NCBI GenBank assembly: GCA_034439755.1
Contig: JAWXAZ010000036.1
Coordinates: forward strand, 312 to 64,311
Reading direction: 5' to 3'
DNA from: a bacterium
GTDB lineage: Bacteria > Bacteroidota > Bacteroidia > UKL13-3
Length of the DNA: 64,000 nt
Part shown: positions 1 to 64,000 of the stretch, piece by piece
How the letters are laid out: every line of letters begins with the position of its first letter
How positions within the stretch are numbered: position 1 is the stretch's first letter
Made by a program: the position numbers and the translations under genes
Notes under the pieces: model-generated
What the model was told of the DNA's origin: nothing
The model's database searches: none
Seen by the model: the letters and a program-made list of their open reading frames with translations, nothing else

Positions 1-3000
1 ATCTTTATATCCAAATTGAAGCGAAATTTCATTCGGTTCAGAGTAAGAATTTGAATCAACAAAATAATTTACTCCTTCCATAATTTCATCAGAAAATTGA
101 GACTGATTTTGATAAAATGCAAGGTGTGTTTTTGCACGCGTTATACCCACATAAAGTAAGCGCTTATCTTTATCTTCCATAGCCTTTTCGCCATCAAACA
201 AAATAAAAACATTATCAAATTCCTTTCCTTTGGCTTTATGAATGGTTGAGATGATTGTTGTTTCCTGTTCCAATTGATAAAAATCCTCCAATCTAGATTC
301 TTGTAAAAACATATCAAAATCACTTTTGTATTTCACCTTAGAATTCACCTGGTCAAATTGCCTTAATAACTCAAGACAGATTGGCAATAATGAGCTACGT
401 TTAAACTCCATTACGAATGCTCTATACCCTTCATTCCATGCATCATTACTAATAATTGAAGTACTCTCATTATTATTTACCTTTTCAAAGAACCACTTAA
501 TTTCTTTAAGCGCTGATAAATTAAACTTCTCATTTGTTTGAATCAATTGACTTTTTCTTCCAGCCTTGTTCAACATTGTATTTATTTGAAGGGCTTGTAA
601 ATTAGTACGCGTTAATATTGCTGTAGTTCCACCAAACTCAGATTTTAAAAAATCTATCACTAACGGAACAATAATTCTCTCGCTACTATATTGTTTAATT
701 TTAACCGTGCCATTATCATCGTTATTGCCGAACAAGCTTTCTGTCTTTATCCTATTACTAATTGATTTAACATACTTATCTGTAAATCCAACCAAATCAT
801 TCTTGCTTCGGTAATTTACATTGAGTTCATACTTTGTTGCTAATTCATCTTTCAAAAACTGCTTCATGTATAAAGAACTAGCACCCCTGAATTCAAAAAT
901 ATTCTGATCATCATCACCGACCATCAACACCCTTAAATCTTCATTTTCTGTTATCAAAAGTGAGATCAACCTATATTCATCTTCATTGATATCTTGGGAT
1001 TCATCAATTACCAAAACTGTTTTGGTAATTTTATTTAATTCAATATCCTTAGATTGAATTTTTTCTATGGTTGAATGAATAATTGAACCCGATTTTTCGA
1101 GGTTCCCTACCCTTCCTAACAAATCAAAACAATAAGAATGAAACGTTTTAATTTCTACAAAATATGCTGGAGTACCAATAAGTTTTATAAGTCGTTGTTT
1201 AAACTCGGAGGCGGCAGCACGCGAGAAAGTAATCATCAATAATTGTTCTGTTTTAATATCTTCCATTAGAATTAATGAGGCAAGCTTATGAACAAGAACC
1301 TTTGTTTTGCCGCTGCCTGGGCCAGCAGCAACTAATATATTCTTATTTGTTTGATCTTTGATTATATTTAATTGCGTTGTAGATAAATCTCCAAATAATT
1401 GCTTAAATTTAGCAATGGTTATATTTCTTTTGATCTCGCTTTGTCTCGCACCTTTAAAGTACTTATTAAGAAAACTTGAATAATTGAGTTGAAAATAGTC
1501 GTCCACAAATTGTAAAGCATCACTGTAATCAGCGGTCATCTTTTTTGCATATTCGCCAACAATATGGATTTGCTGAATTTTATTTTCATAAAATTGATTT
1601 AAAGCCTGATAATCTTCCACCCTGTATTGCTTCTTATTATCCACTTCAAGTCTTTCAATATTTAAACGATTATATAAAACCATAAAACCACCTTCAATTT
1701 TTATGGCATCAATGCGCGACAAGAAAAATAAAGCTTCTTCCACTTCTTCACTGCTAGATTGCCTATTAAAAATTTGAATTTGTTTTTCGAATTCTTCCTT
1801 AAGCTCAAACACTGAAAATGAAACCAAATTATCATCCCTGTTTTCATTGTTGAGGGTTACAATTGCAAGTGACCTGTTATATAAAAAACTGATAATAAAT
1901 ACTGAAAGTTCCTTTCTGAAAGAAATTTTATGAATGAATTGTTCTTTAGGAATAATTAGATGAATATAAGAATGGTTCACATGATGCTCTAGGTTAGTTT
2001 TTTTGATCCATCCTTTTATGCTCCAAAAATTGAGTATAATTTTAAGTTGGTTAGGACTACAATTTGTGCAACCTGCGGCCTCTGCTTGTTCATTGAGTTC
2101 CTTAATATTAAAATCATTTGAATTTTCTTCCAATTTACTTGAAAGAAACTTCTCTAATTTATTAAACGATTGAAGTATTTGGTTCGATTTGTTTTGCTGC
2201 TCTCCCTTTTTTATAAAGGCATTGAGATCTTTGGTATCTCCTAAAATCTTTTCTTCTCTTAAAAGGTTAACGATATGAATTACTTCCCTATTAGACATTT
2301 CAAGAGTTTCGGCAATATAATCAACCCTAGATTCAGCAACTTCACTGCTACCAGCTTGTTTTGTTTTAGTAGAGAAGAGTTTTTTAATAATACGTGTGGC
2401 TTTTTCTTTTTCCTTAATCTCAAATCTCTTAGACCTTTCTATGGTTTCTATTGCTTCCTGTGCATTTTTGGTTAAAATACTACTAGCATAAACCGTTGGC
2501 GAATTTTGGCCACGCTTTAAATATCCTGAGTTTTCCAGAGCAGAAATGGCTGTAGTAACTCTTGTTTCAATTTCTCTGATGTTTTCGTCCCATCCTGCAC
2601 TTCTTGCAATATCCAAGGCCGATTTAGAAAATTTCAATCTTGTTTTGCTTAAATTTTTTACCGCTTTCCAAACTTGTTTAATTTCCTTTAAGCTTAATTT
2701 AGTTTGATTGAGCAAAACAAAATGTTTGCTTAAATCATCCTCATTAAAAAGCACATAACAATCTGCTTCAAGATTTTCGTCTCTTCCAGCTCTTCCTGCC
2801 TCTTGCACATAATTCTCCAAAGAGTCGGAAATTTCAAAATGCACCACCATAGCAATGTCTTTCTTATCAACACCCATGCCAAAAGCCGAGGTGGCTACCA
2901 TTATTCTAACCTCCCCATTAATAAAAGCGTTTTGGTTTGCTGTTTTATCTTTGGGATCCATTTTACCATAATAAGGCAATGCCATAAACCCGTCTTTGGT

Positions 3001-4524
3001 GAGCCTTTCGGCGATATCGTGTGCCTTTTTGGTTCTTGATACATATACAATACAAGGCTTTCCATTATGAAATAAAAGTTCTCTCAACTCGTTGTATTTT
3101 CCTTCTTCATTATCCTTTTCATAAACCTTATAATGTAAGTTTTTCCTTCCTGCACTCGAATTGTAAATTTCCAAATCAAGGTTTAGGTTTGATTTAAAAT
3201 AATAACAAATATCTTCAACCACCTTTTTCTTAGCTGTGGCTGTAAAACAAGAAATCTGGATAGGCTCCACTAGGTTTTTAGTTATTTGCAACTGTTTAAT
3301 AAAATCGGCTATATACAAATAATCAACCCTAAAATCCTGGCCCCATGAAGAGAAACAATGTGCTTCATCAATCACAAATCGGGCAATATTCCTTCCTAAC
3401 AATAATCGTTCAATTGATTTTGACCGTAAAGATTCGGGAGAGATATAAAGCATACAGGCTTGACCATTTTCCACACGTTCCATAGATTTACTTCTTTCAA
3501 TAGGATCGAGCAAACCATTAATAGTTACAGCGCTGGTAATACCCATTTTTTCAAGATTATCCACTTGATCTTTCATCAATGATTGTAGTGGAGAAATAAT
3601 TACCGTAAGTGCCTTACTATTCTCTCCACTCATTAATGCCGGAACCTGAAAAGTAATAGACTTACCTCCTCCAGTAGGAAAAACCGCAATAAGTGATTTG
3701 TTTTGAATTGCAGCATTTACTGCATGCTCCTGCAAAGGCTCTTCGCCATAAGTTCTAAAACTGTGGTGGTTAAAGAATTTTTTTAGCCCAAGTAAACCAT
3801 CCAAAGACTGGTTGCAATACAAACAACCCTGAACACATGGTCTATTTCTTAATTGATTAATAATGCGTTCTACTTTTGGATAACTTTTAAGCACCCAACG
3901 AGGAGTAATTGAATCTGTTTGCTTGCATTGAATAATAGACAAAGCATAAGCCAATTCTATAGCTGAATTCTTAATAAGTGGCGCTAAATCAAGTGAATCA
4001 CAAATAGCTCCCTTAAACTTAATTTTAACAAGCTCAATAAGATTTGCATCGGATGTGTGGTAATCTATGTACCTGAAAAAGCCCGCATAACCGAGCTTTT
4101 TTCGCAATAAAAAGTAGAATATCTCCTTAATTGGTGATTGATAAAAGGCTTCAATTTCATCTTGAAACAACTCCTTTGCTTTAATAGCATCGTTGAGTGG
4201 ATTATTTAATTCGTCTGTTTGGAGTTTATCATCTTTGAGCAAGGCATGATAGGGCCTTTCAGGGAAAAGCAGTGGAGATAAATATAAGGTATCAATTAAA
4301 TTCTCAGGCAACACATTACATTTATCCAATGTAGGTTTAAGGTAAGAATAATCGTGAAGCACAAAATTATGGCCCACGATATATTGCATCTCTGTTAAAA
4401 ATTGAATTAAATCTTTGGAAGAATTTGAATGGAATTTGGCACCATTCGAATTGATTCCACCCATATCCAAAACCTTACCGTTGCTGGGATCAATCTCTGT
4501 ATCAATAAAAGCAATTGGCTTCAT
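1..4524 (-). CDS. Large multidomain helicase whose 3' end lies beyond the window: N-terminal DnaQ/DEDDh-like exonuclease, RecQ-family SF2 helicase core, and C-terminal UvrD/PcrA-type SF1 helicase
   Basis: Absent from the supplied ORF track because there is no stop codon inside the window. My own translation starts at the ATG at 4524-4522 and reads MKPIAFIDTEID..IVGHNFVLHDYSYL..YHALLKDD, which is exonuclease-like. RecQ motifs follow: FPTGGGKS (the Lys codon is 3663-3661), IISPLQSLMKDQV, FVIDEAHCFSSWGQDFR, CFTATA, VATSAFGMGVDKKDI and YVQEAGRAGRD. UvrD motifs follow those: VAAGPGSGKT (about 1330-1303), VLVIDESQD, VGDDDQNIFEFRGA, NYRS, TIHKAKGKEFD and LLYVGITRAK. All motifs are in one frame, which stays open to position 1 (..LQFGYKD). 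Confidence 0.85.
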   Translation of the reverse strand, partial: MKPIAFIDTEIDPSNGKVLDMGGINSNGAKFHSNSSKDLIQFLTEMQYIVGHNFVLHDYSYLKPTLDKCNVLPENLIDTLYLSPLLFPERPYHALLKDDKLQTDELNNPLNDAIKAKELFQDEIEAFYQSPIKEIFYFLLRKKLGYAGFFRYIDYHTSDANLIELVKIKFKGAICDSLDLAPLIKNSAIELAYALSIIQCKQTDSITPRWVLKSYPKVERIINQLRNRPCVQGCLYCNQSLDGLLGLKKFFNHHSFRTYGEEPLQEHAVNAAIQNKSLIAVFPTGGGKSITFQVPALMSGENSKALTVIISPLQSLMKDQVDNLEKMGITSAVTINGLLDPIERSKSMERVENGQACMLYISPESLRSKSIERLLLGRNIARFVIDEAHCFSSWGQDFRVDYLYIADFIKQLQITKNLVEPIQISCFTATAKKKVVEDICYYFKSNLNLDLEIYNSSAGRKNLHYKVYEKDNEEGKYNELRELLFHNGKPCIVYVSRTKKAHDIAERLTKDGFMALPYYGKMDPKDKTANQNAFINGEVRIMVATSAFGMGVDKKDIAMVVHFEISDSLENYVQEAGRAGRDENLEADCYVLFNEDDLSKHFVLLNQTKLSLKEIKQVWKAVKNLSKTRLKFSKSALDIARSAGWDENIREIETRVTTAISALENSGYLKRGQNSPTVYASSILTKNAQEAIETIERSKRFEIKEKEKATRIIKKLFSTKTKQAGSSEVAESRVDYIAETLEMSNREVIHIVNLLREEKILGDTKDLNAFIKKGEQQNKSNQILQSFNKLEKFLSSKLEENSNDFNIKELNEQAEAAGCTNCSPNQLKIILNFWSIKGWIKKTNLEHHVNHSYIHLIIPKEQFIHKISFRKELSVFIISFLYNRSLAIVTLNNENRDDNLVSFSVFELKEEFEKQIQIFNRQSSSEEVEEALFFLSRIDAIKIEGGFMVLYNRLNIERLEVDNKKQYRVEDYQALNQFYENKIQQIHIVGEYAKKMTADYSDALQFVDDYFQLNYSSFLNKYFKGARQSEIKRNITIAKFKQLFGDLSTTQLNIIKDQTNKNILVAAGPGSGKTKVLVHKLASLILMEDIKTEQLLMITFSRAAASEFKQRLIKLIGTPAYFVEIKTFHSYCFDLLGRVGNLEKSGSIIHSTIEKIQSKDIELNKITKTVLVIDESQDINEDEYRLISLLITENEDLRVLMVGDDDQNIFEFRGASSLYMKQFLKDELATKYELNVNYRSKNDLVGFTDKYVKSISNRIKTESLFGNNDDNGTVKIKQYSSERIIVPLVIDFLKSEFGGTTAILTRTNLQALQINTMLNKAGRKSQLIQTNEKFNLSALKEIKWFFEKVNNNESTSIISNDAWNEGYRAFVMEFKRSSLLPICLELLRQFDQVNSKVKYKSDFDMFLQESRLEDFYQLEQETTIISTIHKAKGKEFDNVFILFDGEKAMEDKDKRLLYVGITRAKTHLAFYQNQSQFSDEIMEGVNYFVDSNSYSEPNEISLQFGYKD

Positions 4525-4807
4525 AACTGCGAAAAGTAGTCGTTTGAGAGGAGAAATCCAAGCCTATTTGAGCATAAAGGATTGGAAATCAAAATATCTT
4601 TTAAATCACCTTATGCACTAACAATAAGTTTCGCAATTCTTAATTCTGAAAATGAGAGTGTGCTTTATCAATAAGTTCAATCATTTGATTTAGAAATTGT
4701 TTTGGCAGCTATTTTTAAAAATTTAATATGAAATTTGTCAAAAGTAATCAGATTATGCTTAAGAAATAGACGTCGATTTAACTAGTAAGAACTATTTGGG
4801 TCTTAGC

Positions 4808-5407
4808 TCATTGATTCAGCAATTCAACCAACTCATTGATGATGTAGGCTCCTTTGTCTCTTGCGTACCATAAGTGCAAACTTTTTTCAAAATCTTCCCA
4901 CGTTATGGTGTCCATATTTTCTTTCCAATGTAGCATAATGTCTTGGGCAGGTTTTGGTCTTGGTCCCCAAGTAAGCAACACTTCATTGGTATCTTTATGC
5001 ATCATCAATAATTTGGGAATGGCCTTGGCTCCATTACTAAGGTGTTTTTCTATCAATTGGGGGTAGCTATCTCTTGAAATAAGTTTAAAATCAACAGCAC
5101 CTTCCATGCATTCTGCAACTTTGTTAACTATAGGCACAATCTGAGCACAATCGCCACACCAAGCATCGCCAATAAGCAACCAATTATACGTTTTCTTATG
5201 TTGATTAAGTTTGGCAATTTGCTCAGGATTCAATTGAATAGTTTTATCCAATCTATTCATCCTTTGAATATTCAATTTGGTAAATTCAAGCAAGGCTTCG
5301 CTTTGGTTCAGCCCAGTGGTTTTACCTGCTGCCACTAATAAATCAACATGTGCTCTATACTCATTGTAAGTGAGGCTCTCTTCAAAAATTTTAATTAATT
5401 CTATCAT
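4808..5407 (-). CDS. Thioredoxin-fold family protein (Thioredoxin_9-like)
   Basis: 199 aa. WCGDC redox motif in LLIGDAWCGDCAQIVP. The overall layout is typical of Bacteroidota thioredoxin-family proteins. Confidence 0.7.
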   Translation of the reverse strand: MIELIKIFEESLTYNEYRAHVDLLVAAGKTTGLNQSEALLEFTKLNIQRMNRLDKTIQLNPEQIAKLNQHKKTYNWLLIGDAWCGDCAQIVPIVNKVAECMEGAVDFKLISRDSYPQLIEKHLSNGAKAIPKLLMMHKDTNEVLLTWGPRPKPAQDIMLHWKENMDTITWEDFEKSLHLWYARDKGAYIINELVELLNQ

Positions 5408-5502
5408 TTTTTTTACGCAATCATTATTAAATCTTCGGTCTAATACAAACCAAGTTTCTTGTTATGAAATTAAATAATAAAAAAGCAGTCAATAATAATC
5501 AA

Positions 5503-5979
5503 TTAATATTCAATCTTCATCGTTACATCAAATGCCTTGGCAATATTGGTTGATGGCTTCCCTTTTTCGAAGGCAATTTTATAGTCTGCCAACACAATTT
5601 TGAGTTTGGTTTCAATGATAATCTGTCCGTCTTTAACCGTAATAGTCCCCATTTCTGAAATGGCCTTGGTGGTTTCTTTAAGGGTCATCTCGCCATCTAT
5701 CATGGCATGATAAACACCCTCCTTTTGAAAATTGATGTCTTTTAAATTGCTAATTTTTCCTTTGAACTTTGCTTTGGGAAATGGCTTTGTGTTTAAAAAT
5801 TTATCGCTGTTGAAATACTTTTGCATTAAGGCCTTTTGGAACTCAAAACTTTGCATTGGTACAGAAACAACTACCTCGCCAGATTCTTTGTTTAATATGG
5901 CCGTAGCGGCATAATTAACTGCACTAATATCTTCGGCAGCGGTATGCGAAAAGATATCAATTCTACTTTTTCTACTCAC
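5503..5979 (-). CDS. YceI-like periplasmic protein; the true start is probably upstream of the listed GTG
   Basis: Sequence pattern ..FEFQKALMQKYFNSDKFLNTKPFPKAKFKGKI..GEMTLKETTKAI.. matches YceI-like proteins. An in-frame signal-peptide-like stretch (KKISLIFAIIIGILTLNSF) lies directly upstream of the listed start. Confidence 0.6.
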   Translation of the reverse strand: MSRKSRIDIFSHTAAEDISAVNYAATAILNKESGEVVVSVPMQSFEFQKALMQKYFNSDKFLNTKPFPKAKFKGKISNLKDINFQKEGVYHAMIDGEMTLKETTKAISEMGTITVKDGQIIIETKLKIVLADYKIAFEKGKPSTNIAKAFDVTMKIEY

Positions 5980-6064
5980 TAATTTGTCCTCAGCAATTTT
6001 GAAACTATTTAATGTAAGGATGCCAATTATAATGGCAAAAATTAAGCTTATTTTTTTTATATTT

Positions 6065-6547
6065 TTATTCTTTTACTAAATCACATTTTTCGAGCAATAC
6101 ATTTTCATATAGCTCTAAGTCTTCATCGTAATTGGCACCAGACCTAATTATGCCTTTTATAGAAACGTGTTCTCCTATCTTTATTTCTGCTGCATGGGCG
6201 TTGGTTTCAGCCATAAACACACACATTACCCCAGCCTTATCTGCATCTTCTTGTAACAAAACCGTTTTCTGATTATTTAGGTTTATATCCATAGATTTTA
6301 CAGTGCCGGTAACCACAAATATTTTTGAATCGCCCTCGTTGCCTAAATACTTTTCATTGGCCAATTTTTCATCTTGCAGATACTCGCTAACAAGTGCTGT
6401 TGTGCTTACTGTATAATCTGCCTTTTGAGCTTGCACATCAATATGTGGCATGTTAAAGATATAATAGGCTATGCCACCTCCCACAGTTATTCCCAATAAA
6501 AGAACAAGGAGTATTATTTTTTTGATGTTATATTTTCTATTTGCCAT
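6065..6547 (-). CDS. Membrane-anchored OB-fold (tRNA_anti-like family) protein
   Basis: 160 aa. N-terminal TM helix (IILLVLLLGITVGGGIAYYIF) followed by a pattern typical of Bacteroidota tRNA_anti-like OB-fold proteins (..ANEKYLG..VTGTV..V.L....GVMCVF..G..V.IKG). Confidence 0.5.
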   Translation of the reverse strand: MANRKYNIKKIILLVLLLGITVGGGIAYYIFNMPHIDVQAQKADYTVSTTALVSEYLQDEKLANEKYLGNEGDSKIFVVTGTVKSMDINLNNQKTVLLQEDADKAGVMCVFMAETNAHAAEIKIGEHVSIKGIIRSGANYDEDLELYENVLLEKCDLVKE

Positions 6548-6645
6548 AAGAGTAATATTTTATTGATAAACAATGTGTATTAGTTCAAAAGAAAATTGAA
6601 CTATTACACATTGCTCTTTATACTTAAACTGCCTTTTAATAGCGG

Positions 6646-7044
6646 CTATGATTTTTTCAATGTGGCATCAATGGCCAACTTAATTTCTTCGGTAGATTTG
6701 CCCACACTAATGGTGCTAATTACTTTTTTAGACTTTGCATCTATTAAGGTAATCATGCCTGTAACCTTAGAATTTGCAGCAATTTTGGCTACACCAGCCT
6801 CTTCTAAGGCTTTTTTGCATAATTTCTTTGAGGCGTCATCTGTTACATCGTTTGCAACTATTTTTAATTCGCCAGTTTTATAGGCAGAAAATACTTCTTT
6901 GCCCATTCTGGCGTCATTGGCCTTGCAAGTTGAACACCAACTGGCTTTGGTTACAAGTGCAATTACTTTGGCATGATCTTGAGCAAATGCTGTTATTCCA
7001 ATGAATAAAGCTACGATGGTTAGAATTGTTTTTACGTTTTTCAT
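6646..7044 (-). CDS. Secreted thioredoxin-like CxxC protein
   Basis: 132 aa. Signal peptide MKNVKTILTIVALFIGITAFAQ and a WCSTC motif. Confidence 0.45.
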   Translation of the reverse strand: MKNVKTILTIVALFIGITAFAQDHAKVIALVTKASWCSTCKANDARMGKEVFSAYKTGELKIVANDVTDDASKKLCKKALEEAGVAKIAANSKVTGMITLIDAKSKKVISTISVGKSTEEIKLAIDATLKKS

Positions 7045-7115
7045 GTTAATTTATTTTAAAGTATATACCCATTAGTAGGTCGCCACTTTAAAACCTTACA
7101 CAAAAAACCGAATTA

Positions 7116-7346
7116 TTATTTCAAATGCCCGTCAATTTCCTGCTGAATGCGTGCTTTAGTAGATTCAGGTAAATTTATTTTATTTGAAACATCAAATGCT
7201 TGTTGGCTATTTTTAAGAACATCATCTATAAAAGCACTTTGCTTTTCATAGCTGCCACATTTACCACAAATCTTTATGTGAAGTTTTAATTGCAACCTAC
7301 CTAACAACAGCATTGAATTAAGTGTTTCTGTTGATGTAATTGACAC
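7116..7346 (-). CDS. Small protein with an H-x3-C-x2-C (zf-HC2 / ZAS anti-sigma-like) motif
   Basis: 76 aa with a GTG start. Motif LHIKICGKC followed by ..PESTKARIQQEI. No sigma factor gene is adjacent. Confidence 0.3.
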   Translation of the reverse strand: MSITSTETLNSMLLLGRLQLKLHIKICGKCGSYEKQSAFIDDVLKNSQQAFDVSNKINLPESTKARIQQEIDGHLK

Positions 7347-7426
7347 CTATATTGATTGGATGACCAACACATTTCCATTGGCATTGCAAGGTGTTAAAGT
7401 GATTGCAGAACAAGCAATAAAAACCC

Positions 7427-7783
7427 ATGAATGAAATAAAAGCATACATAAATGGGTTTCCACTAGAGGTTCAAGAAATTTTATACAAAATACGGACCAT
7501 CATTTTAGATGCTGCGCCAAAAGCAGATGAGGCAATGGCTTATGGTATGCCTGGTTATAAAACAAATAAAAAGCCATTGGTGTATTTTGCAGCTTACGAC
7601 AAACATGTTGGTTTTTATGCCACGCCAAATGGCCACGAAAAATTCGAAAAAGAACTTTCTATTTATAAACAAGGCAAGGGCTCTGTTCAATTTCAATTAA
7701 ATGAGCAAATACCCTATACGCTAATTAAAAAAATAGTTGCCTTTCGTATTAAGAATAATGAGCTCAAATATGGCAAAAAATAA
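7427..7783 (+). CDS. DUF1801 (YdhG-like) domain protein
   Basis: 118 aa. ..YINGFPLEVQEILYKIRTIILDAAPKADEAMAYGMPGYK..KPLVYFAAYDKHVGFY.. is the classic DUF1801 pattern. Confidence 0.7.
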   Translation: MNEIKAYINGFPLEVQEILYKIRTIILDAAPKADEAMAYGMPGYKTNKKPLVYFAAYDKHVGFYATPNGHEKFEKELSIYKQGKGSVQFQLNEQIPYTLIKKIVAFRIKNNELKYGKK

Positions 7784-7812
7784 ACGGCAGATGGCAAACA
7801 AAAAACATACCC

Positions 7813-8251
7813 ATGAAAGAATTTAATTACCTAGTATTTGAGCACTTTCCTGTTATTGAAACAGCTCGTTTATTGCTTAAAAATATGGTGGCAGAGGATG
7901 CCCAAAAAATATTAGAATTTAGGAAGAACGATCGCATTAGGGAATTTATTCACCGCAAAAGAATGGATGACTTAGAAAATGTCAACGACCTCATTGAACG
8001 TATAACAAAAGGGTATGAAGACAAAGCAATGATGGCTTGGGAAGGCGTTATTAAAAGCACCAATACCTTTATTGGAAGCTGCGGCTTCAACAAAATAGAC
8101 ATCCCAAAATTTAAGGGCAGAAATAGGCGGCGAACATAGCCGTGCCGCTTGGGGAAAACGTATTGCGCCAGTAGCTGTAAAACAGATTATTCAATTGGGT
8201 TTTATAAAGGAGGCACATTTTAACGATTATTATCAATATAAAGACCAATAA
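7813..8251 (+). pseudogene. GNAT (RimJ/RimL-type) N-acetyltransferase, frameshifted and C-terminally shortened
   Basis: Frame 1 ends at the TAG at 8137-8139 (..GSCGFNKIDIPKFKGRNRRRT*). The +1 frame starting at 8111 continues the expected GNAT sequence (LRAEIGGEHSRAAWGKRIAPVAVKQIIQLGF..) to the TAA at 8249-8251. Confidence 0.65.
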
Positions 8252-8470
8252 AATTCTCTTGCCATATATACTGCCTTTAACAAATAGTTTGGTTGGAACC
8301 GAAAAAAAACAGAAATGAAATGTAAGAATTTGTAACTAAACTTTTAAATTATATGTTCCGTTCCTTTTGGACTATCACATACTGCGTATTTGTAAAAATT
8401 ATGCTATTCAAAAATAAAAAGGCGTTGAATATATAAAAGAAAGATTATTTTGTTCCACCAAATAATTACA

Positions 8471-8878
8471 ATGGCTAAAGATATCCATAATCCAGATAGT
8501 GTTAAAGCATACATTAACAAGCTTGAACCAAATTTTGGTCATTTAATACAGGCTATTGGGAACGTGGTTTTGGCTACAGATGATCGCATTGGCGAACAAA
8601 TAAAATGGAACTCTCCCAGCTTTTTTTATTTAGGTGATATGAAACCCTTTAACCCAAAAGAATACAAAAGAGATTTGCTGGCAATAAATGTACGCAAGGA
8701 GCAAGCCTTACTTGTATTCCCCACTGGCGCCAATATCCAAGACAATACGGGTGTTTTAGAAGGAAATTATACAGATGGCCGACGTAGGGTTACCATAAAA
8801 ACAATGGCCGAATTAAAAGAGAAAACTAACAATCTAATGGCTGTTATAAAACGCTGGCTGAACCAAATAAATAATTAA
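8471..8878 (+). CDS. DUF1801-like domain protein (second paralog)
   Basis: The ATG at 8471 (MAKDIHNPDSVKAYINKLEP..IKWNSPSFFY..) is preferred over the TTG at 8450. Confidence 0.55.
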   Translation: MAKDIHNPDSVKAYINKLEPNFGHLIQAIGNVVLATDDRIGEQIKWNSPSFFYLGDMKPFNPKEYKRDLLAINVRKEQALLVFPTGANIQDNTGVLEGNYTDGRRRVTIKTMAELKEKTNNLMAVIKRWLNQINN

Positions 8879-8904
8879 ACCAACTTATAAAAACAAAATA
8901 ACCT

Positions 8905-9351
8905 ATGGAATCAACAGAAACACTAAACATCGAAACAAGTTCATTTTTTAAAAATGAAGAACGCAATGCCTACTTAAGGGAAATGGCCAAATGGGGCAAA
9001 TTATTATCCATTGTGGGGTTTATTGGAATGGGCATTATATGCATCATAGCCGTTGCGATGATGGCGGGTATGAGCTTTTTTTCGAAAAATACCTCTTTAG
9101 GAGGTTTAAACACCTGGATTGGCCTTGTATATATAGCCATGGCGGCTCTTTACTATTTCCCTGTCAAGTATTTATTTACCTTTTCTAAGGAGATAAATCT
9201 TGCTTTGGATTTACAAGACGAGAACAATTTAACCGAGGGTTTAAAGAATCTAAAATCGGTATTTAAATTCATGGGAATTGCCACCATGATTATGCTTGTT
9301 GTGTACGGACTAGTTTTTGTTTTTGGGCTATTGGCCTATAGCATGAGGTAA
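8905..9351 (+). CDS. Integral membrane protein, function unknown
   Basis: 148 aa with several hydrophobic helices (LLSIVGFIGMGIICIIAVAMMAG, WIGLVYIAMAALYYF, GIATMIMLVVYGLVFVFGLLAY). Confidence 0.5.
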   Translation: MESTETLNIETSSFFKNEERNAYLREMAKWGKLLSIVGFIGMGIICIIAVAMMAGMSFFSKNTSLGGLNTWIGLVYIAMAALYYFPVKYLFTFSKEINLALDLQDENNLTEGLKNLKSVFKFMGIATMIMLVVYGLVFVFGLLAYSMR

Positions 9352-9365
9352 TACTAAAGCGCTAC

Positions 9366-11486
9366 CTAAACCAACATAGACAAAGAAATGCGCTTGCGCA
9401 CCAAATCAACTTCCAGCACTTTTACTTGAACCTGTTGTTGCAATTTTACAATGGTATTGGGATCGCTCACATAGCGGTTGGCCAGTTGCGAAATATGCAC
9501 CATGCCATCTTGCTTAACCCCAATATCTACAAAGCATCCAAAGCGGGTAATATTGGTTACTATGCCTGGCAATACCATGCCTTCATATAAATCTTCGGGC
9601 TTTTTTACATCCGAAAACTCAAAGGCCACCAGCTTTTCGCGCGGGTCGCGACCAGGTTTTGCCAACTCTTCCAAAATATCACGCAAGGTAAAATGTCCGT
9701 GTACCTCGTTTACAAATGCCTCCAATTTTACTTGTTTGCGCAAGGCCTCTTGCGCCAATAAATCGCCCACTTTTACCTTTAAAGACAAAGCCATTTCATC
9801 TACCAACGCATAACTTTCTGGGTGCACTGCCGTATTATCCAACACGTTCTTAGCCCCCGGTATGCGCAGGAAAGCAGCACTTTGCTCAAATGCTTTTGCC
9901 CCCAATCGTGGCACTTTTTTTAACTCACTCCTGCTCCTAAAAGCGCCATGCTCTGCCCTATACGCCAAAATATTTTGCGCCAATTGGGCATTCAATCCAG
10001 ATACATAGGTAAGCAAACTCTTACTCGCCGTATTCACATTTACACCCACCAAATTTACACACGATTCTACCACCGCATCCAACTTTTGCTTTAAACGTGC
10101 TTGGTCTACATCGTGCTGATACTGCCCCACACCAATAGACTTGGCATCAATTTTAACCAACTCGGCCAAGGGATCGGCCAACCTGCGGCCTATAGAAACT
10201 GCGCCCCTCACCGTTATGTCGTGCGTGGGAAATTCCTCGCGACCAATAGCAGATGCAGAGTAAATGGAGGCACCGTTTTCGTTCACCATAAACACATTTA
10301 CATCGGCCAAATTTAAGGCCCGTATCCACTCCTCGGTCTCTCTGCCCGCGGTGCCGTTTCCTATGGCAATGGCTTCAATTTTTTCGGTTTGAACCAAACG
10401 CCGTATGCTATCACTCGCTGCCGAAACCTGCCGCTGTGGCTCATGCGGATACACCACCATATCATGCAAAAGCACGCCCTCTTCATTTAAACAAACCACC
10501 TTACAACCCGATCTAAATCCGGGGTCAATGGCCAAGATGCGTTTAGAACCCAAAGGTGCAGATAACAACAACTGCTTCACATTCTCTGCAAACACATTAA
10601 TAGCTTCTTCATCTGCACGCTGCTTATAAATTTTACGCACTTCATTCTCTATTGAAGGTGCAAGCAAGCGCTTATAAGCATCCTTTACAGCCAATTCAAT
10701 CTGCACACCACTGTTGGTTTTGCGGTGCACAAAATTACGAGTTATATCTGCTAATACACGTTCCTCATCTGGCTCTAAAGACAAGCGAATAAAGCCTTCC
10801 TCTTCGCCCCTAAACAAGGCCAACAAGCGGTGCGAAGGACAACGTATAATGGGTTCGTTATAGGCAAAATAATCTCTATACTTTGCCCCTTCCACTTCTT
10901 TTCCCTTCACCATTTTGGCACTCATAACGCCATGCTTTTCAAAACTATTTCTAAGGTATAACCTCACGCCAGCATCTTCACTTATCCACTCTGCTATAAT
11001 GTCGCGCGCGCCTTGCAAAGCATCTTCCACAGAAGTTACCTCACCCTTTACAAAAGGCGCCGATTTGCGTTCAATAGGTTCATAAGTCTCTAACATTAAC
11101 CACTTGGCAAGTGGCTCCAAACCTCGTTCTCTAGCCACACTCGCCTTGGTTTTTCTTTTTGGTTTATAAGGCAAATACAAATCTTCTAAAACAGATTCCG
11201 ACCAACAATTCTCAATTTTAAGTCGCAAGTCGGCACTCAATTTCCCTTGCGAATCGATGCTGCTTAAAATGGCAGCTTTGCGTTTTTCTAAGGATTCCAA
11301 TTCAATGGCACCGGTGCGAATGGCTTCAATGGCAACTTCGTCTAATCCGCCAGTAGCTTCTTTGCGGTAGCGGGCAATAAACGGGGTGGTGCAAGCTTCA
11401 GATTGAAGTTTGATTGTTACTTGAACTTGTTGCAGGCCAAGCTGAAGTTGTTTGGCCAGTATTAAAATAGATTCTTGTGATAGCAT
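9366..11486 (-). CDS. tex: Tex-like transcription accessory protein (S1 RNA-binding domain)
   Basis: ..TTPFIARYRKEATGGLDEV.. near the N-terminus, a YqgF-like segment (ILAIDPGFRSGCKVV), and a C-terminal S1 domain (GMVLPGIVTNITRFGCFVDIG..DGMVHISQL). The ATG at 11486 is preferred. Confidence 0.9.
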   Translation of the reverse strand: MLSQESILILAKQLQLGLQQVQVTIKLQSEACTTPFIARYRKEATGGLDEVAIEAIRTGAIELESLEKRKAAILSSIDSQGKLSADLRLKIENCWSESVLEDLYLPYKPKRKTKASVARERGLEPLAKWLMLETYEPIERKSAPFVKGEVTSVEDALQGARDIIAEWISEDAGVRLYLRNSFEKHGVMSAKMVKGKEVEGAKYRDYFAYNEPIIRCPSHRLLALFRGEEEGFIRLSLEPDEERVLADITRNFVHRKTNSGVQIELAVKDAYKRLLAPSIENEVRKIYKQRADEEAINVFAENVKQLLLSAPLGSKRILAIDPGFRSGCKVVCLNEEGVLLHDMVVYPHEPQRQVSAASDSIRRLVQTEKIEAIAIGNGTAGRETEEWIRALNLADVNVFMVNENGASIYSASAIGREEFPTHDITVRGAVSIGRRLADPLAELVKIDAKSIGVGQYQHDVDQARLKQKLDAVVESCVNLVGVNVNTASKSLLTYVSGLNAQLAQNILAYRAEHGAFRSRSELKKVPRLGAKAFEQSAAFLRIPGAKNVLDNTAVHPESYALVDEMALSLKVKVGDLLAQEALRKQVKLEAFVNEVHGHFTLRDILEELAKPGRDPREKLVAFEFSDVKKPEDLYEGMVLPGIVTNITRFGCFVDIGVKQDGMVHISQLANRYVSDPNTIVKLQQQVQVKVLEVDLVRKRISLSMLV

Positions 11487-11621
11487 GAGCACGCAAGTAT
11501 ATACAATTTTGATTGCTCAAAAAATCTAAAGCAGTCGCATGCGCTTTGGTTCAGACCGAAAGAATTTTTGGCAAACATTTTGACAAAGAATTTTGTTATC
11601 TTAGCATAATATTTAACTGCT

Positions 11622-12767
11622 ATGGAAAATAAATTAGCACGCAGAAGTTTCTTAACTCGTTTATCGCTAGCGCTTGGAGTAGCCGTAACCACGCCTATCG
11701 ACAGCTTTTCTAACAGCATAAAAGAAGTTTTACAACCCAATCAAAAACGCATGAATCCAGTTAAAGAAATAAAGCCACTTGGCTTTCAATGGGAGACCGC
11801 CGATCCCTTTTTATTTTGTGTACACCACGAAGATGCTTTTCCAAAAGGCAATGAGGTAATGGCACCAACAAGCTCTATGCAAGGCAGGCACATGGGCGAT
11901 GATTTTATCATAAAAGATGGTTTTAGAATGTATCATGGAAAAACTGTTCCCGGCTTTCCTGGTCACCCACACAGGGGTTTCGAAACCATTACGGTGGTGC
12001 GCAAAGGCGTGGTAGATCATGCAGATTCTATGGGCGCTTCGGGGCGTTATGGCGATGGCGATGTGCAATGGATGACGGCCGGAAAAGGGGTTCAACATTC
12101 CGAAATGTTTCCTTTGATACACCAAGAAAAAGACAATCCCATGGAGCTTTTTCAAATCTGGCTGAACCTACCCAAAGTCAATAAAATGGTGGAGCCGCAT
12201 TTTAAAATGTTGTGGCGCGAAGCAATTAAAGAGCATGTGCATACAGATGCAAACGGAAAGAAAACATCGGTAGAAGTAATTGCTGGCAAGCTGGGAAAAA
12301 TTGTGGCACCTGCGCCGCCGCCTAATTCTTGGGCTGCCAACGAAAAGAATGAGGTTGCGGTTTGGAACATGAAAATGGAGCCGGGCGCAACTTTTACATT
12401 ACCCAAAGCAAGCGCAGGCATAAACCGCACTTTGTATTTTTATGAAGGAGATGTGTTGCAAGTGGCAGAAAAAACAGTGAAACTTTACCATGCCATTGTG
12501 GTAGAAGCTGAGGTAGATTTGGCATTAAAAGTAGGCGATAAAAAAGCCAGTATTTTGGTCTTACAAGGCAAGCCAATTGGTGAGCCTGTGATACAATATG
12601 GACCCTTTGTAATGAACACCAAAGAAGAGATAAATAAGGCCTTTGATGATTACCACCAAACACAGTTTGGCGGGTGGCCTTGGCCTAAATACGACCAAGT
12701 ACATGCCCGCAATAAGGGTCGTTTTGCCAAACATTCCGATGGCAAGCTCGAAGAAAAAGTTGGCTAG
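11622..12767 (+). CDS. Pirin-family protein with a twin-arginine (Tat) signal
   Basis: HPHRGFETITVVRKGVVDHADSMG is a pirin cupin motif. The N-terminus MENKLARRSFLTRLSLALGVAVTTP is Tat-like. Confidence 0.85.
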   Translation: MENKLARRSFLTRLSLALGVAVTTPIDSFSNSIKEVLQPNQKRMNPVKEIKPLGFQWETADPFLFCVHHEDAFPKGNEVMAPTSSMQGRHMGDDFIIKDGFRMYHGKTVPGFPGHPHRGFETITVVRKGVVDHADSMGASGRYGDGDVQWMTAGKGVQHSEMFPLIHQEKDNPMELFQIWLNLPKVNKMVEPHFKMLWREAIKEHVHTDANGKKTSVEVIAGKLGKIVAPAPPPNSWAANEKNEVAVWNMKMEPGATFTLPKASAGINRTLYFYEGDVLQVAEKTVKLYHAIVVEAEVDLALKVGDKKASILVLQGKPIGEPVIQYGPFVMNTKEEINKAFDDYHQTQFGGWPWPKYDQVHARNKGRFAKHSDGKLEEKVG

Positions 12768-12966
12768 TGGGCAAAAAACGTGTTCATTATCCTTAAAAGT
12801 TTACACTAAGTGCCGTTTGCGCCTATTTCAAAAGCAAATAAAGACCTTTTGGTTGACTCTTGCGCATTGTAATTGGCTTGAACCAACCAATAACTTATCG
12901 CTGACTTTACAATTTGATAAGCGTTAAATAACATTTATATCCCTTTAAGATAGGGCTCTAAGAAGC

Positions 12967-13008
12967 TTCTTAATTTCCCAAATGCGGAAAATTAAGAAGT
13001 TTTTTTTG
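12967..13008 (+). terminator. Rho-independent terminator candidate
   Basis: Stem cttcttaatttcc (12967-12979), loop caaatgc, stem ggaaaattaagaag (12987-13000) with one bulged A, then T8 (13001-13008). Confidence 0.6.
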
Positions 13009-13125
13009 TTGGTACTTATCCACAAGGCGCTAAGGTCAATTGCAGGTAAACGGGCCGCAAAGCTTCTGTCTTAGCCTCACTCCTATTAACTTTACGCCCT
13101 TGAAATTCAACATTGAATAGTAACC

Positions 13126-16100
13126 ATGAACAATTATACGGATATGGAATATCGAATTTTCAGACAAATTAAGCTTACAAAAATTGCAGGCCTTTTGTTG
13201 CTGCTACTGGCCTTCATTTGTCCTGCTTTGCAAACACAAGCCAAAAACTTGAGTGCACCGCCGCCAACTCCTTTAACGGTAAATCCCGATACAGGGTATG
13301 TGAACGGCTATAATGGCGCAGCATCCTTGCTAAACATCTATGCCAACGATTCTTTTAACAATGCAACACTTGTACCAGCAGATGTCATATTAAGTTATAC
13401 CTCGCCAAGTCCAAAAATTTCTATCAATGCAAGCACAGGCATTGTTACAGTGGCTACCTATTTGGCCGCTGGAACTTATACCATACCTTATACTTTAACG
13501 GATGCTTTGGATGCGCTTAATTTTGCAAGTGCCAATTTAATTGTAGTAGTTTCTGCACCTCCTATTTTTGCTAACCACGACCAAGTTTGGGTTAATGGTT
13601 ATAATGGAAATTTAAATGCCATTACCGTAAATACAAACGACAGCATAAACAATGGCTTAGCACCACGCTCTGCCATTGCGTTTACTTTGCTTAGTTCGCC
13701 AACAGAACCCAATGTAATTATGAATACATTAAATGGCAGGGTATCTATATTTCCTATGACTCCAGCGGGCGTATATTACTTTGTTTACCGCATTTGCGAC
13801 ACCCTCAATCCAGCTAATTGTGATACGGCATTGGTGACGGTGAATGTAATGGCTCCACCTATTTTTGCCAATTCAAATACCCTTAATGTAAACGGATTTA
13901 ATGGGGGAAACAACTTATTAAATGTTTGGAGCAATGATCAAATAAATGGTGCAGCAGTTAACAGTACCAATGTAATAACAAGCTTGGTTACTCCATCTGC
14001 TAATTCAGCTATTACTTTGAATACAAGCACGGGTATGATTAGTGTTGCACCCGCACAAGTAGCAGGGAATTATACCTTGGTTTATAGCATTTGCGATAGC
14101 ATGAACACCACAAGTTGCGATACCGCTATTGTTTATATTAACCTCACACCTCCGCCTATTGATGCCAAAAACGACACGGCTTATGTGGATGGATATGCAG
14201 CAACAGCCAATGTCATAAATGTACTAAGCAACGACTTGTTAAACAATGCCAGCATTGCCATAAATGCTGTTTCGGTTAAATGGCATGTAGCCTCTAATCA
14301 CCCCAATATTACCTTAGATACTTTAACAGGGAATATACAGGTTAGTCCCAGAATTGCGGTTGGAACCTATTCTTTACAATACAGAATTATAGATACTGCC
14401 AATATGGGCAGCTCAGATACAGCCACAGCATTTGTGGTGGTAAGGGCTCCAAATGTTTATGCCAATCCAGAATATGCCTACGTAAATGGATACGATGGCA
14501 ACCCTGCTTTGGTTCAGGTCTTGGCCAACGATAGCATCAATAATATTGCCTTATCCATTGGCGATGTAAAATTAAGCGTATTGGCTCAATCGACTCATCC
14601 TGGAGTTTGGCTCAACGATACCACTGGCTTTATTAAAGTAATGCCAATGGTGCCAGCAGGCAAGTATATAATTAGCTACAAAATATGCGATACGCTTAAT
14701 ATGAGCAATTGCGATTCGGCAAGCGATACCATTGAAGTAATGGCACCCATTATTGAGGCAGTGCAAGACACCTTTATTCACAATGGGTATGATGCCAGTC
14801 TTAACATTGGAAATGTATTAAGCAACGATAGCATAAACGGCATGGTGGTAATGGCAGGAGGCGTAAGGTTGCTTACCTTAATGCCAAGCAGCGCAACCGG
14901 AATTAGGCTAAATGATACCACAGGCATTATAAGCTTTGCACCACGCATTGCGGCAGGATATTATAGCATTAAATATCAAATAACCGACACTTTAAATGCG
15001 GGTAATATTGATTCTACATTCGCCATTATTAAAGTAATTGCGCCAACTATTTTTGCTGAAAACGATACGGCTTATGTAGTGGGCGAAACAGGTAGTAAGG
15101 GCGTATATCAAGTATTGCAAAACGACCGCATCAATGGCGATTCGGCCAAGACATCCAATACACATGTAAAATTGGTTATTGGTTCAGGCAATCCAAAAAT
15201 TAAACTGGATACCTTAACTGGATTTTTAAAAGTAGATTCATTAACACGTGCAGGTTTGTATCACATCACTTACCGCATTATTGACACCTTAAATGCAACC
15301 AATGCAGATACCGGAATCTTGGCAATTTATGTTTCTGCAACACCCGTAATTGCGAGCAACGATAGCCTAACTGTAAATGGGTATAATGGCAATTTAAATT
15401 TAGGCAATGTGCTTGCCAATGATAGTATAAATGGGCTTATTGTATCGCCCAGCAGGGTAGTTATTAGCTTGGTTCAAAACTTCCCGAATGGCGATTTGGT
15501 GCTCAATACTTTTAATGGAAGAATCTCTGTTTTCCCTGGCACACAAGCTGGATTATACAGCATGACATACCGCATTTGCGACACCTTAAATACAGGCGTT
15601 TGCGATACTGCCATGGTGCAAGTCTTGGTAACACCACCCCCTATTTTTGCGCATGTTGATCATGCTTTTGTTAATGGGTTTACCGGAAATAGCAATGCCA
15701 TAAATGTTTTTGGCAACGACAGTGTAAATGGATTACCAACAAATGCTTTGGGTGTTATAACTACCTTGGTAAGCGCGGCAAGTATTCCAGATATTAGTTT
15801 TGATACAGCCACTGGCATTATAAGTGTTGCGCCAAATTTAGCAGCAGCAGAATACTCCTTAGTTTACCGCATTTGTGATACCCTGAACCAAAGCAATTGC
15901 GATACGGCCATTGTGTTTATTCATATAATGGCACCACCCATTGTGGCCACCAATGATACAATTTATGCAGATGGCTATTCCTCTCTTGGAATCATAGGCA
16001 ATGTATTAAACAACGATAGTTTAAACAACGATACCATTGGGGTAAATGCAGTAATGGTTAAATTATATTCGGCTTCAAGCCATGCTGGAATTAGCCTCGA

Positions 16101-18990
16101 TACGTTAACGGGCGATATTCATTTTTTACCACGCATTGCGGCAGGTACCTATACCTTGCAATACAGCATTATTGATACAGTAAACTTGTTTAGCTTCGAT
16201 ACGGGTTATGTGGTGGTGGTGGTAGATTCGCCCAATGTATATGCCAACCCAGAATATGTTTATGTAAATGGATACAACGGCGATACTGCCTTGGTGCAAG
16301 TTCTGGCTAATGATAGCATCAACAACTTTTCATTGGCCATTGGCGATGTAAAGTTAACCGTATTATCTCAGTCTTCTCACCCGGGAGTTTGGTTAAATGA
16401 TACCACAGGTTACATTGTGGTTGCCCCATTGGTGCCGGTAGGATTATATGTAATAAACTACAAAATATGCGATACCCTCAATGTGTATAATTGCGATACC
16501 ACAAGTGATACCATTGAAGTTAGAGCTCCCTTTATTTTAGCAGTTGCCGATACCTTTATGCAAAATGGTTACGATACCAATTTTGCGATAGGCAATGTAT
16601 TGAGCAACGATAGCTTAAACTATAAGCCGCTTTCTATGGGCAGTGTAAGCATTACCCTGATTACGCCTGCTTCAAATGCCGCTATTCGTTTAGATACCGC
16701 TACCGGATTAATATCATTGATTCCGCGTGTTTCGGCGGGGTATTATAGCATTCAATATCAAATTTCTGATACCCTGAACCCAACAAATGTGGATACCAAT
16801 TTTGCGGTTATTCAGGTAATGCCGCCATCCATAATTGCTATAAATGATACCGCAGATGTGATTGGAGAAGTTGGCTCAATGGGCGTATACAATGTATTGC
16901 CAAACGACCTTATCAATGGCGATTCGGTAACGAGTAGCAATATTTTGTTGAAATTGGTGATTGGTTCAGGCCAAAATAAAATTAGACTTGATACCCTAAC
17001 AGGATTGTTGCAAGTAGACTCGTTAACTCCTGCAGGTATCTACCATATTTGGTATAGAATTATTGATACCCTAAACGCAGGTAATGCAGATACTGCTATC
17101 TTAACAATTTTTGTTTCTCCAACGCCACTTTTTGCGAACGGCGACAGTGCTAAGGTGAATGGATATATTGGAAACTTAAATTTATTAAATGTTTTGGCGA
17201 ATGATAGCATTTTAGGAGATGTTGTAAAGCCGGGCAGGGTTAATATTAGCATTGTTCAGAACTCGGGAACAAGCGGCGTGGTATTGAATACCTTTAACGG
17301 ACAAATCTCTGTATTTCCAAATACGCCATTAGGTATTTACAAAATGATATATCGCATCTGCGACACATTAAATCCGAGTAGTTGCGATACGGCCTACGCC
17401 ACCATTTATGTGCATGGATATCCATTAGTTGCTAAGAACGACAGCGTAATGGTAAATGGATATGGCGGTTTAATCAATGCCCTCAATGTAATTGATAACG
17501 ATAGTTTAAATGGAGCACCTTTGCTAAACACCCAAGTAAGGTATAAGGAATTGGTGAGTGCAGGCAGTGGCATTAGCTTAGATACCCTAACCGGATTTGT
17601 AAGTGTGGCAGCAAAAACCAATGCCGGTATGTATACTTTGTTCTATCAAGTAACTGATACGCTAGACATGAACAATACCGACAGTGCTTATGTGGTGATA
17701 GCTGTTTTTGCTGTTGGTCCCATTGCAATAAATGATGAGGTTGCAACGCCATTTGGATTGCCAATTGTGGTAACACCATTATCTAACGATTTGGATGTTG
17801 ACAACAACATAAATATAGCAACCATGAAGATTATTAGCATGCCAATAAATGGAACAGCGGTGGCAGATACCATTTTGAGCACCATCACTTATACGCCTAA
17901 TGCCAATTGGGTTGGATATGATACCTTATATTATTCAATTTGCGACTCGGGCATGGTGCCAGTTTTATGCGATACGGCTTATATTGTTGTTAGCACACAA
18001 GACTCCTTAAACTTAGTCTTTAAAATGACCACTGACGTAAGATGTTTTGGAGACAGCGATGGTATGGCAAACATCATTTTGGCAGGCGGATTAGAGCCTT
18101 ATAACATTACCTGGAATACAACGCCGGTTCAGACCGGACAATCAGCTTCAAATTTAAAAGCAGGAAATTATGTGGCCATGGTAATAGACTTTTTAAATGA
18201 CACCCTATTGGTTGATGTTACAATTAACAGTCCCACTTTAATAAGTGCAACAGCTAAACTTACCAATCCTACTTGCAATGGCAAATCGAATGGCAGCATA
18301 GAATTATTTGTGAGTGGTGGAACGGCGCCTTACTATTATTTCTGGAACAATGGTTCTGTATTTAACCCAGTAAACAATGTTCAGGCAGGCAATTACAGCG
18401 TGGTTGTTACAGACACCAATGGATGTAAAATAAACAGAAATTACATTTTAACAGAGTCTGATCCAATGCAACTATCGGTGGTAAAAATTGTGGATGCAGT
18501 TTGTAAAACAACATTCGATGGCAGCATTACTTTAAATTTAACGGGGGGCACAGCACCTTATAAATACCTGTGGAGCAATGGCGCAAGCACCCTAAATTTG
18601 GCAAACAGATTGCATGGCGAATATACCTTAGTAGTTACCGATACTTTTAATTGCAGCACAAGTGGTAAATACACCATTTATTATCAGAAAGAAAACTGCG
18701 AACAAGATGTGTTTGTACCGCAAGGCTTTTCACCAGATGGCGATGGCATAAATGATGCCTATACCATTGATGGCATTGAGAAGTTTCCGAATAACCATTT
18801 GCGCATTTATAACCGTTGGGGCGCAATGGTGTTTGAGGAAGTGGGTTATAAGAATACTTGGAAAGGAACCGCAGAAACGGGCATTGGCAGTGGTACTGGA
18901 GAAACATTGCCTACAGGAACCTATTTCTATGTATTGGAATTAGAACCTGGAAAACCTGTAATTTCTGGCTATTTATACATTAGTAAATAA
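13126..18990 (+). CDS. Giant modular cell-surface protein with a T9SS type B (gliding-motility-associated) C-terminal domain
   Basis: 1954 aa with a signal peptide. About 15 tandem modules of about 99 aa (consensus ..PPIFAN.D...VNGYNGN.N..NVL.NDSING......V...L........LNT.TG.ISV.P...AG.Y...YRICDTLN...CDTA.V.V.V). One cadherin-like unit (..VVTPLSNDLDVDNN..). Three SprB-type repeats (GGLEPYNITWN, GGTAPYYYFWNNG, GGTAPYKYLWSNG). The C-terminus VFVPQGFSPDGDGINDAYTI..LRIYNRWGAMVFE..LPTGTYFYVLEL is the type B CTD pattern. Confidence 0.85.
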   Translation: MNNYTDMEYRIFRQIKLTKIAGLLLLLLAFICPALQTQAKNLSAPPPTPLTVNPDTGYVNGYNGAASLLNIYANDSFNNATLVPADVILSYTSPSPKISINASTGIVTVATYLAAGTYTIPYTLTDALDALNFASANLIVVVSAPPIFANHDQVWVNGYNGNLNAITVNTNDSINNGLAPRSAIAFTLLSSPTEPNVIMNTLNGRVSIFPMTPAGVYYFVYRICDTLNPANCDTALVTVNVMAPPIFANSNTLNVNGFNGGNNLLNVWSNDQINGAAVNSTNVITSLVTPSANSAITLNTSTGMISVAPAQVAGNYTLVYSICDSMNTTSCDTAIVYINLTPPPIDAKNDTAYVDGYAATANVINVLSNDLLNNASIAINAVSVKWHVASNHPNITLDTLTGNIQVSPRIAVGTYSLQYRIIDTANMGSSDTATAFVVVRAPNVYANPEYAYVNGYDGNPALVQVLANDSINNIALSIGDVKLSVLAQSTHPGVWLNDTTGFIKVMPMVPAGKYIISYKICDTLNMSNCDSASDTIEVMAPIIEAVQDTFIHNGYDASLNIGNVLSNDSINGMVVMAGGVRLLTLMPSSATGIRLNDTTGIISFAPRIAAGYYSIKYQITDTLNAGNIDSTFAIIKVIAPTIFAENDTAYVVGETGSKGVYQVLQNDRINGDSAKTSNTHVKLVIGSGNPKIKLDTLTGFLKVDSLTRAGLYHITYRIIDTLNATNADTGILAIYVSATPVIASNDSLTVNGYNGNLNLGNVLANDSINGLIVSPSRVVISLVQNFPNGDLVLNTFNGRISVFPGTQAGLYSMTYRICDTLNTGVCDTAMVQVLVTPPPIFAHVDHAFVNGFTGNSNAINVFGNDSVNGLPTNALGVITTLVSAASIPDISFDTATGIISVAPNLAAAEYSLVYRICDTLNQSNCDTAIVFIHIMAPPIVATNDTIYADGYSSLGIIGNVLNNDSLNNDTIGVNAVMVKLYSASSHAGISLDTLTGDIHFLPRIAAGTYTLQYSIIDTVNLFSFDTGYVVVVVDSPNVYANPEYVYVNGYNGDTALVQVLANDSINNFSLAIGDVKLTVLSQSSHPGVWLNDTTGYIVVAPLVPVGLYVINYKICDTLNVYNCDTTSDTIEVRAPFILAVADTFMQNGYDTNFAIGNVLSNDSLNYKPLSMGSVSITLITPASNAAIRLDTATGLISLIPRVSAGYYSIQYQISDTLNPTNVDTNFAVIQVMPPSIIAINDTADVIGEVGSMGVYNVLPNDLINGDSVTSSNILLKLVIGSGQNKIRLDTLTGLLQVDSLTPAGIYHIWYRIIDTLNAGNADTAILTIFVSPTPLFANGDSAKVNGYIGNLNLLNVLANDSILGDVVKPGRVNISIVQNSGTSGVVLNTFNGQISVFPNTPLGIYKMIYRICDTLNPSSCDTAYATIYVHGYPLVAKNDSVMVNGYGGLINALNVIDNDSLNGAPLLNTQVRYKELVSAGSGISLDTLTGFVSVAAKTNAGMYTLFYQVTDTLDMNNTDSAYVVIAVFAVGPIAINDEVATPFGLPIVVTPLSNDLDVDNNINIATMKIISMPINGTAVADTILSTITYTPNANWVGYDTLYYSICDSGMVPVLCDTAYIVVSTQDSLNLVFKMTTDVRCFGDSDGMANIILAGGLEPYNITWNTTPVQTGQSASNLKAGNYVAMVIDFLNDTLLVDVTINSPTLISATAKLTNPTCNGKSNGSIELFVSGGTAPYYYFWNNGSVFNPVNNVQAGNYSVVVTDTNGCKINRNYILTESDPMQLSVVKIVDAVCKTTFDGSITLNLTGGTAPYKYLWSNGASTLNLANRLHGEYTLVVTDTFNCSTSGKYTIYYQKENCEQDVFVPQGFSPDGDGINDAYTIDGIEKFPNNHLRIYNRWGAMVFEEVGYKNTWKGTAETGIGSGTGETLPTGTYFYVLELEPGKPVISGYLYISK

Positions 18991-19007
18991 AATTGGAGAC
19001 CAAAAAA

Positions 19008-19922
19008 ATGAAACGAATAATTATCTGTTTTAGTTTTATGTTGGGGGCCTTCCAACTATTTGCGCAACAAGATCCAATGTTTGGGCAGTACATCTTTAAC
19101 AATGCCATTATTAATCCGGCGCAAGCTGGGGTTAACAAAGAAAATCAAGTTGGCATATTAACAAGGCACCAATGGTTGGGAATGGATGGCGCTCCTACCA
19201 CCAACTCAATTTTTATCAATACCAATTTACCAAAGAACCTCGGTTTTGCAGGTGGTATCTATTCAGATAAAATTGGGCCTGTTAAAGACCTCACCTTCCA
19301 GGCAGATTTGGCCACGCATGTGCAGCTAAACAACGATTGGAACTTATCGGGTGGTGTGCGTGCAATGGCGTCTAATTTGAGCATCGATTTAAGTACTTTG
19401 CAAACGAGTCAAATTAACGATCCAAATTTCAATACCAATTACCGCTCGGGCATGTACATGAATTTAGGTGCAGGTATATTGGCATATTCAGACAAGGTAT
19501 TTATTGGGGCTTCCTTACCTAGGTTATTTGGCAGGGATGTGAAAGCCAACAACACCGTTATTACAAGATACCAAGACCATTTTTACTTATATGGTGGGGC
19601 TAACTTAAAGGTAAATGAAGACTTCACTTTTACACCCAGTTTATTGTTTAAGAAAGTAACCAATGCACCCTTGCAATACGATGTTAATTTGGTTTTTGAT
19701 TATAAAGACATCCTTGATGTGGGACCCATGTTTAGGGCAAACGACGCCATTGGCTTCTTAGCGGGATACAAGGTTACCTCACAAATTTATGTAGGTTATA
19801 TGTATGAATATCCATTGAATGATTTGCATTTGGCCTCTATGCAAACCCATGAATTAAGCATACGCATGCTATGGGAAAGCAAACAGAAAAGTCGTGTTAA
19901 ATCACCTAGATATTTCTTATAA
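19008..19922 (+). CDS. PorP/SprF-family type IX secretion system membrane protein
   Basis: ..FAQQDPMFGQYIFNNAIINPAQAGV.. is the family signature. It lies immediately downstream of the type-B-CTD gene. The ATG at 19008 is preferred over the TTG at 18993. Confidence 0.85.
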   Translation: MKRIIICFSFMLGAFQLFAQQDPMFGQYIFNNAIINPAQAGVNKENQVGILTRHQWLGMDGAPTTNSIFINTNLPKNLGFAGGIYSDKIGPVKDLTFQADLATHVQLNNDWNLSGGVRAMASNLSIDLSTLQTSQINDPNFNTNYRSGMYMNLGAGILAYSDKVFIGASLPRLFGRDVKANNTVITRYQDHFYLYGGANLKVNEDFTFTPSLLFKKVTNAPLQYDVNLVFDYKDILDVGPMFRANDAIGFLAGYKVTSQIYVGYMYEYPLNDLHLASMQTHELSIRMLWESKQKSRVKSPRYFL

Positions 19923-19969
19923 AATGAACTTTTATCTATCAATGTCAACCGATATAAAAGAATAGTGGA

Positions 19970-22660
19970 ATGAAAAAGATTACGTTTAAAAAATATCTCC
20001 TCTTTGGCAGCTTGTTTAGCCTCATGATGATGGGCTTTTACACTGCCCAAGCGCAGGTTGATAAGGCCATTAAGTACGCTTGGTATTTCGATTATGAGCG
20101 AGCCGAAGAATATTTACTGAATCCGGAAAATGAACTCAACCCAGATATGGTGGTTCAGCTGGCAGAAGCATTGTATGCACAAGGCAAATACGCTCAGGCT
20201 TTGTATTATTATAAAATTGCCGATGGCAAGGATGCCATAAAGACCCAACAGGTTCGCCGCAACTACGTGCACTCATCAACCATGATGCGCGAGAAATCGC
20301 CCTTCCATAAAAAAACAAACTACTTTAAGAGCAATTACTTTCTCTATACCAACATCGACACCTTTGCAGGAAATTCTGCCAATGAAGATTTTGCCGCATT
20401 TTACTGGAACAACATGCTATTTGTTACCACATCGAGGCAAACCAATAGCAATGAAAAAGCCTTCCAATATGTTTTAACAAAAATGCCCTTCTTAGATGTA
20501 TATCCTTTTACAGAAAAGGGCGTGCGTTTGCCTTACCCAGCTTATTTGCCTAAGTCAATAAATACAGCGGTACACGACGGGCCAATTGCCATTTCTAAAG
20601 ATACAAGTCTTATTGTGCTGAGCCGAAATTATTCAAAAGCAAACGAGGCAGGCGTACAAAATCTATACTTAAGTTACTTTATGCGCAATGGCATGGGAAA
20701 TTGGGCCAAAGCCAAAAAAATGGCCTTTTGTAATGCCAGCCACTCATACCAACATCCGTTTTATAATGAAGCAGAAAAGGCCGTATATTTTTCTTCTGAT
20801 ATGCCGGGTGGTAAAGGCGGATACGATTTATATAAAACAAAATGGAATGGTACCCAATGGACCAACCCAATTAATCTTGGCGACGAAATTAATACCGAGT
20901 ATGATGAGGTATTCCCAAGTTTTACACCAGAGAACGAATTACTCTATTCTACCAACCACATTGAAACTACAGGAGGCCTAGATATTGTGCTTTTTAGCAA
21001 TGGTACTAGGTATTTATTAAACGAGCCATTCAATACCATTTACGATGATTTTGGCGTAAGTTTTAAATCTAAAAATGAAGGATATTTCTCTTCTAATAGG
21101 TTCTCCAATAAGTTCGATGACAATATTTACCACTTTACCTTAAGCGAACCCATTAAACAATCTTTGCTCACAAAAGCTTTCGATAAAGAAACAGGGACAG
21201 AATTAGACAATATCAGAATTAACTATTCTAATCTTTCGGGCACATTTAAAAGCGAAATCTACACACGTGCTGGTCGCGAAAATGTGTTGATTTTCGACAC
21301 TATGGACACCCGTGTTCCAATGAATTTTATGGCTACCAAAGAAGGCTTTATGCCTGTGATGGAAACCAATAATGAGTACAATTTAAAGGATGGCAAATTG
21401 TACAAAGAATTTTACCTAACCATTAAGCCAATTTCGGCTGGCGACGATCAATTTATTATAGAGGATAACCAACAAACCACCAAATTAAGTGGCCTTTTTG
21501 GCAACGACCAATTGCGCGGTAATACCATTAAACCGGGTGAGGTAACCTTAATATTATTTAGCAATCCCATTGGAGAAAAAATGTCGGTATATGCAAACGA
21601 TGGCCAAATAAAATTAGATGATGGCATTAACCCAGGTACCTATACTTTCGATTACGTAATTAGCAACAAAGCCAATCCACTAGAGGCAGATACTGCCACT
21701 GTAACCATTATTGTAAGAGGATACTACAACGGCAAAGATTTAAAGACAAGTACCCTGAACCAATACGCCTACGAAGCACCTGTAACAGATGGATTGTCTA
21801 TACAAAATGATACAGGCTATGTTACGGTGAATGGTGATTACGTAATGAATGTAAGGGCCAACGATCGCTACAATGGCAAAAAAGCATCCTTTAAAAATAC
21901 TGCTATTAGTAATGTTGAATCGAGTCACCCAGGCGTTACCCTCAATAGCAAAACTGGCGCCATTAACATCAACAAAAATGTGCCCGCAGGAACGTATAAC
22001 GTTAAATACGATTTACACCCAAGACTCAGAAAAAGCGAAACACAATCGGCCACCGCAGTGGTGGTAGTTAGAAACATAAGTCAAGTACCAGGACGAGGAA
22101 TAAAAGGCAATGCAGCCGCAAGTTTTACAGACAATTCGGTTGTATATTTTAACAACGACGAACCCAAAACTTACCAACTATACCGCCCGGCATACAATTA
22201 CCAAAATTCATTCGAAAACTACCTAAAGAAAATGGATGAATTTTACGACCGTTCCATCGATTCAAAAGTAAGCTTAGATACCTTCTTTACCAGCCACGTG
22301 GTAGCAGGTTATAAAGATGTAAACGAGGTATTATACTTTATCCAAAGGAAGCTAAATCAAGGGGTTCAAGTTGAAGTTTCGGTATCTGCTTATTGCAGTC
22401 CAATTGCCTCAACAGCATACAACGAAAAACTATCGAGCAGAAGGCTTGTGGCAGTTACCCGTTTCTTTAAAAAGTGGAACGATGGTGCATTAAACGATGC
22501 CATAGAAACCAATAGAATCAACTTCTGGGAGCATTCTGTAGGTGAGTTAGAAGCACCAAAAGACGTAAACGAAGATTACGATAAATTAAACGAATCGGTG
22601 TTTGGCATCAAAGCTTCTCGCGAGAGAAGGGTAACCATTACCGTAAAAATTATTAACTAA
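19970..22660 (+). CDS. OmpA-like protein with TolB/PD40-type beta-propeller repeats and two adhesin-type modules
   Basis: 896 aa with a signal peptide. PD40-like repeats (..AVYFSSDMPGGKGGYDLYKTKWNGTQW..NLGDEINTEYDEVFPSF..). Two modules resemble those of the upstream giant protein. Divergent OmpA-like C-terminus (..VSAYCSPIASTAYNEKLSSRRLVAVTRFF..RERRVTITV). Confidence 0.6.
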   Translation: MKKITFKKYLLFGSLFSLMMMGFYTAQAQVDKAIKYAWYFDYERAEEYLLNPENELNPDMVVQLAEALYAQGKYAQALYYYKIADGKDAIKTQQVRRNYVHSSTMMREKSPFHKKTNYFKSNYFLYTNIDTFAGNSANEDFAAFYWNNMLFVTTSRQTNSNEKAFQYVLTKMPFLDVYPFTEKGVRLPYPAYLPKSINTAVHDGPIAISKDTSLIVLSRNYSKANEAGVQNLYLSYFMRNGMGNWAKAKKMAFCNASHSYQHPFYNEAEKAVYFSSDMPGGKGGYDLYKTKWNGTQWTNPINLGDEINTEYDEVFPSFTPENELLYSTNHIETTGGLDIVLFSNGTRYLLNEPFNTIYDDFGVSFKSKNEGYFSSNRFSNKFDDNIYHFTLSEPIKQSLLTKAFDKETGTELDNIRINYSNLSGTFKSEIYTRAGRENVLIFDTMDTRVPMNFMATKEGFMPVMETNNEYNLKDGKLYKEFYLTIKPISAGDDQFIIEDNQQTTKLSGLFGNDQLRGNTIKPGEVTLILFSNPIGEKMSVYANDGQIKLDDGINPGTYTFDYVISNKANPLEADTATVTIIVRGYYNGKDLKTSTLNQYAYEAPVTDGLSIQNDTGYVTVNGDYVMNVRANDRYNGKKASFKNTAISNVESSHPGVTLNSKTGAININKNVPAGTYNVKYDLHPRLRKSETQSATAVVVVRNISQVPGRGIKGNAAASFTDNSVVYFNNDEPKTYQLYRPAYNYQNSFENYLKKMDEFYDRSIDSKVSLDTFFTSHVVAGYKDVNEVLYFIQRKLNQGVQVEVSVSAYCSPIASTAYNEKLSSRRLVAVTRFFKKWNDGALNDAIETNRINFWEHSVGELEAPKDVNEDYDKLNESVFGIKASRERRVTITVKIIN

Positions 22661-22662
22661 AA

Positions 22663-22869
22663 TTAAAGGCTATCCATCTCGGAGCTGTCTCCATTAATGG
22701 CATCCATTTGTGCCATAATGGAGGCCTCAAGTGAGTCCATCGCTTTTTGGTCGGCATTGAGCTGACTTTCTACAGCAGTTTCTTCGGTTTGATCCAATTT
22801 TGGCTCGCTGTTACAAGCAGCCAATGCGACCACGATACTGAATAAGGCTATCCACTTTTTCATATCCAC
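22663..22869 (-). CDS. Small acidic lipoprotein
   Basis: 68 aa. Lipobox ..VVALAAC|NSE. Confidence 0.45.
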   Translation of the reverse strand: MDMKKWIALFSIVVALAACNSEPKLDQTEETAVESQLNADQKAMDSLEASIMAQMDAINGDSSEMDSL

Positions 22870-22906
22870 TTAATTTATTAGATTCTGCTAAACTAGTATA
22901 ATTTAT

Positions 22907-23629
22907 CTAACGTAAAACGAAATTCTGTCCTAAGTAAACTTTTCGCACCATTTCATCATCGGCCAACTCTTGCGCGGTGCCATCTTTTAAGATTTTCCCT
23001 TCAAACAAAAGATACGCCCTATCTACAATCGATAGCGTTTCATGCACGTTGTGGTCTGTAATTAAAATACCAATATTCTTGTGCTTTAATTTGGCCACAA
23101 TATGCTGTATATCCTCTACGGCAATGGGGTCTATGCCGGCAAAAGGCTCGTCGAGCAGGATAAACTTGGGGTTCACAGCCAAGGCACGCGCAATTTCTGT
23201 TCGGCGGCGCTCGCCACCACTTAGAACATTTCCCATGCTGCTGCGCACTCGGTTCAGACCAAATTCTTCTAGCAATGTTTCTAATTTCTCTTCTTGTTCT
23301 TGCTTGCTCAATTTTGTCATTTGAAGCACCGCCAGAATATTGTCTTCCACACTTAAGGTTCTAAAAATAGAAGCCTCTTGTGCCAAGTAACCCAAGCCTT
23401 TTTGCGCACGTTTGTACATGGGCAAATTGGTAATCTTTTCATTGTCGAGGTAAACTTCTCCTTCATCGGGTTTAATAAGGCCTACCGTCATATAAAAAGT
23501 GGTGGTTTTACCCGCACCATTAGGCCCAAGCAGGCCAACGCATTCACCTTGGTGAACCTCAATGGATACCTTATCTACCACGGTGCGCTTTTTATAGCGC
23601 TTTATCAGATTTTCACTTCTTAAAATCAT
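22907..23629 (-). CDS. lptB: LPS export ABC transporter ATP-binding protein
   Basis: Walker [10 protein letters not shown], signature LSGGERRR, Walker B ILLDEP, and full-length LptB-like sequence. Confidence 0.9.
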
Positions 23630-23637
23630 AGCTATTT

Positions 23638-25533
23638 TTAGTACGCGCGACCAGTTTTACCTTCCATAAAATTGATGAACGCTTTGTTAACTACCATATT
23701 GCCACCTGGCGTTGGATAATTTCCGGTGAAATACCAATCGCCGGTGTGGTTAGGACAAGCGATGTGGAGGTTTTCGATGCTTTGATAAATTACTTCTACC
23801 TCTGCATTTATATCGTCTGGCGTAACAATTTCGGCAATGCGTTTGCTAATTTCATCGGCTGTAAATTGGCCATAAAGGTCTTTTACATAATTGACCATTT
23901 CTTCCTTGGGTAAACTTTCCTGCGCCTTACATTTTTCGTAAATCGAATTTATAAGATAGTCTTTTTTATTACTTTTAAGCAAAGAAATCATGGCTTGAAA
24001 GGCAACAAAATCGTTCATCTTACTCATGTCGATGCCATAACAATCTGGGTACCTAATTTGCGGCGAAGAAGAAACAATGATAATTTTCTTTGGATGCAAG
24101 CGGTCTAAAATCCTTAAGATACTTGTTCGAAGGGTGGTGCCACGCACAATAGAATCGTCCATTACCACCAAGGTATCTTTGTTGTTTTTAATTAACCCGT
24201 AGGTAACATCGTACACGTGAGCCACCATGTCTTCGCGGTGGGCATCGTCTGTAATAAAGGTGCGCAGTTTGGCATCCTTTACAGCTACTCTTTCTCTTCT
24301 AATACTTAAGTCTAAAATCTCCTTTAACTTAACCGGATTTCCAATTACGCCGGGCTTTTGAATTTCATCAATCTTCCAATTATTAAGCAAGCTAGTTACC
24401 CCTTCGCACATGCCGTAGAATGCCACCGCAGCGGTATTTGGAATATAAGAAAAAACGGTATTGGTAAAATCATATTTAAGCGATTTCACGATTTTGTTCG
24501 ACAATAATTGACCAAGCATTTTACGTTCTTGATAGATTTCTTTGTCGTTGCCCCTAGAGAAATAAATACGCTCAAAAGAGCAAGATTTTCTTTCGCCGGC
24601 TGGGTTAATGTTTACCTCAGAAATATCGCCATTTTTCTTGATAATCATGGCATTTCCAAGTCCCAATTCTTTCACTTCGTGGTGAGCAATATTAAAGCCC
24701 GTCATGATGGCTGGCTTTTCACTCGTAATCACCACTACTTCATCATTTTTATAATAGAATACCGGCCTAATTCCGTTGGGATCTCTTACTACAAATGCAT
24801 CGCCATGACCCAACATTCCGGCCATTACGTAGCCGCCATCGGCATCACGCAAAGAGCGTTTTAAGATGGTTTCCACATTTACGTGTTGCGACATTACGCC
24901 AGAGATTTCTTGGTTAGAATGGCCTTCCAATTTAAAACGAGTAAAGTTTCTTTGCACCTCTTCATCCAAAAAATGGCCCATTTTTTCGAGCATGGTTACC
25001 GTATCGGCTTTTTCGCGTGGGTGCTGACCCAATTCTATTAACAGGGAGAATAATTCATCTACATTGGTGAGGTTAAAGTTACCCGCCAACAAGAGGTTGC
25101 GGCTCATCCAATTGTTCTCGCGAATAAAAGGGTGACAAAGGTCTTTGCTATTGCCGCCATGGGTGCCATACCTAAGGTGACCTAAGTATAACTCGCCCAC
25201 AAAAGGCGCGTGTTTCTTGAGGTGATCCCATTGTTTTACCTCTTCTTTAGAGCCCGAGCGGGTAATTTTGGCATTTACCCTATCGAAAATTTCGGCGATG
25301 GCATTGCTGCCGTTTGCCCGCTGCCTAAAAATATATTGTTCGCCTGGTTCTGGATCAAATTTGATAACGCCTAAGCCGGCACCATCTTGCCCACGATTAT
25401 GTTGTTTCTCCATGAGGAGATACAATTTTTTTAATCCGTACAATGCTGAGCCATACTTTTCTTCGTAGAAACTAAGTGGCTTTAGGAGGCGAATCATTGC
25501 AATTCCGCACTCGTGTTTTATTGGATCACTCAT
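23638..25533 (-). CDS. purF: Amidophosphoribosyltransferase, long Bacteroidota form (class II glutamine amidotransferase)
   Basis: [15 protein letters not shown].. carries the N-terminal nucleophile Cys after a short propeptide. PRPP-binding loop ..[13 protein letters not shown]... The ATG at 25533 is preferred over the upstream start at 25596. Confidence 0.8.
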
Positions 25534-25674
25534 AAATAAAATGAGCGGCAAAGATAAGGAAATATATTTACCAGAATGATTATACCGAAAACACAAGATT
25601 TATAGTCCCACTTCGATAAACAACCCATCGTACTCTTATCAAAAAAGGCTTGCCATAATCCGCTATAGCATAAG

Positions 25675-25886
25675 TTATTGTAAAAGGCTACTTTCCCCAG
25701 AGGCTTTTAACGAAAACGTGCTTTGGGTTATTGTAAAAGGCTACTTTCCCCAGAGGCTTTTAACGCAAACGTGCTTTGGGTTATTGTAAAAGACTACTTT
25801 CCCCAGAGGCTTTTAACGCAAACGTGCTTTGGGTTATTGTAAAAGACTACTTTCCCCAGAGGCTTTTAACGCAAACGTGCTTTGGT
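25675..25886. repeat. Intergenic tandem repeat, 4 x 53 bp
   Basis: The unit ttattgtaaaag[g/a]ctactttccccagaggcttttaacg[a/c]aaacgtgctttggg starts at 25675, 25728, 25781 and 25834, with only 1-2 substitutions between copies. Confidence 0.9.
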
Positions 25887-25897
25887 TAGAACCGAAA

Positions 25898-26989
25898 CTA
25901 GTTTTTTTCTAAGAAAATGGTTCTGGTTGGGTAGGCAAAATCGCAGCTATGGCTTTTCACAATTTCCATGATTTTAATGTTGATTTTCTCTTTTATGGCA
26001 ATCATTGTCTCATAATCGTTAGAATCTACATAATACGAAACGAATAAATTGAGGGAGCTGCTATCAAAATCGGTAAATCGAACCGTCATTTCTGCTGTGG
26101 TTATGGGGTTCTCGGCCAAAATTGCCCCTTTAATATCTTCTATAATACCTAAAATGCTTTGAGGGTCGCTTTGGTAGGTGAGACCCAGAAAAAACTTCAC
26201 ACGCCTTTGGGAGCTCTGGGTAATGTTATTGAGATTAGAATCGATGATTTTCTTATTGGGAACAATGAGCAGCGTGCGGTCCAGGGTTCTGATACGCGTG
26301 GTGCGGAAGCCAATTTTCTCTACTGTACCTTTAATATCGCCCAGATCTATGAGTTCGCCTACTTGAAAAGGCTTATCTAAATAAATAATGAACGAACCAA
26401 TTAAGTTGGCCAAGGTATCTTGAGCGGCAAATGCAATGGCCAAACCACCAATACCTAATCCGGTAATGAGAGCTGTAATATCTACCTCAAAAGCCTTGCT
26501 AAGTAAAACAAAAAGGGCACCAATGTATATGAGTACTTTGGTAAGTTCCTTTAAAAAGGTGGCCAAATCGCGGCTAACTGTTGCATTCTCAGAATTGTGA
26601 TAAACAAATTCCATAAAATCGGCTGAGCGCAAGAAAAGCATGGTAATAGACCAAATAAAAGCAATCAAAAACAAAGCATGTAGTAACCACCTTAATCCAA
26701 ACTCACTTGCTTTGGCCATTTCCCACTCTATTGGAAAAGTGAGCACATTACAAGCAAAATAGATAGCCAGCAAGTTAATAATGTTTATAAAAGGCTTATT
26801 AAAAAGCTTGCTAAACTCATCATAAAATTGGGCGTTCGATACCTTTTTAAAAACGCGAAAACTAAGCTTTGCAGCAAACTTTGCCATGAGTTGGTTCAGC
26901 AAAAGTGAGAGCAACAAAACCCCCACACTTAATAACCATTTGCTAATAGGATTCCCTAAAAATAACTCATGTAAAATTGCTTTATCCAT
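25898..26989 (-). CDS. Mechanosensitive ion channel (MscS family)
   Basis: ..GLGIGGLAIAFAAQDTLANLIGSFIIYLDKPFQVGELI..GTVEKIGFRTTRIRTLDRTLLIVPN.. is the MscS core signature. Multiple N-terminal TM helices. Confidence 0.85.
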   Translation of the reverse strand: MDKAILHELFLGNPISKWLLSVGVLLLSLLLNQLMAKFAAKLSFRVFKKVSNAQFYDEFSKLFNKPFINIINLLAIYFACNVLTFPIEWEMAKASEFGLRWLLHALFLIAFIWSITMLFLRSADFMEFVYHNSENATVSRDLATFLKELTKVLIYIGALFVLLSKAFEVDITALITGLGIGGLAIAFAAQDTLANLIGSFIIYLDKPFQVGELIDLGDIKGTVEKIGFRTTRIRTLDRTLLIVPNKKIIDSNLNNITQSSQRRVKFFLGLTYQSDPQSILGIIEDIKGAILAENPITTAEMTVRFTDFDSSSLNLFVSYYVDSNDYETMIAIKEKINIKIMEIVKSHSCDFAYPTRTIFLEKN

Positions 26990-27110
26990 TCGTACATCTT
27001 AAAATAAATTCATAACCAAGTGCAAATTTAACAATTACAATGGTATTAAACGACTTTAATGTGGGTTCAGCCAATATTGCCCCCTTAAAAATATTGAAAG
27101 ACAAGCAATA

Positions 27111-27150
27111 AAAAAGGGCTGCTTCAAAATATGAAACAGCCCTCTTTTTA
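27111..27150 (-). terminator. Rho-independent terminator candidate, possibly bidirectional
   Basis: Stems agggctg and cagccct flank a 15-nt loop, with A-rich DNA on one side and T-rich DNA on the other. It lies just downstream of the stop of the 27164..33007 gene. Confidence 0.6.
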
Positions 27151-27163
27151 TAAAAATTAGTCC

Positions 27164-30100
27164 TTACTCTTTAACCATCTTAAATAACTTCGATTGGTTT
27201 TGGCCGCTTATTTTAACAAAATAAATGCCTGAACCAATTGATTGTGGGAAAGAAATTTTTGCTACACCATCGCTTTCAAGATTAGTGTTATAAACCATTT
27301 TTCCATTAATATCCATTACCTCAACATTAATATTGCCGGCAATATGATGAACCATAAAATTAGACTTAAATGGATTTGGTCCAACACTTACAATACTTTC
27401 ATCTGTAACCTTGCGAATGGCAATGACTTTGCTATACGTAAAACTGCCATCTTTATCAATCATTTTTAATCTATAGTAGGCCACAGAAATTGTGTTTAAA
27501 GCATTTCTATCTTGAAACAAATAATTTTTAAGCACATTGGAATTACCTGCTGAAGCAATTTCGCCAACAGCCGTAAATTTACCCAATTCGTAAGCACGTT
27601 CTACAACAAATGAGGCACTGTTTTTTTCCATTGTTGTTTGCCACAATAAAATTGCATCTACTTCAGATAAATAACCACCAAAGTCGGTTAAAGCAACAGG
27701 CAATGGAGCATTGTTATCGGTACCTGTAAAAACTGAATAAGTACCTAAAAAACTAGTTCTTATAAAATTCCTAATAGAATCTACCGTGCTGCCAGATCCA
27801 GAGAATGTATTCCAAGAAGTACCTGGTGAATTCTGCGCTAAACGGCTATCTGTCTCTGAAGGTACAGTACCAATCCAAACATCTTTGTAAAAATAGTCGA
27901 GGTCGAAGGTATAACTGCCAATTGGCGCAATCATGTTAATATAAGTATTAAAACGGGCATCGGAGGCAGATGAAGAAGGTGGCACGGTTCCAGTATACTG
28001 CCTAATAAACAAGCTCGATGGAACCGTTGCAGATATATCATGCGTTACTTTACAAACTGTGTCTGTACCAAATAAAAATGCTTGCGTTCCACCAGCAACT
28101 GGCAAGGCAGGAACCGCAACACAGAATGGTGGCATAACTGCTGGTGTTACCTCGTAGGCCCCAATATCAAAAACGCCAGTCTGTATAGAAGTAGGACGAG
28201 GATTGCCGTTGAAATCTACAGTTACCTCAGAAACAAAATCTCCTCTTCCATTAACAGACCATACTGCCGTATCATTTGGATTTGGAACCAAATTAGTTGC
28301 ACTAAAGTAGCCAGGACGATACTGTATAGAATTTTGCTCATCACCAAAGTTGACAGACTTAAAAGCTTGTAGGCCCGTATATGTAGCTGCTACAATACCC
28401 CTTTGAACAAAATTAGCCGTACCATTGGTAAAGATTAAATTAAAATCACTCGATCCAAATAATGGATTGTAATGATATAAAACACCGCCTGTTGTGGCAT
28501 TTACAAACACATTATTTCGTATTTTGTTGGTATTAGAATAAGCGGCATTGTAATAAAAATATCCAGCATAACCCGTTGTTGTAGACGTTGTATTAACCAC
28601 CACCGTGTTGTTTGATACCAACATATAGCTAGAATAACTTTCTCTCAATCCATAGTTTGCCGTGGTTGAACCCGAACCCATTCTAATAACATTGTTTGTA
28701 ATAACACCATATTTTAATGGCGTACCATCGCAATAATAAGTGGCCATACCATGCCCATTTGCGGTAGTGGAATAAATGTAATTTCTAGAAATTAGGAAAG
28801 CGCTATCAACATAATATGCTTGAATACCAAAATATGCCGAATAAGCCGAAGTTGTAGTGATGGTATTAGAACGAATGGTTTGGTTAGAAAGGTAATAATT
28901 ATAAATACCCATGTAATATTGATTCAAGAATGTATTGCTATCTATAACATTGTTATTAGACAAAGCAATTGTGCTTGTACCCCTGAAGTATACCCCATAG
29001 GAGCCTCCGGTAAATGAACTCTTTACAAATGAAATATTGCCTATTGTATTATTAATACCATACACAATGGCCATATTGGTACTTGTTGTAGTTGTTACTG
29101 GCGCATCCATTTTACAATCTCTCACATTCACAAAACCAGTGTTTTGAGCAATGTCGAAAACATAACCAAATGAAGCATTTAATGCACGTAAACTTAACTT
29201 ATTAAAATCTACATACTTTGCTCCATTCATTTTTACAATGAAATTTTCTGCAGTAGTAGAGTTGCTTCTAGAAACAATAACAGAATCTACGTGATTTGCT
29301 AAAGAAGTAAAAGTAATTCTATTAAGCTCTGAGGAGCCAACTATAGCAGGTATCGTAAGCTGCTCTGTATAAGTTCCTGTTTTAATTCTTATATTAACTA
29401 TGCTATCAACACCGCGTATAGATAATTGATTCACCGCTTCGGTAATAGTAAGAAAATCAGACGGGGCTGAACCAACAATGTAATTACCTTTCATTGGAGT
29501 TGGCAATATTACTATAACCGTATCATTATTGGTATTATTATCGGCATTTGAATTTGGCGCAGACGTAAAGATTTTCATAGAATTAACTGTACCCGCTGCA
29601 ATGTTTATTTGGTTCAGACCAGTAAATAGAATAGACGTAGTATCACAACTCGCCAAACTGCCAGACCATAATTGCGTAACTACCGGACTATTATTTAATT
29701 TTAAGCCAACATTGGCTGTGGTAACAGTATTTAATCCATAATTTATAAACCTAATCAAAACATCTTGCGTACCAGGCTGAATAGGTGCAGTTGGCGCCAA
29801 TACTTCTAAAGCACCCAAATCATCGGTAACACTTATGGTCTCATAAGCACCAATGTCTGGAATTGAGGCGCGAATGGTATCGTTTATATCCTTGGTAATC
29901 GCACTTATTGTATCTCCGTTTAAACAACCATTAAAAGATTTCAATAAAGTGTCGGCAATAAAAGCAGGGTTTTTAATTATGGAATTTACATTGTTTCCTG
30001 CAAGGCCAATAAAGGCTTTTCCTGTTAACCAACTATTAATGAATACAAAGTTGCCCGAAGTATCTGGTCTATAAAAATTATTGTAATTAAATTCTGCCAC

Positions 30101-33007
30101 TGAGCTAAAACTGTTTCCAGACAGGTATGCAGGTACACCCATGGTGCCAGCTTTAGAAACCACAAAGTGATTGTTACGCATGCGCGCATTAATGTTTGTG
30201 GTGAAATACAAAGCACCTGTTGTGTTGGAGTTACTAATTTGATTGTTTAAAACAGAGTTGCTATAAAAATTGGTATTGCTTGTGCTATAGACATACATTC
30301 CATAACAATTTGGCGTGCTAAAACCAACCGAAACTGCATTGTTATAAACTTCACCCCTTTTATTTGCATTGGCTTTGGCATTGTATAAGTACAAACCCAT
30401 ATAATTTGCATCTATTATACGGTTATTATTTACAATAAGTAAATCGCTTGAAGAACTTGTGGCATCGTGACTTTGGATTTGTAAACCATAGTTGCTAGCA
30501 GTGGTTTTACGCATCTTTATTATGTTACCCGAAACATCTAAACTGGATGTTCCATTGGTTAAAATACCTACATAGTAAGGATTAATAATGGTATTTCTTC
30601 TAATTTTTATGGCTTCGGAAGGGGCACCATATACATAGTAATAAGAATAAAAATAAGAGTATTGCCAAATTCCTGCATACCCATTTATAATGGTATTTGA
30701 ATCAATTTCAATGCTATCTAAAATATAGGTATCGTAATAGTACGGACTATTATTGGCGCCAGACATAACAATTCCCATAAAGGCATCTACAGTTGAGCCA
30801 ACGCCTGAAGGATGCGAAATGTCTACCACAGAATTTTTTACCTGAATATTTCTTAACCCCGTTTTGCTGATATGAATACCCCAACCAAAATTGGGATTAT
30901 TTGCCCTAATGGTTAAACTATCAATGCGTATATAACTTTGCCCCACTCTTATTACGTGTCTGGCACTCGTTGTAGCGTTGTTGTTTTGTATAATACATGT
31001 ATTCTTATTGGTACCAACCAAGGTAATGTTATTTGTAGCAGAAGCACCCAAAATAGTATTGTCAATTGTTACCTGGTCTAAATAGGTCCCAGGATTAACA
31101 ACCAGCCTCACGGCCCCTGTAACCCCAGCCATTTGTAAGGCACTAAATGCATCACTTGGCTTAGCAAAATCTGGTGTTGATCCACCAATCTGATAAGTGC
31201 CACTTAAAGGCAAATAAAAATTGGAATTTAAGGTGTCATTGGTTCTATCAGAGTCATTTACGGTGTTTGGCAAACTGCTATAAATCCTAAAATTATTAAT
31301 GGCCCCAATGGTTGGCTGCTGTGAACCAGAGAAAGAAAGTGTTATAGTATCGCAAGTGCCCAAGCTTCCCGACCAAGGCAAAACAACAGCAGCACCTCCA
31401 TTTTGCGTATAGCTAAGATTAAAAGAAGTGACTGTGTTATTACCATTGTTTCTCACCAACACATTCATGTCTCTTGCCCCAGAGGTCATCGGTGGCGTAA
31501 AGTTTGTTATCTTAATAACAGCTAAATTATTGGGAATAGATGGGGTTTCATACGCACCCATTATTGGATTGGTAGCAGATCTGGTTGATCCAAAAATATC
31601 TTTAGGTACATAGACCAAAGGCAAGCCTTGAAAACAAGCATTGTTATTTAACAATAAAGTATCGTTGGCAAAACTTGGATTACCATAAATAGAATTTACA
31701 TTCTGACCAGCTGCACCTTTAAAATTGCCAGAATTGTAATTGGTACCTACATAAATAAGAGATGCATTAGAGGTATCTGGCCTATAAAACAAGTTATAAT
31801 TTAAAGTATCAAAAACGGTTGAAGCTGTTGCGTATAATGGTATGGCTGCTGAAGCCACCTTTTCACTACAAATATTATTCACAAAACTATTTCCCGATCC
31901 GCCAGAAATATAAGCTCCACCATAGGTATTATTGAAACCACTTATATCATGATTAATGGTATTGTTAGAAATTGCCCACTGACTGGTAGCATTTAAAAAC
32001 AAACACCTGCTATAATCATATTTAATCATTCCGCCAATCATATTGTTAATGATAAAACCCTTGTTGCCGCTAAGGTTACTAGAACCTGTTATGTAAATAC
32101 CATAGTATCCAAATCCATGAATGCGGTTATTGGAAATAAGGTGGCGGTTTGGGGCGGTACAAATTGAATTTAACAAATAAATACCATAATTGTATTGGTA
32201 GGATACGCGAGGAAATAACAAGTTATTATCTACTGTAATACCATTTACAAAAGTAGCATAAATTGGATACAAGGCAGCGTCTAAAATACGGCTATTCCTT
32301 ATCTTTAATCCAACATGTAAATTGCTTGAAGCACCTGCTGCCAATATTCCATAATACCCCGACTCTATGGTACAACTATCTATTTCAGTACCATCTATTC
32401 TGGTACCTGATGTAGGCGCTGTGGCACTGTTATTCATTAAAAAAGCGATGTAATTTGTAGAGGTAGTTGTTGTTCCTGTTCCTGTTACCCTAATGTCGCA
32501 ATTCTTAAACTTATTGTTGTTTGAATTTAATCCCATGATATGCACCACAAAAGCATAAGTAGCGCCATTTCCTATGATGGTCATATCTCTAAATGTTACA
32601 TTGGTAGCTAGGTTCAGCCTTAATGTATGCCTATTGTTTAAATCTGCACTGGCAAAAGTAAAAATAGTGCTCGTTCTGCTAGCCCCACTAAATGTGATGG
32701 TATTGGTGGTAGAAGAGCCCGTAATAGCGGGTATGCTTACCTGCTCATTAAATGTGCCTGCCGACAATACAAATAATACAGGCCCACTTACGCCTACCGT
32801 TCCTGTGTTTGCAGGACCACCATCTGCCCTTACTCCTATGCTCGTTAAATAGGTTGCAGCAGAACGAATGTTCTGAAAATTAGTAGTGCTGGCAGTTGCA
32901 CCTGGGTTAATGGTATAAGTACCATTGAGTTGAACAGCTTTCATTTGACCAATTGAGCCAATGAATAAAAGCAAACAAAAATTAAATAACAGTAAATTGT
33001 TCTTCAT
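27164..33007 (-). CDS. Giant right-handed beta-helix repeat surface protein with a T9SS type A C-terminal sorting domain
   Basis: 1947 aa with a signal peptide. Three super-modules each open with a GTY.I(G/N)...DF....A...L...GV.......GT(Y/F).EQ..IP.I.GSS..N.ITF block and are followed by Asn/Gly/Thr/Ser-rich beta-helix repeats and a CARDB-like unit. The C-terminus ..VGPNPFKSNFMV..VEVMDINGKMVY..GSGIYFVKISG.. is the type A CTD pattern. Confidence 0.8.
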   Translation of the reverse strand: MKNNLLLFNFCLLLFIGSIGQMKAVQLNGTYTINPGATASTTNFQNIRSAATYLTSIGVRADGGPANTGTVGVSGPVLFVLSAGTFNEQVSIPAITGSSTTNTITFSGASRTSTIFTFASADLNNRHTLRLNLATNVTFRDMTIIGNGATYAFVVHIMGLNSNNNKFKNCDIRVTGTGTTTTSTNYIAFLMNNSATAPTSGTRIDGTEIDSCTIESGYYGILAAGASSNLHVGLKIRNSRILDAALYPIYATFVNGITVDNNLLFPRVSYQYNYGIYLLNSICTAPNRHLISNNRIHGFGYYGIYITGSSNLSGNKGFIINNMIGGMIKYDYSRCLFLNATSQWAISNNTINHDISGFNNTYGGAYISGGSGNSFVNNICSEKVASAAIPLYATASTVFDTLNYNLFYRPDTSNASLIYVGTNYNSGNFKGAAGQNVNSIYGNPSFANDTLLLNNNACFQGLPLVYVPKDIFGSTRSATNPIMGAYETPSIPNNLAVIKITNFTPPMTSGARDMNVLVRNNGNNTVTSFNLSYTQNGGAAVVLPWSGSLGTCDTITLSFSGSQQPTIGAINNFRIYSSLPNTVNDSDRTNDTLNSNFYLPLSGTYQIGGSTPDFAKPSDAFSALQMAGVTGAVRLVVNPGTYLDQVTIDNTILGASATNNITLVGTNKNTCIIQNNNATTSARHVIRVGQSYIRIDSLTIRANNPNFGWGIHISKTGLRNIQVKNSVVDISHPSGVGSTVDAFMGIVMSGANNSPYYYDTYILDSIEIDSNTIINGYAGIWQYSYFYSYYYVYGAPSEAIKIRRNTIINPYYVGILTNGTSSLDVSGNIIKMRKTTASNYGLQIQSHDATSSSSDLLIVNNNRIIDANYMGLYLYNAKANANKRGEVYNNAVSVGFSTPNCYGMYVYSTSNTNFYSNSVLNNQISNSNTTGALYFTTNINARMRNNHFVVSKAGTMGVPAYLSGNSFSSVAEFNYNNFYRPDTSGNFVFINSWLTGKAFIGLAGNNVNSIIKNPAFIADTLLKSFNGCLNGDTISAITKDINDTIRASIPDIGAYETISVTDDLGALEVLAPTAPIQPGTQDVLIRFINYGLNTVTTANVGLKLNNSPVVTQLWSGSLASCDTTSILFTGLNQINIAAGTVNSMKIFTSAPNSNADNNTNNDTVIVILPTPMKGNYIVGSAPSDFLTITEAVNQLSIRGVDSIVNIRIKTGTYTEQLTIPAIVGSSELNRITFTSLANHVDSVIVSRSNSTTAENFIVKMNGAKYVDFNKLSLRALNASFGYVFDIAQNTGFVNVRDCKMDAPVTTTTSTNMAIVYGINNTIGNISFVKSSFTGGSYGVYFRGTSTIALSNNNVIDSNTFLNQYYMGIYNYYLSNQTIRSNTITTTSAYSAYFGIQAYYVDSAFLISRNYIYSTTANGHGMATYYCDGTPLKYGVITNNVIRMGSGSTTANYGLRESYSSYMLVSNNTVVVNTTSTTTGYAGYFYYNAAYSNTNKIRNNVFVNATTGGVLYHYNPLFGSSDFNLIFTNGTANFVQRGIVAATYTGLQAFKSVNFGDEQNSIQYRPGYFSATNLVPNPNDTAVWSVNGRGDFVSEVTVDFNGNPRPTSIQTGVFDIGAYEVTPAVMPPFCVAVPALPVAGGTQAFLFGTDTVCKVTHDISATVPSSLFIRQYTGTVPPSSSASDARFNTYINMIAPIGSYTFDLDYFYKDVWIGTVPSETDSRLAQNSPGTSWNTFSGSGSTVDSIRNFIRTSFLGTYSVFTGTDNNAPLPVALTDFGGYLSEVDAILLWQTTMEKNSASFVVERAYELGKFTAVGEIASAGNSNVLKNYLFQDRNALNTISVAYYRLKMIDKDGSFTYSKVIAIRKVTDESIVSVGPNPFKSNFMVHHIAGNINVEVMDINGKMVYNTNLESDGVAKISFPQSIGSGIYFVKISGQNQSKLFKMVKE

Positions 33008-33116
33008 AGAAATATATTAAAGTATCGTAAATCAAATTAAAAAAATATTGAAAACCTATTTATTAATTTTTAACTAAACAAATTAATAATAAATTAATAA
33101 ATGAGTTAAAAATAGA

Positions 33117-34850
33117 TTAAAAATGCAGTTCTTTTTTGCTCATTTTTGAACGCAAAATCACCCCATGTGAAAAAGACTTAGCATCGTACTTTACTTTAAT
33201 CTTTTTGCCAGATTTACAATCAAACTCTAATATCACCTTCATGGTGTTAATTGCCTTTTCGTTACTCAAGGAAGCACAAAGCTGATAAACATCGTTTTCT
33301 GTGCCACAATTTGCAAGCTCAATGGTAGACAATTCGCCTTTTTGCTCAATTAATTTATCGGCCACAAAATAATAAGGGTACAAACTAGAATAATAATTAA
33401 TGCGGTAACTCGGCAAAGGCTTCCAAATTTTGCCCCCTTCTTCCCATCTAACATTTTGAAAAGTATACGCCTGCCACAACAACTTTTTCGACTTAGCATT
33501 AAATTCAAAAAAATGAGGAACAGTTCCCATGCAAATTAAATAATTGCTTTTTCCCATGGCCTGAACCGAACCCATTTGCGGAGAAAAATAATCCTTCATT
33601 AATACCTCTTTAAAATAAAAAGACTTAAGCACTTCATTGGAAGAATCTACCTCATCTCCCACCCGTAACTCACAAATACCAGAACCGGTTTCGGCATTGC
33701 CATTATTAAATATTAACAAGTTGCCTTTCGCATTAAACCTGGGCGCATGCTGCTGCTCAAAAGCCAACCCAGTTTCAATAGAATCCAAAAAATTAATTTT
33801 CTTTAACCCATATTGATATAAAATTTGATTACTGCCCATGTCAATTTTCATTACCGTATTAAAGGTCTTAAAACTAGCGTAAATCAAGTGCTTCTTTTCA
33901 TCGACAGCCATGCCATTTAAATGCCCCAATCTAGTGGGATTAAACAAATCTATGCTTGGCGAAATATTATATTGACGCTTTAATTCGGGCAACAAATCAA
34001 AACGCCAAACCTCATTTCTATCTGCATCAAACTCAACTATCGTTTCACACAAAGTATTGTCTGGAACACCAATTAACCCAGCAGTTTCGTCAAAATCTGT
34101 GACCTTTCTTTTACCAGCCGCTAAGTAATTTCCATTGCTTAATTTCTCAAACTCATGGTGAAACTTATCACTTCTGCCAACAGATTCTTCGAGCTTGGTT
34201 GGCCCCACCCAAATCATTTCTCCGTTTAATTTACATTCCTTCACTTCCCCAAATCTATTATCCACCAAAGTAAGCGTACCTTCATTTGTAAGATTAATAT
34301 CACGAATGGCATGATCGTATTTATAATTAAGAAAAAGCAGTGGTTTTCCCTGCATATCCAACACCAATTTTAAGCCATCCACAATGAGTATACCCTTTTC
34401 CTTTTTCTTACTGAGTTTGGTAAAAACCACTTTCTGAACCAAGGTATCTACCAACTCCGATTTACTAATATTTAAAATAAACTCTTTAGAAGTGTATAAG
34501 ACATTTTTACCTTTTAAAGCCTCATAATACCAACGATAAGTTTTCCCAAAATTAAAAGGCTGACTTAACATGGTAGCTCTAAATTTTGAACTATGAATAT
34601 ATATTAAAGTGCATTTTTCTGCGCGAATATCGCAAGACGAAAAATAAAACTTATACCCATTGGCGCCCTGTTGTTTAGGCACCTCAAACATAATCTGTTT
34701 ATAATTTATTGCCTCGCCATCTATGGGTGTTATATGCTGGCCTGAACCAATATTTTGTTGAAAAAAAAACAGGACCAAAAGCGGTAATCGGAGACAACTT
34801 TTATCAAAAAAATTCTTTACAATCATATTTACAAATCTAAATAACTTCAT
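33117..34850 (-). CDS. Secreted beta-propeller protein, arylsulfotransferase (ASST)-like
   Basis: 577 aa with a hydrophobic N-terminus. Segments such as ..FHHEFEKLSNGNYL.. and ..EQQHAPRFNAKGNLLIFNNGN.. resemble ASST-family proteins. The assignment is by memory of the family pattern only. Confidence 0.4.
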   Translation of the reverse strand: MKLFRFVNMIVKNFFDKSCLRLPLLVLFFFQQNIGSGQHITPIDGEAINYKQIMFEVPKQQGANGYKFYFSSCDIRAEKCTLIYIHSSKFRATMLSQPFNFGKTYRWYYEALKGKNVLYTSKEFILNISKSELVDTLVQKVVFTKLSKKKEKGILIVDGLKLVLDMQGKPLLFLNYKYDHAIRDINLTNEGTLTLVDNRFGEVKECKLNGEMIWVGPTKLEESVGRSDKFHHEFEKLSNGNYLAAGKRKVTDFDETAGLIGVPDNTLCETIVEFDADRNEVWRFDLLPELKRQYNISPSIDLFNPTRLGHLNGMAVDEKKHLIYASFKTFNTVMKIDMGSNQILYQYGLKKINFLDSIETGLAFEQQHAPRFNAKGNLLIFNNGNAETGSGICELRVGDEVDSSNEVLKSFYFKEVLMKDYFSPQMGSVQAMGKSNYLICMGTVPHFFEFNAKSKKLLWQAYTFQNVRWEEGGKIWKPLPSYRINYYSSLYPYYFVADKLIEQKGELSTIELANCGTENDVYQLCASLSNEKAINTMKVILEFDCKSGKKIKVKYDAKSFSHGVILRSKMSKKELHF

Positions 34851-35132
34851 ACAAATTTTTTAAACCCAAATTTAAGTAATGGAAAATGCTGAATTAAATA
34901 TACCAAAGCTATTTGATAATTTTATTAGGGTTAATGCCGATATGCCAAATAACAGTACAATGAGATATTTGTGGAAATTGGACTTTAAAACCAAAACTTT
35001 AAAGTATTATGCCAGTACAATAGCCGCTAAGGCCAACATTATTCTATTCTATATAGTCTAATACAAGTTGCTTTTGGGTAAATAATAATTGTAATTAATT
35101 TTAAAATAAAACTTGCTTAATTTGTATGCAGT

Positions 35133-36128
35133 ATGAAATATGATTATTTAATAATTGCAGTTATTTATATTTCAATAGCTAGCTGCAACAATTTCTCTAA
35201 AAAAAACAATGAAACCGCTAACAACCTTCAAAAAACAAATGCCCTAAATTTTGCCATTCCAGATACGCAAAATATCCCTAAAGACGCCTTTGGCCAAGCT
35301 GTAAGGTATGGTCAACAATTGCTCGTAAATACAGTTTATTATATTGGCCCAAATGGCATAAAAGGACAATACACGGCAAACAAAATGAACTGCAGCAATT
35401 GTCACCAAGATGCTGGTACCAAGCCCTTTTCTTTTAACCTCATGCGTGCCCATCAAAACTACCCGCAATACCGCTCTCGCGAGAACAAAATATTAACCTT
35501 AGCAGATAGAGTTAATAACTGCGTAATGAGGCCACATAATGGCCAACCTCTGCCTTATGAAGGTGAAGAAATGACTGCCATATTATCCTATTTAAAATGG
35601 ATAAATTCATTTGTGATAAAAAAAGACAGCTTTTTAGGTTCGGGCAATCAAGAAATTCAATACCCACCAATTGCAGCTAGCCCTATAGAAGGAGGTAAAC
35701 TTTATAAAATACATTGCCAACGTTGTCACCAAGCCAATGGTGATGGGGTGTTTGGTTCAGACAGTAACAGCTATATTTACCCGCCTCTATGGGGCCCTAA
35801 GGCTTACCAAGCCGGTTCTAGCATGCACCGAGTTACCAAACTTGCTTCTTGGCTTAAGTCCAATATGCCGCATAAGGAAGCCCAATGGAACAAGCCAATT
35901 TTAACCGATGTGGAGGCTCTGCACTTAGCCGCTTTCGTAAACGAAGATACAATGCACCCAAGGCCATTTAAAGCAATACCAATTGATTACCCTAACCCTG
36001 ATACAAAACCAATGGACTATGACCATGGGCCGTATGCCGATACCTTTACAGAGGCACAACATAAATATGGCCCTTTTCCTCCCATTATAGATTATTGGAA
36101 GAAAAAGGGCCAAAATTTGAATCGGTAA
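35133..36128 (+). CDS. Dihaem c-type cytochrome lipoprotein, TsdA/SoxA-like (thiosulfate dehydrogenase family)
   Basis: Two CxxCH motifs (CSNCH, CQRCH). ..NYPQYRSRENKILTLADRVNNCVMRPHNG.. has a Cys about 40 residues after haem 1, as in TsdA. ..PPLWGPKAYQAGSSMHR.. follows haem 2. Lipobox ISIASC. Confidence 0.6.
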   Translation: MKYDYLIIAVIYISIASCNNFSKKNNETANNLQKTNALNFAIPDTQNIPKDAFGQAVRYGQQLLVNTVYYIGPNGIKGQYTANKMNCSNCHQDAGTKPFSFNLMRAHQNYPQYRSRENKILTLADRVNNCVMRPHNGQPLPYEGEEMTAILSYLKWINSFVIKKDSFLGSGNQEIQYPPIAASPIEGGKLYKIHCQRCHQANGDGVFGSDSNSYIYPPLWGPKAYQAGSSMHRVTKLASWLKSNMPHKEAQWNKPILTDVEALHLAAFVNEDTMHPRPFKAIPIDYPNPDTKPMDYDHGPYADTFTEAQHKYGPFPPIIDYWKKKGQNLNR

Positions 36129-36270
36129 TAACCAAAATCAATGTCACATTAGAGGCATCAAAAATAGTTAGATGGCAAAAAAAAATATTTATGCCTCAAA
36201 TGAGTTACTATTACAATTTAGGAAGTAAACTTATTCTAATTGAAAATTTAACACCACCTTTTAAAGCATG

Positions 36271-37506
36271 TTATACCAAATTAACCAAAGCCATTTCGAG
36301 TCCCTTTTTCAATAGGCCTTTTTGCTTTGGGTTAAATTGATGCAAGCGCATCAAACCTTGCCAAATAGTTTTGGAGGTATCTTTAAAAATTGCTTCATCG
36401 GTTAAGTCAACCTCATCGTTGCTCATGCAATAGGCAAATACGCGCGCCATACCGCAATTGGCAATATAATCTGGAATAATAGCTACGATATCGTCGGTAT
36501 AATTTGCAATGGGACCCAAGAAAATTTCTTGGTCGGCAAAAGGCACGTTGGCACCGCAACTAATCACTTCTAAATCATTGTCGCGCATTTTCTCTATTTG
36601 ATCTTGTGTAACCAAACGCGAAGCTGCTGCAGGCACAAAAATCTCTGCCCCTACTTCCCATATTTTTTCGTTTACTTCTTCATAACTCAACATATCTGGA
36701 TGAACCAAAGTATTGCCCTGTTTAGTTAAAAATAAGTCTTTTATTTCTTCCTTGCTAAAGCCAGTTGGCTTCACCAATCCGCCGTTTCTATCGATGATGC
36801 CCACAATTACCACACCATATAAACTCAAGTAATAAGCAGCCGCCGCACCTACATTTCCCCAACCCTGGATAATGGCACGTTTGTTAATGACATTGCCGCC
36901 CCAAATGCTGTAAAAATGCCGCACAGCCTCGGCCACACCAAATCCGGTAATCATATCGGCTACCAAAAAATTGCGTGATACCTCCGGCGAAAACCTATCG
37001 TCGTTTAATACCTTTGAAACCCCAATGCGCAAGTTGTTGATGCGAATTTGCTTAGCTGCACCTTCCACCTTAAAATGGCCAGTTACCACACCTTCTTGTG
37101 GGTGCAACAAACCATATTGCTCGGTAATGGGAATTACCTCATGAATTTCATCTACATTTAAATCGCCACCCGTGCCATAATAGTTTTTCAACAAGGGATA
37201 AACCGCCTTATACCAACGCTCCAAAACACCTTTTTTTCTAGGATCGGCCGGATCAAAATTGATACCCGATTTAGCACCACCTATGGCTGGTCCGGCTACG
37301 GTAAATTTAATTTCCATGGTTTTAGCCAAAGAAGTTACCTCATGCTTGTTAAGGCCTTTTCTCATGCGCGTTCCACCGCCAGCAGCGCCACCACGCAAAG
37401 AGTTTATCACCACCCAACCTTCTGCTTCGGTCTCGTTATCCTTCCATTCGAAAACAATTTCTGGTTGCTTTTCTTCGTATTTCTTAATGAGTTTTTGTAA
37501 TTGCAT
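36271..37506 (-). CDS. Glu/Leu/Phe/Val dehydrogenase family protein
   Basis: ..GGAAGGGTRMRKGL..AGPAIGGAKSGINFDP.. is the catalytic Lys region. Rossmann motif ..IQGWGNVGAAAAYYL... Confidence 0.85.
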   Translation of the reverse strand: MQLQKLIKKYEEKQPEIVFEWKDNETEAEGWVVINSLRGGAAGGGTRMRKGLNKHEVTSLAKTMEIKFTVAGPAIGGAKSGINFDPADPRKKGVLERWYKAVYPLLKNYYGTGGDLNVDEIHEVIPITEQYGLLHPQEGVVTGHFKVEGAAKQIRINNLRIGVSKVLNDDRFSPEVSRNFLVADMITGFGVAEAVRHFYSIWGGNVINKRAIIQGWGNVGAAAAYYLSLYGVVIVGIIDRNGGLVKPTGFSKEEIKDLFLTKQGNTLVHPDMLSYEEVNEKIWEVGAEIFVPAAASRLVTQDQIEKMRDNDLEVISCGANVPFADQEIFLGPIANYTDDIVAIIPDYIANCGMARVFAYCMSNDEVDLTDEAIFKDTSKTIWQGLMRLHQFNPKQKGLLKKGLEMALVNLV

Positions 37507-37542
37507 AATTGCTATATTTCTATTTATTATGAGTAAATTAAT

Positions 37543-38634
37543 CTATATGAGTGAATTAAAATTTCCGTAAAGTGCCCCGGCCACATGGTCTCTTTGCGAG
37601 CCCGTTACCGAACACAAAACGTTGTTCTGGTTGCTTATTCTTAACACCCCCAGAAATGCAAAGATAAGCGCCTCTTTAAACTGAACCAATTCTAATGAAG
37701 GAATATGTATTTCTGCCTGGCATTGTTGGCGAATTTGTTGGATCAAAAAATCGTTGAAAGCCCCGCCACCCGTAAGCAAAATGCGATTTAACTTTACCTC
37801 ATTAATTACCTTGGCAATTTGAAAAGAAATATGTTTAGACAAGCTCGCCATCTTTTCTAGTTCATTTAAATGCGGAAATTGATCTAACAGCGGCCAAATA
37901 TTTTGGTTCAGCCATTCAACTCCCAATGAGCGTGCGCCGCTTTGTTGGTAATAAGGCAGCAGGTTTAAGGCCTGAACCAATTCGTCGCTGGGCATTGCGC
38001 TTTGTGCCATGTGGCCTTTGTTATCGTATGGCTGACCCAAGGCCTGGGCGAGCTGATTAAAAACTAAGTTGCAGGGCGAAATATCGAATGCAACCACTTT
38101 ATTTTCTTGTTTAAATGATATGTTAGAAATGCCGCCTAGGTTCAAACAGCCCTCAAAACCTGCGAATAACAAGGCATCTCCAATTGGAACCAAGGGAGCT
38201 CCTTGTCCGCCCAAGGCCAAATCCATGCTTCTAAAATCGCAGACTACAGGCAAGCCACAGGTGGCACTAATGGCAGCACCATCGCCAATTTGAGCCGTAA
38301 AGCCCACATTGGGTTGGTGAAAAATCGTATGCCCGTGCGAGGCCACAAAATCGGCTTTTAATTGCGTTTCTTCTGCAAATTGTTTAACAAGTTGCCCTAA
38401 ATACCGACCATAAAAAGCATGGGTTTTGGGAAATATTTCTATGCTTTGTTGCGGCAATTGCTGCAAACGCGCAACCCACATATCAGAATATGGATAGGTT
38501 TTGCCAGCAATAATGTTGTATAGCCAATTTTGGCCATCCCAGTTAAAATCGCAACAAGCAATGTCTACGCCATCAAGAGAAGAGCCGCTCATAAGCCCAA
38601 AAACGCGATAATGATTCTGATAAATGCTAGTCAA
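37543..38634 (-). CDS. anmK: Anhydro-N-acetylmuramic acid kinase
   Basis: ..GLMSGSSLDGVDIA.. at the N-terminus, ..NLGGISN.. and ..TGGGAFN.. are AnmK signatures. Confidence 0.85.
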   Translation of the reverse strand: MTSIYQNHYRVFGLMSGSSLDGVDIACCDFNWDGQNWLYNIIAGKTYPYSDMWVARLQQLPQQSIEIFPKTHAFYGRYLGQLVKQFAEETQLKADFVASHGHTIFHQPNVGFTAQIGDGAAISATCGLPVVCDFRSMDLALGGQGAPLVPIGDALLFAGFEGCLNLGGISNISFKQENKVVAFDISPCNLVFNQLAQALGQPYDNKGHMAQSAMPSDELVQALNLLPYYQQSGARSLGVEWLNQNIWPLLDQFPHLNELEKMASLSKHISFQIAKVINEVKLNRILLTGGGAFNDFLIQQIRQQCQAEIHIPSLELVQFKEALIFAFLGVLRISNQNNVLCSVTGSQRDHVAGALYGNFNSLI

Positions 38635-39086
38635 AGTGAGGCAAATTTACGCCAATTTGTAGCAATTACAATTAATCATTTTGGCAAGTAAAATTGGAGA
38701 AAAACGGCCAGACAAATTTAACAGAAATTAAAACAATGTACTTAATTAAAAATAGCAAAAATTTAGACAGGCTGTTATAACAATGTATCTAATTGAATTA
38801 AATAACAAAATTCAAAAAGTGAAATTACACCAATTGTAATTATTGGAAACTGGGATTAAGAATTCTAGTTATATTGCTTAGACTATATTGGTCTCAAGAA
38901 ATTTCTCACCGGCCCCCTAAATGATTGGACTACAGTTAAAGTTTAAAAAAACTCTAATTTAGAACCAATGAAGAATTAAATGCGTTAATGATGTAACAAC
39001 TTCCCCGCATAGTGTAAGGCATTCCCAAGCTATTTAAAACACATTTGATTATAATTATTGAAGTCAATAATTTAAGTCAAATAAAA

Positions 39087-39584
39087 ATGAAAGAAATAAT
39101 AAATCAAAATGTTGAGAAACTAATCGAAATGGTTACAGACGTGAGAGTTTGCATGCTCATAACCAAAGAAAAAAATGCCGAAAATTTATCGGGAAGGCCA
39201 ATGAGCATAAGTAAAATTGATGCCGATGGAACCTTGTGGTTTTTCACTAAAGCATCATCCTACAAAGTTGAGGAGATTGGAGAAAGTAAAAAAGTATCTA
39301 TTTCCATTACCAATGAAAGCAGCAATAATTATTTAATGATTCATGGCACAGCCACTTTGGTAAGCGACAAAACCAAAATGACTGAGTTATGGAATTCTAT
39401 CATGAAAGCTTGGTTTCCGCTTGGTTTGGCCGACCCAGACATGACGCTGATTAAAGTAATTCCCAATGAGGTAGAATATTGGGACAGCAGTTCAAGCAAA
39501 ATGGTTGTTCTTTTTAACATGCTAAAAGCAATTGTTACAAGAAAAGAATATGAAGAAGGCGAACACGGAAAAATTAATTTATAA
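39087..39584 (+). CDS. Pyridoxamine 5'-phosphate oxidase-like (general stress protein 26 type) protein
   Basis: ..SGRPMSISKIDADGTLWFFT..V.ISI.....NYLMIHGTA.. pattern. ATG at 39087. Confidence 0.7.
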   Translation: MKEIINQNVEKLIEMVTDVRVCMLITKEKNAENLSGRPMSISKIDADGTLWFFTKASSYKVEEIGESKKVSISITNESSNNYLMIHGTATLVSDKTKMTELWNSIMKAWFPLGLADPDMTLIKVIPNEVEYWDSSSSKMVVLFNMLKAIVTRKEYEEGEHGKINL

Positions 39585-39609
39585 CCAACACATAACAATA
39601 AAATAAATC

Positions 39610-40353
39610 ATGAAAATTTTAATGGTATTAACATCGCACAGTGAACTTGGAAATACAGGAAAGAAAACTGGCTTTTGGGTGGAAGAATTTGCAGCCCCTT
39701 TTTATATATTAAAAGAGGCTGGAGCTAGGATCACCATTGCCTCACCCAAAGGCGGGCAAGCTCCAATTGACCCTTCAAGCACCGAAATTGCCAATCAAAC
39801 AAAAGCTACTCATCGCTTTGATAAGGATGAGATTGCAAAAGACCTTTTGGCTAAAACTAAAAAACTATCCGAAGTTTCTGCAGATAATTATGATGCTGTT
39901 TTCTTTCCTGGCGGACATGGCCTTTTATGGGATTTAACCAATGACAAAGATTCAATTAAACTAATTGAATCTTTTTGGGATGCTAAAAAACCTATAGCAG
40001 CAGTTTGCCATGCACCTTCTGTTTTATTACAAGTAATGGACCAAGCAAATCTACCCTTGTTGAATGGCAAAAAAGTTACGGGCTTTACAAATACTGAAGA
40101 ACAGGAGGTTCAACTAACCGAGGTAGTGCCATTCTCATTAGAAGATGAGTTGAAAAGGAAGGGTGGCATCTATTCTAAAAAAGAAAATTGGGCCTCTTAC
40201 GTGGTTACAGATGGCCTTTTAATAACAGGCCAAAATCCTGCTTCTTCAGAAGCGGCTGCGAAAAAATTATTGGAACTTTTAAAAGAAAAAAGAAAATATG
40301 ACCACGCAATAAATATGGCTATCACTGAGGCCGAATTGAATGCCTACAATTGA
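39610..40353 (+). CDS. DJ-1/PfpI-family type 1 glutamine amidotransferase-like protein
   Basis: ..KILMVLTSH..GKKTGFWVEEFAAPFYIL.EAGA.ITIASPKGG.. and the nucleophile elbow ..IAAVCHAP... Confidence 0.8.
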   Translation: MKILMVLTSHSELGNTGKKTGFWVEEFAAPFYILKEAGARITIASPKGGQAPIDPSSTEIANQTKATHRFDKDEIAKDLLAKTKKLSEVSADNYDAVFFPGGHGLLWDLTNDKDSIKLIESFWDAKKPIAAVCHAPSVLLQVMDQANLPLLNGKKVTGFTNTEEQEVQLTEVVPFSLEDELKRKGGIYSKKENWASYVVTDGLLITGQNPASSEAAAKKLLELLKEKRKYDHAINMAITEAELNAYN

Positions 40354-40458
40354 TAATTTTCAACCTGAAAATGCTATATTTAGATGTAAGACAGCAGGAG
40401 AAAATGCGGGGACGCTAATTTCGTAAGTAAAAATTATTTATACCTAAAACACAAAAAT

Positions 40459-41016
40459 ATGAAAGAAAACTTACACATTGTAGCCATTTCAGGAAGTTTA
40501 AGAAAAGGATCTTATAACACAATGGTGTTAAAGGATATCCAAAAGCTTGCATCAGAACACATTGTTATTGAACAATTATCAATTGCAGATGTGCCTATGT
40601 ACAACTTTGATTTTCATGAAAAAATATTTCCCGAATCAATTGAAAAAATATCAATGGCCATTAAATCTGCCGATGCCTTAATTATTGTTACACCCGAGTA
40701 TAATTATTCGATACCAGGCGTGCTAAAAAATGTCATTGATTTTCTATCCAAACATCCGCTAAAACCTATTGATAAAAAAGCAGTAGGCATTATAAGTGCG
40801 AGCCCCAGTTTGCTTGGTGGCGTTAGGGCACAATTTCACTTACGCCAAATATTGGTTGCGGCAAATGCAATGACTATGAATATACCCGAGGTTGTGATAA
40901 CTCAGGTAAATACAAAATTTGATGAAGAGGGAAATTTGACTGACGAAAAAACAAGGGAATTTTTAAAAAAGTTTATTCATGCATTGGCTCAATTTATTGG
41001 AAGTTCAACTCAGTGA
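40459..41016 (+). CDS. NAD(P)H-dependent FMN reductase
   Basis: ..IVAISGSLRKGSYN.. and ..TPEYNYSIPGVLKNVIDFLS.. motifs. Confidence 0.8.
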   Translation: MKENLHIVAISGSLRKGSYNTMVLKDIQKLASEHIVIEQLSIADVPMYNFDFHEKIFPESIEKISMAIKSADALIIVTPEYNYSIPGVLKNVIDFLSKHPLKPIDKKAVGIISASPSLLGGVRAQFHLRQILVAANAMTMNIPEVVITQVNTKFDEEGNLTDEKTREFLKKFIHALAQFIGSSTQ

Positions 41017-41165
41017 GCTCTCACTTTAATGATGATTAGGGAGGCACATTAATCCCGATATGTTGCAATTCTGCAATAAATCCTTATTTAAATGCAAAAT
41101 TACTCAGAAGTTTTAGGGTTAGTTTTGAGCCGATTAAAAAATCAACAAACTAATCATATCAAATA

Positions 41166-41837
41166 ATGAAATTATTAAAGACCATTACCATACTCAGTTT
41201 AATAAGCACCCTTTTTATCAGTACAGGCTGTAAAAACATGAGTCGCACACAAAAAGGCGCTGTTTTAGGAACTGGCGGGGGCGCTGTTTTAGGAACCATA
41301 ATTGGCAGGGCTTCGGGCAATACCTCCCTTGGCGCATTAATTGGTGCAACCGTTGGTGGCGCTACTGGGGCTGTAATTGGGCGCCAAATGGATAAACAAG
41401 CAGAAGACATTCGAAATTCTGTACCAGGAGCTCAAGTTTACAGAGTTGGAGAAGGTATTATTGTTGAGTTTAGCGATAAGATACTATTTGGCTTTGATCA
41501 ATCTGAATTAAATCCAACTTCCACCTCTAATTTGAATAAATTAAAGGTGGTGCTAAATAAATATCCAGATACAAATATTGAGATACAAGGACATACCGAC
41601 AATACGGGTGCCGATAATTATAATATGAGCTTATCCAAACGCAGAGCATCTTCAGTATCTCGCTATATGGTTAATAGCGGCATTTCTTCTAGGAGAATAT
41701 CTACCAAAGGATATGGAGAAAGTGCGCCAAAATATAGCAACGACAATGAGGAGGGACGGGCACAAAACCGCAGAGTTGAATTTTTAATTTCGGCCAATCA
41801 AAAAATGCAAAACGAAGCCAAAACAGGTTCAAATTAA
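41166..41837 (+). CDS. OmpA-family lipoprotein with a glycine-zipper region
   Basis: Lipobox ISTGC. GAVLGTGGGAVLGTIIG..GATVGGATGAVIG. OmpA-like ..IQGHTDNTGADNYNMSLSKRRASSV..NRRVEFLI. Confidence 0.8.
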   Translation: MKLLKTITILSLISTLFISTGCKNMSRTQKGAVLGTGGGAVLGTIIGRASGNTSLGALIGATVGGATGAVIGRQMDKQAEDIRNSVPGAQVYRVGEGIIVEFSDKILFGFDQSELNPTSTSNLNKLKVVLNKYPDTNIEIQGHTDNTGADNYNMSLSKRRASSVSRYMVNSGISSRRISTKGYGESAPKYSNDNEEGRAQNRRVEFLISANQKMQNEAKTGSN

Positions 41838-41848
41838 CACTATCAACT

Positions 41849-42550
41849 ATGAAAAACGGTTCAATATTCGCATCAATCATTCTATTTTGTTCCCTAAATA
41901 TAGTGGCACAAAATGAGGTAAAAACTCAAAACCAAATGGGAATTGCTTCTTTTGGTATTTATGGAGGCATTAACTTTCAAAATATCAATGGACAAGCAGC
42001 AAATAGCACTAAATTAACAAACTCATTGGTAACAAAGTTTCATATTGGCATCAATGAAGAGTTTCCAATTGCGCCTGACTTTTTTTTTCAGGCAGGAATT
42101 CAATATATAGGTAAAGGCGCGTCAGGCAATGTTCAATATATTGAAAATGGAACACCCTATACCATTAATAGAAACATTAATCTTAATTATGTGGAGATAC
42201 CCCTTAACTTAATTTACAAGCCATTATTGGGGTCTGGTAATTTGATTCTTGGTTTTGGGCCATACATTGGATATGCCATAAATGGCAAAGCAACCTTTAG
42301 TGGAAATAATGCGCCAACAAATTCAGACATAAAATTCATAGAAACAGCTCCTACCAGCGATAACAATAACCTTATTTATTACAAACGGTTAGATGTAGGC
42401 GCAAACTTTATGGTAGGCTATCAGTTTCAAAAAGGGTTATTTCTTGTATTAAATTCACAGCTTGGGCTAGTTCCCATCAACGCTAAGACAAGCACAAACC
42501 TGGTTAATAAAAATACTGGCTTTGGTTTATCTTTAGGATACAGATTTTAA
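41849..42550 (+). CDS. Outer-membrane beta-barrel (PorT/OMP_b-brl_2-like) protein
   Basis: Signal peptide, alternating amphipathic strands, and the C-terminal ..GFGLSLGYRF. Confidence 0.6.
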   Translation: MKNGSIFASIILFCSLNIVAQNEVKTQNQMGIASFGIYGGINFQNINGQAANSTKLTNSLVTKFHIGINEEFPIAPDFFFQAGIQYIGKGASGNVQYIENGTPYTINRNINLNYVEIPLNLIYKPLLGSGNLILGFGPYIGYAINGKATFSGNNAPTNSDIKFIETAPTSDNNNLIYYKRLDVGANFMVGYQFQKGLFLVLNSQLGLVPINAKTSTNLVNKNTGFGLSLGYRF

Positions 42551-42584
42551 CACGTTTCTCGAAAAATATATTCATTAATTCTAA

Positions 42585-42941
42585 ATGAAAAATATAAAAT
42601 TCTTAATAGCGATTGCCCTTGTTGGACTATTTGCCATTAAAATAAGCAGCTGTAAAAAATGTAAAGATGAAGACCCAAGGGCAAGAATAATAAATAATGG
42701 AACACAAAAAGCCAGTGTTCAAATTAAAACGTCTGGTGGGAATACCGTAAACATAAACAATATTGACCCAGGCACATCTTCCGATTACAGTAGCTATGCG
42801 CCAGGCCAAGTTACATTTACCATTATTGTAAGTAGCAATGATTATGTAAAAATATTTGATTTAGGCAAATGTTACAATTACGACATAGCTATAGATGCAA
42901 ATAACAACATTACTTCAACACCTTTCGACAGAAATAGTTAA
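42585..42941 (+). CDS. Small lipoprotein, function unknown
   Basis: 118 aa. Lipobox KISSC. Confidence 0.45.
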   Translation: MKNIKFLIAIALVGLFAIKISSCKKCKDEDPRARIINNGTQKASVQIKTSGGNTVNINNIDPGTSSDYSSYAPGQVTFTIIVSSNDYVKIFDLGKCYNYDIAIDANNNITSTPFDRNS

Positions 42942-43090
42942 TCACCAATCAACTAACCTCACAAAGAATACCCGATGTAACAAATAAATTTTGGCACATC
43001 AAGCTTTATATGTGATTGAAATGATTAACTTCGTTTTAAAATGAAAAATAGGTGGAATAATACCTTTTAATCCTTCATTATTTAATAAAA

Positions 43091-44278
43091 GTGGCCGAAA
43101 ACGAAAATAATTCTAAATTACACCAAAGTCAATTTATTCCTTCTTCAGAATTCTATGGCCAAATTATAGATAGTTTGCAAGATTATTCGATCCTTACCTT
43201 GGATAACGAATTAAAAATTAATAGCTGGAGTGCTGGTTCGGTTAGCATATTTGGCTATGAGCCGGAAGATGTTTTAGGCAAAAATTTTGACCTAATTTTT
43301 ACTGAAGAGGATAGAATAAACGAAATTCCTCAGAAGGAAATTAATAAAGCATTAAAAGAAGGTAGGGCTGTAGATAACCGCTGGCACATCTGCAAAGATG
43401 AAAGCACTTTTTATGCTTATGGCTTGGTGTTTCCGCTTATGAGTACGGAGGGGGAAAGGTTAGGTTATGTAAAAATACTCAGAAACCTTACCGAAAGAAA
43501 GAAAGCGGAAGATGCTATTAAAAACTATGTGAAAGACCTAGAAGAATTGAATACGCATAAAGAAAGCGTGCTGGCCATTCTTTCACATGACCTGCGAAGT
43601 CCACTGTCTTCAATTATTGGAACCGCCAAATATTTGAAAAATAATTTTGAAAAGATGCAGCCCGAAGCTTTAAAGAAGATGCTGGAACTTTTATATAACT
43701 CCTCCATCGAGGAGTTAAACATGTTAGATTATTTAGTAGAATGGGCAAGAATTAAATATGCCTCAGAAGTATTTTCTCCCACAAAAATTGAACTTGTAAA
43801 ATATATAAACCAAGTTTTTGATAAATTAAAGGAAACGGCCAATGTAAATGCAATTAATCTTCATCATGAAATTGAAGAAAACGAAAGTGTTTTTGCCGAC
43901 GGCAAAATGTTGCTATCCATCTTGCAAAATATAGTTTCAAACGCCTTAAGGCATACTAATCCAGGCGGCAAAATTTCTATTACTGCAAAAAGAAATGAAG
44001 ACAAACTTGTTATTGAAGTAAAGGATAGCGGAATTGGAATGTCAAAAGAAATAATGGAAAGGCTTTTTACGCCCCAAATGGCTTCACTTTCGAATGCAAG
44101 AGCAGAAAATAAAGGTGCAGGTATTGGTCTTTTATTGGTAAAAGGCTTTTTAGAAAGAAATAGTGGTGAAATATGGGTGGAAAGTATACTAGGCAAAGGT
44201 TCTTCTTTTTATTTCACTTTGCCAATAAATCCACCTTTAGATAAAATGGACAGCCTAAACAAACTAGATGTAAATTAG
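43091..44278 (+). CDS. PAS-domain sensor histidine kinase (cytoplasmic; no adjacent response regulator)
   Basis: PAS-like N-terminal half, H-box ..LSHDLRSPLSSI.., N-box ..ILQNIVSNALRHT.., G-boxes ..DSGIGM.. and ..GAGIGL... GTG start. Confidence 0.8.
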   Translation: MAENENNSKLHQSQFIPSSEFYGQIIDSLQDYSILTLDNELKINSWSAGSVSIFGYEPEDVLGKNFDLIFTEEDRINEIPQKEINKALKEGRAVDNRWHICKDESTFYAYGLVFPLMSTEGERLGYVKILRNLTERKKAEDAIKNYVKDLEELNTHKESVLAILSHDLRSPLSSIIGTAKYLKNNFEKMQPEALKKMLELLYNSSIEELNMLDYLVEWARIKYASEVFSPTKIELVKYINQVFDKLKETANVNAINLHHEIEENESVFADGKMLLSILQNIVSNALRHTNPGGKISITAKRNEDKLVIEVKDSGIGMSKEIMERLFTPQMASLSNARAENKGAGIGLLLVKGFLERNSGEIWVESILGKGSSFYFTLPINPPLDKMDSLNKLDVN

Positions 44279-44313
44279 GATTTGGTTCGGCCATAAAATT
44301 TAATGCAAACAAC

Positions 44314-45036
44314 ATGAAAAAACTAACAATCATGCTTATCTTTTTTGTTTCCTTGAACCTATATGCGCAAGGACAACAAACAGAAAAACCCACCTTAAAT
44401 GTAACAGGTTCGGCAAGGGTAAGTATAAAACCCGACCTTGGCATTTTGAATATTTCTGTGTTGGAAGTTAGGCCCAAAATGTCTGATGCCATTAAAGCAC
44501 TTGGAGAAAAGTCTAATTATTACAACGAGCTTTTAAAGCAAATTGGCTTTAAGGAAAAAGACATAAAAACCACGAGTTTTGTAGTTACAAAAAACAAAGT
44601 TTACCGCGAGTCCGAGATAAAAGACAGCGGCTTTGTTGCATCACAAAACATCAGACTCGAATTTGAATACAATCAAAAAATCTTACAAAAGATTGTAGGC
44701 GATATTTCAAAATCGGAGAAGCCAATTGACTTTAGTTTCGACTTTGAATTATCAGAAGATCTTAAGAAGAAAGTGCAATCACAAATCATTGAAATTGCCA
44801 TAAAAGACGCAAATGAAAAGGCGGCTACCATGACAAAAGCAGCTAAGCTCAAACTAATTAGCATCAAAAATATTGCCTATGGCAATTTTGGGGGAAACAA
44901 TGGCATGGAATTATTGGAGCGCCATCAAAAATACGCCGCAGCTTATTCTGATGGCGGCGATATGCCATCCTTTAATTTTACACCTAGCGACATTATTTTT
45001 AGAGACACAGTGGCAATTGAATGGCTTATTGAATAA
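44314..45036 (+). CDS. SIMPL (DUF541) domain protein
   Basis: Signal peptide followed by ..LNVTGSARVSIKPDLGILNISV.., the typical SIMPL opening. Confidence 0.6.
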   Translation: MKKLTIMLIFFVSLNLYAQGQQTEKPTLNVTGSARVSIKPDLGILNISVLEVRPKMSDAIKALGEKSNYYNELLKQIGFKEKDIKTTSFVVTKNKVYRESEIKDSGFVASQNIRLEFEYNQKILQKIVGDISKSEKPIDFSFDFELSEDLKKKVQSQIIEIAIKDANEKAATMTKAAKLKLISIKNIAYGNFGGNNGMELLERHQKYAAAYSDGGDMPSFNFTPSDIIFRDTVAIEWLIE

Positions 45037-45041
45037 GAAAA

Positions 45042-45524
45042 TTGATGCAGGCCATGAAACAAATAAACACCTTTAACTTTTGGCAAAAATGGTTGTTTTA
45101 CAGTAGCCTAGCTTTTGCATTATTTGGTATAACTATTGCTGTTTATGGTAACAATCCAGTATTTGCATCCTACAACCAGGCCATTTCCCTCCTATTTTGG
45201 CAAATATCAGACACCCCAATTGAAGCACAATCTTATAAAGCATTTATTCTTGGTCCATTAGGAGGAACCATAGCTTGCTGTTATATTCTATTGGCATTTA
45301 TTGCCTATTACCCTTTTAAGAAAAAGGAAAAGTGGGCGCGCAATGCCATTGTGGTGGCCTTTGGAACTTGGCTTCTTCTAGACTCGGCTGTATGCTTTTA
45401 TTATGGCGTATATTTCCAAATATACCTCATCAACGCATTCTCCTTTTTACAAAAAGCATTGCCTATTATTTTTACATGGAAGGACTTTAAAACTAAAGAT
45501 CCTATTGAATATTCCAATGCATAA
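45042..45524 (+). CDS. Integral membrane protein, function unknown
   Basis: 160 aa with about four hydrophobic helices. Confidence 0.45.
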   Translation: MMQAMKQINTFNFWQKWLFYSSLAFALFGITIAVYGNNPVFASYNQAISLLFWQISDTPIEAQSYKAFILGPLGGTIACCYILLAFIAYYPFKKKEKWARNAIVVAFGTWLLLDSAVCFYYGVYFQIYLINAFSFLQKALPIIFTWKDFKTKDPIEYSNA

Positions 45525-45709
45525 AATTTATTAAAAAAAATTGTTTGGTTCGAAGCGAATTTAAGAGACGCGAAACAGTAAAATCCTTTTTATCATCGCA
45601 TAAAAAAACAATAATATTTATTTGGTTCAAACCGAAAAAAAAAAATTGCTACATGTAAAATAGTTGTTTTTAGAAAAACTTTAATACCTTGTATTGAAAT
45701 TATAATTCA

Positions 45710-46996
45710 ATGAGCGCCAACAGAAGAAGATTTATAAAGCAAGGAACCGCAGGCTTATTAGGCAGCTTTGCTATCCCTTCATTTTTAGAAGAGTTACGGG
45801 CTGAACCAATGCCCAACAACAAGGGCGAAATAAGTGTTACTGACGAAAATTATTGGCAACTTTTACGCCAACAATTTCCTTTGCAAAAAGATTGGGCCTA
45901 CCTTAATAACGGCACCATGGGACCATCGCCCTATCCCGTTATTGAAGCCGTGCGCAAGGGCATGATGGATGGCGATGTGTATGGCAATTATGGCGGTTGG
46001 GAAGCCACACAAGGCAAGATTGGAAAATTTGTGGGTGCAGACGAAAACGAAATTGCCCTCACCCACAATGTTACAGACGGCATCAATATTGTGTGCTGGG
46101 GACTGCCCTTAAAAAGAGGCGATGAGGTAATTATGACCACCCACGAACATGTGGGCAATGCCTTTCCCTGGCTGAACCGACAAATAGTTCATGGCATTGT
46201 AGTAAAAGTGTTTACGCCGGCCCCTACCGCAGCAGAAACCTTGGATAGGATAAAAGCCATTACCACCAAAAAAACCCGAGCCATTGCCGTGCCGCATATT
46301 CCTTGCACACAAGGCCAAATTTTACCTGTAAAAGAAATCTGTGATTGGGCCAAAGAGAAAGGCATTTTCTCTTTTATTGATGGCGCGCATGGTCCCGGAC
46401 AATTGCTGTTAAACCTCCACCAAATGGGCTGCGATGCCTACGCAAGCTGTTGCCACAAATGGATGTTAGGGCCAAAAGGTACTGGATTCTTGTACGTACG
46501 CAAAGATTTTCAAAGCACACTTCAAACCTACTTTGTAGGAGGAGGCAGCGATAATGCCAAATGGAACATGGCCACTGTGCCCATTTCTACCGGCACTTAT
46601 GCCGATAACGCACACCGCTATTACGGCGGCACACAAGCGCTTGGACTATACAAAGGTGTGGATGCTGCCATTGATTTTATAGACAGCATTGGCATTCAAA
46701 ATATACACAATAGAATTGCCTATTTAGGGAAATATGCACAAGACCAAATCATTGCTTTAGGACCAAAAATTGAGATGCTTACTCCAACCGAAGAACGCTC
46801 ACGTTGCGCGGTAAATGGGTTCAGAATTAAAGGGTTCGATTTTGCAAAATTCTATGCCAAATGTGCCGAAGCCAAAGTGCGCATTCGCATGGTTCAAGAG
46901 AACAGTTTAAACTCAGTACGCGTAAGCACACATATCTATAACAACACTGCCGAAGTAGATAGGTTTGTTGAGATTGTTAAGAAAGAATTGGCATAA
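45710..46996 (+). CDS. Aminotransferase class V-fold PLP-dependent enzyme with a Tat signal
   Basis: MSANRRRFIKQGTAGLLGSFAIPSF is a twin-arginine leader. ..YASCCHKWMLGPKGTGFLY.. is the PLP-Lys region of class V enzymes. Confidence 0.8.
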   Translation: MSANRRRFIKQGTAGLLGSFAIPSFLEELRAEPMPNNKGEISVTDENYWQLLRQQFPLQKDWAYLNNGTMGPSPYPVIEAVRKGMMDGDVYGNYGGWEATQGKIGKFVGADENEIALTHNVTDGINIVCWGLPLKRGDEVIMTTHEHVGNAFPWLNRQIVHGIVVKVFTPAPTAAETLDRIKAITTKKTRAIAVPHIPCTQGQILPVKEICDWAKEKGIFSFIDGAHGPGQLLLNLHQMGCDAYASCCHKWMLGPKGTGFLYVRKDFQSTLQTYFVGGGSDNAKWNMATVPISTGTYADNAHRYYGGTQALGLYKGVDAAIDFIDSIGIQNIHNRIAYLGKYAQDQIIALGPKIEMLTPTEERSRCAVNGFRIKGFDFAKFYAKCAEAKVRIRMVQENSLNSVRVSTHIYNNTAEVDRFVEIVKKELA

Positions 46997-47056
46997 AAAA
47001 TTGATTCACAAATATAATATTGGCCTTCAATATTTGTTTGAGCTTTCGCGCGAAAA

Positions 47057-47665
47057 CTAGGCTTGCAGAAGTTCTAATAAATCGTTTAACTCATCAAATT
47101 CTTTCATACCCGTTTTCTCTTCGGAACCGGTACTAAGCACTAAAGAATAAGGCTTATATTTATCTAAAATTTCTTTTATATTGTGAATATCATAAGGCAG
47201 GTTCCAAATAATTTTGTATTGCAAACAAGCCTCTATTAATTCATCGGTTCGAGCCGAAATATCTTTGGAGCCATTTAATTGAAAAGCATCGGCATAAGTT
47301 GCGTAGGCGCACAACTCATTTGCAAGCGCCACAGAACCCATCTCATCCAAATTGATGCCTTTTATAATAGGCTTACCAATTTGAGGCAATTCATCTGGCA
47401 AAAGGCTGTTATTTAACAACACAATATCTAGGTTCAACAAATCACTTAGCTCCGCAATTTCTTCGGCAGATTGATCGCCAAATTCGCCTACCGCATGCGA
47501 GCCACTGGTCCATTCAAGAATTTCCTTCGCCCTAATAGGCAGCAAAAAATCGGCATTACTAGGGTCTAAACAAAAGCCCATGTATGCAATGCCTGCTGCC
47601 GCAGCAAATCGCGCGTCTGTTAAATTGGTAATTGGACTAAGTTTGAGTTGAATGAGAGCTGACAT
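47057..47665 (-). CDS. Phosphoribosylanthranilate isomerase (TrpF)-like TIM-barrel protein, divergent
   Basis: ..LKLSPITNLTDARFAAAAGIAYMGFCLDP..VGEFGDQSAEEI.. parallels the TrpF pattern ..KICGIT..DA......GAD..GF.F... Confidence 0.45.
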   Translation of the reverse strand: MSALIQLKLSPITNLTDARFAAAAGIAYMGFCLDPSNADFLLPIRAKEILEWTSGSHAVGEFGDQSAEEIAELSDLLNLDIVLLNNSLLPDELPQIGKPIIKGINLDEMGSVALANELCAYATYADAFQLNGSKDISARTDELIEACLQYKIIWNLPYDIHNIKEILDKYKPYSLVLSTGSEEKTGMKEFDELNDLLELLQA

Positions 47666-47795
47666 GCTTGAATAAATGTCAACAAATATAGTAGAAATTG
47701 CAGATTAACTAAAAGACAATAAAAATTCTTATTTCATCCCAACCGGCTCACCCACTTTAATGGTTGGAATTATAAATTCATTATCAATTCTCAAT

Positions 47796-48308
47796 TCAAT
47801 TCCTTCGTTTAAAAACCGGCACATTGCTGCAGGCTTCGCCGTACATAATGCTTTTGGCATAGGGCAACAGGCCGGCGGTAATTTCTACAAAGGCATTTAC
47901 GGGTACGGGAATTTCGCCGCAACCTTTCACGATTACGCGCACATCGCGGTACTGCGAAAAATCTATTTTACCCATGGCTTCGTGAAACAACATTGCGTCA
48001 ACGTTTTGGTTCGAACCGAAAAAATATTTTTTAGCAAAGGGCTGAACCGACACCGCTAACAACATATAAGCCCATGTAGGAACAATGGCATCTGCCGAGC
48101 AAACAAAACACACAATTTTGTCTTGATATTGCGCCCAATTGTGCTCCTTTACAAAGGCCCTAAAATCGGATTCTTTTAAAATCATTTCGCGAAACAACCA
48201 GGGCTTAATATCCAATTCTACCCTGGGTGCAAGCTCCACATAATTGGCCAAATCCAAGGTAAGAAGTCCCGATTTGGCAACCTTATTTTCAATCAAATTT
48301 TCGCTCAT
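47796..48308 (-). CDS. DUF2480-like protein
   Basis: 170 aa. The N-terminus MSENLIENKVAKSGLLTLDLANY.. resembles Bacteroidota DUF2480 proteins as I remember them. Confidence 0.5.
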   Translation of the reverse strand: MSENLIENKVAKSGLLTLDLANYVELAPRVELDIKPWLFREMILKESDFRAFVKEHNWAQYQDKIVCFVCSADAIVPTWAYMLLAVSVQPFAKKYFFGSNQNVDAMLFHEAMGKIDFSQYRDVRVIVKGCGEIPVPVNAFVEITAGLLPYAKSIMYGEACSNVPVFKRRN

Positions 48309-48694
48309 CTTAAGTATACATTTCTTTGAACACTTCGTCCGCCCAAGATCTGAACCAAACTAGTGTCTCGTTTAAAACCTTTGCTAGAAACCACATAATA
48401 ATTACCCTGCAATAGATAGCCAAAATCTACCTCTCCACCGTTATTGCCAATTATATTATACAAATATAAATTGCGGTAAATGTCTTCGTAATTGGTGTAC
48501 AAATACACATCGGAATTGGCAATTTTTGTCCCACCAAAATAATCTAAAGTTGTGATATAAAGTCGGCCATTAAATTGAGAGCTATCTTTAGCAATAATTG
48601 CAGCACCTTCGTCTTGCGCACTAGGCGTATTGGTTTTGCTGCAAGAGGCAAGAGTAATTACCACTATAAAGGCAAGGAGTAGTTTCATTTTCAT
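48305..48694 (-). CDS. Small lipoprotein, function unknown
   Basis: 129 aa. MKMKLLLAFIVVITLASC lipobox. Its stop overlaps the start of the downstream gene. Confidence 0.5.
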   Translation of the reverse strand: MKMKLLLAFIVVITLASCSKTNTPSAQDEGAAIIAKDSSQFNGRLYITTLDYFGGTKIANSDVYLYTNYEDIYRNLYLYNIIGNNGGEVDFGYLLQGNYYVVSSKGFKRDTSLVQILGGRSVQRNVYLR

Positions 48695-48894
48695 GTCTTT
48701 GTCTATTTTGTTTTATTTTATTTTAATTAATCCATTGCAAAAGCAGTACCATAAAAATAAGCAGTTTCGTTTTCATATTTTATTTTATTTAAGCCATTGC
48801 AAAAGTAGTACTATAAAAATAAGCAATTTCGTTTTCATATTTTATTTTATTTAAGCCATTGCAAAGCGTACTGCCGTAAAAATAAACAGTTTAG
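48690..48894. repeat. Tandem repeat of about 62 bp, three copies plus the genuine gene 5' end
   Basis: Units start at 48732, 48794 and 48856. Each reproduces the start region of the 48305..48694 gene (minus strand: ATGAAAACGAAA[C/T]TGCTTATTTTTAT..). Confidence 0.85.
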
Positions 48895-48918
48895 TTTCCA
48901 TTTCCATTTCCATTTCCA
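48895..48918. repeat. Hexanucleotide microsatellite (tttcca)x4, which reads (ATGGAA)x4 on the minus strand
   Basis: Four perfect 6-bp units, read directly from the sequence. Confidence 0.9.
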
Positions 48919-49105
48919 TTTTTCTAAACTCAAAAGTAGTGCCTATAAATCTCACTAATTTTAACTGCATTGATCTTAATCTATTTTTCTAGACTCAAAA
49001 GTTGTGCCTATTTAATCTCACTAATTTTAACTGCATTGATCTTAATCTATTTTTCTAGACTCAAAAGTTGTGCCTATTTAATCTCACTAATTTTAACCGC
49101 ATTGG
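48919..49105. repeat. Tandem repeat of about 66 bp, three copies; the last copy contains the 3' end and stop codon of pyk
   Basis: Units start at about 48919, 48984 and 49050. The string ctcactaatt recurs at 48951, 49017 and 49083. Confidence 0.9.
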
Positions 49106-50510
49106 TACGCGAGCGATTGGTAATTGGCATACTGGCGGTATTAATAACCAAGTCGCCCGATTTTAAATAGCCCATTTCCTGCAATTGGTCGTTGATATCC
49201 TGAATAGAATTATCGGTACTTTCAAAGCCTCTATATATAAAGCCACGCACACCCCAAACCAAACTTAAGGTCTTTAACAAACGCGGGTTGGTGGTAAAAA
49301 TAAAAATAGCTGCCCTTGGTCTGTACGCCGCCAAACGATACGCAGAATAACCGCTAAAGGTCATGCCCACAACAGCCGCAGCCTTCATGTGATCTGAAAT
49401 ACGCACCGCAGTAAACAAAATTTCATCCGATATAAAAGAAGGCGATTTTTCATCTGGCCTCTTGCCTTTAAAATAAGGTGCATTGGTTTTTTGCTCTACC
49501 TGCGCAATGGTTTTTTGCATAGCCCTCACACACAAATTAGGAAAAGCACCCACCGAAGTTTCGGCACTCAACATCACGGCATCGGCCCCATCCATTACGG
49601 CATTGGCCACATCATTTACCTCGGCACGCGTTGGGGTAGCAGAAGTAATCATGCTCTCCATCATTTGCGTAGCAATAATAACAGGCTTCGACTGTTCAAT
49701 GCATTTTTTCACAATCAACTTTTGCAAAACAGGAACTTGCTCCATAGGCATTTCCACACCCAAATCGCCACGCGCCACCATAATACCATCCGACACTTGA
49801 ATAATGCGGTCTATATTTTCTATGGCTTCAGGCTTTTCAATTTTGGCCACCACACGTGGCTTCCATTCATTTAACTCAATAATATTCTTGATAAAAATAA
49901 CATCATCGGCATTGCGCACAAAACTCAAAGCCACCCATTCTACCTTTTGCTCCAAGCCAAATTTCAAGTCATCCAAATCCTTCTGCGTCATGCTTGGAAT
50001 AGACATTTTGGTATCGGGCAAATTAAAGCCCTTTTTATTGGTAAGCACGCCCCCAACAAGCACCTCAGCCTTAATTATATCCTTGCGGTTAGTCTCCACA
50101 ACACGCAATTCAAGCTTCCCATCGTCTAACAAAATTCGCTCACCTTTATTTACATCCTTAGGCAAGTTTTCAAAGTTCACATATATTTTACTGGCCGAAC
50201 CAATGCATTTTTCCGTAGTCACTTCAAGGATAGATCCCGTAATTAACTCTATACGGCCATTCTCCATCTCCCCAACCCTAAGTTTTGGCCCCTGCAAATC
50301 GAGCAACATACACACATTCTTACCCAATTCGTCGTTAATCCGGTTTATATTATCTATCACCAATTGATGGTCTTGGTAAGTACCATGCGAAAAATTGAGT
50401 CTACAAACATCCACACCTTCTAAAATAATTGCCTTTAGGTTTTCGTAGCTGCTCGTTGCCGGACCAATAGTGGCAATAATTTTTGTTCGGTTAAAATTCA
50501 AATCAATCAT
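49074..50510 (-). CDS. pyk: Pyruvate kinase
   Basis: ..RTKIIATIGPA..., ..MVARGDLGVE.., ..ATQMMESM.. and full-length similarity to pyruvate kinases. Confidence 0.9.
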   Translation of the reverse strand: MIDLNFNRTKIIATIGPATSSYENLKAIILEGVDVCRLNFSHGTYQDHQLVIDNINRINDELGKNVCMLLDLQGPKLRVGEMENGRIELITGSILEVTTEKCIGSASKIYVNFENLPKDVNKGERILLDDGKLELRVVETNRKDIIKAEVLVGGVLTNKKGFNLPDTKMSIPSMTQKDLDDLKFGLEQKVEWVALSFVRNADDVIFIKNIIELNEWKPRVVAKIEKPEAIENIDRIIQVSDGIMVARGDLGVEMPMEQVPVLQKLIVKKCIEQSKPVIIATQMMESMITSATPTRAEVNDVANAVMDGADAVMLSAETSVGAFPNLCVRAMQKTIAQVEQKTNAPYFKGKRPDEKSPSFISDEILFTAVRISDHMKAAAVVGMTFSGYSAYRLAAYRPRAAIFIFTTNPRLLKTLSLVWGVRGFIYRGFESTDNSIQDINDQLQEMGYLKSGDLVINTASMPITNRSRTNAVKISEIK

Positions 50511-50512
50511 AT

Positions 50513-50923
50513 TTATATTATCCAGCTTATTTTGGACTTCACTTTTTCATTTTCAATAGGAGCCAATAATTGGATCCCAGGGAGCTTTCTGCTTTTTTGA
50601 GCGAGTTTGGCGCCATCAAAAAATTCTACACCACCACGAACCACTAACAGATAATCGAACTGTTTTAAATGAGGAGCAAGGCACAAACCAAACTCCTTAT
50701 TAGCCAACAAATGAAAATCTAGATGGTTTTCTTCGTCAAAAAAAGAAAATTTCGAAAAACTTGTCGCGGCATTGGGATTATAATCGGGCATTTGCAAATC
50801 GGCCACCCTAAAAAAATCAAACGGCGCAATTTGGTTCAGACAGAATACCATTTGACTAGCCTTGTGGCTAGATACCAAGCCAAAAAGCAGAAATGACAAA
50901 TCCTCCTCTACCTCTAATTGCAT
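50513..50923 (-). CDS. Conserved hypothetical protein, possibly IPExxxVDY-family
   Basis: I take the ATG at 50923 (MQLEVEEDLSFLLFGLVS..). The longer listed ORF, reaching 51250, would run antisense through acpP. Position between pyk and acpP matches my recollection of related genomes. Confidence 0.45.
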   Translation of the reverse strand: MQLEVEEDLSFLLFGLVSSHKASQMVFCLNQIAPFDFFRVADLQMPDYNPNAATSFSKFSFFDEENHLDFHLLANKEFGLCLAPHLKQFDYLLVVRGGVEFFDGAKLAQKSRKLPGIQLLAPIENEKVKSKISWII

Positions 50924-51092
50924 GTTTTTCAATGGCACAAAGTAATGGTTTTTAAGGCAATTTCTGCCATGATTTTCAAAATTTTTAGGCAATGAAAACC
51001 AAAATAGTAGGAGATAAATTTGCAGTTGAAATGAAAACTTGCTTTTTATTTCTAAAAAGTAGTTTATTTGCAGACTATTAAATCTTAAGAAA

Positions 51093-51332
51093 ATGTCAGA
51101 TATCAAAGGAAGAGTTAAGACCATTATTATGGACAAACTTGGCGTTGAAGAAAGTGAAATCAACGAAGAAGCGAGTTTTACGAACGATCTAGGTGCCGAT
51201 TCATTGGATACCGTTGAGTTAATTATGGAATTCGAAAAGGAATTCAACATTGCTATTCCAGACGATCAAGCTGAAAAGATTGGTACCGTTGGCCAAGCAA
51301 TTTCCTACATCGAGCAAAACGTAAAAAGCTAA
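51093..51332 (+). CDS. acpP: Acyl carrier protein
   Basis: ..[19 protein letters not shown].. is the phosphopantetheine attachment motif. Confidence 0.95.
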
Positions 51333-51357
51333 TCAGGCATTTATTAATTAATTGCTA

Positions 51358-52608
51358 ATGCTTTCCCGCAGAGTTGTTGTTACAGGACTAGGTGCTTTAA
51401 CACCCATTGGAAACACCTTACAAGACTATTGGGATGGACTATCAAATGGGGTTAGTGGCTCTGCGCTCACTACCCAATTTGATACTTCCAAATTCAAAAC
51501 CAAATTCTCTTGTGAAGTTAAAAATTTCGATCCCACCCAATTTATCGACAAAAAAGAGGCCCGCAGAATGGACCGCTTTACGCAATTTGCTGTTGTTTCA
51601 TCTGATGAAGCAATAAAAGATGCGGGGCTAGACGATTCTATTAACAAGGATCGTGTTGGCGTTATTTGGGGCACCGGAATAGGTGGTTTGCACACTTTTT
51701 TGAATGAGGTTACCGCTTTCGTTAAAGGCGATGGTACACCTCGGTTCAGTCCATTCTTTATTCCCATGATGATTGCAGACATCTCTGCAGGATTAATTTC
51801 CATTCGCCATGGGTATAGAGGTCCCAACTTTGTTACGGTGGCAGCTTGTGCTTCTTCTAGCAATGCCATTGCCGACGCTTTTAACTACATTCGATTAAAC
51901 AAAGCAGACATCATTGTAACGGGTGGTTCTGAGGCTTGTGTAAACGAAGCATCTATTGGCGGATTCAATGCCATGAAAGCTTTGAGCGAGCGCAACGATG
52001 ATCCAGCTACTGCTTCGAGGCCGTTCGACCTCGACCGCGATGGGTTTGTATTGGGAGAAGGTGCAGGAGCACTTATCTTAGAAGAATACGAACATGCCAA
52101 AGCACGTGGAGCAAAAATTTATTGCGAAATTATGGGCACTGGTTTATCAGCAGATGCCTATCACATGACAGCACCACATCCAGAAGGTTTGGGTGCCACC
52201 AATGTAATGAAATATGCATTGGAAGATGCGGGCATGAAACCAGAAGACATCGATTACGTAAACGTACATGGCACTTCTACGCCTTTGGGCGATCCCCAAG
52301 AGATTAAAGCCATCCTATCCGTTTTTGGCGATCATGCCTATAACATGAACATCAGTTCTACCAAATCAATGACAGGCCACCTCTTAGGCGGTGCGGGTGC
52401 CATTGAAACACTTGCTTGTATTTTGGCTATTCACAAAGGCATTATTCCGCCTACCATTAACCACTTTACAGATGATCCTGCTTTTGATCCTAGGTTGAAC
52501 CTAACCTTTAACAAGGCACAGCATAGGGAAGTTAAAGCCGCTATCAGCAATACATTTGGTTTTGGAGGTCACAATGCTTCGGTGATTGTGAAAAAATTTG
52601 AAGCATAA
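51358..52608 (+). CDS. fabF: Beta-ketoacyl-ACP synthase II
   Basis: ..RRVVVTGLG..., active-site ..ACASS.., ..HGTSTPLGD.. and ..NTFGFGGHN... Confidence 0.95.
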   Translation: MLSRRVVVTGLGALTPIGNTLQDYWDGLSNGVSGSALTTQFDTSKFKTKFSCEVKNFDPTQFIDKKEARRMDRFTQFAVVSSDEAIKDAGLDDSINKDRVGVIWGTGIGGLHTFLNEVTAFVKGDGTPRFSPFFIPMMIADISAGLISIRHGYRGPNFVTVAACASSSNAIADAFNYIRLNKADIIVTGGSEACVNEASIGGFNAMKALSERNDDPATASRPFDLDRDGFVLGEGAGALILEEYEHAKARGAKIYCEIMGTGLSADAYHMTAPHPEGLGATNVMKYALEDAGMKPEDIDYVNVHGTSTPLGDPQEIKAILSVFGDHAYNMNISSTKSMTGHLLGGAGAIETLACILAIHKGIIPPTINHFTDDPAFDPRLNLTFNKAQHREVKAAISNTFGFGGHNASVIVKKFEA

Positions 52609-52611
52609 ATT

Positions 52612-53358
52612 TTGCTTAGGCGAATCCTCACTCACCTTAGGCCACGAACTGCCGAACAACGCTCTCTTGCACTTAAAATAAGAGGAATTACTGGCTTTAT
52701 GCCCTCTAGCTTAAAAGCGTATGAGCAAGCACTAAGGCACCACTCTGTTTCCAAAACCATCCATTCTTCGGGCTCAAAAGACAGCAACGAACGCTTAGAA
52801 TTCCTAGGCGATGCCATGTTAAATGCCATTGTTGCCGAATTCTTGTTTTTAAAATACCCTTTTAAAGACGAAGGTTTCCTCACCCAACTCAGGTCTAAAA
52901 TCGTTAGTCGGGAAAGTTTAAACGAACTGGCTATCAAAATTCACTTAAATCAAATTGTGGAGTACGACCGCAAAGCTCTGCAAAACATTACCCTTCGCAA
53001 CAGCATTTTTGGCAATGCCCTAGAAGCATTTTTAGGCGCTATCTTGTTAGATGCAGGCTTTGATGGCTGCAAGCGGTTTATCATAGACAACTTACTGCGC
53101 TTTCACATAGATGTAGACAAGCTACAAATCACAGAAACCAACTTCAAAGGCAGGCTCATAGAGTACGCCCAAAAGAACAACAAACAAGTTGATTTTGTGG
53201 TAGAAGAAATTCCAGATGGTAAGAACCGCATCTATAAAATAACGGTTAAATTTGGCGACAAAGACATGGGCATGGCCCAACACACTTCCAAAAAGAAAGC
53301 AGAACAAATGGCCGCCCAAAAGACTTTTGAAGCAATGGGCTTAGCCTTAGAAAATTAG
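52612..53358 (+). CDS. rnc: Ribonuclease III
   Basis: ..NERLEFLGDAML.. is the RNase III signature. C-terminal dsRBD (..KKKAEQMAAQ..). TTG start. Confidence 0.9.
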   Translation: MLRRILTHLRPRTAEQRSLALKIRGITGFMPSSLKAYEQALRHHSVSKTIHSSGSKDSNERLEFLGDAMLNAIVAEFLFLKYPFKDEGFLTQLRSKIVSRESLNELAIKIHLNQIVEYDRKALQNITLRNSIFGNALEAFLGAILLDAGFDGCKRFIIDNLLRFHIDVDKLQITETNFKGRLIEYAQKNNKQVDFVVEEIPDGKNRIYKITVKFGDKDMGMAQHTSKKKAEQMAAQKTFEAMGLALEN

Positions 53359-53375
53359 TTTTTTTTAGCAGCAGG

Positions 53376-54374
53376 CTAAAATCTTTTAACCTTGTGGTGG
53401 CAATAAGGCTCGCCTCCACCCTTCTCATAATATTCTTGGTGATAACCTTCGGCAGGCCAGAATTTGCTAGCCTTTATTAATTTTGTGGCCACATTAAATC
53501 CTTTTGTTCTTAATTGCGCTATGAGATTTTCGGTGCTTGCTTTTTGGGTATCATCCATATAAAAAACAACCGATTGGTATTGCTGCCCAATATCATTTCC
53601 TTGTCCGTTTGCCTGCGTTGGGTCGTGAATTTCAAAAAACAACTTAGCCAAAGTTTCGTAATTGGTAACACTTGGGTCAAACTCTACTTCTATGGCTTCG
53701 TAATGGCCAGTGCTATGACTCAAGACTTCTCTATAAGTGGGATTTAATTTGGTTCCACCCGTATAACCAACAGTTGTATTTAAAACGCCTTTTTCGTGCT
53801 GAAAATAATATTCAACACCCCAAAAACATCCGCCTGCAAAAATTGCTTTGTTGCTTTCGGTCTGAACCAAGGCGTCCATAAATTTTAAAGAGGATGTATT
53901 TACACAATGACGCGTGTCTTTATCTGTTAAACCTTCCCCATAAAAAACATGACCTAAATGCCCACCACATTTGGTACAAGTAATTTCTGTTCTTCTACCA
54001 TCTGCGTCGGTAGTTTTGGTAACCGCACCCTTAATCTCATCATCAAAACTTGGCCAACCGCAATTGGAATGAAATTTTGAATCGGAAGTATACAAAGGGG
54101 CATCACATTGCCTACACACATACATACCCTTGGTAAACTTATCGGTATACTCGCCGGTAAAGGGGCGGTCTGTTCCTTTTCCTAAAATTACACGCTTTTC
54201 GTCTTCCGTTAAAGGGTTCAACTTGATACCATTTTCCATTTTTTTAGTTATTTGTTTGGTTTCCTTGTTTGTGTTTTGTTCCGATTGTCCATTACAAGCA
54301 GAAATGCTTAATAGCAGCAAAAATATAAAGAGTATCCTTTTCAAAATATGAATAGCATTAATTTGTTGAATCAT
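53376..54374 (-). CDS. msrAB: Exported bifunctional methionine sulfoxide reductase (MsrB then MsrA)
   Basis: Lipobox LSISAC. MsrB CxxC pairs (CRQC, CTKC) and RHCVNS. MsrA GGCFWGVE. Confidence 0.85.
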   Translation of the reverse strand: MIQQINAIHILKRILFIFLLLLSISACNGQSEQNTNKETKQITKKMENGIKLNPLTEDEKRVILGKGTDRPFTGEYTDKFTKGMYVCRQCDAPLYTSDSKFHSNCGWPSFDDEIKGAVTKTTDADGRRTEITCTKCGGHLGHVFYGEGLTDKDTRHCVNTSSLKFMDALVQTESNKAIFAGGCFWGVEYYFQHEKGVLNTTVGYTGGTKLNPTYREVLSHSTGHYEAIEVEFDPSVTNYETLAKLFFEIHDPTQANGQGNDIGQQYQSVVFYMDDTQKASTENLIAQLRTKGFNVATKLIKASKFWPAEGYHQEYYEKGGGEPYCHHKVKRF

Positions 54375-54515
54375 CTTAAAATAATTTATGTGCCAAAACA
54401 AAACGTAAATACTTTAACAAAAGTGTTCAAAATTAGTTTCAATACAAGCTAAAAAATAAAGTGGTGCAAAATATTTGTCTTATTCTTGCTACATCAATTA
54501 CCTAGACTCTATATA

Positions 54516-55259
54516 ATGCGCTATTTCATAAAATTAGCATACAACGGCAAAAATTACCATGGTTGGCAAAAGCAACCCAATGCGCACAGCGTTCAAGGAG
54601 AAATTGAGTCCAAACTTTCCATTCTACTTAAAGAAAACATAGAAATTACAGGCTGTGGACGAACCGATACAGGGGTGCATGCAAAGGCGTATTTCCTGCA
54701 TTTTGAGTTGGATCGGACCATAGATACTAAAAAATTAGGCACGCAACTCAATTCCATCTTGCCAAGAGACATTTCCATCTACGAAGTTTACGAAGTAGAC
54801 AATGGCCTGCACGCAAGGTTTAGCGCCAGCTCCCGCGAATACGAATATTGGATTTCTACTCGCCCAGATCCTTTTGCCCATGAGCTCAGCTTGCTTTGCA
54901 CTACCGAACTTAACCTAGCGGCCATGAACGAGGCGGCGGCCATCTTACTAAAGCATACCGATTTTGAGTGCTTTAGCAAAGTGCATACCGATGTAAAAAC
55001 TTTTAATTGCCAAATAACCCATGCCCAATGGGAAATACAGCCCAATCACAAATTGGTTTTTACCATACGGGCCGATCGTTTTTTACGCAATATGGTGCGT
55101 GCTATTGTGGGCACCTTGCTCAATGTAGGCAAGGGCAAAATTAGTGCAGCAGATGTAACGCAAATACTCCAGAGCAAGAACCGCAGCGAAGCCGGCGAAA
55201 GTGTTGCAGCGCATGGATTGTTCCTTACCAAAATTACCTATCAAGAAAAGGAATTATAG
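54516..55259 (+). CDS. truA: tRNA pseudouridine(38-40) synthase
   Basis: MRYFIKLAYNGKNYHGWQKQ.. and ..GCGRTDTGVHA.. with the catalytic Asp. Confidence 0.9.
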   Translation: MRYFIKLAYNGKNYHGWQKQPNAHSVQGEIESKLSILLKENIEITGCGRTDTGVHAKAYFLHFELDRTIDTKKLGTQLNSILPRDISIYEVYEVDNGLHARFSASSREYEYWISTRPDPFAHELSLLCTTELNLAAMNEAAAILLKHTDFECFSKVHTDVKTFNCQITHAQWEIQPNHKLVFTIRADRFLRNMVRAIVGTLLNVGKGKISAADVTQILQSKNRSEAGESVAAHGLFLTKITYQEKEL

Positions 55260-55375
55260 GCAAAGTAAGCCTAGCACCAAATTTTTCTTAAAAAAACGGA
55301 TTGGTTCAAACCAAAAATGCGCTTGGTTCAGCCCAAATATTTTTAAAGCATAAACCATTAGTTCTGTTTGAACCA

Positions 55376-55425
55376 ATAAAAAAAAATAGTTGGGAACGAG
55401 CAAATAGTTTGCCAGCTCCCAACTA
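55376..55425 (-). terminator. Rho-independent terminator candidate
   Basis: On the minus strand: AGTTGGGAGCTGGCAAACTATTTGCTCGTTCCCAACT, with outer 8-bp and inner 5-bp stems, followed by T9. It lies directly after the EF-G paralog stop. Confidence 0.6.
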
Positions 55426-55439
55426 TTATATTTATAGAA

Positions 55440-57575
55440 TTAGGCCAAATCGTCTTTGGCAACTTTTAGATAATCTTCCACCAATTTCTTCTGAATTTCG
55501 TAAGCAACGGGTTGGTAAGAATCGAATTTCATGCTATAGTTTGCCTTACCTTGCGATATGCTTTTTAAAGAAGATTGGTAATCTTGCATTTCAGACAATG
55601 GAACTTTGGCATTAATCTTTTGATAATGCTTGTAGGTATCCATGCCTTCTATGATGCCACGGCGGGTTTGCAAATCGCCCATAACGGCACCGGTAATATC
55701 ATCGTTACACAAAACTTCTACCATATAAACAGGCTCCATCAACTGAGGATCGGCCAGGTGAAATGCCTCTTTAAAGGCCATCATGCCTGCAATTTTAAAG
55801 GAGATATCATTGGAGTCTACTGCATGCATTTTGCCATCATAAATACACACACGCACATCGCGCACATAACTACCCGTAAGCGGACCTTCATGCATTTTTT
55901 CCATGATACCTTTTAAGATAGAAGGTAAGAAACGGTTGTCTATTACCCCGCCAACTATGCAATTATAAAACACCAATTTACCACCCCATGGCAAAGGATG
56001 CTCATCGCGGCCGCGCACACTTACATTTACGGGATCTGGCATGCCTTCATAAAAAGGTTCTACAATCATGTGAACTTCGCCAAACTGACCAGCGCCACCA
56101 CTTTGTTTTTTATGGCGATAAAATGAGGTAACCGATTTGCGAATGGTCTCGCGGTAAGCAATCTTTGGTCGCACAAAATTTACATCCAATTTATAGATGT
56201 GATCGAGCTTCCATTTTACCACAGCTAAGTGCATTTCGCCCCTGCAATTAATTAAGGTTTGCTTTAATTCTTGCGAGGATACAATGTTTAAACTCGGGTC
56301 CTCTTCATTGAGTTGATGCAAGGCTGCCGACAATTTATCCTCTTCGCCTTTTTTAACTAATTCAATGGCCATTTGCAAGTGAGGCTCTGGGAAAACAATT
56401 GGGTTCAGGGCAATATTTTTACCTTTTACATGCAAAGAATTATTGGTATGGGTATTGCGTAATTTTATGGTAGCGCCAATATCACCGGCGGCCAATTCAT
56501 CAACAGGAATGCGCTTCTTACCTTCTAATAAAAATAACTGATTAAGCTTTTCACTGGTTCCATTGTTTTCATTTACCAATTCCATGCCCACGGATACGGT
56601 TCCAGAATATACTTTAAACAACGACATTTCGCCCAGGTGCGCTTCGTTAACGGTTTTAAAAACAAAGATACAAGTTGCACCATCTGCTTTGCAAGGCAGG
56701 CTATCGCCATTGATGGTGATTTGCACGGGCATTTCACTGGCGCTCGGACAAACATTGTCTATAAAGCCTAAAATGCGGCCAATGCCCATATCTTTTTTGG
56801 CAGAAGTGCAGAACAATGGAAACAAATCGTGGTTAATTAAAGATTTTTTTAATCCAGCACGCATGTCATCCTCGCTTAAAGTACCCTGCTCAAAATACTT
56901 CTCCATTAAACCCTCATCGTTGCCCGCAATGGCCTCAATAAGGTCCTTTTGCATTTGCTCTGCCTTCTCCATTTGGGCGGCAGGAATAGGCAATTTTTGA
57001 GGCTTACCACCTTCTGCTGCAAACTGATAAAGCACCATATTAAGCACATCAACAATGGCATTAAAACCCGCACCCTGGTTTAGCGGATATTGCACCACCA
57101 CCACGTTGCTGCCAAAACGGTTGCGCGCTTGCTCTACCGTGCGTTCAAAATCTGCCAGTTCATGATCCATTTGGTTCACGGCAATGAGCATGGGCGTTTT
57201 AAACTCCTCTGTGTATTCCCAAACAATTTCGGTTCCAACCTCCACCCCGTGGGCACCATTGAGCACCATAATGCCTGTATCGGCCACACGCAAAGAAGCA
57301 ATTACCTCCCCTGCAAAATCGTCGAAGCCAGGCGTATCAATGATGTTAATTTTATACCCCTTCCAAGTGGTATGAAGCAATTTTGCAAAAACAGAATTCC
57401 CTCGCTCCTGCTCCAATTCATGGTAATCGGCAATGGTATTTTTCTCTTCAACAGTTCCCCTGCGCGTAATTAAACCCGCTTCGTAAACTGCACATTCGGC
57501 GAGGGTTGTTTTACCACTGCCAGAATGCCCAAGCAAGACAATGTTCTTAACATGGGCGGTATCAAAAGTTGCCAT
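55440..57575 (-). CDS. Elongation factor G paralog (EF-G2 type)
   Basis: G1 motif ..VLLGHSGSGKTTLAE.. is the EF-G2-like form rather than AHIDAGKTT. DTPG and NQMD motifs are present. Full five-domain length. Not located in a str operon. Confidence 0.85.
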   Translation of the reverse strand: MATFDTAHVKNIVLLGHSGSGKTTLAECAVYEAGLITRRGTVEEKNTIADYHELEQERGNSVFAKLLHTTWKGYKINIIDTPGFDDFAGEVIASLRVADTGIMVLNGAHGVEVGTEIVWEYTEEFKTPMLIAVNQMDHELADFERTVEQARNRFGSNVVVVQYPLNQGAGFNAIVDVLNMVLYQFAAEGGKPQKLPIPAAQMEKAEQMQKDLIEAIAGNDEGLMEKYFEQGTLSEDDMRAGLKKSLINHDLFPLFCTSAKKDMGIGRILGFIDNVCPSASEMPVQITINGDSLPCKADGATCIFVFKTVNEAHLGEMSLFKVYSGTVSVGMELVNENNGTSEKLNQLFLLEGKKRIPVDELAAGDIGATIKLRNTHTNNSLHVKGKNIALNPIVFPEPHLQMAIELVKKGEEDKLSAALHQLNEEDPSLNIVSSQELKQTLINCRGEMHLAVVKWKLDHIYKLDVNFVRPKIAYRETIRKSVTSFYRHKKQSGGAGQFGEVHMIVEPFYEGMPDPVNVSVRGRDEHPLPWGGKLVFYNCIVGGVIDNRFLPSILKGIMEKMHEGPLTGSYVRDVRVCIYDGKMHAVDSNDISFKIAGMMAFKEAFHLADPQLMEPVYMVEVLCNDDITGAVMGDLQTRRGIIEGMDTYKHYQKINAKVPLSEMQDYQSSLKSISQGKANYSMKFDSYQPVAYEIQKKLVEDYLKVAKDDLA

Positions 57576-57916
57576 ATATATATAAATTTGTTAACACGAA
57601 ATTATTCTATAATGGCATTCCTAGGTATGATTTAAATTAGTTTTCAAGCTATTAAATGTCAATATTAAACCCGCGCCCATTAAATTTACACTAAAGAGGG
57701 TCTAGCAGGGTAAAAATGGTAAAATAAGGCTGCATTAAAGCCGAAATTAGGCTTATATTCCTATTTTTAGTAAAATAAGCTTTATTTTTTGACCTTCATT
57801 TTACTAATTTGCATTCGCTATGGCATTGCATCCTTTTTCAGAAGAGCAAATTATTGCTAGGCTACAATTCGAAAATCCATGGTGGGGATAAATACACTAG
57901 AAAGTCAAAAATAAAC

Positions 57917-60900
57917 CTACTTCTCCAAATACTCTTTTGCCTTTTGTTTGTAGTAGGGTTTCATTTCTATGGGAACAGATTGCAACAACTCTGTATTGCG
58001 TTGGTTATTGCGTTTAAATTTCTCTAGGTATTGCGGATTGGGTTTAGACAATTCTTTGCCTTGGTTGGCTTCTCTTTTCTGCTCCTCTTCCTGCTTTCTT
58101 TCTGCCTTCTCGTGCTCCAATAAGCGGGTTAAAATCTCCTCTTGCCTCATAAGCGTTTCTTGGGTTAGTCGCTTATTCACCAATTCCTTCTCTGTTTCTT
58201 CCATCAACTTTTGCAAATCGCCCAACTGCTTTCCTCCGCCCATTTTCTCCTTCTCTAAAGCATCCATTTGGCTCATCATTTTCTGCATCTGTTGCCTTAT
58301 TGCCATCTGCTGCGCTGCCATTCGCGCAAACTGTTCACTACCGGGTTTACTCTTTTCTCCACTCCCGCTTTTATTCATGCCATCCTTCAATTGCTTGTTC
58401 ATCTCTTCCTGCATTTTCTTGAGCTGCCCCATACTAGGCTTGCTGCCCTTGCCGGGCTTTTTAGATGGCTTGCCTTTGCCCTTGCTCTTGGCATCTTTTT
58501 TCTGCTGTTGCTGCTGCTGCATTTGTTGCAGGGCATCGCTTAACATAACACCCAAGTTATTCATGTGACTCATGGCATACTGTTGCTGCACCCTTATCTG
58601 TCCGTTATCTCGGGTCGAAAAACTGTTGCTAGCTTGGTTTAAATTGCTATTCATTTTTGTTAACTCGCGGTTCACAAACGACTTAATTTCTGGCACCCTT
58701 TTGCTTAAAGCCTGCAGGCTATCTTCCACCATTCTTGCATTGTCTTTTAAGGTCTTTTGTTCCTGAGCCAATTGCACAAATTGCGGATTATACCCATTGA
58801 TAGATTTCATTTGCTCCATCAATTTTTCTTGGTCCTTGCTCAATTGGATGAGGTTCTCCAAAATTTCACGCAAGGCCTGCTCATTCACTTCCTCCTGCTC
58901 TTCTTCTTCCTTTTCGGCCTTCTCTTGCATCTTCTCTTGCATCTTCTCCATTTCTTCCGATGCTTCCTTTTGTTCTTTGCTGCTTTTCTTATTGTTGCCG
59001 TTCTTTAACTGCTCGCCGCTTTGCTGCATTTTCTCCTCAATCTTCTTCTCCTCTTCTTTGGTATCTGCAAGGTCTTTTGGGTTCTCTAAATCTTTGTTCT
59101 GCTCTTGCAAATCTTTTAAATCTTTTTGCAAATCTTTAAACTCTTTATTCAACTCATCTTGTTTCTGCTTAAGCTCCTCATTGCTTTTATTTTTCTGCTC
59201 GGTATCCTTCGATAATTCAGCTTGTTTTTTAGCTAAGTCTTTCAAATCTTTCATGGCCTCATCCATCTTCTTCTCCACCTCCAATTGTTTATACATTTCT
59301 AGCATGCGGTCTAACTCCTTCTCTACATCCTTGTTGTTGAGGTCCATCTTTTCGAGTTCTTTCTTAATTTGATCTTTGTTTTGCTGCTTCATCAGCTCTT
59401 CCATCTGCTTCATCAGCTTTTTCATCTCATCTGTCATCAACTCCTCATACATTTTTTGCAACTCTTGTTGCTTTTCCATAATGCGTTCCTCTTCCTCTTT
59501 AAACGCTTGTTCCTTTTGGTTTTTCTGCTTAAAATCTTTTTGCAGTTCTTCCATTTTCTGAGCCAAGTCTTTTTGCCGTTTATTCAATTGCTCTAGTTTC
59601 TTTTTCTCTTCAAAAGTTAAAGGCTGTTGCGACTTCAATTTCTTTTGTATTTCATTTAAATCTTTTTTCAACTCTTTGGATTCCTTTAAGGCTTCTTCCA
59701 TTTTTTGCTGCAAGGCCTTGCTGTCTGCTTGAGTTTGTTCTTTAATTTCATTCTTGGTTGGCGCCTTTACTGCCAATGGTTTCGACTTACTCGATTTAGC
59801 ACCATGCACACCGTCATTGTCCCACAATTCAAAATAATATTCAATCTCATCGCCACTCACAAAGTTGATATCGTACAAGCTAAAGGTATGCATAATGTCT
59901 ATGCGCTTTGCCGATACAATAGGAATGGTAGTGCTTACAAATCCTTTGGACACTTTGGCTTTATCATCCGAAGCCAAAAAACGGTAATTAAAACTTAGTT
60001 TGCTAAGGCCATGGTCGTCTGAACCCATACCACCAAAATAATAAATTTTTCCGCTTACAGAATCAATTTGTGCTTCCATTTCAATGCTCGGAAAAGCATC
60101 GGGCATCACATCAATTTGAAAATAGAGAGAATCGCCTTTCTTTACCCGCTCATTGCTTAATTTAATGGCATAATTATCGCTTAAAAAAAACTTTCTGCTA
60201 TAACTATAATGCACGCCATCGGGAGAATTGGCTTTGACATTTAACAGGTTAAATTGCAAGTTAATTTCAGTGGTTTGTTTGCTGGTAAATTGCCATTTTA
60301 CTATTGTTCCCGACGGCATGGATAAATCGCCCGGGTTGGCAATTACCTCATCTTTCATCTGCAAATATGCCGGATAATCTAAGCTCACACTATACCCTAA
60401 CATTACAGGGCGCCACCATACCTGCAAAGTTTTTTCTGCGTCTTCAAAACCCAAAGCTTCTAAATAAAAAGGGGTAGTTTCTTGCACATTTCTAAAGTGA
60501 TATACAAAGTGTGTGGCATCTTCCTTTTCTAATTTATAGACCTGATTTAGCAGGTGAATAAAAACTTCATTGGGTAATTCTTTACCCAACATTTTTACTT
60601 GCAAGGTAAAATCTTGATATTGCTCTGCGCTTAAATTGTTGTTTTCTATCACAAATTCGAAGGGTGCAGGTTCTTTAAAAACTTGGTTGTATTGCAAAAC
60701 TCTTTGCGCCCCATCGCTCACCAATTGCGGCGAAAAAACGAGCAATGCCGCCAAAATTAAGAGCGGAATAAGGGCAAATTTTGCATACTTAATATTGCCT
60801 TTATAATCTATTGCCGCACTAAAAGGGACGGGCGATAATTCTTGTGTCTTTTGTTCAATTGCAGCCAATAACAAACTCTGATCTGGACTAGACACTTCGA

Positions 60901-61246
60901 GTAATTGCAGGGCATTTAGCAACTTGTCGTTTACTTCAGAAAAGTGTTTTCCAATAATATCTGCCGCATCGGTTCTGCTTAATTGCTTGCCCATGCGGGC
61001 CAATTTAGCAACCGGAATTAGGATAAATTTATAGCACAAAACGGCGCTTAGAGTTAGCCAGAAAAAAAACAAAAATGCGCGAATGGTGCTGGTGTACCTG
61101 CCAAAATACTCGAGTAAAGTTACACCCAAAAAAGCCAGCACAAAAACACCTAAAAAGATAATGCTTCCTTTGAGTAACTGATTTTTATAATACTTTTTTA
61201 CAAAAGCATCTAATTTTTGAACAAGCAAATGGTTTGAACCCATCAT
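57917..61246 (-). CDS. Large membrane-anchored protein with a very long Lys/Glu-rich coiled-coil tail (DUF4175-like)
   Basis: 1109 aa. N-terminal TM helices (IIFLGVFVLAFLGVTLL, FLFFFWLTLSAVLCY, ALIPLLILAALLVF), a beta-rich middle section, then several hundred residues of K/E/Q-rich heptad-like sequence. Confidence 0.6.
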   Translation of the reverse strand: MMGSNHLLVQKLDAFVKKYYKNQLLKGSIIFLGVFVLAFLGVTLLEYFGRYTSTIRAFLFFFWLTLSAVLCYKFILIPVAKLARMGKQLSRTDAADIIGKHFSEVNDKLLNALQLLEVSSPDQSLLLAAIEQKTQELSPVPFSAAIDYKGNIKYAKFALIPLLILAALLVFSPQLVSDGAQRVLQYNQVFKEPAPFEFVIENNNLSAEQYQDFTLQVKMLGKELPNEVFIHLLNQVYKLEKEDATHFVYHFRNVQETTPFYLEALGFEDAEKTLQVWWRPVMLGYSVSLDYPAYLQMKDEVIANPGDLSMPSGTIVKWQFTSKQTTEINLQFNLLNVKANSPDGVHYSYSRKFFLSDNYAIKLSNERVKKGDSLYFQIDVMPDAFPSIEMEAQIDSVSGKIYYFGGMGSDDHGLSKLSFNYRFLASDDKAKVSKGFVSTTIPIVSAKRIDIMHTFSLYDINFVSGDEIEYYFELWDNDGVHGAKSSKSKPLAVKAPTKNEIKEQTQADSKALQQKMEEALKESKELKKDLNEIQKKLKSQQPLTFEEKKKLEQLNKRQKDLAQKMEELQKDFKQKNQKEQAFKEEEERIMEKQQELQKMYEELMTDEMKKLMKQMEELMKQQNKDQIKKELEKMDLNNKDVEKELDRMLEMYKQLEVEKKMDEAMKDLKDLAKKQAELSKDTEQKNKSNEELKQKQDELNKEFKDLQKDLKDLQEQNKDLENPKDLADTKEEEKKIEEKMQQSGEQLKNGNNKKSSKEQKEASEEMEKMQEKMQEKAEKEEEEQEEVNEQALREILENLIQLSKDQEKLMEQMKSINGYNPQFVQLAQEQKTLKDNARMVEDSLQALSKRVPEIKSFVNRELTKMNSNLNQASNSFSTRDNGQIRVQQQYAMSHMNNLGVMLSDALQQMQQQQQQKKDAKSKGKGKPSKKPGKGSKPSMGQLKKMQEEMNKQLKDGMNKSGSGEKSKPGSEQFARMAAQQMAIRQQMQKMMSQMDALEKEKMGGGKQLGDLQKLMEETEKELVNKRLTQETLMRQEEILTRLLEHEKAERKQEEEQKREANQGKELSKPNPQYLEKFKRNNQRNTELLQSVPIEMKPYYKQKAKEYLEK

Positions 61247-61248
61247 GG

Positions 61249-61491
61249 TTAAAAGTTATCCTTCAATTTAAAATATATATCGTCTATTGGCCCATTAAAC
61301 GTACGAAATATATCAATCTTATACTCATGTTTTAATTCCATTACAAACAGAACAAAAAACAAAAAGAGCACAGAAAGGTAAAAAACTATCTTTAGCCTAT
61401 ACAACCAATGCTGCAAATTCTCCTTGTTGAACATGTTACAATTATAAGGGAAAAGGCCAAAATTTACCGCTAAAATTAAAGATAATATCAT
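61249..61491 (-). CDS. Small membrane protein, apparently translationally coupled to the downstream large gene
   Basis: 80 aa with one strong TM helix (IVFYLSVLFLFFVLFVM). Its stop (61249-61251) sits 2 nt before the next ATG (61246). Confidence 0.4.
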   Translation of the reverse strand: MILSLILAVNFGLFPYNCNMFNKENLQHWLYRLKIVFYLSVLFLFFVLFVMELKHEYKIDIFRTFNGPIDDIYFKLKDNF

Positions 61492-61534
61492 TACTTAAAT
61501 TAAATTAGCACAAAGTACAATTTGATTTAAGTTT

Positions 61535-61708
61535 GGCAAATGCCGAACAACAAGAGGTAAAAGTAACGGTTTAAACCAAAGACCTAGCGCCCGCAACTGA
61601 TACGGGCGAGTTCATTGCTGCGTCAATTATACCGATTAAACAACATAAATAGTCCAATTTCGACAAATATCGCCTTGTACTATTTATGTTGTTATCTCGG
61701 CATTTACC
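61535..61708 (-). other. Inverted-repeat-bounded structured element of about 174 bp (candidate ncRNA or MITE-like remnant)
   Basis: Terminal arms ggcaaatgccga (61535-61546) and tcggcatttacc (61697-61708). Internal hairpins cgcccg/cgggcg (61588-61608) and aaacaacataaatagt/actatttatgttgtt (61638-61693). Confidence 0.3.
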
Positions 61709-61739
61709 TCAGTAAAATTAGCCAATAGCTTTGGGTTAT

Positions 61740-62527
61740 TTAATAATTACAATTGGTATTATACGCCGTTAGCTTTATTTTTCGGAATAAAATCAATAAC
61801 TGCCCATTAGGTCTGTTTTCTGTAGTTATATATTTCAGCCTTTTTAATCCCGCATGTTGCAGAAGCGATTTCATTTGGGTAATGGCTACCTTGTTAAGTT
61901 GAATTAACCTTTCAGATTGTTTCAATCCTTGATGAATGAGCACAGAATTGATGCTTTCCATATTTGATGATATGACCAATTGCTCTATATTTGCTGTATC
62001 TCTTAAGTTTCCTTCGGCATTTGGGTTGGCAATGCGCCATTGTTTTGAGGTTACACCAAATAGCGCCATATTAAGCATATCAACTTCATCTGCATACACG
62101 AAATTTATTTTCTCTTTTGATAATGTTATTGGTATAAGTTTTTCCTTAATGGCATCGGTAAGAATGTGGTAATTAACTTTTGTTAAAGTTAGGCAAAGGT
62201 TCCACCATATCTACCTCATTTTGAAATAATTCCTTTCGCATGGGCAGTTTCAATCCATTTTTTAGGCGTCATTACAAAGCTGTTTAATCCGGCTTGTTTT
62301 CTAAACCCCTCGAATTCGATGGGTTAGAAATCTGGGTTATACATGAGCTCCCAAAAGCGTAATAATTCTATGGTATTTCTATTTCGAAACCAGTTTTGAA
62401 TAATGGTATCCATATTGGAGGAATCCTTATAACGGGCAATATCTGTTAACGAAATAAAATCTGTTTGATCTCCTTGAAAAAGATTAATCTCGGCTCCTTG
62501 TGCATAAATGGCTTTGTTCTTAGGCAT
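61740..62527 (-). pseudogene. KilA-N domain gene, decayed by in-frame stops, a frameshift and an internal deletion
   Basis: The N-terminal piece 62527..62324 (..FISLTDIARYKD..NWFRNRNTIELLRFWE..NPDF) and the C-terminal piece 62099..61740 (..YADEVDMLNMALFGVTSKQWRIANPNAEGNLRD..) match the two ends of KilA-N proteins. The stretch between them reads ..NPDF*PIEFEGFRKQAGLNSFVMTPKKWIETAHAKGIISK*GRYGGTFA*... Confidence 0.7.
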
Positions 62528-62676
62528 AACCTAGTTGTTTTAAAAAGTTTAAAATTCTTTGGTTTTAACCATGCTAATATTTGCATTTTAAACCCCTCGA
62601 ATTCGATGGGGATAAAATCATAAGTTATATAGCTATAATTCAAACTTTAAGGGCAAATCTAATCCTACTTCCTTCA

Positions 62677-64000
62677 TTAATTTCGAACAAAGCTAAAGCT
62701 ATCTCCGTTGAACAAGCCGCGGTTGCTTAATTTTAGGTGGGGAATAACCAATAAAGCCATAAAGGACAAACTCATAAATGGAGCTTGCAAAGTGGCGCCC
62801 AGTATGCCTTTGCTAAAGGCATCGACTTGCTTATACAATTCTGCTACTTCCCATGCTTCGCCATCGCTCATTAAGCCGGCAAGGGGCAAGGGCAATACCT
62901 TTTCTTGGGAGGCATTGCAGGCTACCAAAGCGCCTCTGTGTGCAATTACGGCATTGATGGCTTTACATAAATCTGCATCGCTGGTGCCTACCGCAATAAT
63001 ATTATGGCTATCGTGGGCAACGGAACCTGCAATGGCGCCTTGGGTCAGACCAAAATTCTTGATATATGCAATGGCAGGGGCTTCTGTTTGATACCGGTTA
63101 TAGACAACCAATTTTAGGCAATCGTATTCTGGTGTGCATTCGCTGGCGGGTACTTCTAACCTATGGGTTATCAATTGCCCTTCTAAGCAAACAATAACGG
63201 GCTCTGGATTGGCGGGCTTAAATGCGAGTTGCGTTACCGATAATGGCTGCGCAACAAATTGGTTCAGACAGTGAATGGGAACGCCTTTAAACAGGCAAAC
63301 GCCCTTCTCTGCAAGCAATTCCCCGGCCACATAGGTTTGCAATACTTTTACTTCTTGCCAATTGTTTACCACAATAAAATCTGCTGTATCGCCCACACGA
63401 AGGATTCCTTGCCGCATGCCATAATGCTGCCACGGGTTGATACAGGCCACTTGCAAGACCTTAAACAAATTATTGCCCAAGGCCAGGGCGCGCGCCACCA
63501 ATTGGTTTATGTGACCCAACAACAAAGAATCTGGGTGCTTGTCGTCTGAGCAAAACATGAGCTGCTCATAATGCGTATCTAAAAGCGGAATGAGGGTATC
63601 AAAATTTCTGGCTGCGCTACCTTCCCTAATTAAAATTTTCATGCCCAAGGCCAATTTCTCTTGGGCCTCTTGCAAGGTAAAACATTCGTGGTCGGTGCTA
63701 ATGCCAGCATCCACATATTTCTTTAGCTGTACCCCTGTTAAACCCGGCGCATGTCCGTCTACCGGCTTGTTTATTCGATGGGCTGCTTTAATTTTTTTAT
63801 GCACCTCTTCATCATCGAAAATAACCCCTGGAAAATTCATCATTTCTGTGAGGTAATAAATATCTTCACTTTGCAAAAGGGCATCTACTTGCTGGGCATC
63901 AAGGCTTGCACCTGCTGTTTCAAAGTGGGTAGCTGGCACACAAGAAGGCGCGCCAAAGTGAAAATAAAACGGCGCTTGTTTGCCATTTTCTATCATATAA
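62677..64000 (-). CDS. ade: Adenine deaminase; the N-terminus lies beyond the window
   Basis: ..VDGHAPGLTG..L..Y..AGISTDHECFTLQEAQEKLALGMKILIREGSAARNF.. and ..GSVAHDSHNIIAVG.. are adenine deaminase signatures. The frame stays open past the listed ATG at 63996 to the window edge. Confidence 0.85.
   Translation of the reverse strand, partial: YMIENGKQAPFYFHFGAPSCVPATHFETAGASLDAQQVDALLQSEDIYYLTEMMNFPGVIFDDEEVHKKIKAAHRINKPVDGHAPGLTGVQLKKYVDAGISTDHECFTLQEAQEKLALGMKILIREGSAARNFDTLIPLLDTHYEQLMFCSDDKHPDSLLLGHINQLVARALALGNNLFKVLQVACINPWQHYGMRQGILRVGDTADFIVVNNWQEVKVLQTYVAGELLAEKGVCLFKGVPIHCLNQFVAQPLSVTQLAFKPANPEPVIVCLEGQLITHRLEVPASECTPEYDCLKLVVYNRYQTEAPAIAYIKNFGLTQGAIAGSVAHDSHNIIAVGTSDADLCKAINAVIAHRGALVACNASQEKVLPLPLAGLMSDGEAWEVAELYKQVDAFSKGILGATLQAPFMSLSFMALLVIPHLKLSNRGLFNGDSFSFVRN

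Follow-up and report, generated by a model that had tools for sequence, protein, structure and literature searches.

In WRN, the eukaryotic Werner syndrome protein, a DEDD-fold 3'-5' exonuclease-type domain at the N-terminus precedes a RecQ-family core on one chain; the core is a 3'-5' motor expected to cooperate with the 3'-5' exonuclease. A DEDD/YprB-type RNase H-like exonuclease is also functionally coupled to an SF2 helicase in exonuclease-bearing DinG (e.g. S. aureus) and in MrfA/MrfB (YprA/YprB) of B. subtilis; MrfAB, DinG and WRN all have roles in DNA repair or genome maintenance. RecBCD, AddAB and AdnAB are multi-subunit machines that process DNA ends with two SF1 motors and RecB-family PD-(D/E)xK nucleases, and the motors of AdnAB and RecB are UvrD-like SF1A enzymes. 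RecQ-type cores that lack the C-terminal modules of classical RecQ are found in DpdF, from the dpd 7-deazaguanine DNA-modification cluster, and in PsyrT/RqlH, from the PsyrTA/RqlHI toxin-antitoxin systems, while GajB, the UvrD-like helicase of Gabija, has compact accessory domains and works with the adjacently encoded GajA OLD/TOPRIM nuclease.

The gene described here lies at the left edge of the 64,000-nucleotide stretch of Bacteroidota DNA that was analysed (the window) and encodes one chain with three catalytic-type modules, in the order exonuclease fold, RecQ and UvrD. The protein resembles WRN in the order of its first two modules and in their expected polarity, and the WRN helicase core matches it at ~1e-37, but the WRN exonuclease is a canonical DEDDy enzyme whereas this protein has Asn at the Tyr/His position. 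WRN furthermore lacks a second (SF1) motor and any four-cysteine domain ahead of motif 0, and its Zn-binding, RQC-WH and HRDC modules were not detected here. DinG (XPD-like) and MrfA (DExH) belong to SF2 families other than RecQ and have no second motor, and MrfAB is two proteins rather than one chain. As in RecBCD, AddAB and AdnAB, two ATPase motors are combined with a nuclease, but here an SF2 (RecQ) and an SF1A (UvrD) motor, for which the same polarity is expected, share one chain with a DEDD-fold domain; no PD-(D/E)xK nuclease domain was detected in a Pfam search. The DpdF and PsyrT/RqlH families have neither a fused exonuclease nor a UvrD motor, and GajB models match the SF1 motor only. 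The architecture differs from every characterised housekeeping repair protein, as had been proposed in the initial annotation, which placed the three modules in one polypeptide in this order and considered the layout non-standard.

Results

The minus strand is open from the ATG at 4524 to base 1 of the window, 1508 codons without a stop on translation, and every motif string quoted in the initial annotation is present at its place in this frame. An in-frame TAG lies 5' of the ATG at 4566-4564 with no alternative start in between, and the N-terminus (M-x-x-I-A-F-I-D-T-E) lines up with the N-termini of all homologues. A 100% identical protein (P0001) and the sequence L001 give a full length of 1602 aa, so that the final 94 aa, or 282 nt and the stop codon, fall outside the window; ORF lists lack the 4.5-kb frame solely because they omit frames that run off the edge. 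The locus is organised as follows.

4525..4807 (283 bp), minus strand: upstream intergenic region, between a Thioredoxin_9-like gene (4808-5407) and the start codon
4135..4524, minus strand: DEDD-type (DnaQ-like, RNase H fold) 3'-5' exonuclease-like domain, aa 1-130, from fold model and residue invariance
3775..4134, minus strand: helical domain (AF2) with four invariant Cys, aa 131-250, leading into RecQ motif 0
2635..3774, minus strand: RecQ-family SF2 helicase core, aa 251-630, with motifs 0, I, Ia, II (DEAH), III, V and VI intact
1390..2634, minus strand: family-specific linker of ~415 aa, aa 631-1045, from profile search and weak AF2/Foldseek evidence
85..1389, minus strand: compact UvrD/PcrA/Rep-type SF1A motor, aa 1046-1480, with motifs I, Ia, II (DESQD), III, IV, V and VI
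1..84, minus strand: start (aa 1481-1508) of a small C-terminal domain of ~120 aa (aa 1481-1602), from the full sequence in P0001/L001

The gene has a GC content of 0.332, the lowest among 119 sliding windows of 4.5 kb (mean 0.384, s.d. 0.024), although the adjoining 4.8 kb is nearly as low (0.344) and the gene is thus not GC-poorer than its immediate neighbours, which narrows the earlier statement that it is AT-richer than the genes around it. The intergenic region presumably holds the gene's own promoter; a sigma-70-type promoter scan of 4525..4807 gave scores no better than shuffled sequence, and the LexA-type box CTAA-N5-TTAG (the one Bacteroidota motif tested) is absent from it.

Residue invariance was scored over 72 homologues from several phyla, and the catalytic-type residues of all three modules (the exonuclease acidic residues and both ATPases) are unchanged in every one, which suggests selection on all three activities. 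Profile searches were significant for DEAD, Helicase_C, UvrD-helicase and UvrD_C; exonuclease models stayed below threshold, and the N-terminal module is accordingly assigned by fold, whereas the two motors are assigned by Pfam, NCBIfam and PDB matches.

The AF2 model of the N-terminal domain (pLDDT 80.3, pTM 0.79) has the topology b1-b2-b3-aA-b4-aB-b5-a. Its Foldseek matches in the PDB are the exonuclease domains of family-B and T7 polymerases, REXO2, EXD2 and E. coli Pol II, and six BFVD matches at E<=1e-3 are to PolA/PolB exonuclease, DnaQ-like and YprB-like domains. Among 48 relatives there are clustered sub-threshold Pfam matches to DEDD-family models (DNA_pol_B_exo1 in 8, RNase_T in 4). 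D8/E10 on strand 1 make up the putative Exo I motif, H52-N53...H57-D58 correspond to Exo II, and D112, which opens helix 109-129, to Exo III; the four acidic residues D8, E10, D58 and D112 are invariant (72/72), as are H52, N53, H57, H93 and K97 and the loop Y92-H93...D98-D99. The modelled fold and these acidic residues are consistent with an exonuclease of the DEDD 3'-5' type. The initial annotation had gone further and called the domain DnaQ/DEDDh-like, but an invariant Asn (N107/N108) stands where His or Tyr would be canonical and every Pfam model stays below threshold, so DEDDh membership is not established. The invariant Y92-H93 in the nearby loop may substitute for the canonical residue.

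The helical domain that follows, without a Pfam or PDB match over aa 131-250, contains C175 and C230-x3-C234-x2-C237, all invariant in 72/72 homologues and presumed from this pattern to form a metal site (Zn or Fe-S). In the RecQ core, Pfam places DEAD at 263-438 (1.3e-32) and Helicase_C at 476-581 (8.7e-22), residues Q265, K288, D386, E387, H389, R578 and R581 are invariant (72/72), and the PDB matches RECQ1, E. coli RecQ, BLM, RECQ5 and WRN (1e-52 to 1e-37) stop aligning near aa 630. The family model recQ_fam (TIGR00614) scores 275.3 bits against a cut-off of 219.8, but the NCBIfam RecQ equivalog is not reached (303 against 640) and no Zn-binding, RQC-WH or HRDC module was detected by Pfam or NCBIfam; what had been described as a complete RecQ motor is therefore a complete ATPase core without the classical C-terminal modules. 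The best PADLOC matches at aa ~247-748 are to DpdF (2.5e-92; model PDLC02864, which at aa 748 reaches into the linker) and to PsyrT/RqlH (PsyrT, 1.5e-77). The protein scores 214.7 bits against the 550 of the NCBIfam DpdF equivalog, and neither a dpd cluster nor an antitoxin-like partner lies near the gene.

The linker (aa 631-1045) has no PDB sequence match. It probably consists of several winged-helix-like modules and a long helix, as suggested by an AF2 model with a pLDDT of only 62 and by weak Foldseek matches (PadR, MarR, the Cdt1 C-terminal domain and ORC; E>=0.24). A profile search with it returned 621 proteins, in every one of which it lies between Helicase_C and the UvrD domains; by this measure the linker is conserved, found nowhere else and a sequence signature of the architecture.

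The second motor, read as UvrD/PcrA-type SF1 from ~aa 1060 in the initial annotation, is borne out by Pfam (UvrD-helicase from aa 1048 at 3.8e-33, AAA_19, and UvrD_C/UvrD_C_2 at 1385-1470) and by PDB matches to E. coli UvrD, PcrA, UvrD1 and Rep (1e-24 to 1e-17); K1073, D1174, E1175, Q1207, R1213, R1239 and R1463 are invariant (72/72). Motif spacing points to shortened 1B/2B inserts, and compact accessory domains are shared with GajB, whose models match this module at ~1e-38; RecB and AddA models also match at domain level. The C-terminal domain (aa 1481-1602) has no PDB match by profile search and is the least conserved region, although W1577 is invariant among the 72 homologues.

The family is present in at least 596 species genomes, mostly Bacteroidota and Clostridia, all members being ~1600 aa; the N-terminal module alone returns 1415 representative clusters with this same architecture. 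Identity is 48-60% between Bacteroidota, Clostridia, Lentisphaerae, Deltaproteobacteria, Balneolales and others. As an accessory gene it is patchily distributed, and its phylogenetic spread indicates horizontal transfer; gene GC is below that of the flanks in 43/61 loci. A literature search found no paper describing this large, horizontally spread family.

The initial annotation held that the full system could not be judged because the gene leaves the window, and proposed a survey of homologues for conserved neighbours. Only the last 94 aa are missing, and no conserved neighbour gene was found in 79 homologous loci, nor was a conserved partner equivalent to GajA; the downstream gene is on the same strand in only 33/66 loci. 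The gene is a single-gene unit, mostly monocistronic. The neighbours within the window are small and ordinary (Thioredoxin_9, YceI, DUF1801, Tex). Elsewhere, defence genes recur within 10 kb, namely a PDC-S41/DUF2075 helicase, SoFic, McrBC-like genes, type II and IV REases, HNH, AbiEii, RmrA, Wadjet, AriA and a type I R-M system. Enrichment is not demonstrated, since 140 PADLOC families were matched by adjacent genes and a similar 111 by distal genes (at least 6 positions away), the only control. PADLOC matches to the protein itself (DpdF, PsyrT, GajB) are domain-level, and no full-length model matches.

Discussion

The favoured reading, to which a rough probability of 0.45 is given, is that of a stand-alone, single-polypeptide, dual-motor WRN-like helicase-exonuclease, directed most likely against invading or aberrant DNA (phage, plasmid, ICE) as a single-gene defence. 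RecQ and UvrD/PcrA/Rep motors translocate 3'->5', so the protein would load where DNA is single-stranded or branched in character, for example at ends, gaps, forks or D-loops. The two motors could then unwind or remodel the loaded DNA, possibly one per strand, although we infer both their polarity and their cooperation. The winged-helix modules would grip the duplex while the freed 3' end passes to the exonuclease at the N-terminus, and invading or abnormally replicating DNA (phage, plasmid, ICE) would be destroyed or disabled; the closest analogy would be WRN with a second motor as in RecBCD and AdnAB. A defence role fits a gene that is mobile, stands alone and repeatedly has defence genes nearby, and the domain-level similarity to DpdF, PsyrT and GajB also speaks for it; the anti-phage or anti-plasmid role first suggested is plausible but unproven. 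The family, whose members always stand alone, may be a self-contained machine for destroying DNA, in defence or in repair. Several points count against defence: few fast-evolving immune genes would keep 48-60% identity across phyla, the genes visible next to it are ordinary, adjacent and distal PADLOC counts are similar and no full-length PADLOC model matches.

A serious rival, though a less likely one, is an accessory enzyme of DNA repair, recombination or replication-fork processing, either a WRN-like protein of bacteria or a single-chain counterpart of MrfA/MrfB or exonuclease-bearing DinG, that would help some lineages with cross-links, stalled forks or toxic recombination intermediates. 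For each module the closest solved relatives act in genome maintenance, namely RECQ1, RecQ, BLM and WRN for the RecQ core, UvrD, PcrA and Rep for the second motor, and polymerase-proofreading, REXO2 and YprB-like exonucleases for the N-terminal domain, and the exonuclease-then-RecQ order is that of WRN. Very high cross-phylum conservation with all catalytic residues invariant is typical of housekeeping-type enzymes, and the window neighbours are not defence genes. However, the gene is patchily distributed without a conserved core-genome context, no conserved repair-gene partner was found among the loci surveyed, the single LexA-type motif tested is absent upstream, restriction, abortive-infection and Wadjet genes are met repeatedly in its vicinity, and plasmids carry some of the copies.

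It is improbable, but compatible with either a defence or a repair role, that the N-terminal domain is catalytically inactive, a 3'-end or nucleotide sensor or a protein-interaction module in a pure dual-motor translocase/remodeller. The Asn at the general-base position, the low confidence of the Y92-H93 loop (pLDDT <50), the sub-threshold Pfam models, the lack of a significant exonuclease match in Pfam and PDB sequence searches with this protein and a non-significant HHalign comparison with E. coli DnaQ all argue in this direction, and the missing general base and the sub-threshold matches also count against the favoured reading. Yet acidic residues are usually lost in pseudo-nucleases, and the retention of all four metal ligands together with H52, N53, H57, H93 and K97 in 72/72 homologues is hard to explain without catalysis.

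There is still less to recommend a mobile-element maintenance or counter-defence factor, serving the replication, partition, recombination or protection of a plasmid, ICE or island rather than host immunity. An Aliarcobacter cibarius megaplasmid carries the gene directly beside parA/parB and a replication initiator, near a T4SS coupling protein, a B. finegoldii record has it near ssb and parA/parG, and the horizontal spread is as such an element would produce. However, only 4/72,556 plasmid records and none of the phage records searched carry the gene, most copies are chromosomal, no integrase or transfer gene is conserved nearby among the loci surveyed, and the part of the locus inside the window shows neither a tRNA nor an integrase.

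An artefact (a frame open by chance, a pseudogene or a chimeric assembly in which a recQ and a uvrD gene became joined) is ruled out. The ORF's absence from the mechanical list, the one point that might have spoken for it, is accounted for by the window edge. An identical full-length gene lies on an independent Logan contig, the collinear ~1600-aa architecture recurs in over 120 database proteins and in 79 genome loci, and the linker is conserved and family-specific.

Gene integrity and module content

The fusion gene is intact, strongly constrained and stand-alone, and it has spread horizontally; its single-chain product combines a DEDD-fold domain with a RecQ core and a UvrD-type motor. Translation of 4524 to 1 gives 1508 codons with zero stops on the minus strand, as the initial annotation had claimed, and all of the motif strings quoted there are found both in this translation and in P0001, a database protein of 1602 aa with 100% identity to the fusion protein. 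Its proposal of three modules in one polypeptide is likewise upheld, for the two motors by Pfam, NCBIfam and PDB matches and for the DEDD fold by a structural model. The layout is:

4524 to 1, minus strand, fusion gene (C-terminus beyond the window edge): predicted DEDD-fold domain (aa 1-130), four-cysteine region (131-250), RecQ core (251-630), linker (631-1045), UvrD module (1046-1480), C-terminal domain (1481-1602)

An in-frame TAG (4566-4564) lies 14 codons upstream of the ATG at 4524, with no ATG, GTG or TTG in between. The whole gene is also carried on an independent Logan contig of 8274 bp, which terminates 4 bp past the stop codon, and an artefactual origin of the fusion is excluded. 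Since P0001 and the Logan contig give the full length, 94 residues and the stop codon are placed beyond the window edge; a search of metagenome contigs with an exact 37-mer, aimed at the left flank, returned 0 matches. The gap seen in the ORF track over 1-4524 is real and is caused by the window edge, because ORFs that cross the edge are not entered in the mechanical list.

Two motors from different superfamilies

The first motor belongs to the RecQ family of SF2: NCBIfam recQ_fam (TIGR00614) scores 275.3 bits against a cut-off of 219.8 over aa 247-611, and Pfam places DEAD at aa 263-438 (1.3e-32) and Helicase_C at aa 476-581 (8.7e-22). It is a DEAH-type SF2 core with the RecQ motif 0 and motifs I-VI, the motif residues of which are invariant among 72 full-length homologues, and its closest solved relatives in the PDB are RECQ1, E. 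coli RecQ, BLM, RECQ5 and WRN (1e-52 to 1e-37). The recQ_fam alignment ends at aa 611 and the PDB alignments near aa 630. Neither RecQ_Zn_bind nor RQC has a Pfam match in the fusion protein at E<=0.1, HRDC has no Pfam match in it, and a single conserved cysteine (C589) follows motif VI, where a Zn-binding subdomain would have four. The term 'complete RecQ motor' is therefore valid for the ATPase core only. Orthology to bacterial RecQ was rejected, the equivalog model TIGR01389 giving 303 bits against a cut-off of 640.2.

In the second motor, Pfam UvrD-helicase starts at aa 1048 (3.8e-33; 115.8 bits against a cut-off of 23), UvrD_C (60.4 bits against 25.6) and UvrD_C_2 (46.7 against 27.4) match in the region aa 1385-1470, and AAA_19 is also matched. 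Motifs I-VI are intact, their residues invariant in 72/72 homologues, and among solved structures the module comes closest to E. coli UvrD, PcrA, UvrD1 and Rep (1e-24 to 1e-17). Judged from the spacing of the motifs, its 1B and 2B inserts are probably shortened. The module was rejected as an orthologue of PcrA, UvrD or Rep by the equivalog cut-offs (131 against 911, 116 against 1144 and 93 against 951 bits, respectively). RecQ and UvrD/PcrA/Rep have an established 3'->5' movement, from which both motors of the fusion protein would be expected to move 3'->5'; by family membership only, the UvrD module would translocate on ssDNA in this direction and unwind DNA.

The N-terminal domain and the remaining regions

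Sequence searches failed at the N-terminus: neither aa 1-259 as a single sequence against Pfam (E<=10) and PDB sequences nor a family profile against PDB sequences returned a match, the fusion protein itself has no significant match to RNase_T, DNA_pol_A_exo1 or DNA_pol_B_exo1, and HHalign of the N-terminal profile to E. coli DnaQ gave a non-significant probability of 2%. Structure prediction and fold searching were therefore relied upon. An AlphaFold2 model built from a 19-sequence family alignment (pLDDT 80.3, pTM 0.79) has the element order b1(4-11)-b2(18-25)-b3(30-33)-aA-b4(48-51)-aB(54-68)-b5(76-78)-a...-a(109-129), a predicted topology that is RNase H-like/DnaQ-like. Foldseek matches in the PDB (E 7e-4 to 7e-2) include REXO2 (probability 1.0, TM 0.55 on target), the 3'-5' exonuclease domains of family-B and T7 DNA polymerases, EXD2, Egalitarian and E. 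coli Pol II, as well as related integrase cores, and the six matches at E<=1e-3 among viral predicted structures (BFVD) are all PolA/PolB exonuclease, DnaQ-like or YprB-type RNase H-like. DEDD exonuclease domains dominate both sets, with modest E-values (1.6e-4 to 1e-2) and probabilities of up to 1.0. Sub-threshold Pfam matches in 48 diverse N-terminal fragments of the family also cluster in the DEDD clan, with DNA_pol_B_exo1 in 8 (best 1e-3) and RNase_T in 4 (best 2.3e-4); DNA_pol_A_exo1, DNApol_Exo and RNase_H_2 are each matched by a single fragment.

Four acidic residues, D8, E10, D58 and D112, are invariant in 72/72 full-length homologues from several phyla. Assigned by place in the predicted secondary structure, without coordinate superposition, they correspond to Exo I (DxE; D8 and E10 on strand 1) and to Exo II (D58) and Exo III (D112), at the starts of helix B and helix 109-129, respectively. 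Where His or Tyr is expected, at -5 and -4 from D112, the residues are N107 (Asn in 68/72) and N108 (Asn in 72/72); assignment to the DEDDh or DEDDy class is not supported, neither H-x4-D nor Y-x3-D preceding the last Asp. An invariant Y92-H93-x4-D98 lies in a loop of pLDDT below 50, and H93-x4-D98 may replace the missing general base. The label 'DEDDh-like exonuclease' in the initial annotation thus holds for the fold and the four acidic residues but not for the DEDDh His position, and on these grounds the N-terminus is filed as a predicted DEDD-fold, exonuclease-like domain, not a demonstrated DEDDh enzyme. That it acts as a sensor rather than an enzyme is doubtful, though such a function would fit any biological role.

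The adjoining aa 131-250 are helical in the AlphaFold2 model and contain four cysteines that are invariant in the homologue alignment (C175 and C230-x3-C234-x2-C237), presumably forming a Zn or Fe-S site. The linker (aa 631-1045) is conserved and specific to this architecture, as a profile search found it in 621 proteins, always between Helicase_C and UvrD domains. Its AlphaFold2 model is poor (pLDDT 62), its Foldseek matches are weak and confined to winged-helix proteins, and its profile returned nothing from PDB sequences. With a profile of the C-terminal domain (aa 1481-1602, ~120 aa), the PDB search gave encapsulin matches at chance level only.

Distribution of the family

At least 596 species carry a relative in a scan of one genome per species, which makes the family frequent enough to be relevant to the biology of phages and plasmids in microbiomes. 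The best 80 loci, all full length at 48-59% identity, are mostly from Bacteroidota, the others being from Lachnospiraceae, Oscillospiraceae, other Clostridia, Lentisphaerae, Deltaproteobacteria, Balneolales and Haloplasmataceae; human-gut Bacteroides, Phocaeicola, Alistipes and Lachnospiraceae are among the carriers. The N-terminal profile matched 1415 representative clusters and, among the matches listed, the proteins have the ~1600-aa layout or are fragments. In databases the family is hidden behind a generic label, being named only 'RecQ family ATP-dependent DNA helicase', and it is worth experimental follow-up.

Many family fragments of 400-800 aa lie on long contigs among proteins P0121-P0240, for example P0171 (515 aa; 15 member sequences, 10 contigs of up to 257 kb) and P0129 (414 aa; a 392-kb contig), which suggests that the large gene has been recurrently frameshifted, pseudogenised or split in some lineages. 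Separately, at 6997-19305 of L086, a locus on the Allochromatium vinosum plasmid pALVIN01, the hsdR, hsdM and hsdS genes of a complete type I restriction-modification system adjoin a distant, longer relative of 1756 aa, with 22% identity in the linker. The architecture therefore extends to the Gammaproteobacteria.

Gene neighbourhood

ORFs were called across all homologous loci and then clustered, and no conserved neighbour gene was found in the 79 loci; the commonest non-focal cluster, an ABC transporter, occurs in 11/79 at scattered positions. The downstream gene is on the same strand in 33/66 loci, which is chance level, and median gaps exceed 100 bp. A conserved partner gene is ruled out by the neighbour clustering, and the fusion gene is a single-gene unit. 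The concern that off-window partners prevent the system from being judged is therefore resolved, the off-window part being only the last 94 residues and the stop codon.

Most of the families that recur among the neighbours are associated with defence (PDC-S41/DUF2075 helicase, SoFic, PDC-S04, mad3, type II REases, HNH, RmrA and AbiEii), each in at most 4/148 neighbours, and defence genes recur within 10 kb. Control genes at least 6 positions away also include Wadjet, type IV REases, methyltransferases and AriA, and the PADLOC families matched, 140 for adjacent and 111 for these distal genes, form similar sets. Defence genes are therefore common in the regions around fusion-gene homologues, and no enrichment is claimed.

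At 7312-9605 of L002 (Ferruginibacter paludis), the genes directly upstream of the homologue encode a Vsr fragment of 69 aa and a DUF2075/SLFN-group-3 helicase of 657 aa; the helicase matches the PADLOC candidate PDC-S41 end to end (2.7e-289), and its family is an immediate neighbour of the homologue in 4 loci. At 15201-18508 of L007 (Filimonas sp.), genes for a McrB-like AAA+ GTPase and a McrC-like protein, as read from the sequence, lie directly downstream; the pair occurs in 3 loci, and a Pfam scan of neighbours found AAA_5 in 4 members.

A scan of the window for the LexA-type CTAA-N5-TTAG motif gave a single site at 52.9 kb, no more than chance would yield; SOS regulation was rejected for this motif only. 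No tRNA genes were found in the window, and a promoter scan was uninformative.

Relation to known systems and possible role

Genome maintenance and immunity depend centrally on helicase-nuclease machines such as RecBCD, AddAB, AdnAB and WRN and on defence systems such as Gabija, Hachiman and Nhi. In the literature searched, no description was found of a strictly conserved single chain in which a DEDD-fold nuclease is coupled to both a RecQ (SF2) and a UvrD (SF1) motor, nor of a characterised enzyme that uses these two motors together. Known superfamilies account for every part, helicase-nuclease machines are an established principle, and the fusion is not categorically new. No PADLOC model matches the fusion protein over its full length. 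Identity with DpdF was rejected (NF041063, 214.7 bits against a cut-off of 550; no conserved neighbours, where a dpdA-K cluster would be expected), as were PsyrTA/RqlHI (a domain-level match only, with no conserved adjacent gene in 79 loci, where a cognate antitoxin gene would be expected) and Gabija (GajB models cover aa ~1047-1485 only, with no conserved partner in 79 loci); the 25 PADLOC families listed for genes next to the homologues include no model of GajA, the OLD/TOPRIM nuclease that adjoins GajB in Gabija.

Most plausibly, the fusion protein would engage ended or branched DNA, unwind it and pass the 3' end to the exonuclease, a hand-over that it would share with WRN, while the second motor and the putative winged-helix modules of the linker may add processivity, strand switching or substrate selection. 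The joint action on one DNA of motors from two superfamilies, with the same expected polarity, is a mechanistic question in its own right.

A role against invading or aberrant DNA is the most likely biological context (probability roughly 45%), and the protein would then be a compact, single-gene defence system. The main rival is an accessory role in repair or fork processing, possible though on the unlikely side; the existence of repair-type relatives for every module and an unusually high conservation speak for it, and the protein would in that case be the counterpart in bacteria of WRN, with one motor more. The family is on 4/72,556 plasmid records, one copy adjoining parAB/rep on an Aliarcobacter megaplasmid, and no member was found in phage records; maintenance of mobile elements is an improbable role. 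Within the defence reading, it may tentatively be proposed that the family represents a novel kind of immune effector encoded by a single gene and widespread in gut and environmental Bacteroidota and Clostridia. Foreign DNA that invades or replicates would be recognised and unwound by the RecQ and UvrD motors acting together and then fed to the non-canonical DEDD exonuclease, and the four-cysteine domain, possibly Fe-S, would be a structural or regulatory element.

Base composition and other features of the window

At a GC of 0.332 the fusion gene is the lowest 4.5-kb stretch in the window (0.384 +/- 0.024), in keeping with its earlier description as AT-richer than its neighbours, but the small ordinary genes of the adjoining 4.8 kb have a similar value (0.344). 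Across 61 homologous loci the gene averages 1.8% below its flanks. Other features are:

4808-9351: small-gene block with Thioredoxin_9, YceI, a tRNA_anti-like OB fold, DUF1801 and others; GC 0.344 against 0.390 in the rest of the window
13126-22660, plus strand: highly repetitive adhesin-like protein of 1954 aa, followed by 309-aa and 896-aa genes
57917-61246, minus strand: protein of 1109 aa, membrane-anchored at the N-terminus, in which a K/E/Q-rich coiled coil of great length follows

As the block at 4808-9351 shares the low GC, the low-GC region reaches ~9.3 kb from the window edge, and it may be one acquired segment. The trio at 13126-22660 looks like a putative type IX secretion or gliding cargo protein with PorP/SprF-like and OmpA-like partners, a set that would place the host in the Bacteroidota. 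In the composition profile, strand skew is extreme at 58-60 kb (AT skew -0.41, GC skew -0.27) because of the gene for the K/E/Q-rich coiled coil.
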